From Xanthomonas campestris pv. campestris str. ATCC 33913 (GTDB taxonomy: Bacteria; Pseudomonadota; Gammaproteobacteria; Xanthomonadales; Xanthomonadaceae), in assembly GCF_000007145.1 (NCBI RefSeq), contig NC_003902.1, positions 5,003,426-5,035,425 on the forward strand: a DNA stretch of 32,000 nt, written 5' to 3'. The notes under the pieces were generated by a model that did no database searches, was not told the DNA's origin, and worked only from the letters and a program-made list of their open reading frames with translations. Positions 1-32,000 of the stretch are shown piece by piece (position 1 is the stretch's first letter; every line of letters starts with the position of its first letter). A program made the position numbers and the translations under genes.

Positions 1-1227
1 AGGCTGAGCGATAGCATCGCTCGTCTTCATGTGCGCCATCAGATGAGCGGGGTTATCCAATGCGCCCTGGACCACAAACACGTTCTCGCCCTTCCCCACG
101 GCAGCTGTTTGATTGCTCAACACTACATGGTCGATCTGCGTTAGTCCGTTCGCTTTGGCCAAGTGGGCGCTGCTGGCCGCCAGCCGGGCACTATTGTCGT
201 CATAGTCGCGGCCAAGGCTCTGCTCCAGGCGGCGCACGTCCTCTTCGGCCTGACGATGTAGTGGGTCTTGCGAGGGCACGGCGCCCTGGAGATTGCGATA
301 GGTTGGCGTGGCGTTGTGATCTTCCCGATTCAGCTCGGGCGGGAAGGTACGCGGAGCAATCTGCTGCAATGTCGCGGGGTCGATGTCACCTGTTTGAGAG
401 AGGCCGTGCGCCTGCTGGTAGTTGATCACTGCTGCCTGCATCGACAGGCGGTAGACACCATCCTCCTGAAGTGGCTGATTGTCTGCGCCGCGATAGCCTT
501 CCGCATTCAAGGTTTGCTGCACCTTTTGAACCATCTCGGACGATCCACCGATGCGGATTGTTCCGTCATCCACGAACGGCCTGGGTTCAATGCCACGATC
601 GCGCCTTTCTGCATCGATGGACAGGCGACCGCTGACCAGATCGCCTACATAGTTCTCGTAGTGTTGGTAGTAGCGACTGTCCACCTCCATATGCACGTGA
701 ATTGCTCCTGTTGCCTGCTTGCCTTGCACGCCTAACGCCTGGCCGTACTCGACCTGATCGCCAGCCTTTACGTGGAGTGGCGACATATGCCGGACACGGA
801 GGATGACATCACCACCTTCCCGATCCAGCACATCTACCAACCCCTTTGACGTATTGACCGTACCAACAACGCCGGCAACGGGCGACGGAACATCCAGCGA
901 CCTTGAAGAAGGCCCAGAAGGCAACCTGGAATCCTCAAGCATGAAGTCCTTCTTCAACAATACCTGATCAGGACGAAGGCCATAGTCCTTACCTGCCTTG
1001 GAGACTTCGATCTCCTGGATTTCGCCACCAACCACTCCCAGCGTCCGACCTGCTTGACCGCCCACGACTTTGCCGTCGACCAGATGAGCATCACTGTTGC
1101 TTTTGGGATGGTGCGTAACTAACTCGTCGAAGTTTCCGACAGCCTCGTTGCGCTCACCTTTTTCCGCATCCCACTCAAGTTGAATGACGCGATAGGGGGT
1201 CTGCTGTTTAACATCCTGTGCTGCCAT
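1..1227 (-). CDS. Partial CDS (C-terminus lies beyond the left edge): putative T4SS-delivered antibacterial effector (X-Tfe-like) with an M23/LytM-like region, a peptidoglycan-binding domain and an XVIPCD-like C-terminal region
   Basis: Absent from the supplied ORF track because no stop codon lies inside the window. Checked by hand: plus-strand triplets in register 1-3, 4-6 ... 1225-1227 contain no TTA, CTA or TCA. That gives 409 open codons on the minus strand from the ATG at 1227, with AAGGAG 7 nt upstream. Translation starts MAAQDVKQQTPYRVIQLEW. It contains GDQVEYGQALGVQGKQATGAIHVHMEV (M23-type HxH context). It contains LNAEGYRGADNQPLQEDGVYRLSMQAAVINYQQAHGLSQTGDIDPATLQQI (PG_binding_1-like). 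The visible end, ARLAASSAHLAKANGLTQIDHVVLSNQTAAVGKGENVFVVQGALDNPAHLMAHMKTSDAI, resembles the Xanthomonas VirD4-interacting conserved domain. Confidence 0.7.
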   Translation of the reverse strand, partial: MAAQDVKQQTPYRVIQLEWDAEKGERNEAVGNFDELVTHHPKSNSDAHLVDGKVVGGQAGRTLGVVGGEIQEIEVSKAGKDYGLRPDQVLLKKDFMLEDSRLPSGPSSRSLDVPSPVAGVVGTVNTSKGLVDVLDREGGDVILRVRHMSPLHVKAGDQVEYGQALGVQGKQATGAIHVHMEVDSRYYQHYENYVGDLVSGRLSIDAERRDRGIEPRPFVDDGTIRIGGSSEMVQKVQQTLNAEGYRGADNQPLQEDGVYRLSMQAAVINYQQAHGLSQTGDIDPATLQQIAPRTFPPELNREDHNATPTYRNLQGAVPSQDPLHRQAEEDVRRLEQSLGRDYDDNSARLAASSAHLAKANGLTQIDHVVLSNQTAAVGKGENVFVVQGALDNPAHLMAHMKTSDAIAQP

Positions 1228-1241
1228 CTCCCAACTCCTTG

Positions 1242-1799
1242 TCAGTCCCTGAGATTAATCGCCCGTGTCAGGTACCAACAGCCCTGACGCTTCTCGAATA
1301 CGTATGTATCTACTTCGTATTCCATACCGAAATTTACTTTACGACCTTCGTTAGCCGTCAGCTCTACGGAGACATGAGAGCCAACCTCACTTTTTGGCTC
1401 AGGCTTGCTTCTTCCTGCGGCTAGTTGATCGAATACTTTCGCATCCTTGAAGTACCGGTAGGGGAATAATTCAAGGCGAGAGGGGCCGGTTCGCTTGGAG
1501 ATATGCGTATCTGGTGATGACTCAGTTTCTTCTTCAACCGTATGAGTCGGAACCTCGTACTCCAACGGGTCGTTAGTGAAACGGCGACGTGCGTCGTCAT
1601 TGGCAACATCGGCATATCGCTGAAGAAACGTGTTGAAATCCTTCGAGGGACAAGCGACCGGAGCTTGCTCCTTGTGCTGACTCGGATGCTCGCGCTGCGA
1701 CGCAACTGCCTGCGCAGGCGAAGTACATCCCGCCGTCGAGACACAAATCACTGCAGCAAAGGCGAGATATGGATTCAGGTGATAGGCGCCCATACTCAT
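1242..1799 (-). CDS. Lipoprotein, putative cognate immunity protein (X-Tfi-like) encoded immediately upstream of the effector
   Basis: 185-aa ORF with a strong AAGGAG about 8 nt upstream of the ATG at 1799. The N-terminus MSMGAYHLNPYLAFAAVICVSTAGC has a hydrophobic core and a lipobox-like TAGC. The stop at 1242 lies 14 nt before the effector ATG, and the effector's Shine-Dalgarno sits in the gene's last codons, so the two form an operon. GC content is lower than in the rest of the window. Confidence 0.7.
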   Translation of the reverse strand: MSMGAYHLNPYLAFAAVICVSTAGCTSPAQAVASQREHPSQHKEQAPVACPSKDFNTFLQRYADVANDDARRRFTNDPLEYEVPTHTVEEETESSPDTHISKRTGPSRLELFPYRYFKDAKVFDQLAAGRSKPEPKSEVGSHVSVELTANEGRKVNFGMEYEVDTYVFEKRQGCWYLTRAINLRD

Positions 1800-2063
1800 T
1801 ATTTCTCCTTACTTCATGGCGGAGGCATCTGAAAGCCCCCCTTGGCGGGGCCGCAAGACGACCTCAGCTTACCCATAGCTCAAGCTGTTTGGTGATCTTC
1901 CAGCCTTTTTCTGTGCGCGCAAGGAAGTAGCGGGTAACGCGGTGAGGTTGTGTTTTTTCAGGGTATGAGGGGCGCTCATATTCGGCCTACCATTGTGCGG
2001 CCTTGACCTCCCGTACATCCCCAACCCGCCATCCTCGCCCCAGCCTCAACGGGAGAACACACG

Positions 2064-2396
2064 ATGATGAAGTGGATGGGCACCGCGCTGGCCGCGGCAT
2101 TGCTGGTGAGCGGTTGCGCCAAGGTGGAGGGCGAGAAGTTCGTCGGCCACTGGGTCAACGTGCAGACGCAGGAAGAGACGATGGACATCGAGCGCAATGG
2201 CGAGACCTTCATGGTCCGCAGCACCACGCCGAAGTTCTTCAGCCGCACCCCCAAGACCGAGAGCTACCCGGCGGTCTACAAGGACGGGGCGCTGCAGGTC
2301 AGCAACGATGGCGAAACGGTGAACTTCGCCATCGATGAGGCCAACGGCCACCTCAATACCGGCGGCGAGCAGTACCAGCGCGTGCCGACCAAGTAA
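2064..2396 (+). CDS. Small lipoprotein of unknown function
   Basis: 110-aa ORF. The signal peptide carries a canonical lipobox (MMKWMGTALAAALLVSGC). GGGAGA lies upstream of the ATG. A hairpin plus T-run terminator follows. Confidence 0.75.
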   Translation: MMKWMGTALAAALLVSGCAKVEGEKFVGHWVNVQTQEETMDIERNGETFMVRSTTPKFFSRTPKTESYPAVYKDGALQVSNDGETVNFAIDEANGHLNTGGEQYQRVPTK

Positions 2397-2414
2397 GGCC
2401 GCCGCTGTCGCCAG

Positions 2415-2456
2415 CGCCCGCGTGCAGACCTTGACCGTCGCACGCGGGCGTTTTTG
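2415..2456 (+). terminator. Rho-independent terminator after the lipoprotein gene
   Basis: GCGCCCGCGTGC (2415-2426) pairs with GCACGCGGGCG (2440-2450) and is followed by TTTTT (2451-2455). Confidence 0.6.
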
Positions 2457-2644
2457 CGTTCGTGGGGTTGCCGGCCGCGCCGATCGGCCGGCGCCTGCCC
2501 CTTGAGGAAACGCCAAGCATGGCCCACCGCCCGTCGCTCCGCCTGCTCTCCCCTGCCATCCAGCGCGCGCAAGCCTTACAGTGCGCAGGCACGCCAGGGT
2601 CATGGCGCTGCCCGACCGATCAATCCAGCAACTACGAGGGTGTC

Positions 2645-2743
2645 ATGAGCAAGGGGATGGACCAGAAAAAGAGCCAGAAGAAAGAGCCGGCCAAGACGCT
2701 GAAGGAAAAGCGCGCGGCCAAGCAGGAAAAGAAGGGCAAGTAA
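2645..2743 (+). CDS. Possible small lysine-rich protein (32 aa)
   Basis: The ATG at 2645 is preceded by GAGGG at a 6-nt spacing. Translation is MSKGMDQKKSQKKEPAKTLKEKRAAKQEKKGK. A 10-bp perfect hairpin follows. It is too short for confident calling from sequence alone. Confidence 0.4.
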   Translation: MSKGMDQKKSQKKEPAKTLKEKRAAKQEKKGK

Positions 2744-2768
2744 GCCGCCCGGCCTGCTACCTGGCAGA

Positions 2769-2800
2769 CGAGGTCAGGTGGATCGCCTGACCTCGCGTTT
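2769..2800 (+). terminator. Hairpin downstream of the small Lys-rich ORF (weak terminator candidate)
   Basis: CGAGGTCAGG (2769-2778) and CCTGACCTCG (2786-2795) form a perfect 10-bp stem with a 7-nt loop. Only a short T tract (CGTTT) follows. Confidence 0.35.
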
Positions 2801-2928
2801 AGGGTGACACCAGGCATCAGTGTGCGCGTTCCTGCCTGTGCACGCTCACGCGCTGCTACGCCATCGACAGGCCTTACAGGTCACTGGGCGTGCTCCGTTG
2901 TCAGCGTGACGTGCGAGACCCCCTCCCC

Positions 2929-3219
2929 TCAAGCCGCCAGCCGCTTGATCCGTGACGGCAGATCGCCCAGCGCGCGGTGCGCCTCTTCGAGCTCGTAATC
3001 GGCTTGCAGGCCCAGCCAGCAGCGCTCGGTCGTGCCGAACGCTGCAGCCAGACGCACGGCGGTGTCGGCGGTGATGCCACGCTTGCCCAGCACGATCTCG
3101 TTGATGCGGCGCGGCGGTACATCGGTGGCCCGCGCCAGTGCGTTCTGGCTGATGCCCATCGGCTCGAGGAACTCCTCAAGCAGGATTTCGCCGGGGTGGA
3201 TGTTGGGTAGGACTGTCAT
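2929..3219 (-). CDS. higA: HigA-family antitoxin / XRE-type HTH DNA-binding protein (apparently orphan)
   Basis: MTVLPNIHPGEILLEEFLEPMGISQNALARATDVPPRRINEIVLGKRGITADTAVRLAAAFGTTERCWLGLQADYELEEA is the typical HigA/VapI-type antidote sequence. I prefer the start at 3219 (MTVLPN) over the ORF-track start at 3246. Confidence 0.85.
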   Translation of the reverse strand: MTVLPNIHPGEILLEEFLEPMGISQNALARATDVPPRRINEIVLGKRGITADTAVRLAAAFGTTERCWLGLQADYELEEAHRALGDLPSRIKRLAA

Positions 3220-3293
3220 GGACAGATGCCTCTTGCTCAGTGGCAATGATCGCCGCGATTTTAATGATTGGTGTCGCAGCTATTGCTGTCGGC

Positions 3294-3324
3294 GGCAGTT
3301 ATTCGAAAGTTTCGAATAACTGCC
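3294..3324. promoter_or_regulatory. Perfect 31-nt palindrome (15-bp arms, 1-nt centre) upstream of higA; candidate operator or hairpin
   Basis: GGCAGTTATTCGAAA-G-TTTCGAATAACTGCC, verified base by base. It is AT-rich relative to its surroundings and is followed by TTTT on the plus strand. It sits between the recD stop (3388) and the higA start (3219). Confidence 0.5.
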
Positions 3325-3387
3325 TTTTGCTACAGCTCTTTGCCTGAGAACACTTTTCCCTGCCGCCATTGCGCCGGCTCGCGTCCA

Positions 3388-5625
3388 TCAGAACAACGAC
3401 CCCTGCACAGGCGTGACAGTGGGTGGTTCTGCTGTTTGCTCAACGGGTGCCGGCTGCATCTGCTCCCCACCCAACCGCCACGCCAGGCCGGAGATACGCG
3501 CGGCGTGCCGTGCGAGCGCTGCGCGCAGAGCTGCCTCGCTGCCGGCCAGGTGCAGGGCGCGGCGGGCGCGGGTGATGCCGGTGTAGAGCAGTTCGCGGCT
3601 GAGCACGCGGGCGTCGCGGGTGGGCAATTGCAGCCAGACGGTGTCGAATTCGCTGCCCTGGGCTTTATGCACGGTCATGGCGAAAGCGCTTTCGTGGGCG
3701 GGCAAGGCGGCGGGGTGGAAGCCGCGTACCTGGCTGTCGCCGTCGCCTTCGAACCAGGCGACCAACGGGCCTTGGGCACGGCGTTCGGCGACGGGGTCGG
3801 CGCGATTTGCGGTGCCGATGCTGTGGCTTGGGCCGGAAGACGCAGCTGCGTCGCTACGCGCTGTAACGGTGCTCGCGTCGCTGCGCTCCGAGGGAGCGTT
3901 TGTGTCGCTTCGCTCCGAAAAGGGACTCGCTTCGCTGCGCAGGCAGATGCCGACGTCGCCGTTGAACAGGCCGTGGCGGTAGCTGTTTTCGGTGATCAGC
4001 AGCAGGCGGCCCTGGAACCAGGGCGAGGCGCTGCCGAGGCGGCGGGCGCCGGAGCCGGATTCGGCCAGCAGTTGTTCGATGCGGGCGTTGAGGCCGCGCG
4101 CACCTTGCGGGCCGGCGCGTACGGCGGTGAGCAGGCGCAGGCGCGCGGCATCGCGCAGGGCGGCGGCGGGGTCGTGTGCATCAGCCAGCGCGCGCCAGTG
4201 CGCGAGCAGTGCGTCGCGGCCCAGGGCCAGCGGGTCCTCGCCGTCTTCGTGGAAGTGCACGCCGGCCAGTTCGCCGCTGCGTAGCAGGGCCAGGGCGGTG
4301 TCGGCGTCGCTGGTGCGAATGGCGTCGGCCAACGGGGTGAGTGCAAAGTTGTCTGCTTGGCGGTAGCCGCGTAGCAGGTGGACGCGGTGGCCTGCGAGGC
4401 CGCCGGTGTGGGTGTGGCTGATGGTGTGGCCGCCGGTCTGGATGCTGGCAGGCGTGCTGCCAGGGGGGGCGCTGCCGAGCAGCGGTTGCAGCGCGTCGGC
4501 GTCTTGCGGCTGCAGGGTATCGCCGGGGCCGGCGGCCTGCAGGATGGCGGCGAGCACGTCGCCGGCTTCCACCGAGGGTAGCTGGTCGGCGTCGCCGAGC
4601 AGGATCAGCTGGGTGCCGTCGGCCACGGCTTCGACCAGCTTGCACATCAGCGGCAGGTCGACCATGGAAGCCTCGTCGACGACGATCAGGTCGAATGGCA
4701 ACGGGTTGTCGGCGGTGTGGCGGAACTGCGGGGAGTCCGGGATGACGCCGAGCAGGCGATGCAGGGTGCTGGCACCGGTGGGCAGGGCGTCGGCCAGGGC
4801 CGGGTCGATGCCGTTGGCGATGGCGCGCGCGACGGCGGCGCGCAGGCTTTCGGCCATGCGCTCGGCGGCGCGGCCGGTGGGTGCGGCCAGGGCGATGCGC
4901 GGGGCCGGGGTGTTGGATGCGTGTGCTTGGGCGATGCGCAGCAACAGCAGGCGGGCGATGGTGGTGGTCTTGCCGGTGCCGGGGCCGCCGGTGACCAGCA
5001 GCAGGGTGCGGCGTAGGGCGAGGGCGGCGGCTTGGGCTTGGTGGTCTTGGTGGTGGGATGGCTCGGGTGGGTTCGTGCCGTCTTGGTAGATGGATGGCTC
5101 GGGCAGGCCCGTACCCTCACCCGCCCTTCGGGCACCCTCTCCCTGGGGGAGAGGGGAAGCCTGGGGGAATAACTGCTCGAACAGCGGGGCTAGCGTGGCG
5201 GCGGCGAAGGGCGGCGGCGAATGGGCGGCGATGCGTTGCAGACCTAGTGCCAAGCGGCGTTCGTACTCGCGGTAGCGGCGCAGGTAGAGCAGGCCGTGTT
5301 CGAGGACTAGCGGGCAGTCGGCGGCGGCCGGCTCTTGCGGATTCGGTTGGTCGACCCAGCGCGAGGCGGCCAGGGTGCGTTGCCAGTCGGTTGGGTCCGG
5401 GAGCGCGGGCGATGGCCCCTCGCGCGCATCCAGCAGCATGGCGGCGCGGGTGGGATCCAGCCCTGCGTGGCCGCTGGTGACGGCCAGTGAGGCGAGTGCG
5501 GCGCCGGCCAACACCTGGGGGTCGGTGTCCGGGGCCAGGCGTTGCAGGCTCTGGGCGAAGGCCAGATCTAGCGTGCGTAGGGCGCCGGCCTGGTTGAGGG
5601 CGGTTAGGAGGTTTGGGTGGTTCAT
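3388..5625 (-). CDS. recD: Exodeoxyribonuclease V alpha subunit RecD (745 aa, with low-complexity insertions)
   Basis: Walker A VTGGPGTGKTTT, VDEASMVDL, LILLGDADQLPSV, NGDVGICL and MTVHKAQGSEF helicase motifs are present. The ATG at 5625 overlaps the recB TGA (ATGA at 5625-5622). Confidence 0.95.
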   Translation of the reverse strand: MNHPNLLTALNQAGALRTLDLAFAQSLQRLAPDTDPQVLAGAALASLAVTSGHAGLDPTRAAMLLDAREGPSPALPDPTDWQRTLAASRWVDQPNPQEPAAADCPLVLEHGLLYLRRYREYERRLALGLQRIAAHSPPPFAAATLAPLFEQLFPQASPLPQGEGARRAGEGTGLPEPSIYQDGTNPPEPSHHQDHQAQAAALALRRTLLLVTGGPGTGKTTTIARLLLLRIAQAHASNTPAPRIALAAPTGRAAERMAESLRAAVARAIANGIDPALADALPTGASTLHRLLGVIPDSPQFRHTADNPLPFDLIVVDEASMVDLPLMCKLVEAVADGTQLILLGDADQLPSVEAGDVLAAILQAAGPGDTLQPQDADALQPLLGSAPPGSTPASIQTGGHTISHTHTGGLAGHRVHLLRGYRQADNFALTPLADAIRTSDADTALALLRSGELAGVHFHEDGEDPLALGRDALLAHWRALADAHDPAAALRDAARLRLLTAVRAGPQGARGLNARIEQLLAESGSGARRLGSASPWFQGRLLLITENSYRHGLFNGDVGICLRSEASPFSERSDTNAPSERSDASTVTARSDAAASSGPSHSIGTANRADPVAERRAQGPLVAWFEGDGDSQVRGFHPAALPAHESAFAMTVHKAQGSEFDTVWLQLPTRDARVLSRELLYTGITRARRALHLAGSEAALRAALARHAARISGLAWRLGGEQMQPAPVEQTAEPPTVTPVQGSLF
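3850..3940. repeat. Imperfect 27-bp (9-codon) tandem repeat, about 3.3 copies, inside recD
   Basis: The units run 3850-3876, 3877-3903 and 3904-3930, plus a partial copy. All begin GTCGCT and encode xxSERSDxx-type repeats (PFSERSDTN / APSERSDAS / TVTARSDAA). Confidence 0.7.
5111..5156. repeat. REP-like hairpin element embedded in-frame in recD
   Basis: GTACCCTCACCC-GCCCTTCGGGCA-CCCTCTCCCTGGGGGAGAGGGG. It shares the GTACCCTCACCC head and the CCCTCTCCC/GGGAGAGGG stem with the copy at 5650-5688. It is translated as SPLPQGEGARRAGEGTG. Confidence 0.65.
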
Positions 5626-8600
5626 GGGGTGGGCGTTCCCGTGGTGGACGTACCCTCACCCCAACCCCTCTCCCGAGGGGAGAGGGGCTTTAAGGCGTCA
5701 CTGGAAAGAGGCTCGGTGGGATTGCCGGCGAACAGGGCGTCCAGGGCTTGGACCAGCGCCGGATCGAAGCGCCAGGCGTAAATGCCAGGCACAGGCGTAT
5801 TGGGTGCAGGCGTATCGGACATGGCGTCGCTGGCGGGGTCGGAACCGGAGACGGAGCTGGCGCCGTTGACGGAGTCGGAGTCGGAGTCGGAACCGGAACC
5901 GGAACCGGAACCGAGGATGGAGCTGGAGTCGGCGGCGGGGTTACGGGCCGCGTCCAGGCCGCGGCAGAACAGGTAGCGCACGCCGCCGAAGTCGCGGGCG
6001 TAGTCGTAGCTGGCACCCAGGCGGAAGCGCAGCCAACGGTGCAAGGCGATGGTGTAGATCAGCGCCTGCAGTTCGTACTCGCTGTGCGCCATGGCCCGCG
6101 CCAGGGCGTCGGGGTCGTAGGCCGGCAGGCGGTTGGATTTGTAGTCGAGCACGTACCAGCGCCCGTCCGCGCAGTAGGTGAGGTCGATCAGGCCGGTCAT
6201 CAGGCCTTCCAGGCGTTGGCGCGCGCCGAAGGCCTGGCGCTCGGTGACCACGCCAAAGCGGTGCAGCAGCGCCAGCAGGGCGTCCACGCGGGTGGGCCGC
6301 ATGGCGAAGTGGAATTCCATCTCGTTGCGGCGCTGCGGCTCGGGCACCGCGGCCAGGCAGGTGCCCTCGGGCAGGGTCACGGTGAGGGTGTGGCCGACCA
6401 GGCGGGTGAGCATGGCCAGGCCGTCGTCCAGTTCGTCCTGGGCGTAGCCGCCGCGTTGCAGCGCTTCGAGAATGGCGGCGGCCTGGCCCTCGGGCGCGGG
6501 CTGGCCGGGGCACCAGTTGCGCCAGGCGGCGAAGTCGCAGCGTTCGAACACATCGTGCATGGCCACGCCGAAGCGGTTGCCAGCAAAGCGGGGGTCGAAC
6601 GCCTCCACCTCGGCGGGCGCGCTCACCGGCTCGCTGGCCGGCGGTTCGTCGCTGCCGCCACTGCTGGCGAGCGTGGCGCTGGCCATCGGGTCGCTGCCGG
6701 CGTCGGCATTGGCCAGCTGGGTGAAGCTGTAGACCCACCAGTCCGGCACCACGTGGCGCTGCGCCAGCCGCGCGGCGGGCACCTGCACCGCGTCGTCGGC
6801 GGGCAGGCGCGGCAGCGTGGCCGGCGGCGCGGTGTCGTCGAGGGCGATCACCCCTGCACCGGCGCTGGCCTGCAGTGCGGCCGGGTCGCGCAGCATCGGC
6901 GCCAGCGCGGTGCGCTCGTGCTGGTGGAAAGCACCGGTGGCGATCCACAGCGCGTGCTCGGCGCGGGTCAGGCCGACGTAGAGCAGGCGCGCGTCTTCGG
7001 CGCGCTGTTCGTGCTTCCACGCCGTCTCGGCGGTGCTCCAGCTGGCGGTGTCGTCGGCGCTCCATTTGGAGGTGTTCCAGTGCAGCTGGCGGCCATGCGG
7101 TGGCGCGTGCACCACGCAATGGCGGCCCGGGCTTTTATCGGCACGGCCAATGCCGATGTACGGCAGGAACACCAGGGGGTATTCCAGGCCCTTGCTCTTG
7201 TGCAGGGTGACGATCTGCACGCGGCGCGCGTCCGATTCCAGCCGCAGCTGCTGGGTCTCGTCATTGTCGTCGGCATTGGCGATGCGGCGTGCCAGCCAGT
7301 CGACCAGGCCGTGCGGGCCGAGCGCGCGGGTGTCGGCTTCCTGCAGCAGCTCGGCCAGTTGCAGGTAGTTGGTGAGACGGCGTTCGCCATCGACCAGGGC
7401 CAGCAGGCGTTGCCCATGCGTGGCCCCCAGATCGCCGACCAGGGCCAACGGGCCGCCGCGCTGCCAGCGTTCGCGCCAGTCCAGCGCCTGCTGCTGCCAG
7501 CGGCGATGACGCTCGCCGTCGTGTTCGAGGGCGGCAATGGCGGCGGCGTCTTCGCCGATCAGCACGGTGGCCAGCGCGGCACGCAGGCGGCTGTCGTCGC
7601 CCGGGTCGAGCAAGGCCTGCAGCAAGGCGAGCAGTTCCAGTGCTTCGTCGGTGGCGAACAGGCTCTGCTTGCCGGCCGCCACCGCAGGAATGCCCACCGC
7701 GCCCAGCGCTTGCTGGATGCGCGTGGCCTCGCCATGACTACGCACCAGCACCGCGATGTCGCCGGCCTGCACCGGGCGGCCGTTGATGCTGGCGCTGCCG
7801 TCGCGGCCACCGGCCAGCCAACCGCGGATGGCCGCCACGCAGGCAGCGGTGCACAGCTCGCGCGCGCGGCCGGCGCTCCAGGGTTTGGGTTTGCCTTTCG
7901 CGGGCGGTGGCGGCGCAGGCGCGCGCCACAGCGTCAGTGCCGGGGCCGCGGCGTCATCGCGCTGCAGATCGGCGTCGCTGCGTTTGGTACCCGGCTGCAC
8001 CGGATGAAACGCGATGCCCTCGGTGAGGAAGGCCTCGGCATAGCCAGCCTGCGCGTACAGCGCGTCGATGGCCGCCAGCACGCCGGGGCGCGAGCGGAAG
8101 TTGTGCTCCAGCGGCGGCGCGCGTTGTGCGGTGGTGGCCGCAGCCAGATAGGTCTGCACGTCGCCACCGCGGAAGCCGTAGATGGCCTGCTTGGGGTCGC
8201 CGATCAAGGCGAGCAGGCGCGGCGGCGGGGTGCCGGCAGCGTTGTCGAAATCCGCATCATCGTCCGGCGCGAATGCCGCGCCGGAGGCACCGTGCTCAGG
8301 CCCGAACACGCGCGAGAAGATCTGCCACTGGCGGTCGTCGGTGTCCTGGAATTCGTCCACCAGCGCAATGGCGTATTGCGCGCGCAGCCGCTGCACCAGC
8401 GCTTCGGCCTGCGGGCCCTGCAATGCGCGAGCGACGCCATCGACCAGGTCGTCGTAGGTTTGCACGCGGCGCTGGCGCTTGCGCTGCGCCAGCTGCAGCA
8501 CGGCATCGTCGCGCAGCGCATGCAGCAGGCGGATGCGGCGCTGCCCTTCCCACTGGCGCACCACTGCATCGGCCTGTTGCCACACGGCGAGCGCGTCGAA

Positions 8601-9740
8601 CAGCGGCGAGCACGGCACGCGGTCGTGCGCGCCGTCCTTGCAGAATTCGCGCAGGCGCTGCGGCAGCAATTTGTCCAGATGGCCGCCGTCGTCCAGCACC
8701 CAATGCGCCTCGGCACTGCCCTGCCACAGTTGCTCGAAGGCCTTGTCGAAACTGGGGCGGCGCGCGCGGCGGCCATCGAAGATCTTGTGCTCGAACGCGG
8801 CGGCCACCGCGTCGTAGGCGGTATCGCCATGCGCACGCAACGCGGCCACCACGGCCTGCGCGGCGGCCTGGCGCGCGGGCTGCGGGTCCGGCGTTGGTGC
8901 GGCGACAGCGGGCAGCAATTCGGGCTGCTGCACCAGCGCGCGCAGGTCGCTGGCCAGGGCGGTGGGGCCGGCCGGCCACAGCGCCACCAGATCGGCGGCC
9001 ATGGCGGCATCGGCGGCGCGCTGCCGCCACAGGTCGGCGGCCACCTCGCCGAGCAGTTCGCGGTCGTTGGCCAGCAGTTGCGGCGCGGCAAAGGCCTGGC
9101 CGCTTTCCAGCGCGTGTTCGCGCAGCACGCGCGCGCAAAAGCCGTGGATGGTGAAGATGGCCGCCAGGTCGATTTCTTCCACCGCCTGCTGCAAGCGGCG
9201 GCGTAGCGCGGAGGGAGTCTCCGTGCCGGTGGCCAGGTGTGCGGTGAGGATGGCGCGGGTGAGGACGGCGTCGGGTGCGGCCGGGGCGTGTGGTTGCGGG
9301 GGTGTCTGCGCTGGCGGGTGCGACAGGTGATCGCTAGGTGCGGTCGCGGGCAGGACCATGTTGATCGCAGACGATGGCGCATCGCTCGCCTGCGTCTGGG
9401 TGGGTTCGGTCGCGGCCAAGGCCGCTCCTACACCAGCCGATGAGGCGTCGGGCAGCAGCGTTGTCTGCGCTTCGGTTGCGGCCGCGCCTGCGCGGGCGTC
9501 GGGGACCAGGGTGGCGGCCAGGGCCAGGCGCTCGCGGATGCGGCGGCGCAGCTCCTGGGTGGCGGCTTCGGTAAAGGTCACCGCCAGGATCTGGCCGATG
9601 CGCAGCTGCCGCTCCACCACCAGCCGCGTAAACAACGTGGCCAGGGTGAAGGTCTTGCCGGTGCCGGCGCTGGCCTCGATCAGGCGCACGCCGTGTAGCG
9701 GCAGGTGCAGATATGGGTCGGTCACGGGGCTGTTGCTCAT
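5622..9740 (-). CDS. recB: Exodeoxyribonuclease V beta subunit RecB (helicase-nuclease; about 1372 aa with low-complexity insertions)
   Basis: MSNSPVTDPYLHLPLHGVRLIEASAGTGKTFTL (Walker A), VTFTEAATQELRRRI, VDEFQDTD and the C-terminal nuclease motif GLIDLTYCADGRWYVLDYKSN are present. I prefer the ATG at 9740, which overlaps the recC TGA (ATGA at 9740-9737). The ORF-track start at 9767 is probably an upstream in-frame extension. Confidence 0.95.
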   Translation of the reverse strand: MSNSPVTDPYLHLPLHGVRLIEASAGTGKTFTLATLFTRLVVERQLRIGQILAVTFTEAATQELRRRIRERLALAATLVPDARAGAAATEAQTTLLPDASSAGVGAALAATEPTQTQASDAPSSAINMVLPATAPSDHLSHPPAQTPPQPHAPAAPDAVLTRAILTAHLATGTETPSALRRRLQQAVEEIDLAAIFTIHGFCARVLREHALESGQAFAAPQLLANDRELLGEVAADLWRQRAADAAMAADLVALWPAGPTALASDLRALVQQPELLPAVAAPTPDPQPARQAAAQAVVAALRAHGDTAYDAVAAAFEHKIFDGRRARRPSFDKAFEQLWQGSAEAHWVLDDGGHLDKLLPQRLREFCKDGAHDRVPCSPLFDALAVWQQADAVVRQWEGQRRIRLLHALRDDAVLQLAQRKRQRRVQTYDDLVDGVARALQGPQAEALVQRLRAQYAIALVDEFQDTDDRQWQIFSRVFGPEHGASGAAFAPDDDADFDNAAGTPPPRLLALIGDPKQAIYGFRGGDVQTYLAAATTAQRAPPLEHNFRSRPGVLAAIDALYAQAGYAEAFLTEGIAFHPVQPGTKRSDADLQRDDAAAPALTLWRAPAPPPPAKGKPKPWSAGRARELCTAACVAAIRGWLAGGRDGSASINGRPVQAGDIAVLVRSHGEATRIQQALGAVGIPAVAAGKQSLFATDEALELLALLQALLDPGDDSRLRAALATVLIGEDAAAIAALEHDGERHRRWQQQALDWRERWQRGGPLALVGDLGATHGQRLLALVDGERRLTNYLQLAELLQEADTRALGPHGLVDWLARRIANADDNDETQQLRLESDARRVQIVTLHKSKGLEYPLVFLPYIGIGRADKSPGRHCVVHAPPHGRQLHWNTSKWSADDTASWSTAETAWKHEQRAEDARLLYVGLTRAEHALWIATGAFHQHERTALAPMLRDPAALQASAGAGVIALDDTAPPATLPRLPADDAVQVPAARLAQRHVVPDWWVYSFTQLANADAGSDPMASATLASSGGSDEPPASEPVSAPAEVEAFDPRFAGNRFGVAMHDVFERCDFAAWRNWCPGQPAPEGQAAAILEALQRGGYAQDELDDGLAMLTRLVGHTLTVTLPEGTCLAAVPEPQRRNEMEFHFAMRPTRVDALLALLHRFGVVTERQAFGARQRLEGLMTGLIDLTYCADGRWYVLDYKSNRLPAYDPDALARAMAHSEYELQALIYTIALHRWLRFRLGASYDYARDFGGVRYLFCRGLDAARNPAADSSSILGSGSGSGSDSDSDSVNGASSVSGSDPASDAMSDTPAPNTPVPGIYAWRFDPALVQALDALFAGNPTEPLSSDALKPLSPRERGWGEGTSTTGTPTP
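5650..5688. repeat. REP-like hairpin element embedded in the last codons of recB, about 25 nt upstream of the recD start
   Basis: GTACCCTCACCCCAACCCCTCTCCCGAGGGGAGAGGGG, with stem CCCCTCTCC/GGAGAGGGG. It is translated as PLSPRERGWGEGT near the RecB C-terminus. Confidence 0.65.
5871..5912. repeat. In-frame hexanucleotide microsatellites in recB: (GGAGTC)x3 followed by (GGAACC)x4
   Basis: Read directly from the sequence. On the minus strand they encode GSGSGSGSDSDSDS in the RecB C-terminal low-complexity tail. Confidence 0.9.
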
Positions 9741-12700
9741 TCGGCGTCGTCCTGCGCGCCACGCCACTGGCGCCAGCTCTCGATCACGCGCGCGGGATCC
9801 AGCGGTGCCGGCGCGCTGCCGTCTTCGAGCAGCGCGAACAGCTGATGGCTGGTGCGGGCGAAGTCAACGAACTGCTGCGCATCACCGAACGGGTCGCGGC
9901 CACGGGTGACCAGGCGCAGCTCCGGGCTGTGCGATTCGCTCCAGCCGAAACTCGATTGCCACTGGCCGTGCGCGTCCTTGATGGCCTTGTCCAGTTCGTC
10001 GTTGCGGGCGGCCTGGTGGTATTTCCAGCTGCTGTACGGCGCGAACGCCAGCGGCGTCTGCAGGCCTTGCCGGTACAGCTGCAGCAATTCGCCCAGGGCC
10101 GCGCGTGCCTGCGTCTGCGACAGCGGCTCGGGGTCGATCGGATGCGGGCCCAGGCTGTCGTCGTGCTCGAAGAAACGCACGAACGGCACGCGCTCGCCGG
10201 CCGCGCGCAGCAGCAGCCATTCCAGGCCGTCGCGAATCGCGCTGCGGCCGCTGAGCGCGCCCACCTGCACACGCCCTACCCCGTTCGCATACCACCCGGG
10301 CACGCGGCCGTGGACGTTGGTACCGTCGATCTCCACCTGCAGCCGCTGCGACTGCGCCGGTGCCTCGCCACGCCACTGCCGAAATACGTCGGCATACGGG
10401 CGCAGCTGACGCAGGCGCTCATCGAGCTGGCGCCGCCCCAATGGGCCCGATGGCAGCAGTGCGCGCGCACGCAAGCGCTCGTACAGGCCGTCGGCATCGC
10501 CCGCCAAGGCGGCTTCGAACACCTGCTGCTGCAAGCCGTACTGCTCCAGCCCGCGGGTGGGCGCCAGCAGCGGCTCCAGGTCGCTGTCTTCGCCAGCCGG
10601 GTCCGGCAGCCGCATGCCCAGGCGATGGCGCAGGAACTGCCCGGCCGGGTCGGCGAACAGGCGGCGCAGGTCGTCGATCGAGACACTGGCCGGCAATACG
10701 CTGGCGTCGGCCGGCAACGCACCGGCCACCCACGGCGCCAGCGGCTGGCGTTGCCCGGCCAGGCTGTCTACCGCCGGCCGCCATTGCCGGCGGTAGCTGA
10801 AACGGCGCGGGTCGGCACCGTCTTCGCCCACCGCACCAAACGCGGCGGCAGCGAACGGCTGCAACGGGTGGCGCACCACCAGCGCATCGATCGCCTTTGG
10901 ATCGGCGTGGTACTGCGCGGCGCTGCCCAGCAGCTCGCTCACCAGCACCGAGGGTTCGCGCACCGTGCCATCGCGCGCATCGGCACCGAGATAGCTGAGA
11001 TAGAACACCTCCTGCGCGGAGGCGAACAACTGCAGGAACAAAAAGCGATCGTCTTCGCGGGTGGAGCGGTCGCCATGGCGGCGGCGCTCGGTGCCCAGTT
11101 CGGCGGTGAGGCGATTGAGCCCGGCAGCCGGGTCGCGGCGCGGGAAGTCGCCATCGTTCATGCCCAGCAGGCAGATGGCGCGGAACGGCAGCAGGCGCAT
11201 CGGCACCATGCGGCCGAAGCTGATGCCGCCGGTGAGCAGCGGCGCGCGCGTGTCCGACTCGCCCAGCACCGCGGCAAAGTGCGCACGCACCACCTCGGCT
11301 GGCACGTTGCCGGCGTACTCGGCGCGCACCGCGTCGCGGGCGAACTGGTCGATCAAGGTACGTAGCCGCTCCAGCGCGCGCTGCGCCCGCGGCGCCGAGG
11401 GGGCGGCCGGGATCAGCGCCTCCAGCAGGCCGAGCAGGCATTCGCGCCACTGCACCGGCGTCATCGCCTCGGCCAGCGCGGCCTGGTGGCGATCGAGCAC
11501 GCGCAGCAGCCGCAGCAAGGTGTCCAGCGCGGCCAGCGCGCTGCCTTCCAGCTGCGGCCAGGGCGCCACGCCGTCGATGTCGTCCTCGGCACCGCTGGCA
11601 TGGCCGAGCAGCAGGCGGTCCAGCGCAAAGCGCCAGGTGTAGGCATCGTCGCCAGGCGCCTGGTGCTGGCGCCGGTGCACCGCATCCAGCCCCCAGCGCG
11701 CGCCGGCGCCGTGCAGCCAGCCACGCAGGCGCTCCAGCCCGGCTTCGTCCAGCCCGGCGGCCTCGGCGATCGGTGCACTGGCCAGCAGGTCCAGGATCTC
11801 GTGCAGGCCAAAGCGCGAAATCGGCAGGCCCAGCAAGGTGAGGAACACATCGGCCAACGGCTCGCTGGCCAGCGGGCTGGCGTCGGCCAGTGCGTACGGC
11901 AGCCCGTCATCGCTGCCATGGCCACCGAACACCGCGTCCAGATACGGCACGTACGGGTCGATGTCCGGCGACAGCACCGCGATCTCGCGCGGCTGCAGCG
12001 GCGGGTCGAAGCGCGCATCGTCCAGCAACGCGCGCAGTTGGTCGTGCAGCACCTGCAGCTCGCGCAACCGCGTGTGGCAGGCGTGCACCTGCAGGCTGGG
12101 GTCGTGCAGGTTCACCGCCGGCAACACGGGCGGCACGGCCGGGGCGTGGCGATGGAACAGGTCGCTCTGCATGCGCCGCAGCAGGCTGTCGCCCAGGCCA
12201 CCCTCGGCCAGCGTGCGACGGCCGGCGTCCAGCGGGTCGGCGTAGGCGGCGATCTCGGCCAGCGGGTGCACCACTTCGTAATCGCCGACCAATGCCATGA
12301 AATCGCGCCCGGCCGCGCCCCAGGCCTGCAGCAACGGGTTTTCCTGCACCTGCTCGGCGAACAACGCCACCGCCCCGCCCTCGCGGCGGCGCTGCCACAG
12401 CGTCTGCAGATCGCCCCAATAGCCTTGCGTGGGCGTGGGCAGATAGAAATGCAGCGTACCCACCCGCGCCTGCGTGGCCAGCACGCGCAGCACGTCCGGG
12501 GACACATTGAGGATGGCGAAGGCAAACAACCGCTTCGGCAAACCCTGCGGCAGCGGGCCGTCCGGGCGCGCATAACGGTCCAGATACTGGCCGATGCGGC
12601 GCGCACGGTACTGCCGCCCGCCGGCGATGCTGCGCCACAGCCGCGCCTGCGGGTCGTCCGCGTCGGCACCGCTTTCCCAGCGCAGCAACCAGTCGCGCCG

Positions 12701-13141
12701 CCAGGCCTGGTATTTCTCGAACACGCTGCCCAGCTCGCCGGCCAGCGCCCACGGCTTGAGCGCATCGCCATCGGCCAGATACCCGGCCAACGGCGCCAAC
12801 GCCGCATCGCTGCCCAGCTCGCCTTGCAGGGTCTGGTACAGGCGCCACTGCGTGGTGGCCATGTCCAGGTCGTCGTCGGCCGGGCCGAGATTGCGCTCCA
12901 GCGCGCGCGCGACGAATTCGCCGGGCGTGAGGAATTCCAGATTCGCCGCCACCCCGTGCTCGGCCGCCAGCGTGGACTGCAGCCAGCGCCGCATCGCCAC
13001 CTGCGGAATCAGCACCACCTCCGGCTGCAACACCGGTTGTTCCGGCACCGGCCGGCGCAGTTCTTCGGCGAGCAAGGCGGCCAGGGTATCCAGCGCGTTG
13101 GACGGGTACAGACGGAAATCGGGCGCGGACGTGGCATGCAT
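9737..13141 (-). CDS. recC: Exodeoxyribonuclease V gamma subunit RecC
   Basis: The long ORF has a RecC-like N-terminus (MHATSAPDFRLYPSNALDTLAALLAEEL) and sits first in the recC-recB-recD order. I prefer the start at 13141; the ORF-track start at 13267 adds 42 atypical residues. Confidence 0.93.
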   Translation of the reverse strand: MHATSAPDFRLYPSNALDTLAALLAEELRRPVPEQPVLQPEVVLIPQVAMRRWLQSTLAAEHGVAANLEFLTPGEFVARALERNLGPADDDLDMATTQWRLYQTLQGELGSDAALAPLAGYLADGDALKPWALAGELGSVFEKYQAWRRDWLLRWESGADADDPQARLWRSIAGGRQYRARRIGQYLDRYARPDGPLPQGLPKRLFAFAILNVSPDVLRVLATQARVGTLHFYLPTPTQGYWGDLQTLWQRRREGGAVALFAEQVQENPLLQAWGAAGRDFMALVGDYEVVHPLAEIAAYADPLDAGRRTLAEGGLGDSLLRRMQSDLFHRHAPAVPPVLPAVNLHDPSLQVHACHTRLRELQVLHDQLRALLDDARFDPPLQPREIAVLSPDIDPYVPYLDAVFGGHGSDDGLPYALADASPLASEPLADVFLTLLGLPISRFGLHEILDLLASAPIAEAAGLDEAGLERLRGWLHGAGARWGLDAVHRRQHQAPGDDAYTWRFALDRLLLGHASGAEDDIDGVAPWPQLEGSALAALDTLLRLLRVLDRHQAALAEAMTPVQWRECLLGLLEALIPAAPSAPRAQRALERLRTLIDQFARDAVRAEYAGNVPAEVVRAHFAAVLGESDTRAPLLTGGISFGRMVPMRLLPFRAICLLGMNDGDFPRRDPAAGLNRLTAELGTERRRHGDRSTREDDRFLFLQLFASAQEVFYLSYLGADARDGTVREPSVLVSELLGSAAQYHADPKAIDALVVRHPLQPFAAAAFGAVGEDGADPRRFSYRRQWRPAVDSLAGQRQPLAPWVAGALPADASVLPASVSIDDLRRLFADPAGQFLRHRLGMRLPDPAGEDSDLEPLLAPTRGLEQYGLQQQVFEAALAGDADGLYERLRARALLPSGPLGRRQLDERLRQLRPYADVFRQWRGEAPAQSQRLQVEIDGTNVHGRVPGWYANGVGRVQVGALSGRSAIRDGLEWLLLRAAGERVPFVRFFEHDDSLGPHPIDPEPLSQTQARAALGELLQLYRQGLQTPLAFAPYSSWKYHQAARNDELDKAIKDAHGQWQSSFGWSESHSPELRLVTRGRDPFGDAQQFVDFARTSHQLFALLEDGSAPAPLDPARVIESWRQWRGAQDDAE

Positions 13142-13378
13142 GCGTGCGGCATTGTGCCGGATGCAGGCGAGATGCGCAGTCTGGGGAGGCGTATGCGTGC
13201 ATTGCGCACTGCGCCCCGCAGAGCGCAATGCACGTTGCCTGGTGCGGTCGCTACATCGCCACTGCAATGATCGCTGTCATGCCCTCTGTATGGACCTACA
13301 GCGCTGCACCACTAGTCCCGGCGACGGGCATACCCACTCGCCGGCTGCACGCTCCTAAGCGACGCACCCGACAAACGC

Positions 13379-13406
13379 GAAGGACCGTACATCTGCACGG
13401 CCCTTC
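13379..13406 (-). terminator. Hairpin downstream of the autotransporter gene (weak terminator candidate)
   Basis: GAAGGACCGT (13379-13388) and ACGGCCCTTC (13397-13406) form a 10-bp stem with one mismatch. The minus-strand transcript continues GCGTTTGT. Confidence 0.3.
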
Positions 13407-13436
13407 GCATTGCTCACTGCCCGTCGACAGACGCGA

Positions 13437-16400
13437 TCAGTATTTCTTTTCCAGGTTGATCATCCAGGTCTGATCGTTGCCGCTGTCGCCGTCGGTGATG
13501 CCGCGGTATTCCAGCCGCGTCGACAAGCCTTGTTCGGTCAGCAAGGCCGCACCGATACCGACCATCAGGCGGTTGCGATCGAACGCGTTCTGACCGGTGC
13601 GATACACCGGGCCACCGATGATGTCGGCATAGCCCAGCGTTGCGTCGCCGCGGCCCTGGAAGTCGCGCTGATACTCCACGCGGACCTGCGGGGTCAGGCG
13701 TCCCCAGGCCACATCGCGGCGCCATTCCAGGCGCAGGCCCAGGTTGCCGGTGGTGGTGGCCACATCCATGTCGTCATAGCGCAGCGCGAACGGCGCGATG
13801 CCATCTTCGACGTAGCCATCCAGGGTTGCCCGCGCCACATCCACCCGCGCATACGGGGTGATCTGCAGATTGCCGCGTTGCAGGTCTGCACCGCTGGACA
13901 GCGAGGCGATCCACTGCTTGCCGTCGCGGCTGCCTTCGGCCATCGAAGCGTCGTCGGTGACGAAACGACGCAGGTCGTAAGACAGCAACTGATAACCCAC
14001 CAGGGTGTCGAAGAAAAACGCCTTGCCCGGATGGAAGCTGGCATACAGCGCCATGGTGTAGGCGGTGGCCTTGGAGTGGCTGCCGTTCCTGCCTACATCG
14101 CTGTCGTCGCGGCCCCAACCCAGGCCCGCACCCACTGCCAGCGACGGCGCCAGCCGGTAGTCCGCACCCACGCTCAAGCCATCGGTCTGGAAGTCCACGC
14201 CGTTGGTGTTGGCCTGCCTGTCCAGGCTGCCGGAGCGGATCGCACCGCCCACCCACAGGCCCAGGTCGCCCTGGCCCTGCGCACCGCCGGTGCCGCCGGT
14301 CGCCATCGCTGGCGCATCGCGGAACTCGTTGTCGGCATCCTGGGTGTCCGGGCTGCACGGCTGCGCGCTGATGCCGCGATCGGCCTGGCGGCAATGCGAG
14401 GTCGGCTGGAAGGTCACCGCATTGCTCAGCGTGCTGCCGCCACGGTGGGTGGCTTCCAGACGGCGCTGGAAGTTGTCGATCTGCGCCTTGGCGAAGCGCC
14501 GCGTCGACTCGGACTGCGCATCGATCAGGCCACGCACTTCCGCATCCACACTCGGGTCGCGCCGCGGCGCCACGGTGAAGGTCACGCTTGCCGCCGCCGA
14601 GGTGGCGAACGCGTTGGACAAGGTGAACTGCACGGTGGCCTGACCGACGAAAGCCGGGTTCGCCACGAAGGTCAGCATGAAGCTGGGTGAAGAAGCCTGC
14701 GCAGTGGCCGCAGGCACAAAGCCGGAAGTGCGCGCCGCTGCCGCCGCTGCACCACCCACCTGGGTGATGGTGGCGGTCCCGGCCGAGGCCGGCAGCACTG
14801 CGACCACCGCGGCGGCCACGAACGGCCCGCCGGTGGCATCACGGGTCAGATCGACCTGCGAGGCCGCACCCGGCACCGCCTCGGCGGTGACCGACACGGC
14901 GATCGGGCGCGCATTGACGGCGATGGTCACCGTTGCTGCGGCCGAGGTTCCACCGCTGCCGGTGACCGTGTAGCTCACCACATCGGTGCCGACAAACCCG
15001 GCCGCCGGCGTGTACACCAGCTCCAGCCCATTGACCGCGGCGGTGCCGTTGGTCGGCGCGGTCGCAATGGCGATCGCAGTGATGTTGCCGGTGTCGTTGG
15101 CGGTCACTGGCACCGTCACCGCCGCATCGCTCATGGTCGCTGCGGTATCGGCCACGGCAACCGGGGCCGCCGTGCTCACCGTGAAGGTGTACGCCTGCGT
15201 CGCAGTAGCGTTGCCGGCATCGGCCACCGCGATGGTGAAGGACGTGCTGCCTTCGGCGGTGGGCGTGCCTGACAACACGCCGTTGCTCGCCAGCGTCAGT
15301 CCGGCCGGCAAGGTGCCGCTGGCAACGCTGTAGGTGTACGGCGCAACACCACCGGTGGCGGTCAACACCTGGCTGTACGGCGTACCGCGCACCGCTGGCG
15401 GCAGCGTGGGTTGACTAGGTACCAACGTGGCGCCGGCAATGCTCAGCGTGTAGCTCTGGTTGGCCTGCGCGGCCGGGCTGGGCGTGCTGTCGGTGACAGT
15501 CAGGGTGAAGTTGAACGTGCCAGACACCGTTGGCGTACCGCTGAGCGTGCCGGTCGCAGCGTCCAGCACCACACCGCTCGGCAATGCGCCCGCGGTCAGT
15601 GCATAGCTGTACGGCGCAGTGCCGCCGGTCACCGGCGAAATCGCCGCCGTGTAGGCCTGCCCCGCCGTACCGGCCGGCAAGTTGCTGGCCGGCAAGGCCA
15701 GGTTCGGGCTGGCCACCGTCAGTACATAGGCCTGCGACGCGGTGAAGTTGTTCGCGTCGGTCGCCGTCACGGTGAAATTGAAGCCGCCTTCCACCGTCGG
15801 GTTACCGGACAGCGTGCCGTTGCTGGCCAAGGTGAGGCCAGCTGGTGCACTGCCTGCGTTCACCTCATAGGTGTACGGCGCGGTGCCGCCGCTGGCGGTC
15901 AGTACTTGGCTGTAGGCCGTGCCGCGGGTTGCAGCCGGTAGCGCAGTGGGCGCGACCACGATGACAGGTGCCGCAATGCTCAGCGTGTAACTCTGGCTGG
16001 CCTGCGCAGCCGGGCTGGGCGTGCTGTCGGTGACAGTCAGGGTGAAGTTGAACGTGCCAGACAGGGTCGGCATGCCGCTGAGGCCGCCGGTCGCCGTATC
16101 GAGGACAACGCCGTTGGGCAATACGCCGGCGCTCAGTGCATAGCTGTAGGGCGCGGTGCCGCCGGTGGCAGGAGCAATCGTCGCCGCGTAGGCCTGCCCC
16201 GCCGTACCTGCCGGCAAGCTGCTCGCCGGCAACGCCAGGTTCGGGCCGGCCACCGTCACTGCATAGGCCTGCGAAGCGGTGAAGGTGTTTGCATCGGTCG
16301 CAGTCACGGTGAAGTTGAAGCTGCCTTCCACCGTCGCGGTGCCGGACAGCGTGCCGTTGCTGGCCAGGGTGAGGCCAGCCGGCACGTTGCCCGCGCTGAC

Positions 16401-18665
16401 GGCATACGTGTATGGCGCGGTTCCGCCGCTGGCGCTGAGCGTCTGGCTGTAGACCGTGCCGCGCGTGGCCGCCGGCAGCGCAGTGGGCGCGACCACGATG
16501 ACAGGTGCTGCGATGGTCAGCGTGTAGCTGCGGCTGGCCTGCGCCGCCGGGCTGGGCGTGCTGTCGGACACGGTCAGGGTGAAGTTGAACGTGCCCGCCA
16601 CGGTCGGCGTGCCGCTGAGTCCACCGGTCGCCACGTCCACGACCACACCCGTCGGCAACGCACCGGCGGTCAGTGCATAGCTGTAAGGCGCGGTGCCGCC
16701 CGTGGCGGGCGTGATCGACGCGGAGTACGCCTGCCCGGCGGTACCTGCCGGCAAGCTGCTTGCCGGCAACACCAGGTTCGGGCCAGCCACGGTCAGGCTG
16801 TAGGCCTGATTGGCGGTGAAGCTCCCCGCATCGGTGGCGGTCACGGTGAAGTTGAAGCTGCCTTCCACCGTTGCGGTACCCGACAGCGTGCCGTTGCTGG
16901 CCAGGGTGAGGCCGGCCGGCAATGCGCCACTGGCGAGTGCGTAGGTGTACGGCGCGGTGCCGCCACTGGCGCTCAGCGTCTGGCTGTAGGCAGTGCCACG
17001 CGTGGCGGCCGGCAGCGTGGACGGCGCAACCACAATCGGCGGCGCGGCGATGTTCAAGGTGTAACCGCGTGTGCCCTGCGAGGGCGTGCCGCTGGTGCTG
17101 TCGGTGGCGGTCACGCTGAAGGCAAAGCTGCCCACGCTGCCGGGGGTGCCGGTCAAGGCGCCGCTGCTGCCATTGAGCGTGATGCCCGCCGGCAGGGCGC
17201 CGGCAGTGACGGCGTAGGTATACGGCGGAATGCCGCCGGTCGCTGGGTTGAGCGCCCCCGAATAAGCCTGGCCTGCAGTGCCGGCCGGCAAGCTGGTCGC
17301 CGGCAAGGTCACCGTCGCGCCGGCCACGGTCAACGTGTAGGCACGGTTGCCGCTGGTGGGACTGCCGCCGCTATCGGTAGCGGTGGCGGTGAAGTTGAAG
17401 CTGCCGGTGGCCGTGGGCGTGCCGGACAGCACGCCGGCAGCGCTCAGGGTCAGCCCGGCCGGCAACGCACCGGCAGTGACGGCGAAGCTGTACGGCGCGG
17501 TGCCGCCGCTGGCGCTCAGGTTCTGGCTGTAGGCGCTGCCCGCGGTCGCCGCCGGCAGCGATGCCGGCCCGACCGTCACCACCACGTCGTCGTTGAGGAT
17601 GGTGCCGGCGCCGGTGGCGCGCGCGATGCTTGCGTTGCTGGCACCGGACAGGCCGACGCTGAAGGTCTCGTTGGGTTCGAGCGCGGTATCGCCGTTGACG
17701 GTGATGGCCACGCCTTGCGCGGTGGTGCCGGGCGCGAACGTCAGGGTGCCGGAACGCGCGACATAGTCGCTGCCGGCGGTGGCAGTACCGTCGGCGCTGG
17801 CGTAATTGACCGACACGGTCTGGCCGCTGGCCGCGCTCAGGGTCACCGTGAAGGTGGCCGTGGTGGTGCCGCTGTTGCCTTCGTTGACGCTGACGTCGTC
17901 GATCGACAGCGAAGGCAGCGCATCGTCGTTGACGATGGTGCCCTGGCCTTGGGCGTCGCTGACCCCGGCGCCGCTGACGTTGCTGACGTTGACGAAGAAG
18001 GTCTCGTTGGGTTCGCTGAGCGTGTCGCCGTTGACCAGCACGGTGAAAGTCGCGCTGCTACTACCAGCGGGGATGGTCTGCCCGGTGAGGCTGGAGGCGA
18101 CGTAGTCCACGCCTGCGATGGCTGAGCCATCGGCGGTGGCGATATCGAAGCTGGCGCCGCCGGCACCGGCCGGCTGGCTGAGCGAGACGGTGAAGGTGGC
18201 ATTGCTCGTGCCGGCATTGCCTTCATTCACCGAGACGTCGTTGATCGACAGCGTCGGCTGGCTCGGGGTGATGGTGATGTTGACAGTGATGATGTCGCTC
18301 CGGCCATCTTCTAGCGGGAACGTATCGCTGGTGGCGTTGTCACCGTTATGGGTGTAGGTGACGATCTGCGTGCCCTGGGCGCCGCTTGGGTTGGGAACGA
18401 CGATCGTGCCGTGCGCAGGTTGCACACCGTTCCAGCCAACGCCGATATCGTCTACCCCCGTGCCATCGCAGGTCGTTACGTCGATCTGTACCGAACCGCC
18501 CTGCACCACAGTGGCGTTCAAGGTCGGGCAGTAGGTCGAGGCTTGCGCCATCGCCCAGCCTGGTGCCAAGAGCGTCATCGCGAACAGGACAAACATCACG
18601 ACCAAACGTGCGCGGCCGCCGGTGGCGTCCGCTAGAAACCTACGCTGCTTGTTCACTGTCCACAC
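13437..18665 (-). CDS. Large autotransporter adhesin-like protein (1742 aa): signal peptide, 2 Calx-beta domains, 9 He_PIG-type Ig-like repeats, a cadherin/Ig-like region and a C-terminal autotransporter beta-barrel
   Basis: The signal peptide is ...LFAMTLLAPGWAMA-QA. The Calx-beta signatures are AGVDYVASSLTGQTIPAGSSSATFTVLVNGDTLSEPNETF and AGSDYVARSGTLTFAPGTTAQGVAITVNGDTALEPNETF. Repeats follow the pattern LPAGTAGQAYS..GGTAPYSYAL.AGALP.G..L....G.LSGTPT..G.FNFT. The C-terminal roughly 280 aa are beta-barrel-like (GLWVGGAIRSGSLDRQ...GADYRL...) and end in an aromatic residue (KKY). Confidence 0.9.
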   Translation of the reverse strand: MWTVNKQRRFLADATGGRARLVVMFVLFAMTLLAPGWAMAQASTYCPTLNATVVQGGSVQIDVTTCDGTGVDDIGVGWNGVQPAHGTIVVPNPSGAQGTQIVTYTHNGDNATSDTFPLEDGRSDIITVNITITPSQPTLSINDVSVNEGNAGTSNATFTVSLSQPAGAGGASFDIATADGSAIAGVDYVASSLTGQTIPAGSSSATFTVLVNGDTLSEPNETFFVNVSNVSGAGVSDAQGQGTIVNDDALPSLSIDDVSVNEGNSGTTTATFTVTLSAASGQTVSVNYASADGTATAGSDYVARSGTLTFAPGTTAQGVAITVNGDTALEPNETFSVGLSGASNASIARATGAGTILNDDVVVTVGPASLPAATAGSAYSQNLSASGGTAPYSFAVTAGALPAGLTLSAAGVLSGTPTATGSFNFTATATDSGGSPTSGNRAYTLTVAGATVTLPATSLPAGTAGQAYSGALNPATGGIPPYTYAVTAGALPAGITLNGSSGALTGTPGSVGSFAFSVTATDSTSGTPSQGTRGYTLNIAAPPIVVAPSTLPAATRGTAYSQTLSASGGTAPYTYALASGALPAGLTLASNGTLSGTATVEGSFNFTVTATDAGSFTANQAYSLTVAGPNLVLPASSLPAGTAGQAYSASITPATGGTAPYSYALTAGALPTGVVVDVATGGLSGTPTVAGTFNFTLTVSDSTPSPAAQASRSYTLTIAAPVIVVAPTALPAATRGTVYSQTLSASGGTAPYTYAVSAGNVPAGLTLASNGTLSGTATVEGSFNFTVTATDANTFTASQAYAVTVAGPNLALPASSLPAGTAGQAYAATIAPATGGTAPYSYALSAGVLPNGVVLDTATGGLSGMPTLSGTFNFTLTVTDSTPSPAAQASQSYTLSIAAPVIVVAPTALPAATRGTAYSQVLTASGGTAPYTYEVNAGSAPAGLTLASNGTLSGNPTVEGGFNFTVTATDANNFTASQAYVLTVASPNLALPASNLPAGTAGQAYTAAISPVTGGTAPYSYALTAGALPSGVVLDAATGTLSGTPTVSGTFNFTLTVTDSTPSPAAQANQSYTLSIAGATLVPSQPTLPPAVRGTPYSQVLTATGGVAPYTYSVASGTLPAGLTLASNGVLSGTPTAEGSTSFTIAVADAGNATATQAYTFTVSTAAPVAVADTAATMSDAAVTVPVTANDTGNITAIAIATAPTNGTAAVNGLELVYTPAAGFVGTDVVSYTVTGSGGTSAAATVTIAVNARPIAVSVTAEAVPGAASQVDLTRDATGGPFVAAAVVAVLPASAGTATITQVGGAAAAAARTSGFVPAATAQASSPSFMLTFVANPAFVGQATVQFTLSNAFATSAAASVTFTVAPRRDPSVDAEVRGLIDAQSESTRRFAKAQIDNFQRRLEATHRGGSTLSNAVTFQPTSHCRQADRGISAQPCSPDTQDADNEFRDAPAMATGGTGGAQGQGDLGLWVGGAIRSGSLDRQANTNGVDFQTDGLSVGADYRLAPSLAVGAGLGWGRDDSDVGRNGSHSKATAYTMALYASFHPGKAFFFDTLVGYQLLSYDLRRFVTDDASMAEGSRDGKQWIASLSSGADLQRGNLQITPYARVDVARATLDGYVEDGIAPFALRYDDMDVATTTGNLGLRLEWRRDVAWGRLTPQVRVEYQRDFQGRGDATLGYADIIGGPVYRTGQNAFDRNRLMVGIGAALLTEQGLSTRLEYRGITDGDSGNDQTWMINLEKKY
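15180..17575. repeat. Tandem DNA repeats encoding the Ig-like domain array; the central copies form a two-domain unit of about 537-540 bp
   Basis: GATGACAGGTGC[C/T]GC[A/G]ATG recurs at 15960 and 16497. Related junctions occur near 15430 and 17037. Long stretches between the copies are near-identical by eye. Confidence 0.8.
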
Positions 18666-18912
18666 CCCTGGAGCGCGCCATCCCCGGCGCCGGCAACGAT
18701 CCTCGTGCCTGAAGGCAACGCCGCCCTAGAGATTTTCCCCTTCGGCATTGCGAGCGTATTTGAACAGGAACTGACTGACGAATAAACAATGAAAACTTAA
18801 TACTTCATTCCAGTTCTAGATATTCCAGGCTTGCTCAATCAGAACTGGACAAGTATCTGTACGAATGACCCCGACACGCGGTCGGTGTTGCACTTACGGG
18901 AAGGAAATCCGC
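18666..18912. promoter_or_regulatory. AT-rich divergent intergenic region between the autotransporter gene and the tail-collar cassette
   Basis: This 247-bp gap is markedly less GC-rich than its flanks (for example AATAAACAATGAAAACTTAATACTTCATTCCAGTTCTAGATATTCC). Its position implies divergent promoters. No individual -35/-10 box could be called with confidence. Confidence 0.4.
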
Positions 18913-19458
18913 ATGAGCGAGTTTTTCATGGGTCAGATCATGATGACCGGCTTCGTTTTCGCGCCAAAATATTTCGCGCAGTGCAATGGGCAGTTGCTGC
19001 CGGTCAACCAGAACCAGGCGCTCTTCAGCTTGCTTGGTACGCGTTTCGGCGGCAATGGAAGTACCACCTTCGCGCTGCCGGACATGCGCGGGCGCACCCC
19101 GGTCGGCTTTGCGCCATCTGCAGATCCGGCCTGGCAACCTTCGCCGCTACCGATGGGCCAGAACTCCGGCGCCGAGAACGTTTCGCTGCTGCCCGACAAC
19201 CTGCCAGCGCACAACCATTCGCTGGAGGGTTCCAGCGCTGCGGGCAACAACCGTAGTCCCAGCGGCCGCTCTTTCGGCACCAATGCCAGCACGACCGGTC
19301 CGGCCACCGCGCTGTATGCGGCGCCGGGACCCCTGGTGGCAATGAATCCAGCAACCGTGGCTCAGGCCGGTGGCAGCCAGCCGCATCCGAACCTGCAGCC
19401 GTACACCACGCTCAATTTCTGCATCGCGCTGTCCGGCATCTTTCCCTCGCGCAGCTAG
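18913..19458 (+). CDS. Phage-tail-collar-domain protein (MdpB/COG4675-like), paralog 1
   Basis: MSEFFMGQIMMTGFVFAPKYFAQCNGQLLPVNQNQALFSLLGTRFGGNGSTTFALPDMRGRTPVG ... PNLQPYTTLNFCIALSGIFPSRS. GGAAGGAAA lies upstream of the ATG at 18913. The ORF-track start at 18865 adds a non-homologous extension. Confidence 0.85.
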   Translation: MSEFFMGQIMMTGFVFAPKYFAQCNGQLLPVNQNQALFSLLGTRFGGNGSTTFALPDMRGRTPVGFAPSADPAWQPSPLPMGQNSGAENVSLLPDNLPAHNHSLEGSSAAGNNRSPSGRSFGTNASTTGPATALYAAPGPLVAMNPATVAQAGGSQPHPNLQPYTTLNFCIALSGIFPSRS

Positions 19459-19532
19459 CGCGGCGCCTGCATTTCATAAACGCAGCGTGCCACCGCCGCG
19501 GGGCAGCGCGCCCATCGACCAGAAAGGACACC

Positions 19533-20060
19533 ATGGCCACTCCATTCATCGGCGAGATCCGCATGTTCGGCTTCGGGCGTACTCCGCAAGGCTGGCAGGC
19601 CTGCGACGGCAGCCTGTTATCGATCTCCGACTACGAGGTGCTGTTCATGCTGATCGGCAACACCTACGGCGGCGATGGGCAGAACACCTTCGCGGTACCG
19701 GATCTGCGCGGGCGCGTGCCGCTGCATCAAGGCCAGGGCCCGGGCCTGAGCAACTACGTGATCGCCCAGACGGCTGGCACCGAGTCAGTTGCACTGACCG
19801 GACTGCAGTTGCCGGCGCACACACATACGTTGGTGGCCACAACCGCTGCCGCGACGGCCACCGCGCCGTCCGGCCTATTGCCTGGCACAGTCACCGGCGA
19901 CGTGTTCTACGCGACCGACACCACCGGTGCCACGGCAGCGCCGATGGCCACGCAGTCGACCACGATCACCGGCGGTGGCCTGGCGCACGAGAACACCATG
20001 CCGACCTTGACGGTGCAGTACTGCATTTCCACTGTCGGCATTTTCCCGCAGCAGAGCTGA
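19533..20060 (+). CDS. Phage-tail-collar-domain protein (MdpB/COG4675-like), paralog 2
   Basis: MATPFIGEIRMFGFGRTPQGWQACDGSLLSISDYEVLFMLIGNTYGGDGQNTFAVPDLRGRVPL ... ENTMPTLTVQYCISTVGIFPQQS. AAAGGA lies upstream. Confidence 0.85.
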   Translation: MATPFIGEIRMFGFGRTPQGWQACDGSLLSISDYEVLFMLIGNTYGGDGQNTFAVPDLRGRVPLHQGQGPGLSNYVIAQTAGTESVALTGLQLPAHTHTLVATTAAATATAPSGLLPGTVTGDVFYATDTTGATAAPMATQSTTITGGGLAHENTMPTLTVQYCISTVGIFPQQS

Positions 20061-20120
20061 GCCCATTCACCGCGCCGCGCTCGGTGCGGTGCCTGCACGT
20101 TCTATAGAAGGACCGCGTTC

Positions 20121-20660
20121 ATGACCGAACCCTATATCGGCGAAATCCAGCTGTTCGGCTTCGATTTCAATCCCGTCGGCTGGGCGTTGTGCAACGGCGC
20201 CACGCTGCCGCTGCAGCAGAACACCACGCTGTACTCGCTGCTGGGCATCGTCTATGGCGGTAACGGCACGACCACGTTTCAACTGCCTAACTTCTGTGGA
20301 CGCGCCGGCTGCGAGCAGGGGCAGGGCCCGGGACTGAGCAGCCGGCAGTTGGGCAATAGCTTCGGCACGGCCGCCGTGAGCCTGTTGCCCACGCAGATCC
20401 CGCCGCACCAGCATGGCGTCAGCGCGTTCACGCAACCGGATTCGACCAAGAAAAGCGGCACGCCCGCCAATGGCGCAGCGCTTTCAGCGCTGGGCGGCAG
20501 CACAGCACGCCCGTTCGTGACGGTGACACAACCCGACACCCAGTTCTCGCCGGCGGCGCTGCTGCCAACCGGCAACGGCCTGGCCCACCAGAACCAGCAA
20601 CCGTATCTGGCGGTGAATTTCTGCATTGCGTTGTCTGGCACCTATCCACAGTTCGATTGA
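20121..20660 (+). CDS. Phage-tail-collar-domain protein (MdpB/COG4675-like), paralog 3
   Basis: MTEPYIGEIQLFGFDFNPVGWALCNGATLPLQQNTTLYSLLGIVYGGNGTTTFQLPNFCGR ... QNQQPYLAVNFCIALSGTYPQFD. GAAGGA lies upstream. Confidence 0.85.
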   Translation: MTEPYIGEIQLFGFDFNPVGWALCNGATLPLQQNTTLYSLLGIVYGGNGTTTFQLPNFCGRAGCEQGQGPGLSSRQLGNSFGTAAVSLLPTQIPPHQHGVSAFTQPDSTKKSGTPANGAALSALGGSTARPFVTVTQPDTQFSPAALLPTGNGLAHQNQQPYLAVNFCIALSGTYPQFD

Positions 20661-20664
20661 CGCC

Positions 20665-21237
20665 ATGCAGGGCGAAGCTTCCGCGACTCCAGCGAGCGTG
20701 CATCCGCAAGCAGAATGCGAGCGCATGCCTGCACTGCTTGCGCACCGCATCACACTGCGCGCCGAACACGACACCGATGTGCCTTGGCTACGCAATCTCT
20801 ATGCCAGCGCACGCAGCGACGAACTGGCGCACGTCCCCTGGCCGGAGACGACCAAGCGCGCGTTTGTGGATCAGCAGTTCGCGCTGCAGCGCACGCATTA
20901 TCGGCAGCATTATCGCGACGCCGACTTTCTGATCGTACAGACGCCGGACGAACGCATCGGCCGGCTGTATCTTCAACGCGCAGCCGTGCAGCACGTGCTG
21001 GTCGATATCAGTTTGTTACCGCATTGGCGCGGCAGGGGCGTGGGCACCGCATTGATCATGCATGCGCAGGCGTTGGCGCAGGCCGCAGGCTGTGGCGTGG
21101 CATTGCACGTCTTTCATGCCAATCCTGCGGCGCGCCGGCTTTATACGCGCCTGGGCTTTCTCGCAGGCGACGCCAGCAGTACCCACCTTGCGATGCACTG
21201 GCAGCCCGCCGAGAGGGCGGCCACGCCGCTCAGTTGA
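20665..21237 (+). CDS. GNAT-family N-acetyltransferase
   Basis: The acetyl-CoA-binding core is LVDISLLPHWRGRGVGTALIMHAQALAQAAGCGVALHVFHANPAARRLYTRLGF. The ATG at 20665 lies 4 nt after the stop of paralog 3. An alternative start at 20725 (MPALLAHRITL) would give about 170 aa. Confidence 0.8.
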   Translation: MQGEASATPASVHPQAECERMPALLAHRITLRAEHDTDVPWLRNLYASARSDELAHVPWPETTKRAFVDQQFALQRTHYRQHYRDADFLIVQTPDERIGRLYLQRAAVQHVLVDISLLPHWRGRGVGTALIMHAQALAQAAGCGVALHVFHANPAARRLYTRLGFLAGDASSTHLAMHWQPAERAATPLS

Positions 21238-21586
21238 ATATCGCCTGATACAAAAAGCCGTCGCGCTCGCGTGCTACCGGCACAAGAAATACCCCGACCT
21301 CGCCCAGCCGGCTGTGCCGCAGCTGATAGATCTGCTGCGGAAACAGAAACGCCGAACTGTTGCGGAACAGCAGCGAGAACGGCGCCCGGTGCACCGCCTG
21401 CGTGGTCGGAAGCGGGCGTGCCTCGACCAGCACGAAGGGAATCTCGCCGTCGTTCAAGGCAGCAGAGAAGTTGTCGTTGACGCTTCCTGCGAAGTGTTCC
21501 AGGGTCAGCAAATCCATCTGCACGCTCGGGCTGGCTAAGGCGGCTCCATCATCTACGTGCAGGCATACCTCACACAACGTAGCCAT
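21230..21586 (-). CDS. Small conserved-looking hypothetical protein, convergent with the GNAT gene
   Basis: The sequence is MATLCEV...MDLLTLEHFAGSVNDNFSAALNDGEIPFVLVEARPLPTTQAVHRAPFSLLFRNSSAFLFPQQIYQLRHSRLGEVGVFLVPVARERDGFLYQAIFN. The pattern FSLLF...Q.IY.L.H..LG...FLVP......YQAIFN looks like a conserved family of unknown function. The start is uncertain: 21586, or 21517 (MDLLTLEHF). The upstream part of the ORF-track version (to 21757) looks non-coding. Confidence 0.6.
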   Translation of the reverse strand: MATLCEVCLHVDDGAALASPSVQMDLLTLEHFAGSVNDNFSAALNDGEIPFVLVEARPLPTTQAVHRAPFSLLFRNSSAFLFPQQIYQLRHSRLGEVGVFLVPVARERDGFLYQAIFN

Positions 21587-21756
21587 GTACGAACCCCGTG
21601 CTGCGTCACGCTCGTGAGACGGGGCGTTGCAGTTGTGGGGGCGTTGGCCATCTGCCTGCGGTACAGGCGCATGCGACAATACTGCACGCACCGGTTCGGT
21701 TATGTTCAGCCGTGTGACGGTTACTCTATCGCGTTGGAATTCTGTTAAAGGCTGCA

Positions 21757-22551
21757 ATGACGGCGTCCGAATCCCCTGTCGTGCAATTGTCCGGTGTCCG
21801 CATCGATCGCGGCGGACGCGCGATCCTGCGCGACGTGTCGCTGGATGTCCCGCGCGGCAGCATCACGGCCGTGCTCGGTCCCTCCGGCAGCGGCAAGTCC
21901 ACCTTGCTGGCGGCACTGACGGGCGAATTGCGCCCGGTGGCCGGCCGCGTGACCTTGTTCGGCCAGGAAATTCCGCGCGGTAGCCGGGCGCTGCTGGAGA
22001 TGCGCCGCAATGTTGGCGTGCTGCTGCAGGGCAATGGCTTGTTGACCGACCTGAGCGTGGCCGACAACGTCGCGCTGCCGCTGCGCACGCATACCCGCCT
22101 GCCGGCGCCGGTGCTGCAGCGCCTGGTGCAGATGAAGCTGCATGCGGTGGGCCTGCTGGCCGCGGCCGATGCCTGGCCGCGCGAGTTGTCCGGCGGCATG
22201 GCGCGGCGTGTGGCACTGGCGCGCGCGCTGGCGCTGGACCCGCCGCTGATGATCTACGACGAGCCGCTGACCGGGCTGGACCCGATCGCCTCGGGCGTGA
22301 TCATGAGCCTGATCCAGCGCCTCAACGACAGCCTGGACCTGACCAGCATCATCGTCAGCCACCACGTGCACGAGACGCTGCCGATCTGCGACCAGGCGGT
22401 GGTGATCGCCAATGGCGGCATCGTGTTCGCCGGCACCCCCGAGCAGCTGCAGGACAGCACCGACCCGCTCGTGCAGCAGTTCCTGCACGGCCAGCCGGAC
22501 GGCCCGATCCCGTTCGATGCGGCGCCGCGCCGCGACCGGAGTGCCGCCTGA
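21757..22551 (+). CDS. mlaF: Phospholipid ABC transporter ATP-binding protein MlaF
   Basis: It has Walker A GPSGSGKSTLL and the ABC signature LSGGMARRVALARAL. It is first in the mla gene order. Confidence 0.93.
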   Translation: MTASESPVVQLSGVRIDRGGRAILRDVSLDVPRGSITAVLGPSGSGKSTLLAALTGELRPVAGRVTLFGQEIPRGSRALLEMRRNVGVLLQGNGLLTDLSVADNVALPLRTHTRLPAPVLQRLVQMKLHAVGLLAAADAWPRELSGGMARRVALARALALDPPLMIYDEPLTGLDPIASGVIMSLIQRLNDSLDLTSIIVSHHVHETLPICDQAVVIANGGIVFAGTPEQLQDSTDPLVQQFLHGQPDGPIPFDAAPRRDRSAA

Positions 22552-23300
22552 TGGCCATTGCCGAATCGATCCGTGCCTTCGGCCGCGCCGGGCTGTTCTC
22601 GCTGACCGTGCTGCGCGGCTCGCTGCCCACACGCGACTTCATTGCCGAGCTGGTGCGCGAGATCTACAAGGTCGGCGCGCGCTCGCTGCCGATCATCGCC
22701 GTGGGTGGCGCCTTCGTCGGCTTGGTGCTGACGCTGCAGGGCTACCGCACGCTCACCACCTATGGCGCCTCCGATGCGCTGTCCACCTTGCTCGGCCTGT
22801 CGCTGTACCGCGAGCTGGCGCCGGTGCTGACCGCGCTGCTGTTCATTGGCCGCGCCGGCAGTTCGATCGCCGCCGAGCTCGGCCTGATGCGCGCTACCGA
22901 CCAGATCAAGGCGCTGGAGCTGATGGCCATCGACCCGATTGCCAAGGCGGTGGCGCCGCGGTTCTGGGCCGCGGTGCTGACGGTGCCGTTGTTGACCGGC
23001 GTGTTCTGCTCGCTGGCCATTACCGGCGGCTATTTCGAAGCCGTCCACGTGCTGGGCATCGACAATGGCACCTTCTGGTCGGGGCTGAGCAACAGCGTGG
23101 ATTTCTGGGACGACTTCGGCGTGGCGATGCTCAAGTCGGCGATCTTCGGCGGTACTGCTGCGCTGGTGGCCGCCTACGTGGGCTTCCATGCCGAGCCCAC
23201 CATCGAAGGCACCTCGATCGCCACCACGCGCGCGGTGGTCAACGCCTCGCTGCTGGTGCTGATGTTCAATTTCGTGCTGTCGGCCATGTTGTTCCGATGA
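22551..23300 (+). CDS. mlaE: Phospholipid ABC transporter permease MlaE
   Basis: RELAPVLTALLFIGRAGSSIAAELGLMRATDQIKALELMAIDPI is typical of MlaE. Its ATG overlaps the mlaF TGA (TGATG). Confidence 0.93.
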   Translation: MAIAESIRAFGRAGLFSLTVLRGSLPTRDFIAELVREIYKVGARSLPIIAVGGAFVGLVLTLQGYRTLTTYGASDALSTLLGLSLYRELAPVLTALLFIGRAGSSIAAELGLMRATDQIKALELMAIDPIAKAVAPRFWAAVLTVPLLTGVFCSLAITGGYFEAVHVLGIDNGTFWSGLSNSVDFWDDFGVAMLKSAIFGGTAALVAAYVGFHAEPTIEGTSIATTRAVVNASLLVLMFNFVLSAMLFR

Positions 23301-23408
23301 TCCGCCGCTCTTCTCGCACCCGCCCGCAACATGCGGTGTGTGGACCCACCGAACCATCCGCTCCGATCCGCGTCGGGGCACCTGCACCACCAGGAGTGAG
23401 ATAACCCC

Positions 23409-23951
23409 ATGGCCATGCGTGGACCACGACTCGAATTTGCCGTCGGCGCGTTTCTGCTGCTGACCCTGGCCTCGCTGCTGGTACTGGCGGTGGCCTCGAC
23501 CAACCAGCGCTGGGGCTTTGGCTCCAGCCAGTACACCCTGATTGCGCGCTTCAGCCAGATCGGCCAGCTGCGCCCGCAGGCGCCGGTGAAGATCGGCGGC
23601 GTCACCATTGGCAAGGTCTCCGACATTAGTCTGGATCCGACCAAGTTCGATTCGGTGGTGACCCTGTCGCTGGACACCAAATACAAGGATCTGCCCGCCG
23701 ACACCTCGGCCGGCATCTTCACCAGCGGCCTGCTGGGCGAGAGCTATATCGGGCTGCAGCCGGGCGGCGACCCGGAGACGCTCAAGCCGGGCGAAGAAAT
23801 CGGCTTCACCCAACCGGCGGTGGATCTGCTGCAGCTGGTCGGCAAATACATGTTCAGTGGTGGCGGCGGCAGCAGTAATGCCCCCGCTGCCAACGGCCAG
23901 GCGCCCGCGCCTGCGCAGCCCGCCTCCCCCTCTACGGAACCAACCCCATGA
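23409..23951 (+). CDS. mlaD: MCE-domain periplasmic component MlaD
   Basis: It has an N-terminal TM anchor (FAVGAFLLLTLASLLVLAV), an MCE core (APVKIGGVTIGKVSDISLD) and a Pro/Ala-rich tail. Confidence 0.9.
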   Translation: MAMRGPRLEFAVGAFLLLTLASLLVLAVASTNQRWGFGSSQYTLIARFSQIGQLRPQAPVKIGGVTIGKVSDISLDPTKFDSVVTLSLDTKYKDLPADTSAGIFTSGLLGESYIGLQPGGDPETLKPGEEIGFTQPAVDLLQLVGKYMFSGGGGSSNAPAANGQAPAPAQPASPSTEPTP

Positions 23952-24613
23952 AGACCACCCTGCTCTCCGCTGTCCTGGCCTCGACCCTGCTGGTGTGCGC
24001 ACCGGCCACGGTGCTGGCACAGCCGGCCACCTCCAGCGCGCCTGCTGCCCAGGGCGCGGCCACCAAGACCGTCATCGACAGCAGCACCCGCATCCTGTCC
24101 ACGCTGGATCAGCGCCGCGCCGAATTCCGCGGCAACCCGGCCGCCCTGCGCCAGTACATCAATGGCGAATTGAACAAGGCCTTCGATCGTGATTACTCGG
24201 CCCGCCTGGTGCTGGGCGTGCACGGCCGCGGTGCCTCCGATGCGGACGTCAAGCTGTTTGCCGATGCGCTGGCCGAGAACCTGATGCAGCGTTACGGCAC
24301 TGCCCTGTTGAACTTCGAAGGCAAGCCGACCTTCCGCGCCAAGTCTGAAAGCGCGCTGCCGGGCAACCGCGGCGTCAAGGTTTCCACCGACCTGCTGCGC
24401 GCCGGCAACGACCCGACCCCGGTCGACTACCTGATGCGCAACAGCGGCGGCCAATGGAAGATCTTCGACGTGATGATCGAAGGCATTTCCTACGTGCAGA
24501 CCTTCAAGACCCAGTTCGACGGCCCGCTGCGCGAAAAGGGCATCGCCAAGGTCGCGGCCGACCTGCGCAGCGGCAACCTGCAGGTGGGTGCGACACCGGC
24601 CAATGGCCAGTAA
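23948..24613 (+). CDS. mlaC: Periplasmic phospholipid-binding protein MlaC (Ttg2D family)
   Basis: The signal peptide is MKTTLLSAVLASTLLVCAPATVLA. The C-terminal region WKIFDVMIEGISYVQTFKTQF is Ttg2D-like. It has an ATGA overlap with mlaD. Confidence 0.9.
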   Translation: MKTTLLSAVLASTLLVCAPATVLAQPATSSAPAAQGAATKTVIDSSTRILSTLDQRRAEFRGNPAALRQYINGELNKAFDRDYSARLVLGVHGRGASDADVKLFADALAENLMQRYGTALLNFEGKPTFRAKSESALPGNRGVKVSTDLLRAGNDPTPVDYLMRNSGGQWKIFDVMIEGISYVQTFKTQFDGPLREKGIAKVAADLRSGNLQVGATPANGQ

Positions 24614-24896
24614 CGACCAACTGCAGCGCAACGGCGACACGCTGGCGGTAAGCGGCGTGCTCGACCGGGCCGCGGTCACGGATCTGTGGCCGCGCGCGCT
24701 CGCGCAACTCGCTGGCGCCCGCACGCTGGATCTTTCCGGTGTACAACGCCTGGACAGCGCCGGCGTGGCGATGCTGGCCGAACTGGCCGCGCGCCTGCGC
24801 AGCAACGGCAATGGCACGGTGGTGGGCAAGGCGTCCGGTCTGGACGAATTGTGCGCCGCCTACCGTTTGTCGCCCTCTCTCGATTTTCAGGCCTGA
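24603..24896 (+). CDS. mlaB: STAS-domain protein MlaB
   Basis: MASNDQLQRNGDTLAVSGVLD...LDLSGVQRLDSAGVAMLAELAARL. The ATG at 24603 overlaps the end of mlaC (stop at 24611-24613). Confidence 0.8.
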   Translation: MASNDQLQRNGDTLAVSGVLDRAAVTDLWPRALAQLAGARTLDLSGVQRLDSAGVAMLAELAARLRSNGNGTVVGKASGLDELCAAYRLSPSLDFQA

Positions 24897-24907
24897 GTGC
24901 CACCCCC

Positions 24908-25972
24908 ATGAATCAGTTCCGCTCCCTTTCCCTGTTGGCCTGCCTGCTGCTGGGCGCCTGCGCGAGCCAGACGCCCAAGTCTGCCCCGCCCGCCGCCGAT
25001 GCTGCTGCCAGCGCCCCCGACACCGCGGTGCGCGACGATGCCGGGGTGACCGCGCAGCCGGCCGCGGCCGGTTTCGCCGCGCCCGACGCCCTGCCGGCCA
25101 CTGCGGCCACTGCGGCGACTGCACCGGCCGAACCGGCCAGCAGCGCTGCCGACAGCGGCACGCCTGACGCGCCGACCACGGCCGAAGATGATTTCGACGC
25201 CTTGTACGGCTCCACCGCGCCGCAAGCCGGCGGCGCAGCCGCAGGCCCGGCCCTGCCTGGCGGTGCCCCGGCCTACGACCCGTGGGAGCGCTACAACCGC
25301 GGCATGCACCGCTTCAACCTGGCGGTGGACCGCGGCGTGGCCCGGCCGCTGGCGACCGGCTACACCAAGGTGGTGCCGCGCCCGGCGCGCCTGGGCGTGA
25401 CCAACTTCTTCGACAACCTGGGTTCGCCGCTGACCATGGTCAACCAGCTGCTGCAGGGCCATCCGGTCTACGCGGTGCAGACCCTGGGCCGCTTCGTGAT
25501 GAACTCCACGCTGGGCGTGGCCGGCCTGTTCGACCCGGCCAGCGCCGCCGGCATCCCGCGCCGCAGCGAAGACTTCGGCCAGACGCTGGGCGTGTGGGGC
25601 TGGCGCAACTCGCGCTACTTCGAGCTGCCGCTGTTCGGCCCACGCACGGTGCGCGATACCTTGGGCCTGGGCGGCGACATTCCGCTGTCGTGGGTACGCC
25701 AGGTCAACGATGGCGGCGCACGCTTCGCCCTGCAGGGCCTGCAGCTGGTGGACACCCGCGCGCAGCTGATGTCGCTGGATTCGCTGCGCGACCAGGCCCC
25801 GGACGAATACGCCCTGACCCGCGATGCCTGGATGCAGCGCCGCAACTACCAGATCACCCGCGACCTGCGCAGCCAGCGCAAGGAAGACGGCGAGCTGCCG
25901 GAATACCTGCGCGAAGACAAGGACAGCACGGTCCCGGTGGACGCCATGCCGATCCCGCAGTGGATTCGCTGA
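24908..25972 (+). CDS. mlaA: Outer-membrane lipoprotein MlaA (VacJ family) with an Ala/Pro-rich linker
   Basis: The lipobox is MNQFRSLSLLACLLLGAC. The VacJ core is YDPWERYNRGMHRFNLAVDRGVARPLATGYTKVVP...FFDNLGSP. The ORF-track start at 24686 overlaps mlaB and is rejected. Confidence 0.9.
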   Translation: MNQFRSLSLLACLLLGACASQTPKSAPPAADAAASAPDTAVRDDAGVTAQPAAAGFAAPDALPATAATAATAPAEPASSAADSGTPDAPTTAEDDFDALYGSTAPQAGGAAAGPALPGGAPAYDPWERYNRGMHRFNLAVDRGVARPLATGYTKVVPRPARLGVTNFFDNLGSPLTMVNQLLQGHPVYAVQTLGRFVMNSTLGVAGLFDPASAAGIPRRSEDFGQTLGVWGWRNSRYFELPLFGPRTVRDTLGLGGDIPLSWVRQVNDGGARFALQGLQLVDTRAQLMSLDSLRDQAPDEYALTRDAWMQRRNYQITRDLRSQRKEDGELPEYLREDKDSTVPVDAMPIPQWIR

Positions 25973-26002
25973 TGGGTGGGTGAGTGGTTTGCTGGAAAAT
26001 AT

Positions 26003-26035
26003 AAAAAAGCCCGGGAGCGATCCCGGGCTTTTTTG
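26003..26035. terminator. Bidirectional Rho-independent terminator after mlaA
   Basis: AAAAAA-GCCCGGGA-GCGA-TCCCGGGC-TTTTTT, with stems at 26009-26016 and 26021-28, flanked by an A-run and a T-run. Confidence 0.85.
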
Positions 26036-26128
26036 TTGTGGCGCATGCCGCCCTGATCCGCGTGGTACATGCGGCGTGTTGGTACCGATGCCTTCTGCGT
26101 TTAAGCAGGCGTTCGTTCCACGGCGCCG

Positions 26129-26572
26129 CTATTTACCGGACCGCAGCGCCGGTTCGGGCATGACGGAAGGAGTGCGATCGGCGTAGGTGAGGTAGCTCTT
26201 CCATAGATCATGGGAGCGCTGATCGTTGAGATCGACGCGACAGCTCGCCGCTTTCGCCAGCGCGACTGATGCGGTGCCCCACAACACACGCACATTACCG
26301 CATTGCCTTTCGCTGTAAGTCCGCCAGGCAGCTTGCGCTGCATCGAACGCATCGGCTGACAGACCAAAATCTGTCAGCGCCCTTGTGCCTGCTGCCTGCA
26401 GATAGTCGTCGAGGTGTGCCTGCGACTACGCAACCTCTTTGGTCCAGCAGGCATTGCTCTGCGCAGTTGTCGCCAGGTCCACACATAGGTCAGATGCATG
26501 TGCTGAAACGCAGTAAAGAAGGCTCAGGAGTGGAAGTAGGTGCCTCACGGTGTCTCTTTGGCTTTCACGCAT
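26129..26572 (-). pseudogene. DUF1311/LprI-like periplasmic protein gene interrupted by an in-frame amber codon
   Basis: This is a hand translation in a frame absent from the ORF track. It reads ATG 26572 MRESQRDTVRHLLPLLSLLYCVSAHA-SDLCVDLATTAQSNACWTKEVA-TAG (26428-26426)-SQAHLDDYLQAAGTRALTDFGLSADAFDAAQAAWRTYSERQCGNVRVLWGTASVALAKAASCRVDLNDQRSHDLWKSYL...SGK-TAG (26131-26129). A signal peptide and the C..C...L..Y...Q.AW..Y...C pattern run continuously across the stop. Confidence 0.55.
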
Positions 26573-26716
26573 TGCTCTTCTCTACGTCTGCACGGTCAGT
26601 CAACGTGGAATGCAACTGCTGAGACCGCCCGCGTAGCAGCGCCCTGTTGGACCGAAATCGAACAGGTGGCTGACTGGATGACGAGTCGCAATATGTCTTT
26701 GTCCAAGCAGCGCCGG

Positions 26717-27262
26717 TTAGTGCGCCAACGCCGCATCGACGGCCTGGCGCAGGCGGACGTCATCGGCGGCGACGTCGGGTGCGAAGCGTTCGATGACCTG
26801 GCCGTCGCGGCCGATCAGGAATTTTTCGAAGTTCCACAACACGCCCGGTGCCGGGTTGGCGGCGATGCCGTAGCCGGCCAGCTTTTCGCGCATCGGGCCA
26901 TCGCCGGTGGCCTGCGGCTGTGCGCTGGTCAGCGCCTGGTACAACGGATGGATCTCGGCGCCGGTGACGGCGATCTTGGAGAACAGCGGGAAGGTGACGT
27001 CATAGGTAAGCTGGCAGAACTGGGCGATCTCCGCCTCGCTGCCGGGCTCCTGCCCATTGAAGTCGTTGGCCGGGAAACCCAGCACTTCCAGGCCCTGGGC
27101 CTGCTTGTCGCGGTACAGCGCTTCCAGGCCTTCGTACTGGGGAGTCAGCCCGCACTTGGAGGCGACGTTGACCACCAGCAGCACCTTGCCGCGATGCGCG
27201 GCCAGGCTGGTGGCGCCACCGTTGATGTCGGTCACGGGAATGTCGTGGATGCTCTGGCTCAT
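26717..27262 (-). CDS. btuE: Glutathione peroxidase (BtuE-like, Cys-type)
   Basis: MSQSIHDIPVTDINGGATSLAAHRGKVLLVVNVASKCGLTPQYEGLEALY...LGFPANDFNGQEPGS...LWNFEKFLIGRDGQVIERF is colinear with E. coli BtuE/GPx motifs. The start at 27262 is preferred. Confidence 0.92.
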   Translation of the reverse strand: MSQSIHDIPVTDINGGATSLAAHRGKVLLVVNVASKCGLTPQYEGLEALYRDKQAQGLEVLGFPANDFNGQEPGSEAEIAQFCQLTYDVTFPLFSKIAVTGAEIHPLYQALTSAQPQATGDGPMREKLAGYGIAANPAPGVLWNFEKFLIGRDGQVIERFAPDVAADDVRLRQAVDAALAH

Positions 27263-27345
27263 CGGTGCGTCCTGTTGGAGAAAGCGCCAGAGCATAACCG
27301 CCGGGCGAGCGCGAGCGCTGCACCCGACGCGCTAAGGTCAGCGGA

Positions 27346-27735
27346 TCAATCGATGCACAGCGCTGCCTGGCCCATGCCGCCGACCACTTCCTGGCGGCAA
27401 CCGAAGCGATCGCTGTCGCGCTGGCAGGTGCCGCTGGTGGCGGTGCCGGCGGGCACGATGCTGGTGGCCAGGCAATCACCGCTGCAATCCGAGTTGTCGG
27501 TGCAGGTCTTGCCGGCATCGGCGTAGGGCACCACACACCGCGGCGTCTGCATGCGGCCTACCGGACGCATCTGACCGCCTTTGGCGGTGCAGGCGGCAGC
27601 GTCTGTGGATGTGGATGTGGATGTGGATGGTGCAGGTGTCACGCCCGCCGCCTGGGACGGTTGCGTGGTGGGCGTATTGCTGCAGGCGGCCAGCAGCAGT
27701 GCGGACAGTGTCGTGTACATCCATCGGCTCGACAT
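27346..27735 (-). CDS. Cysteine-rich lipoprotein of unknown function
   Basis: MSSRWMYTTLSALLLAACS carries a lipobox. It is followed by a Thr/Ser/Pro linker with STSTSTST and then a domain with 8 Cys (CTAKGG...CVVPY...CTDNSDCSGDC...GTCQRDSDRFGC...ALCID). Confidence 0.7.
   Translation of the reverse strand: MSSRWMYTTLSALLLAACSNTPTTQPSQAAGVTPAPSTSTSTSTDAAACTAKGGQMRPVGRMQTPRCVVPYADAGKTCTDNSDCSGDCLATSIVPAGTATSGTCQRDSDRFGCRQEVVGGMGQAALCID
27605..27628. repeat. In-frame hexanucleotide microsatellite (GTGGAT)x4 in the lipoprotein linker
   Basis: Read directly from the sequence. It encodes (ST)4 on the minus strand. Confidence 0.9.
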
Positions 27736-27832
27736 GCGGGCTTCTTCTTGAACAAGGTGAGGCAAGCATCGCGGCTGGTGTGTCTGCGTGGCGTGCTCGG
27801 GTGGGCGATGGCTGCGGCTGCGGCGTGGGGGC

Positions 27833-28598
27833 GTAGCTGGGAGCGCTGCGGCGTTACGGGGAAGGCTTCATCGCGCCCGAGGGCGCTCCTACGGGAGATC
27901 CGTTGCGAGGTGAGAGCTTGCCGATCACGTGGCCCGTGCGTCGATTTGCAGCGGGGTGGATCACGACTAAAACCGCGGCGGCTGTGAGACGGCGTTGGCC
28001 GTGTAGGAGCGCCCTTGGGCGCGATGGGGCGTTACCGGGAAGGCCTCATCGCGCCCGAGGGCGCTCCTACGGGTATCGGTTGGGATGCAGCCGGGTTGCC
28101 GACCCATGGCTATGCGTCGGTTGCGCCAGCGTGGATCACCAGCTAACCCGTTGATGTGAGATGCCTTCAACTGTGTAGGGGCGCACCTGGGCGCGATCAA
28201 GCGTTACCGGGAATGCCTCGTCGCGCCCGAGGGCGCTCCTACGGAAGATCCGTTGCGAGGTGAGAGCTTGCCGATCACGTGGCTCGTGCATCGATTTGCA
28301 GCGGAGTGGATCACGACTAAACCAGCGACGGCTGTGAGATGGCGTTGGCCGTGTAGGAGCGCCCTTGGGCGCGATGGGGCGTTACCGGGAAGGCCTCATC
28401 GCGCCCGAGGGCGCTCCTACGTGAGGTCAGTTGCGATTTGAGAGCTTGCCGATTACGTGGCTTGTGCATCGATTTGCAGCGGAATGGATCACGACTAAAC
28501 CAGCGACGGCTGTGAGATGGCGTTGGCCGTGTAGGAGCGCCCTTGGGCGCGATGGGGCGTTATCGGGAATGCCTCATCGCGCCCGAGGGCGCTCCTAC
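27833..28598. repeat. Tandem array of five REPIN-like palindromic doublets (GTAG-headed REPs) separated by 104-110-bp inter-REP segments, three of them near-identical; period about 170-178 bp
   Basis: The doublets lie at 27833-27892 (degenerate left arm), 28003-28070, 28175-28242, 28353-28420 and 28531-28598. The consensus is GTAGGAGCGCCCTTGGGCGCGA-N24-TCGCGCCCGAGGGCGCTCCTAC. The inter-REP segments 27893-28002, 28243-28352 and 28421-28530 are near-identical to each other, and 28071-28174 is a diverged copy. Confidence 0.9.
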
Positions 28599-28740
28599 CG
28601 AATGCGGTTCGATGCACTGGGTGCGGCTGTGAGGTGAGTGGCTTGCCCGCGCTGGTTACGGTGTAGCCGGCTCACCGTTGGTCGCGCGAACGAACCATCT
28701 GCACTGGCCCTCTTCCGCACTGGCACGCTGCACGCCGCAC

Positions 28741-30321
28741 TCATTCCTGCTCGTCACCGGCCTCGTCATCACTGCTGCCGGTGTCGTCGTTGCCGGCGTC
28801 GTCGAGCAACGCCTGCGATTGCTCGCCGGCCAGGGTTTCCACGCCACGCAGGCGGCGCTCGATGGTGCGGGTCTTGCGGCTGGCTTCGCCCAGGCTCTTG
28901 CCGACCGTGGTGATCTGCCGCTCGGCCTTTTCGAGAATGCCGGCAAACTTGCCGAATTCGCTCTTCACCGCGCCCAGCACCTGCCAGACCTCGCTGGAGC
29001 GCTTTTCGATCGCCAGGGTCCGGAAGCCCATCTGCAGGCTGTTGAGCAGGGCGGTAAAGGTGGTCGGCCCGGCCAGCACCACGCGATGTTCGCGCTGCAG
29101 CAGGTCGACCAGCCCGGCACGGCGGATCACTTCGGCGTACAGGCCTTCGGTGGGCAGGAACATCACTGCGAAGTCGGTGGTGTGCGGCGGGCAGACGTAC
29201 TTGTCGCTGATGGATTTGGCCTGGATGCGGATGGCGCGTTCCAGCTGCGCGGTCGAACTCTTGATTGCGTCGAGGTCGCCTTTTTCCTGCGCGTCGATCA
29301 GGCGTTCGTAGTCCTCGCGCGGGAACTTGGCATCGACCGGCAGCCACACCACCGTGTCGTCGCCGCGCCCTGGCAGGCGGATCGCGAAATCCACCGCTTC
29401 CGCGCTGTCGGGCTTGACCCGGACGCTGCGCGCGTACTGCTCCATCGTCAGCGTCTGCTCCAGGATGTTCTCCAGCTGCACTTCGCCCCAGCCGCCGCGG
29501 TCCTTGACGTTGGTGAGCACGCGCTTGAGGTCGCCCACGCCGGTGGCCAGCTGCTGCATTTCGCCCAGGCCGCGCTGCACCTGCTCCAGCCGCTCGGACA
29601 CCAGCTTGAAGGAGGCGTCCAGGCGCGTGTTGAGCGTGGTCTGCAGTTTCTCGTCGACGGTGGCGCGCATCAGTTCCAGCTTGCTGGCGTTGTCGCTCTG
29701 CAGGCTGGCCAGCTGTTGCTCGAGCGTGGCGCGCATTTCGCCGATGCGCAGTTCGTTGCGCTGGGTCAGTTCGGTCAGGCGTTGGCCCAGCGCTTCGGTG
29801 AAGCGCTGCTGCGACTCGCCCGCTTCGGCGCGGCCCTTGCGCGCGTCCTCGGCGAGCGCTTCACGCAGCGCGGCCATGTGGGTGTCGGTGCGTGCGATCA
29901 GCTCGGTGAGTTGCTGCCCGAACACGTGGATACGGGCTTCCTGCTGCTGGCCAAAACCATCGAGCTGGGTGCGCAATTCAGTCAGCCGCCCGGTGAGCAG
30001 CTCGCCGGTGCGCAGCTGCGCCTGGGTGCTTTCTTCGCGTGCCTTGCGGGCATCTTCGCCGAGCGCGTCGCGCAGCAGGTCCAGGCGCTGGTCGGTGCGG
30101 GTGGAGAGCTCGGTGAGATTGCGCGCGAAGGTCTCCAGGCGGCCATCCTGCTGCCGCGCCAGGCCCTCGAGTTGTTCGCGTAGTTCGCCGCGGCCGTCGC
30201 GTTGTTCGGCGCGCAGCGCCTGCTCCAGCCCGGTGGTGGAAGAGCGCCGCAGCAGCATGGCCAGCTGCAGCACGAAGACTGCGCACAGCAGCCCGATGAG
30301 GATGAGGGATTCGGATGACAT
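28741..30321 (-). CDS. rmuC: DNA recombination protein RmuC
   Basis: It has an N-terminal TM helix (LILIGLLCAVFVLQLAMLL), a long coiled-coil and an RmuC core (VGDLKRVLTNVKDRGGWGEVQLENILEQ...VDFAIRLPG...LPVDAKFPREDYERL...FAVMFLPTEGLYAE). Confidence 0.93.
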   Translation of the reverse strand: MSSESLILIGLLCAVFVLQLAMLLRRSSTTGLEQALRAEQRDGRGELREQLEGLARQQDGRLETFARNLTELSTRTDQRLDLLRDALGEDARKAREESTQAQLRTGELLTGRLTELRTQLDGFGQQQEARIHVFGQQLTELIARTDTHMAALREALAEDARKGRAEAGESQQRFTEALGQRLTELTQRNELRIGEMRATLEQQLASLQSDNASKLELMRATVDEKLQTTLNTRLDASFKLVSERLEQVQRGLGEMQQLATGVGDLKRVLTNVKDRGGWGEVQLENILEQTLTMEQYARSVRVKPDSAEAVDFAIRLPGRGDDTVVWLPVDAKFPREDYERLIDAQEKGDLDAIKSSTAQLERAIRIQAKSISDKYVCPPHTTDFAVMFLPTEGLYAEVIRRAGLVDLLQREHRVVLAGPTTFTALLNSLQMGFRTLAIEKRSSEVWQVLGAVKSEFGKFAGILEKAERQITTVGKSLGEASRKTRTIERRLRGVETLAGEQSQALLDDAGNDDTGSSDDEAGDEQE

Positions 30322-30714
30322 GCGCGCAGTGTAGCGGTGCCGGTCGCAGCAGCTGCGTCAGTGGGTGGCCGGCTGCAGGGTCGGCGCAGTGGTTGCCTGA
30401 TGGTCGGGAGGGCGCACGTGCTGGTTCGGGGTGAACTGCGTGGCGCGCGCTGGCGGTGCACTGCGACCTGCGCCGCACTGCACCCGACCGACTGCGCGGC
30501 TGCCACGCGCAGTCGGTCCTTAGCGGGATTGATCGCAACACCACGCACAGACCGATGCCGCCATCCACACAGCGCGTGCCATCGCTCGCAATCCAGGCCT
30601 CGTCACCGCAGCGCAGCCGCCGCCGACCTGGTGCCCGCCCTGCATCGCGCGAACGCGAGACGCGCTGTGGCGCCACGTCCCGCAGCGGCCACCGCCATCA
30701 CCACTACCGCTCGC

Positions 30715-30938
30715 TCAAAATCCCTCCAGCACCAGTTTGCCGCGGGTGCGATGCGATTCCAGCGCGGCTTGCGCAGCGCAGGTTATCCACCTTAATGCGG
30801 CCGTCGTGCTCGCCCAGCGTCGTGCGCAGCACGCCGGACTCCACAAATGCGGCGACGCGGTTGAACAAGTGCTGCCGAGCGATCGTGTTATCGGTGGCGA
30901 ACAGCGAGCCGGTGAAACATCAACGCCCCGTGCAGCAC
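30715..30938 (-). pseudogene. Diverged, frameshifted duplicate of the 3' end of the adjacent oxidoreductase gene
   Basis: 30704-30938 aligns by eye with 30939-31173, with scattered substitutions and small indels. For example, TCAAAATCCCTCCAGCACCAGTTTGCCGCGGGTGCGATGCGATTCCAGCGCGGC matches TCAAAAACCTTCCAGCACCAGCTTGCCGCGGGTGCGGTGCGATTCCAGCGCGGC. The last 16 codons (ALESHRTRGKLVLEGF) are retained in frame, and the frame is lost upstream. Confidence 0.7.
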
Positions 30939-30949
30939 CCACCGCTCGT

Positions 30950-31957
30950 TCAAAAACCTTCCAGCACCAGCTTGCCGCGGGTGCGGTGCGATTCCAGCGC
31001 GGCGTGCGCGCGGCGCAGGTTGTCCACGGTGATGCGGCCGTAGTGCTCGCCCAGCGTGGTGCGCAGTACACCGGACTCCACCAGCGCGGCGACACGGTTG
31101 AGCAGGTGGTGCTGGGCGATCATGTCGTCGGTGGCGAACAGCGAGCGGGTGAACATCAGTTCCCAGTGCAGCGACAGGCTCTTGCGCTTGAGCGGCAGCG
31201 CATCGAGCGTGGCGGGGTCGTCGATCAGCGCCAGCTGGCCTTGCGGGGCGAGCACCTCGACCAATTGCGCGAAGTGCTGGTCGGTATGGGTGAGGCTGGC
31301 CACATGTTGCACCTGGGCGATGCCGATGCGCTGCAGGCCGGCCGCCAGCGGCTCGGTGTGGTCGATCACATGGTGGGCGCCGAGCGCGTAGACCCAGTCC
31401 TGCGTCTGCGGGCGCGAGGCGGTGCCCACCACGGTGAGCTGGGTCAGCGCGCGTGCCAGTTGCACCAGGATCGAGCCGACCCCGCCGGCCGCGCCGACCA
31501 CCAGCAGGGTCTGGCCTGCGCCGCCGCCTTCAACAATGCCGAGCCGGTCGAACAGCAGTTCCCAGGCGGTGATGGCAGTCAGCGGCAACGCGGCGGCGGA
31601 TGCGTCGTCGAGCGTGGCGGGCTTGCGGCCGACCAGGCGCTCGTCCACCAGGTGGTATTCGGCATTGGTGCCGGGGCGGGTCAGCGCGCCGGCGTAGTAC
31701 ACCGCGTCGCCCGGCTGGAACAGGGTCACCTCGTCACCGACCGCATCGACCACGCCGCTGGCGTCCCAGCCCAGCACGCGGGGCGCCTCCACCGGCGCCG
31801 TGGCGCGCACCTTGGTGTCGACCGGGTTGACCGAAATGGCGTGGATGCGCACGCGCAGATCGCGTGGGCCGGGCGTGGGCAGTGGCAGGTCGAGCGCGAC
31901 CAGCGCGCGCGGGTCGTCGATGGGCAGGCCGTGTTGCGGGTAGGCGATGGCTTTCAT
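30950..31957 (-). CDS. Zinc-binding alcohol dehydrogenase family / quinone-oxidoreductase-like (MDR superfamily) protein
   Basis: MKAIAYPQHGLPIDDPRALVALDLPLPTPGPRDLRVRIHAISVNPVDTKVR...LLVVGAAGGVGSILVQLAR (Rossmann GxxGxxG)...TRGKLVLEGF. The start at 31957 (MKAIAY) is preferred over 31996. Confidence 0.9.
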   Translation of the reverse strand: MKAIAYPQHGLPIDDPRALVALDLPLPTPGPRDLRVRIHAISVNPVDTKVRATAPVEAPRVLGWDASGVVDAVGDEVTLFQPGDAVYYAGALTRPGTNAEYHLVDERLVGRKPATLDDASAAALPLTAITAWELLFDRLGIVEGGGAGQTLLVVGAAGGVGSILVQLARALTQLTVVGTASRPQTQDWVYALGAHHVIDHTEPLAAGLQRIGIAQVQHVASLTHTDQHFAQLVEVLAPQGQLALIDDPATLDALPLKRKSLSLHWELMFTRSLFATDDMIAQHHLLNRVAALVESGVLRTTLGEHYGRITVDNLRRAHAALESHRTRGKLVLEGF

Positions 31958-32000
31958 GGTGGTGGCCGTGGGGCGAGGAGCTGCAGCGTGCGCCATCGCC

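Follow-up and report, generated by a model that had tools for sequence, protein, structure and literature searches.

Contact-dependent contests between Xanthomonadales, both plant-associated and clinical, are decided by X-T4SS effectors, and to our knowledge only a handful of them have been studied so far. XAC2609/XAC2610 of X. citri and Smlt3024/Smlt3025 of S. maltophilia are known pairs of such an effector (X-Tfe) with its immunity protein (X-Tfi). A similar pair of genes lies at the left edge of the 32-kb stretch of Xanthomonas campestris pv. campestris (Xcc) DNA analysed here (the window). As in the described systems, a lipoprotein gene sits immediately upstream of the effector gene and almost abuts it, in the X-Tfi-then-X-Tfe layout (PMC7777525), and the pair is chromosomally dispersed, apart from the vir locus (PMC6536674). 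The window effector shares with known X-Tfes the ααβββ fold of the XVIPCD, the residues through which that domain contacts VirD4 and a Gln-rich tail (PMC8740702). Like them it places a peptidoglycan-targeting enzyme domain, here a predicted one, at the N-terminus, and in common with XAC2609 it has an internal PG_binding_1 domain. A difference lies in the catalytic part, which is a non-canonical M23/LytM domain in the window protein, GH19 in XAC2609 and of unknown fold in Smlt3024. The window cassette is very probably an X-Tfe/X-Tfi module of Xcc with the mode of action proposed below. An earlier note on this DNA had put forward a candidate bacteria-killing T4SS effector with a lipoprotein immunity gene; sequence and structure prediction support that suggestion, and its testable elements held. 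The features of the cassette are as follows.

1–2000, no strand: low-GC, atypical-codon islet by GC and GC3, comprising the cassette plus the untranslated stretch upstream of it
1–1227, minus strand: effector gene (X-Tfe candidate), codons 1–409 of 449, clipped by the window edge
1–267, minus strand: XVIPCD secretion/VirD4-recognition domain, folded part, residues 321–409 (PF20410)
271–348, minus strand: disordered, length-variable linker, residues 294–319 (pLDDT <50)
361–540, minus strand: PG_binding_1 domain, residues 230–289 (PF01471, E=9.1e-13, 48.6 bits against a cutoff of 23)
583–1197, minus strand: predicted non-canonical LytM/M23-fold catalytic domain, residues ~11–215 (AF2, Foldseek, conservation)
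691–693, minus strand: putative active-site H179 (conservation; aligns to hub H879)
697–699, minus strand: putative active-site H177 (conservation; aligns to hub H877)
787–789, minus strand: putative active-site H147 (conservation; aligns to hub H845)
946–948, minus strand: putative active-site D94 (alignment to hub D801)
1111–1113, minus strand: putative active-site H39 (alignment to hub H768)
1228–1241, minus strand: 14-nt intergenic spacer preceding the effector ATG at 1227
1240–1235, minus strand: effector Shine-Dalgarno AAGGAG (direct sequence reading)
1242–1799, minus strand: candidate immunity gene, an ORF for an X-Tfi-like lipoprotein of 185 aa
1245–1652, minus strand: folded α+β domain of the lipoprotein, residues 50–185 (AF2 pLDDT >90)
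1725–1799, minus strand: signal peptide and lipobox STAG-C25 of the lipoprotein (MSMGAYHLNPYLAFAAVICVSTAG-C25)
1805–1810, minus strand: immunity-gene Shine-Dalgarno AAGGAG (direct sequence reading)

The effector gene is absent from the mechanical ORF list because ORFs running off the window edge go unlisted, and over 1–1227 that list holds plus-strand, antisense ORFs only. Translation of the same interval yields 409 stop-free codons on the minus strand from 1227 to 1, as the earlier note had claimed, and an open frame of that length would be expected by chance at a rate of about 3e-7 at the same composition. The peptides which had been quoted from it (GAIHVHMEV, ARLAASSAHLAKANGLTQIDHVVLS and GENVFVVQGALDNPAH) were all found in the translation. 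The proposed leftward extension to the full C-terminus could be made with complete Xcc genomes, four of which (L002, L003, L004 and L008) carry an identical, full-length gene of 449 aa that supplies the 40 residues past the window edge. The complete genomes CP155978.1 and CP066933.1 have the cassette in identical form. The ORF is full-length and unbroken in all eight complete Xcc genomes examined, in which 0–6 of the first 409 residues differ. Several Xcc genomes carry ‘270-aa’ gene calls at this position; a reading of these as pseudogenes was rejected, as the ORF is unbroken there and the calls reflect alternative start choices. In many public annotations of X. campestris the chosen start is Met180, which lies within the HxH motif, and the entire catalytic domain is thereby lost. 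Judged by Kyte-Doolittle hydrophobicity the effector has no N-terminal signal peptide, its N-terminus being hydrophilic with a maximal 15-residue average of 0.03. The AF2 model of the effector (pLDDT 88) divides into three parts, with the LytM/M23-fold domain at the N-terminus, PG_binding_1 in the middle and the XVIPCD at the C-terminus.

The C-terminal domain, described as XVIPCD-like in the earlier note, proves to be a clear member of its family. With PF20410, whose cutoff is 24.9, it reaches 75.2 bits (E=6.6e-21) despite being clipped by the window edge, and the AF2 model places the ααβββ elements as helices at residues 322–337 and 344–359 followed by strands at 367–370, 382–387 and 396–401. 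Foldseek matches this domain to the NMR structure of the XAC2609 XVIPCD (7mu9) with E=3e-4 and a TM(target) of 0.63, and a profile of the effector family finds the same entry with E=3.7e-8, as well as 9p3h and 7r6s over the XVIPCD. In XAC2609 the VirD4 all-alpha domain is contacted by D363, F375, V377, D383 and P384 (PMC8740702). Four of these five contacts are kept in the effector, where D366, F384, V386 and P393 align with D363, F375, V377 and P384; the fifth position differs, D383 being replaced by N392 with D391 next to it. The tail beyond the window edge, VEQSLSQLQTLSETQRQQQAQQQSQQQDQQQLSAPQHRMV (40 aa), was read in L003 and L004, and the nucleotide-identical gene of L004 and L008 ends in ...QRQQQAQQQSQQQDQQQLSAPQHRMV*. 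It is Gln-rich with the final residues RMV, and a tail of this kind, rich in Gln and closing with basic and hydrophobic residues, has been described for XVIPCDs (PMC8740702). The NCBIfam model for Smlt3024 (NF050128), which has a cutoff of 800, reaches 81 bits and matches the effector over the XVIPCD only, short of a full-length match. The peptidoglycan-binding repeat of the earlier note corresponds to the PG_binding_1 domain (E=9e-13), which AF2 folds as a helical bundle at residues 231–290 and whose sequence matches in the PDB are the PGB domains 1lbu and 9h68. Between these two domains, the linker at residues 294–319 coincides with a gap-rich, weakly conserved segment of the family alignment.

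The M23-like segment that had been noticed is borne out by structure comparison. Residues of the catalytic domain are modelled with pLDDT >90 throughout, and beyond the best match discussed below Foldseek returns lysostaphin, EnpA, LytU, DipM and truncated LytM at a probability of at least 0.98, with ShyA chains at 0.93–1.00. Pfam M23 (PF01551) falls just under its threshold, with 28.4 bits against a cutoff of 28.7 over profile positions 15–88 only, and some members of the effector family pass it (for example P0031, 34.2 bits). Canonical M23 enzymes such as lysostaphin, LytM, EnpA and ShyA/MepM have in common with the effector the LytM β-fold, the HxH motif, an upstream catalytic His and peptidoglycan as the expected substrate. 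Unlike them, the effector lacks the HxxxD zinc-ligand motif, which is absent from the window protein, from 65 homologues and from 40 distant relatives, and it has an extra, β-rich N-terminal extension of ~100 residues bearing invariant HHP and KDF motifs. H39 sits in the HHP motif and D94 in the KDF motif. In the homologue alignment H177-V-H179 (HxH) and the upstream catalytic-His equivalent H147 are invariant, and all five of H39, D94, H147, H177 and H179 are kept in 38–39 of 40 distant relatives at 30–60% identity. Two distant relatives have lost all candidate catalytic residues.

The closest solved relative of this domain, by structure (PDB 8kea; Foldseek E=1.2e-8 over 196 columns) and also by sequence (profile E=1e-10), is the peptidase domain of the cyanophage A-1(L) baseplate hub gp15, Ser736–Trp899, which is ~24% identical to it. 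The hub is part of a phage tail machine and has neither a PGB nor an XVIPCD domain, yet it carries the same non-canonical residue set: H39, D94, H147, H177 and H179 of the effector align with H768, D801, H845, H877 and H879. Cell lysis has been shown for the hub, in an assay of the release of cell contents from Anabaena cells rather than of bond cleavage, and is abolished by H768A and by D801A (PMC10966104 source data). The alignment published by the hub authors themselves contains a Xanthomonas member of the window effector family. Neighbouring positions differ, the hub having W at effector H40 and P at effector D112. D112 had been considered as the Asp of a degenerate SxxxD and was rejected, since it is not conserved beyond the X-Tfe clade and aligns with that hub Pro. 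It is the alignment to the mutagenised hub that gives rise to the hypothesis of a split site formed by H39 and D94, and on these sequence comparisons the domain appears to fall within a rare and non-canonical subfamily of M23, where the two residues take the place of HxxxD. The earlier note was right that HxxxD is not obvious, as the motif is indeed absent; its doubt about the catalytic status is largely resolved by the correspondence of H39 and D94 with H768 and D801. Conservation, together with analogy to the hub, speaks for a working active site of non-canonical type and against an inactive domain.

Upstream of the effector, the lipoprotein gene ends in a TGA stop at 1244–1242, leaving the gap of exactly 14 nt that had been reported. 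The spacer and the Shine-Dalgarno sites of both genes fit the X-Tfi-then-X-Tfe layout of PMC7777525. Scanning the DNA ahead of the immunity gene for sigma-70 promoters found nothing beyond chance level. The predicted signal peptide and lipobox agree with the earlier assignment as a lipoprotein: the N-terminus is hydrophobic (Kyte-Doolittle 15-residue average 1.94), and most of 39 homologues have an (A/S/T)(G/A)C lipobox. Position −3 of the lipobox is an atypical Thr, and both Lys and Arg are missing from the n-region. A flexible linker reaches to about residue 45 and is followed by the folded domain, in which C50 is nearly invariant and C174 invariant in the family alignment. That the protein has no nameable family also stands, as Pfam, NCBIfam and PADLOC assign none, and a PADLOC scan of the pair gave zero matches. 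Its model returns weak NTF2-like fold matches only. An immunity role is the most likely one for this lipoprotein on the basis of its position, its localisation signals and its conserved co-occurrence with the effector.

This co-occurrence extends across genera. Approximately 400 effector homologues with the same three-domain architecture were found, with Xanthomonas, Lysobacter, Stenotrophomonas and Luteimonas as named sources, and all but two of 62 species-representative effector loci carry Lysobacterales-type names. The taxonomic range of the effector family matches that of the X-T4SS. Some effector homologues carry a precomputed PF26482 assignment. A gene for a small secreted protein or lipoprotein lies upstream of the effector in 57 of the 62 loci; the window lipoprotein family itself is directly upstream in 16 of them, and the closest relatives of the effector have this same family there. 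Longest-contig sizes that recur in both hit tables likewise point to members of the immunity and effector families residing on shared contigs. A second upstream protein type, of ~130 aa with two cysteines, often occurs in tandem arrays.

The cassette differs in composition from its surroundings. GC content is 55.6% over bases 1–2000 against 68.2% in the remaining window, and per 200 nt it runs at 0.49–0.63 in the islet as opposed to about 0.65–0.75 past roughly 2400. GC3 is 0.63 for the effector and 0.52 for the immunity gene compared with 0.80–0.92 in recDBC, the mla genes, rmuC and others. Windowed GC and GC3 thus agree with the earlier remark that the cassette (about 1–1990) is less GC-rich than the rest of the window. 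The gene content flanking the cassette varies among Xcc strains. No virB/virD4 genes occur within the 32-kb window, and a search with the XAC2609 XVIPCD followed by a look-up of the encoding contigs gave short fragments only, with no vir genes on them. Xcc B100, 8004 and ATCC33913 have been listed as X-T4SS carriers, with a vir locus that is fragmented in 8004 and ATCC33913 (Sgro et al. 2019, PMC6536674), so that deployment of the effector in a given strain is uncertain.

One candidate for the counterpart of the window effector in X. citri 306 is XAC4264, a 279-aa VirD4 interactor whose N-terminal domain is described as truncated or frameshifted and which has the upstream immunity genes XAC4263 and XAC4262. 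Going only by its length and description, XAC4264 is probably that counterpart; its locus tag is not among the cluster member names. In X. citri pv. fuscans the window protein has homologues that are 82% identical, annotated at 269 aa and frameshifted in the N-terminal domain. In contrast to XAC4264, the window gene is unbroken and its catalytic domain complete. Among the described Smlt0332 homologues, XC_3909 and xcc-b100_0624 presumably do not lie beside recBCD near the chromosome end, to go by their gene numbers. The window gene is probably not the Xcc homologue of Smlt0332 (Sgro 2019, Table 3), which has no Pfam domain whereas the effector has a PGB domain.

Three other explanations deserve weighing against a deployed X-Tfe/X-Tfi module. 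The pair may be genuine by descent and yet undeployed or decaying, either through a defective X-T4SS or because the effector is becoming a pseudogene, with the lipoprotein kept mainly against the effectors of other Xanthomonadales. Such decay is in evidence elsewhere in the family, as the effector is frameshifted or split beside an intact immunity gene in X. citri pv. fuscans, X. arboricola pv. juglandis, S. maltophilia EA1, X. melonis and Xanthomonas sp. Leaf131, and both the description of XAC4264 and the fragmentation of the vir locus in Xcc 8004 and ATCC33913 point the same way. However, an ORF that is unbroken to the window edge and full-length in 8/8 complete Xcc genomes, a strong Shine-Dalgarno site, proposed catalytic residues that are all intact and VirD4-contact residues that mostly are make this an unlikely account of the window pair. 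A further alternative accepts delivery and places the difference in the enzyme domain, which like EnvC, NlpD and SpoIIQ could be catalytically dead, the effector then acting non-hydrolytically, for instance as a peptidoglycan binder or by deregulating amidases of the target. The family-wide absence of HxxxD, the Pfam M23 score under cutoff and the two distant relatives without any candidate catalytic residue would suit such a protein, as would a match of the effector-family profile to the SpoIIQ LytM domain (3uz0, E=4e-4), which we take to be degenerate. Against this, H39, D94, H147, H177 and H179 are near-universal at 30–60% identity and the degenerate members lose them all together, and the closest solved relative has the same residues, is lytic and is inactivated by H768A or D801A. 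We consider a dead domain very unlikely.

The module could finally be no module at all and instead a housekeeping or prophage-derived cell-wall hydrolase, such as the remnant of an endolysin or virion lysin, beside an unrelated lipoprotein gene. A phage baseplate hub is after all the nearest solved relative of the catalytic domain, related domains are found within giant proteins, and the window contains phage-tail-collar genes, albeit 17 kb off. A housekeeping periplasmic hydrolase would however need a signal peptide, which the effector lacks, and the effector carries a bona fide XVIPCD and Gln-rich tail. Adjacent phage structural, holin or integrase genes are missing from the window and from the eight genomes, the pairing is conserved across genera and the range of the effector family matches that of the X-T4SS, all of which renders an origin of this kind extremely improbable.

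An X-Tfe/X-Tfi module thus remains our preferred reading, and secretion, bond specificity, toxicity and protection by the pair are properties that we infer for it. The proposed mode of action is that the effector, which lacks a signal peptide, would be synthesised in the cytoplasm, and that the coupling protein VirD4 would recognise its C-terminal XVIPCD through the all-alpha domain. On contact with a neighbouring Gram-negative cell, the bactericidal X-T4SS encoded on the chromosome would then transfer the effector into the periplasm of that cell. There PG_binding_1 may anchor it to the sacculus and the LytM-fold domain may cut peptide cross-links, weakening the wall and leading to lysis. Within the active site, the split pair of H39 (HHP) and D94 (KDF) would work with H147 and H177-x-H179. 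The lipoprotein, periplasmic, probably disulfide-bonded and presumably translated from the same mRNA as the effector, would bind and block the effector in the periplasm of the producer, whether it arrives there by leakage or by injection from a sister cell. The pair as a whole was probably gained horizontally.

The window pair is an uncharacterised new member of the known X-Tfe/X-Tfi class. Beyond this, a joint reading of the data, to which we give about equal belief and doubt, would place its enzyme in an undescribed clade of LytM-fold hydrolases. Its members would have, in place of HxxxD, a split H(HP)...(K)D(F) carried on the N-terminal β-extension, and they would include T4SS effectors, the baseplate hubs of phages and giant multi-domain proteins. 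Xanthomonadales would counter such enzymes with two unrelated families of periplasmic inhibitors, the ~185-aa lipoprotein and the ~130-aa two-cysteine protein. Since the pair is intact here and probably broken in the model X. citri, if XAC4264 is its counterpart there as we infer, the Xcc cassette is a natural candidate for characterising this class of effectors. The active-site hypothesis of H39, D94, H147, H177 and H179 is a concrete and testable one for an M23-like enzyme without HxxxD, and the lipoprotein family could represent a new type of proteinaceous M23 inhibitor.

Our results support the assignment of the cassette at the left edge of the window to the effector-immunity modules of the Xanthomonadales bactericidal type IV secretion system (X-T4SS), since the predicted pair shows the sequence, fold and gene layout that define an X-Tfe effector and its X-Tfi immunity protein. 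The two genes are:

1227 to 1, minus strand: candidate X-Tfe effector, codons 1-409 of 449, cut by the window edge
1242-1799, minus strand: candidate X-Tfi-like lipoprotein (immunity gene), ORF of 185 aa

The earlier note had read the minus strand as open from 1227 to the window edge, and translation gives 409 sense codons without a stop, an open stretch with a chance of about 3e-7 at the local base composition. The supplied track does hold only antisense ORFs here, as had been said (plus-strand ORFs only over 60-967); the effector gene was missed because ORFs running off an end were omitted from the list. The cassette and the next 2 kb are nucleotide-identical in two X. campestris pv. campestris (Xcc) genomes, CP155978.1 (L004) and CP066933.1 (L008), which allowed the full C-terminus to be recovered: the full-length effector is 449 aa and only 40 residues, VEQSLSQLQTLSETQRQQQAQQQSQQQDQQQLSAPQHRMV, lie beyond the edge. 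Some genomes annotate a product of 270-272 aa. Since none of the eight Xcc genomes examined has a broken long ORF, these calls reflect start-codon choice only. The short call (P0020/P0337 protein cluster) begins at Met180, inside the HxH motif, and leaves out the whole catalytic domain (window 688-1227, minus strand); it is frequent in X. campestris records, with one variant on 489 contigs.

Pfam matches in the effector are:

residues 230-289: PG_binding_1, E=9.1e-13
residues 321-409: X-Tfes_XVIPCD, E=6.6e-21, 75.2 bits against a cutoff of 24.9
profile positions 15-88 only: Peptidase_M23, 28.4 bits, just under the cutoff of 28.7

The peptidoglycan-binding repeat and the XVIPCD-like C-terminus (the VirD4-recognised secretion signal) proposed from the sequence are thus both recovered, while the LytM/M23-like segment falls short of the Pfam threshold and stands by its fold. 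An AlphaFold model built on 65 homologues (mean pLDDT 88) has a β-rich N-terminal domain (11-215), a helical peptidoglycan-binding domain, a disordered linker (294-319) and an ααβββ C-terminal domain. Its best Foldseek match in the PDB is the cyanophage A-1(L) baseplate hub (8kea, E=1.2e-8); it also matches the M23 enzymes lysostaphin, EnpA, ShyA, LytU and LytM, and 7mu9, the NMR structure of the XVIPCD of the X-Tfe XAC2609. By sequence, the family profile matches the XVIPCD-bearing structures 9p3h (E=4e-32), 7r6s (E=4e-13) and 7mu9 (E=4e-8). The XAC2609 residues important for VirD4 binding, D363, F375, V377, D383 and P384 (PMC8740702), correspond in the profile alignment to D366, F384, V386, N392 and P393, and the Gln-rich effector tail, ending in the basic and hydrophobic motif HRMV, matches the published XVIPCD description (PMC8740702). 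The effector lacks a hydrophobic N-terminus, as would be expected of a cytoplasmic T4SS substrate. NCBI labels family members 'XVIPCD domain-containing protein', and M23 domains are already in the literature catalogue of X-Tfe domain types.

Of the defining features examined, the pair fails only the canonical M23 motif test. The HxxxD motif, described earlier as not obvious, is absent across 42-65 effector homologues, within which H147, H177-x-H179, HHP (H39-H40-P41) and D94 in KDF are invariant. Among 40 diverse relatives at 30-60% identity, H39, H40, H147, H177 and H179 are each conserved in 38 and D94 in 39; the two outliers have lost all candidate catalytic residues together. D112, considered as a remnant of HxxxD, is kept in only 6 of the 40 and was ruled out. 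The peptidase domain of the cyanophage hub (Ser736-Trp899) lyses Anabaena cells, the readout being cell lysis and not bond cleavage, and H768A and D801A abolish this activity (source data, PMC10966104). With the hub domain sequence from the Fig. S8f file of that paper, which already contains a Xanthomonas member of the effector family, H768 aligns with effector H39 and D801 with D94, while H845, H877 and H879 align with H147, H177 and H179. The doubt raised about catalytic status was therefore justified as to the motif; however, residue conservation and the alignment to mutagenised hub residues point to a non-canonical M23-type hydrolase that is probably active. A split H...D pair probably replaces HxxxD, a specific alternative for which the hub mutants provide experimental backing from a relative.

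When residues 1-215 were compared exhaustively with 1.84 billion representatives, only 197 relatives reached E≤1e-3. The domain is N-terminal in some proteins of 300-860 aa and lies inside others of 2,000-4,700 aa. In these giant proteins (P0260, P0270, P0274, P0300 and others) the non-canonical M23-like domain sits mid-protein; they are possibly phage internal/ejectosome proteins or polymorphic toxins. A weak match to the cyanophage A4 pre-ejectosome (9k2v) is recorded for comparison.

The stop codon of the immunity gene (TGA, 1244-1242) and the effector ATG at 1227 are separated by exactly 14 nt containing AAGGAG; another AAGGAG lies ahead of the immunity gene's ATG. This agrees with the 14-nt gap and upstream lipoprotein gene first noticed, the lipobox being STAG/C25. 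Most family members carry an (A/S/T)(G/A)C lipobox at the end of a hydrophobic leader, and a nearly invariant C50 and invariant C174 suggest a periplasmic disulfide. As anticipated, no Pfam, NCBIfam or PADLOC family matches the protein. Its 51 detectable homologues are nearly all from Xanthomonas and labelled 'hypothetical protein' or 'Lipoprotein', and numerous assemblies, complete genomes of about 5 Mb among them, encode the exact 185-aa protein (1301 index blocks have an entry for it). Cytosolic isoforms from internal starts have been proposed in the literature for some X-Tfis; here such an isoform is unlikely because residue 159 is the sole Met beyond Met1 and Met3. The AF2 model is confident over residues 50-185 and its weak Foldseek resemblance to NTF2-like α+β cones (E about 3e-3, TM 0.3-0.45) is suggestive at most.

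Scanning species-representative genomes gave 62 effector loci, 60 of them with Lysobacterales-type names (Xanthomonas, Stenotrophomonas, Lysobacter, Luteimonas, Pseudoxanthomonas, Marilutibacter, Thermomonas), a range equal to that of the X-T4SS; the exceptions are a 'beta proteobacterium' MAG and a 'Chitinophaga' MAG that is probably mis-binned. The proposed X-Tfi-then-X-Tfe layout is retained in related loci. In 16 of the 62, mainly those with the closest effectors, the gene directly before the effector belongs to the immunity family of the window. A second, unrelated family, with no member in the window, occupies this position in 42, and one or other is present in 57. It comprises secreted proteins of about 130 aa, often in 2-3 tandem copies, with a signal peptide followed by YPxxLxGxW...C.LP.N.DSD...RC, including two conserved cysteines, and precedes most of the distant effectors (loci L016-L070, e.g. 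L017:3504-3947, L026:2523-3923, L048:2675-3952). The two families occur together, in tandem, in Stenotrophomonas sp. 278 (L018).

The effector is frameshifted or split beside a retained immunity gene in X. citri pv. fuscans, X. arboricola pv. juglandis, X. melonis and Xanthomonas sp. Leaf131. Such effectors occur at L009-L011:3481-4810, L015, L029, L064, L066 and L070-L072, S. maltophilia EA1 and others included, and the upstream gene is intact wherever examined ('orphan immunity'). This pattern, which is probably also that of XAC4264 in X. citri, fits what has been published on that protein: it is a VirD4 interactor of 279 aa, two immunity genes lie upstream of it, and a deletion or frameshift in the N-terminal domain may have truncated or inactivated it. 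We think that XAC4264 is the X. citri counterpart of the effector.

The lower GC content remarked on for the cassette is clear (55.6% in bases 1-2000 vs 68.2% in the rest of the window) and extends to codon composition, with GC3 of 0.63 for the effector and 0.52 for the immunity gene vs 0.80-0.92 for recD, recB, recC, the mla genes, rmuC and others. The window also contains mlaFEDCA, a zinc-binding alcohol dehydrogenase family gene and the following:

2064-2396, plus strand: 110-aa lipoprotein gene, clear lipobox LVSG/C, GC3 0.92 (native-like)
2929-3246, minus strand: HigA-like HTH_3 gene, 105 aa
13437-18665, minus strand: autotransporter, 1742 aa, nine He_PIG Ig-like repeats, Calx-beta, Big_9, C-terminal β-barrel
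18865-20660, plus strand: three tandem paralogous phage-tail-collar genes (197, 175, 179 aa), Phage Tail Collar domain, E 1e-23 to 1e-26
20715-21248, plus strand: 177-aa ORF, no family, inverted pattern (GC1 0.73, GC2 0.70, GC3 0.49)

The 110-aa lipoprotein, divergent from the cassette and in the same position in 8/8 Xcc genomes, has no Pfam or PADLOC family. The HigA-like gene has no obvious partner toxin ORF and adjoins a perfect 14-bp-stem palindrome with a T-run (3294-3324). Other Xcc strains have a ParD gene in its place, which makes the stretch from the cassette to recD mosaic. The tail-collar genes start in a GC trough (55% at 18501-19000) just downstream of the autotransporter gene, with no other phage genes nearby; the 177-aa ORF is probably not the real reading frame there.

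Cassette flanks vary between Xcc strains, with ParD or HTH genes on the recD side and SIR2, a ParA-like ATPase and an Mrr nuclease on the far side, which is consistent with an insertion hot-spot. Directly downstream of the effector, L004/L008:12179-15250 encodes a SIR2_2 protein, a ParA/CbiA-like ATPase and an Mrr-type restriction nuclease, the first two missing from other strains; the T3SS effector gene xopL lies a few kb further on. The content suggests a defence and competition island beyond the left edge. There is no vir gene in the 32-kb window; Xcc B100, 8004 and ATCC33913 are listed with an X-T4SS and X-Tfes, the locus being fragmented in 8004 and ATCC33913 (Sgro et al. 2019).

We found no publication that deals with this effector, or with any XVIPCD effector carrying a metallopeptidase domain together with its immunity protein. 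The most novel aspects of the module are its non-canonical catalytic motif and the pairing of one effector family with two unrelated immunity families.

Follow-up and report, generated by a model that had tools for sequence, protein, structure and literature searches.

A conserved bacterial module of three tail-collar paralogues, a GNAT acetyltransferase and a DUF6916 protein, often encoded beside giant adhesin-type proteins: a possible lectin-like knob

Three tandem genes for phage tail-collar (Collar) proteins, a GNAT N-acetyltransferase gene and a gene encoding a DUF6916 protein form a cellular, non-viral module in Xanthomonas campestris pv. campestris str. ATCC 33913, located outside any prophage and conserved across bacterial phyla. 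We propose, with a probability of about 0.45, that the three Collar proteins make up a lectin-like heterotrimeric knob, a domesticated phage tail-fibre tip that would work together with giant surface fibres. The presence of this conserved set beside a giant adhesin suggests that a domesticated viral part has been put to use in an uncharacterised device for recognition at the cell surface. We found no published description of the set formed by the trio, the GNAT, DUF6916 and the giant protein.

Organisation of the locus and identity of its proteins

The module was examined in a window of 32,000 nucleotides (Table 1). The C1-C2 and C2-C3 spacers measure 74 and 60 bp and every Collar gene is preceded by a Shine-Dalgarno sequence (AGGA/AAGGA), as described in the first-pass annotation, which had been made from the sequence alone. 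The GNAT gene begins 4 nt past the C3 stop, also as described there, and lacks a Shine-Dalgarno of its own, so that translational coupling with C3 is likely. The DUF6916 gene is convergent with the GNAT gene and overlaps its 3′ end by 8 nt; both points had been recognised, but of the range of about 95-118 aa given for its product, the outer end corresponds to a less likely start, the 95-aa form agreeing with nearly all homologues and with independent gene calls for the locus. On the other side of the trio, the autotransporter gene is divergent, and divergent promoters are presumed, from gene geometry only, in the intergenic region, which has an AT-rich centre and gave no match in a scan for consensus sigma-70 promoters. 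The remaining genes of the window encode RecD, RecB, RecC, MlaF/E/D/C/A, RmuC and an alcohol dehydrogenase. No phage gene (sheath, tube, baseplate, portal, lysis or integrase) was found across the 32 kb, in agreement with the first reading.

Table 1. Features of the trio locus, numbered from the first nucleotide of the window
Feature	Coordinates	Strand	Basis or remark
Giant type Va autotransporter adhesin	13437..18665	-	Pfam and public gene call
Intergenic region, 247 bp	18666..18912		Common to the divergent adhesin gene and the trio
C1, Collar paralogue 1, 181 aa, subunit type 1	18913..19458	+	PF07484, positional orthologues
C2, Collar paralogue 2, 175 aa, subunit type 2	19533..20060	+	PF07484
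C3, Collar paralogue 3, 179 aa, subunit type 3	20121..20660	+	PF07484, positional orthologues
GNAT N-acetyltransferase, 190 aa	20665..21237	+	PF00583, PF13302
DUF6916 protein, 95 aa	21230..21517	-	PF21880; 118 aa if start at 21586

All three Collar proteins match PF07484 over its full 57 positions and well above the curated cut-off of 24 bits (C1, 87.3 bits, E 6.4e-25; C2, 90.0 bits, E 9.4e-26; C3, 80.4 bits, E 9.5e-23), which bears out their first identification as tandem tail-collar paralogues; with three adjacent genes at E values of about 1e-23 or better, a chance match is not an issue. C1 also weakly matches Gp10_C. The three proteins are 37-39% identical pairwise and the collar motifs listed earlier are invariant among them (G-[EQ]-I, W..C[DN]G, GG[ND]G..TF..P[DN], P.H.H, H.N..P and C-I...G..P). 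The HxH motif reads 'PAHNHSL' in C1, 'PAHTHTL' in C2 and 'PPHQHGV' in C3, and no variation is seen in its H-x-H columns among 213 trio proteins. A methionine stands exactly 6 residues ahead of G[EQ]I in 134 of 149 Collar proteins, a family rule that fixes the start of C1, and 132 of these 134 carry S, T, A or G as their second residue. No signal peptide is visible on the Collar proteins, as first observed, and the open reading frames leave no room for one.

The solved relatives of the Collar proteins are phage fibres only, namely T4 gp12 and the long tail fiber 8kec (E 6e-9, with an aligned region that includes the HxH motif). Xanthomonas proteins 90% identical to C2 bear no other name than 'tail fiber/phage tail/microcystin-dependent protein', and the identical C2 sequence occurs in many Xanthomonas assemblies. 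Its most variable part follows the HxH motif (around residues 100-147) and is presumed to be the distal tip. For C2, AF2 gave a poor monomer model (pLDDT 44), which an intertwined oligomer and a shallow alignment would explain equally well. Proteins of COG4675 have been found in soil metaproteomes.

The fourth protein of the module matches PF00583 (52 bits, E 1.1e-13; cut-off 20.7 bits), in line with its first identification as a GNAT, gives a full-length match to PF13302 (Acetyltransf_3, RimJ/RimL-type; E 7e-7) and conserves the AcCoA-binding motif R/Q-x-x-G-x-G/A as 'RGRGVG'. Its best NCBIfam match is RimI (TIGR01575), at 35.1 bits where the equivalog cut-off requires 86.4, and orthology with RimI was rejected on this score. 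The closest solved GNATs in a PDB profile search include N-terminal acetyltransferases (6wqb, RimI, Naa50 and archaeal NATs), the likeness being limited to the generic AcCoA-binding core. The family has a conserved N-terminal region of its own (LRP..D.PFL..LY..TR..E...W....K..F...QF..Q..HY).

The small convergent protein, left unnamed in the first-pass annotation, belongs to a known Pfam DUF with Tat-exported relatives: it matches DUF6916 (PF21880) over model positions 1-91 of 91 (97.5 bits against a cut-off of 27, E 5e-28). Its AF2 model (pLDDT 92.3) predicts a six-stranded beta-barrel with a short N-terminal helix, a fold for which a fold search returned no significant structural relatives. 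Homologues are mostly 95-96 aa long, within a range of 95-105 aa for stand-alone forms; some relatives, of 130-160 aa, carry a canonical twin-arginine (Tat) signal, and the protein of the window has no signal peptide. The family comprises 4737 representatives of 50%-identity clusters at E ≤0.001, and homologues in other Lysobacteraceae genera still share around 70% identity with the window protein.

Tailocins and some bacteriocins employ receptor-binding domains taken from phages, and a small, tightly placed partner gene such as that of DUF6916 resembles the layout of immunity genes. One could thus imagine a bacteriocin-like or anti-phage module, in which the knob would bind a competitor's surface receptor or a phage part and the producing cell would be shielded by the GNAT and/or DUF6916. 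We consider this very improbable. No toxin or killing-enzyme domain was detected, the Collar proteins consisting of collar and head only; PADLOC-DB models gave no family at E ≤0.1 for any of the five proteins; DUF6916 is a large, well conserved family without the hypervariability typical of immunity proteins; and the recurrent partner is an adhesin-type protein. Nothing was found in support of the self-protective GNAT or bacteriocin-like module suggested earlier.

Conservation of the module and association with giant proteins

Relatives of the trio are encoded at more than 585 genome loci, and the module of trio, GNAT and DUF6916 is present in Proteobacteria, Acidobacteriota, Chloroflexota, Bacteroidota, Verrucomicrobiota, Actinomycetota, Bacillota and Deinococcota. 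Among the 80 loci that best match the trio of the window, a biased sample of COG4675, the GNAT is encoded at 71 and DUF6916 at 59. Beyond Collar, GNAT, DUF6916 and the giant protein, no family recurs in more than 14 of these loci within 8-kb flanks, spurious overlapping-frame or antisense ORFs being set aside in this count. When DUF6916 was taken as the centre, 47 of the 55 metagenome loci with enough flank showed GNAT-C3-C2-C1 in the arrangement of the window, and distant homologues of the GNAT sit after three Collar genes in three of three look-ups. The linkage is thus conserved from the trio, DUF6916 or the GNAT as starting point, and the synteny that the first-pass annotation proposed to check, of the GNAT and the small gene with the trio, extends across phyla in all three directions.

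Several related loci depart from this pattern. A lasso-peptide-type cluster takes the place of the giant protein at six loci, where trio and GNAT remain together. In one clade the trios have Sec signal peptides, with predicted cleavage at the conserved N-terminus, and one locus (L172) has two trios preceded by genes for three secreted collagen-like paralogues. The earlier statement that the cassette lies outside a prophage or tailocin holds for the window; it does not extend to a minority of related trios, which adjoin phage- or eCIS-like genes. At one of these (L167), a trio clearly of types 1-2-3, without GNAT and without DUF6916, is located around 1 kb downstream of a gene whose product has an eCIS_core domain, with a P2 gpI-like baseplate gene 6 kb away. 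Such a neighbourhood, together with the annotation 'tail fiber protein' in the sources, would fit a trio serving as the fibre tip of a tailocin or eCIS particle encoded elsewhere; release by lysis would make a signal peptide unnecessary, and the adjacency of the adhesin would be incidental. This is highly unlikely for the Xanthomonas locus, given that the window is devoid of sheath, tube, baseplate, lysis and integrase genes, that no phage-like family recurs in the 8-kb flanks of the 80 loci, that the chain begins 6 residues before the collar domain and misses the shaft/baseplate-attachment region, and that L167 has neither GNAT nor DUF6916.

The gene divergent from the trio encodes a protein of 1742 aa from a GTG start (1739 aa in public gene calls). 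Its hydrophobic N-terminus, ending in 'AMAQA', is a predicted signal peptide; its passenger contains two Calx-beta domains (E 4e-28), nine He_PIG putative Ig domains (E 5e-129), SprB repeats and a Big_9/Cadherin_5 domain; and residues 1470-1720 correspond to a C-terminal autotransporter beta-barrel (PF03797, 175.5 bits, E 2e-51). With signal peptide, passenger repeats and autotransporter beta-domain all present, this protein is, by its domain composition, a type Va autotransporter.

Homologues of the autotransporter occupy the same position in 29 of the 80 related loci, and in other lineages different giant surface proteins take its place. More generally, 45 of 60 loci contain an ORF of at least 900 aa no more than 1.5 kb from the module, and within those 45 loci 46 giants are adjacent to the module versus 8 elsewhere in 804 kb of flank; a giant neighbour is missing from around a quarter of the loci. 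Most of the giants examined are of the Ig/cadherin/Calx-beta/fn3 kind, with export signatures of the T5a, T5b, T1SS, T9SS or Gram-positive type. BLAST comparison revealed no docking domain common to all of them, only Calx-beta being recurrent. Judging from these gene neighbourhoods, the adhesin belongs to the trio system, and the cassette cannot be called 'stand-alone', as it first was. The first-pass annotation was right to list core genes (RecBCD, Mla) as neighbours; the adhesin, listed with them, is not an unrelated one.

A conserved giant neighbour could also mean that the module acts in the cytoplasm on the adhesin before its export, for instance with a GNAT that acylates the adhesin and a trio and DUF6916 that serve as chaperone or targeting factor and never reach the surface. 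HlyC-type acyltransferases act on RTX toxins and cytoplasmic glycosyltransferases on AIDA-I and HMW1, and the genes of such modifiers typically adjoin the adhesin gene (Aah/AIDA-I, HMW1C, HlyC). The trio, GNAT and DUF6916 of the window, all without export signals, would suit this role. The presence of Sec signals on related trios and Tat signals on related DUF6916 proteins, however, points outside the cytoplasm, the GNAT is kept with the trio even where the giant is missing (lasso-type loci), and giants from unrelated families with varied secretion routes are hard to reconcile with a single chaperone, which makes a purely cytoplasmic role unlikely.

Subunit types of the Collar trio

The first-pass annotation had left the choice between an obligate heterotrimer and three alternative specificities. 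Collar tandem runs comprise exactly three genes in 70 cases out of 84, and three or a multiple of three in 71; one run has 12 genes and 8 are singletons. Identity is 0.49-0.50 between proteins at the same position in different genomes, compared with 0.43 for different positions and 0.44 for paralogues of one genome. Type-specific HMMs assigned the order 1-2-3 to 24 of 44 outside trios and a permuted order to another 4, where chance would give 1.6 exact 1-2-3 and 9.8 with one of each type in any order. From these comparisons, three ancient subunit types hold a fixed order across phyla.

Experimentally, a heterotrimeric Collar knob has a precedent only in a virophage. The tripartite tail proteins of the DSLV2 type, encoded by three consecutive Collar genes, were purified as a complex of around 55 kDa with three subunits, read as 1:1:1, which forms a short fibre and binds bacterial cells (J. 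Virol. 2025, PMC12724248). AlphaFold3 rated this heterotrimer higher than the homotrimers (PMC12724248). Taken together, the runs in threes, the three conserved types, the invariant HxH motif and the virophage precedent favour a 1:1:1 heterotrimer of C1, C2 and C3, the first of the two options left earlier.

T4 gp12 and gp37, the phage relatives, are homotrimers. If the bacterial proteins followed them, the paralogues would form three separate homotrimers with different ligands, a small repertoire of lectins or receptor-binding knobs. Such a repertoire would be consistent with the arrays of two to four trios (L045, L077, L165 and L172), with the singleton runs, with the high variability of the presumed tip after the HxH motif and with the signs of positive selection reported for Solibacter tail-collar paralogues (PMC3174227). 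It would also predict a variable copy number, whereas runs come in threes or multiples of three; the fixed order of ancient types and the co-purification and AlphaFold3 results for the virophage proteins (PMC12724248) likewise argue against it, and we regard separate homotrimers as rather unlikely.

A possible surface knob and its closest known systems

In the heterotrimeric reading, C1, C2 and C3 would assemble into a 1:1:1 knob with pseudo-threefold symmetry, equivalent to the collar and head of T4 gp12/gp37 with the shaft missing. The HxH motif of gp12/gp37 binds metal on the threefold axis; similarly, a metal ion on the six histidines of the three bacterial HxH motifs, a putative site, would hold the knob together. 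Because the three chains differ, the base of the knob would be single and asymmetric, and would therefore have room to dock one copy of a monomeric partner, where the phage tip sits on a trimeric shaft. The GNAT, probably co-translated, may modify the knob complex. Our specific guess, by mechanistic analogy only, is that it N-alpha-acetylates the Ser, Thr or Ala bared by removal of Met in all three chains. The DUF6916 beta-barrel could be an adaptor or assembly partner of the knob, and where other lineages have a second copy with a Tat signal, this copy could take the folded knob across the cytoplasmic membrane or anchor it on the far side. The knob would then be the ligand-binding, lectin-like element of a surface adhesion or recognition apparatus, with the adjacent giant repeat protein, here the divergent He_PIG/Calx-beta autotransporter, as its fibre. 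The lack of export signals in the three Collar proteins and DUF6916 of the window counts against a surface location in Xanthomonas.

The GNAT shares its fold with RimI, RimJ and RimL and matches the RimJ/RimL-type Acetyltransf_3 model over its full length, and its presumed substrates would likewise expose Ser, Thr or Ala once Met is removed. It differs from them by a score far under the equivalog cut-off, by its family-specific N-terminal region and by its linkage to the trio rather than to ribosomal genes. The adhesin resembles YapH-type proteins, which are also large type Va autotransporters with a repetitive passenger in Xanthomonas genomes; two YapH adhesins have been described in xanthomonads, one with adhesion and biofilm phenotypes, in work that does not mention adjacent Collar genes (PMC3826837).

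Stand-alone bacterial Collar proteins outside prophages were already known in RhiB of Rhizobium leguminosarum (rhiABC(D)) and in COG4675 'MdpB', a name that the sources also give to the Collar proteins of the window. Both are still uncharacterised, in line with the earlier remark that the family has no established bacterial function. RhiB is encoded by a single Collar gene between those of RhiA and RhiC, both without Pfam domain, on a symbiosis plasmid and flanked by the quorum-sensing genes rhiI/rhiR, unlike the window with its trio, GNAT and DUF6916.

The DSLV2/Aquatic Virophage 1 lineage offers the closest gene arrangement, with three consecutive, co-oriented Collar genes of similar size (PMC12724248), a likeness of gene organisation. 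The viral trio is located beside a minor capsid gene, with predicted attachment to a capsomer, and GNAT, DUF6916 or a giant adhesin are not reported with it (PMC12724248).

The closest homologues of known structure, T4 gp12/gp37 and 8kec, share the Collar domain and the downstream head with the bacterial proteins, including the HxH motif, and the GGxQxHxNxxP / C-I-A-x-x-G motif that closes the collar at the C-terminus is common to these proteins and T4 gp12/gp37; tblastn matches in phages cover residues 6-172 at identities of at most 40%. The T4 proteins are long homotrimer chains (e.g., 527 aa) whose tip stands on a trimeric shaft anchored in the baseplate, whereas those of the window correspond to the tip only (175-181 aa, starting 6 residues before the collar) and are three ancient paralogues on a chromosome without virion genes, whose partners are a GNAT, a DUF6916 protein and a giant adhesin.

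The locus in the Xanthomonas campestris chromosome

The cassette outlined by the first-pass annotation, three tandem tail-collar genes (C1, C2 and C3, the trio) followed by a GNAT acetyltransferase gene and a small convergent gene, matches our ORF listing and Pfam scans nearly to the base (see table). The three Collar proteins share 37-39% pairwise identity, and the family motifs are retained in each of them, among these P-x-H-x-H and, at the C-terminus, H-x-N-x-x-P ... C-I-x-x-x-G-x-x-P. Their genes are separated by spacers of 74 and 60 bp, with an AGGA-type ribosome-binding site at each gene. C2 is 90% identical to proteins of X. nasturtii, X. arboricola and X. campestris, and the exact protein is present in many assemblies. 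The GNAT gene starts 4 nt past the C3 stop codon without a ribosome-binding site of its own, suggesting that its translation is coupled to that of C3. The small gene, which encodes a DUF6916 protein, is present and overlaps the GNAT stop by 8 nt, as first annotated; the outer limit then given for it (21586) corresponds to a less likely start, since nearly all homologues, as well as independent public gene calls for the exact locus, have the 95-residue form.

Features of the window, with window-relative coordinates
Feature	Position	Strand	Length	Pfam matches
ORF in the low-GC start	1242-1799	-	185 aa	no match
ORF in the low-GC start	2046-2603	-	185 aa	no match
Type Va autotransporter (giant adhesin)	13437-18665	-	1742 aa	He_PIG x9, Calx-beta x2, SprB repeats, Big_9/Cadherin_5
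C1	18913-19458	+		Collar (PF07484)
C2	19533-20060	+		Collar (PF07484)
C3	20121-20660	+		Collar (PF07484)
GNAT acetyltransferase	20665-21237	+		PF00583 (E 1e-13); full-length RimJ/L-type PF13302 (E 7e-7)
DUF6916	21230-21517	-	95 aa	PF21880 (E 5e-28)
ORF downstream of mlaA	26540-27526		328 aa	no match

The remaining genes encode RecD, RecB, RecC, the Mla operon, RmuC and a dehydrogenase, and the ORF listing and Pfam scans detected no phage genes in this remainder of the window. GC content dips modestly across the module (0.60-0.66 vs 0.70-0.72 in recBCD). No sigma-70 consensus site was matched in a promoter scan and no convincing terminator was found between the genes. Positions 1-3300 have a GC content of 0.53-0.60, against 0.65-0.72 elsewhere, and contain only short ORFs; the ORF downstream of mlaA lies in a region of GC 0.61-0.64.

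Conservation of the module and of its giant neighbours

Linkage was examined from three starting points: the trio, DUF6916 and the GNAT. With each GTDB species represented by one genome, a scan recovered at least 585 loci with trio relatives; among the best 80 of these, tblastn and all-against-all ORF clustering detected the GNAT in 71, DUF6916 in 59 and Collar genes in essentially all. These 80 loci come from Proteobacteria (Xanthomonadales, Rhizobiales, Sphingomonadales, Burkholderiales and Shewanella) and from Acidobacteriota, Chloroflexota, Gemmatimonadota, Verrucomicrobiota, Bacteroidota, Actinomycetota, Myxococcota and one Lysinibacillus. Three copies per record also occur on plasmids or chromids of rhizobia, Azospirillum, Aminobacter, roseobacters and Deinococcus. 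Beside DUF6916, the genes GNAT-C3-C2-C1 are found in exactly the arrangement of the window in 47 of the 55 metagenome loci with enough flank, the exceptions being Lysobacteraceae-like loci that kept DUF6916 beside mlaF and in which the trio is gone. Distant GNAT homologues on long contigs are likewise preceded by three Collar genes (3/3). The synteny of the GNAT and the small gene with the trio, on which the first-pass annotation had staked its cassette, therefore holds from all three directions.

Several loci depart from this arrangement. On five Lysobacteraceae-like metagenome contigs (L090, L101, L112, L129 and L130), DUF6916 is divergent from mlaF as in the window, with no adjoining GNAT or Collar gene, and the other module genes have apparently been lost. 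DUF6916 was also considered as an Mla-linked gene and rejected as such: its adjacency to mlaF is confined to Xanthomonas/Lysobacter relatives, and it follows the trio in other phyla. In Xanthomonas phaseoli pv. phaseoli ATCC 49119 (L049:8039-9778), the Collar ORFs come in pieces of 200, 78, 147 and 136 aa that resemble the window less than those of other Xanthomonas do; this trio looks degraded, which could reflect pseudogenisation or an assembly error. One metagenome locus (JGI 3300067032) carries a gene of the bAvd/23S_rRNA_IVP four-helix-bundle family (4017-4403) upstream of the trio and a small GIY-YIG gene (7659-7958) between the GNAT and DUF6916.

The adhesin had been taken for an unrelated neighbour, a view not borne out by the comparison, as giant proteins are conserved beside related trios. 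Homologues of the window autotransporter occupy the same place in 29 of the best 80 loci (Xanthomonadales, five rhizobial genera and Aliidongia), so that the six genes (adhesin, trio, GNAT and DUF6916) appear to be inherited and exchanged as a unit. In other lineages a different giant protein fills this position: Calx-beta/Big_9/cadherin proteins in Acidobacteria, TPS+ESPR+YDG two-partner-secretion proteins (L056, L075), DUF4347+Ig or DUF4347+fn3 proteins (L038, L166, L168; we take DUF4347 to be an N-terminal domain associated with T1SS-type giant adhesins), an Ig_7 (CHU_C-associated), T9SS-type protein (L080), a Cadherin-like/List_Bact_rpt protein in Lysinibacillus (L069), a Cadherin protein in Chloroflexia (L063), a beta-helix protein on a Deinococcus plasmid, a 'Putative Ig' protein on a Rhizobium plasmid and an fn3/Calx-beta/Cadherin_5/Big_9 protein in a GNAT-centred locus. 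An ORF of at least 900 aa lies within 1.5 kb of the module in 45 of the 60 loci that are flanked by 2.7 kb or more on each side; those 45 loci hold 46 adjacent giants vs 8 elsewhere in 804 kb of flank, about 17-fold above the prediction from flank density. Judged by gene neighbourhood, the adhesin belongs to the same system as the trio, the GNAT and DUF6916.

A BLAST comparison of the window adhesin with 19 other giants detected no docking domain common to all, only Calx-beta and generic Ig-like similarity, and the only domains recurring among the giants are Calx-beta and Big_9/cadherin. The presence of a DUF6916-like domain within the giant adhesin was tested and rejected. In about a quarter of the loci no giant protein lies next to the module. 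Six loci, from Erythrobacter, Pseudolabrys, Hyphomicrobiales and Aliikangiella among others (L028, L030, L036, L044, L054 and L074), have the trio, GNAT and DUF6916 inside a lasso-peptide-type cluster (e.g., L044:4800-13000 and L036:2000-16000) encoding an Asn-synthase-like cyclase, a transglutaminase-like B2, a PqqD B1, an HPr-kinase-like protein, a sulfotransferase and an ABC exporter; these six lack a giant adhesin.

Collar subunit types and their partners

Tandem Collar runs comprise exactly three genes in 70 of 84 cases, the others including a 12-gene run (four trios) and an 8-gene run truncated at the end of its contig. Three loci (L045:4323-11477, L077:1690-6827 and L165:1-5417) carry arrays in which three or four trios follow one another (as many as 12 Collar genes); neither a GNAT nor DUF6916 was detected near these arrays. 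Identity between genomes is 0.49-0.50 for proteins at the same position vs 0.43 across positions and 0.44 for paralogues within a genome. HMMs for positions 1, 2 and 3 were trained on the clade of the window and applied to 44 trios of other clades: 24 were read as 1-2-3 and four more as another permutation with one of each type (chance expectation 1.6 for the exact order and 9.8 for any one-of-each order). Recovery of position-specific types across clades therefore indicates that the triplication is ancient and that all three types have been retained.

The HxH motif, which in T4 gp12 and gp37 supplies the histidines of the axial metal site, is invariant in 213/213 proteins, at all three positions. 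A PDB profile search with the Collar proteins returned phage fibres only, namely 8kec (E 6e-9, with an alignment spanning HxH) and T4 gp12. The AF2 monomer model of C2 has a pLDDT of 44, expected of an intertwined oligomer but proof of nothing. In the virophage DSLV2, three consecutive Collar proteins co-purify as a 1:1:1 complex of ~55 kDa, which forms a 16-nm fibre and binds Synechococcus cells (2025; PMC12724248); this heterotrimer is the nearest functional, and direct, precedent for a bacterial one. By this analogy and from the retained types, the three Collar subunits, for which the first-pass annotation had suggested either a heterotrimer or alternative specificities, probably form one heterotrimer.

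In 134/149 Collar polypeptides the start lies exactly six residues before G-[EQ]-I, and 132 of these 134 have Ser, Thr, Ala or Gly as their second residue. Met is therefore expected to be removed from each of the three chains, leaving a small N-terminal residue of the kind on which Rim- and NatA-like N-alpha-acetyltransferases act. Among the best PDB matches to a profile of the GNAT subfamily (over 2,500 database proteins at E 1e-10 or better, as 90%-identity representatives) are the 'N-terminal acetyltransferase' 6wqb, RimI, Naa50 and archaeal NATs. These matches cover the AcCoA core only and the NCBIfam matches fall below cut-offs, that of the RimI equivalog included, so that N-terminal acetylation of the trio is a weakly supported guess; the GNAT may instead acetylate the adhesin or a glycan.

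DUF6916 is a large family of stand-alone proteins (4737 cluster representatives at 50% identity). Its AF2 model (pLDDT 92) predicts a six-stranded beta-barrel with a short N-terminal helix, for which a fold search of PDB and BFVD gave no match at E < 1e-3; the sequence had no match in PDB either. Weak fold matches to a Mu-like 43-kDa tail protein, a baseplate protein of phage 7-7-1 and small uncharacterised phage proteins were non-significant and set aside. PADLOC matched none of the five module proteins, and NCBIfam has no model for the Collar proteins or DUF6916. The genomic context suggests an adaptor or assembly role for DUF6916, with Tat hitch-hiking where a signal-bearing form exists.

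Export, proposed mechanism and relation to known systems

DUF6916 occurs in two forms, a short signal-less one (the window type) and one of 130-165 aa with a canonical twin-arginine signal, e.g., MSVSRRKFIKSGALTALSAG; both are encoded together in many acidobacterial and betaproteobacterial loci. The Tat form (e.g., proteins P0270, P0319, P0321, P0339, P0353 and P0386) flanks the trio in L041, L042, L048, L056, L059, L064, L067, L071, L072, L075 and L078. IMG/VR was scanned with an alignment more diverse than the three window paralogues. Two Bacteroidota-like loci recovered there (L170:1148-3015 and L173:2099-3965; GC 0.34-0.36) each encode three consecutive Collar proteins of ~205 aa that do not sort into types 1-2-3 and carry a Sec-type signal peptide (MKKQIILL...SQ) whose end immediately precedes the conserved EPFIGE N-terminus; the gene that follows encodes a YDG-repeat protein in L170 and is an ORF without Pfam match in L173. 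In L172, three secreted paralogues in a row, collagen-like (Gly-X-Y) and 474-533 aa long, are encoded (882-5342) directly upstream of two trios (5693-8897), which hints at a heterotrimeric collagen-like shaft paired with Collar knobs. The only phage-tail-like context seen is L167:264-9133, where a clear 1-2-3-type trio without GNAT or DUF6916 lies downstream of genes for a P2 gpI-like baseplate protein, a weak tail-fibre-like protein, a TPR protein and an eCIS_core-domain protein. Together, the Tat, Sec, collagen and eCIS contexts fit a modular distal 'knob' serving different fibrous structures, and hint that the system acts outside the cytoplasm. COG4675 proteins have been detected in soil metaproteomes, so family members are expressed.

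Export is the main gap in such a scheme. The Xanthomonas trio and DUF6916 both lack a signal. Lectins can act at the surface without one, as LecA and LecB of Pseudomonas do, yet a module confined to the cytoplasm and involved in adhesin maturation is still a serious rival. In the mechanism that we propose, C1, C2 and C3 would form one metal-stabilised, pseudo-threefold knob. The base of this knob, being asymmetric, would accept one monomeric partner, which may be DUF6916 or the giant fibre; the GNAT would modify the knob, and the knob would then supply the adjacent giant adhesin with ligand recognition. A bolder reading, to which we give a probability of roughly one in five, is a pan-bacterial surface apparatus that has so far gone unrecognised. 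Here the heterotrimeric receptor-binding knob of phage origin would be assembled in the cytoplasm, where its own GNAT would acetylate it N-terminally. A DUF6916 adaptor would pass it on (through Tat 'hitch-hiking' in many lineages, where one DUF6916 copy bears the signal), and it would finally cap or cooperate with giant monomeric adhesins whose families and secretion routes are otherwise unrelated. The heterotrimer would exist because loss of the threefold symmetry allows the trimeric viral tip to be docked on a cellular fibre that is monomeric.

The module, whose function as proposed here is putative, occurs very widely, is experimentally tractable and is systematically mis-annotated as phage. 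Genomes of many phyla carry the annotation 'tail fiber protein' or 'phage tail protein', which can mislead prophage predictors, and several such loci stand in IMG/VR as 'viral' contigs despite a GNAT and a giant adhesin-type protein. In two of these (L166 and L168) the GNAT and the trio are accompanied by a giant DUF4347/fn3 protein, as in bacterial loci, and the 'tail fiber' annotation may contribute to such calls. If the proposed mechanism is true, giant adhesins of bacteria, among them plant pathogens (Xanthomonas), rhizobia and abundant soil phyla, use a domesticated viral receptor-binding tip as their heterotrimeric recognition module. Two orphan families, DUF6916 (~4,700 clusters at 50% identity) and the GNAT subfamily, would gain roles. 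Heterotrimerisation would gain a concrete rationale, and a candidate factor in host or surface specificity would be open to easy genetic tests.

Full-text literature searches for DUF6916, PF21880, COG4675 and tail-collar proteins (also with acetyltransferase, adhesin or Calx-beta) returned no description of the module; 'DUF6916' and 'PF21880' returned no paper, and 'MdpB' mostly denotes a dental monomer. Homology of the window Collar proteins to phage fibre tips extends over the full length, at no more than 40% identity; they are bona fide Collar/COG4675 members and not virion components. RhiB, alone among bacterial relatives in having a genetic name, is encoded by a lone Collar gene of another operon and has no known function. 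Compared with these, the module described here would be a tail-fibre tip of cellular type, heterotrimeric and shaft-less, which has a GNAT and a DUF6916 protein as dedicated partners and is coupled to giant adhesins.
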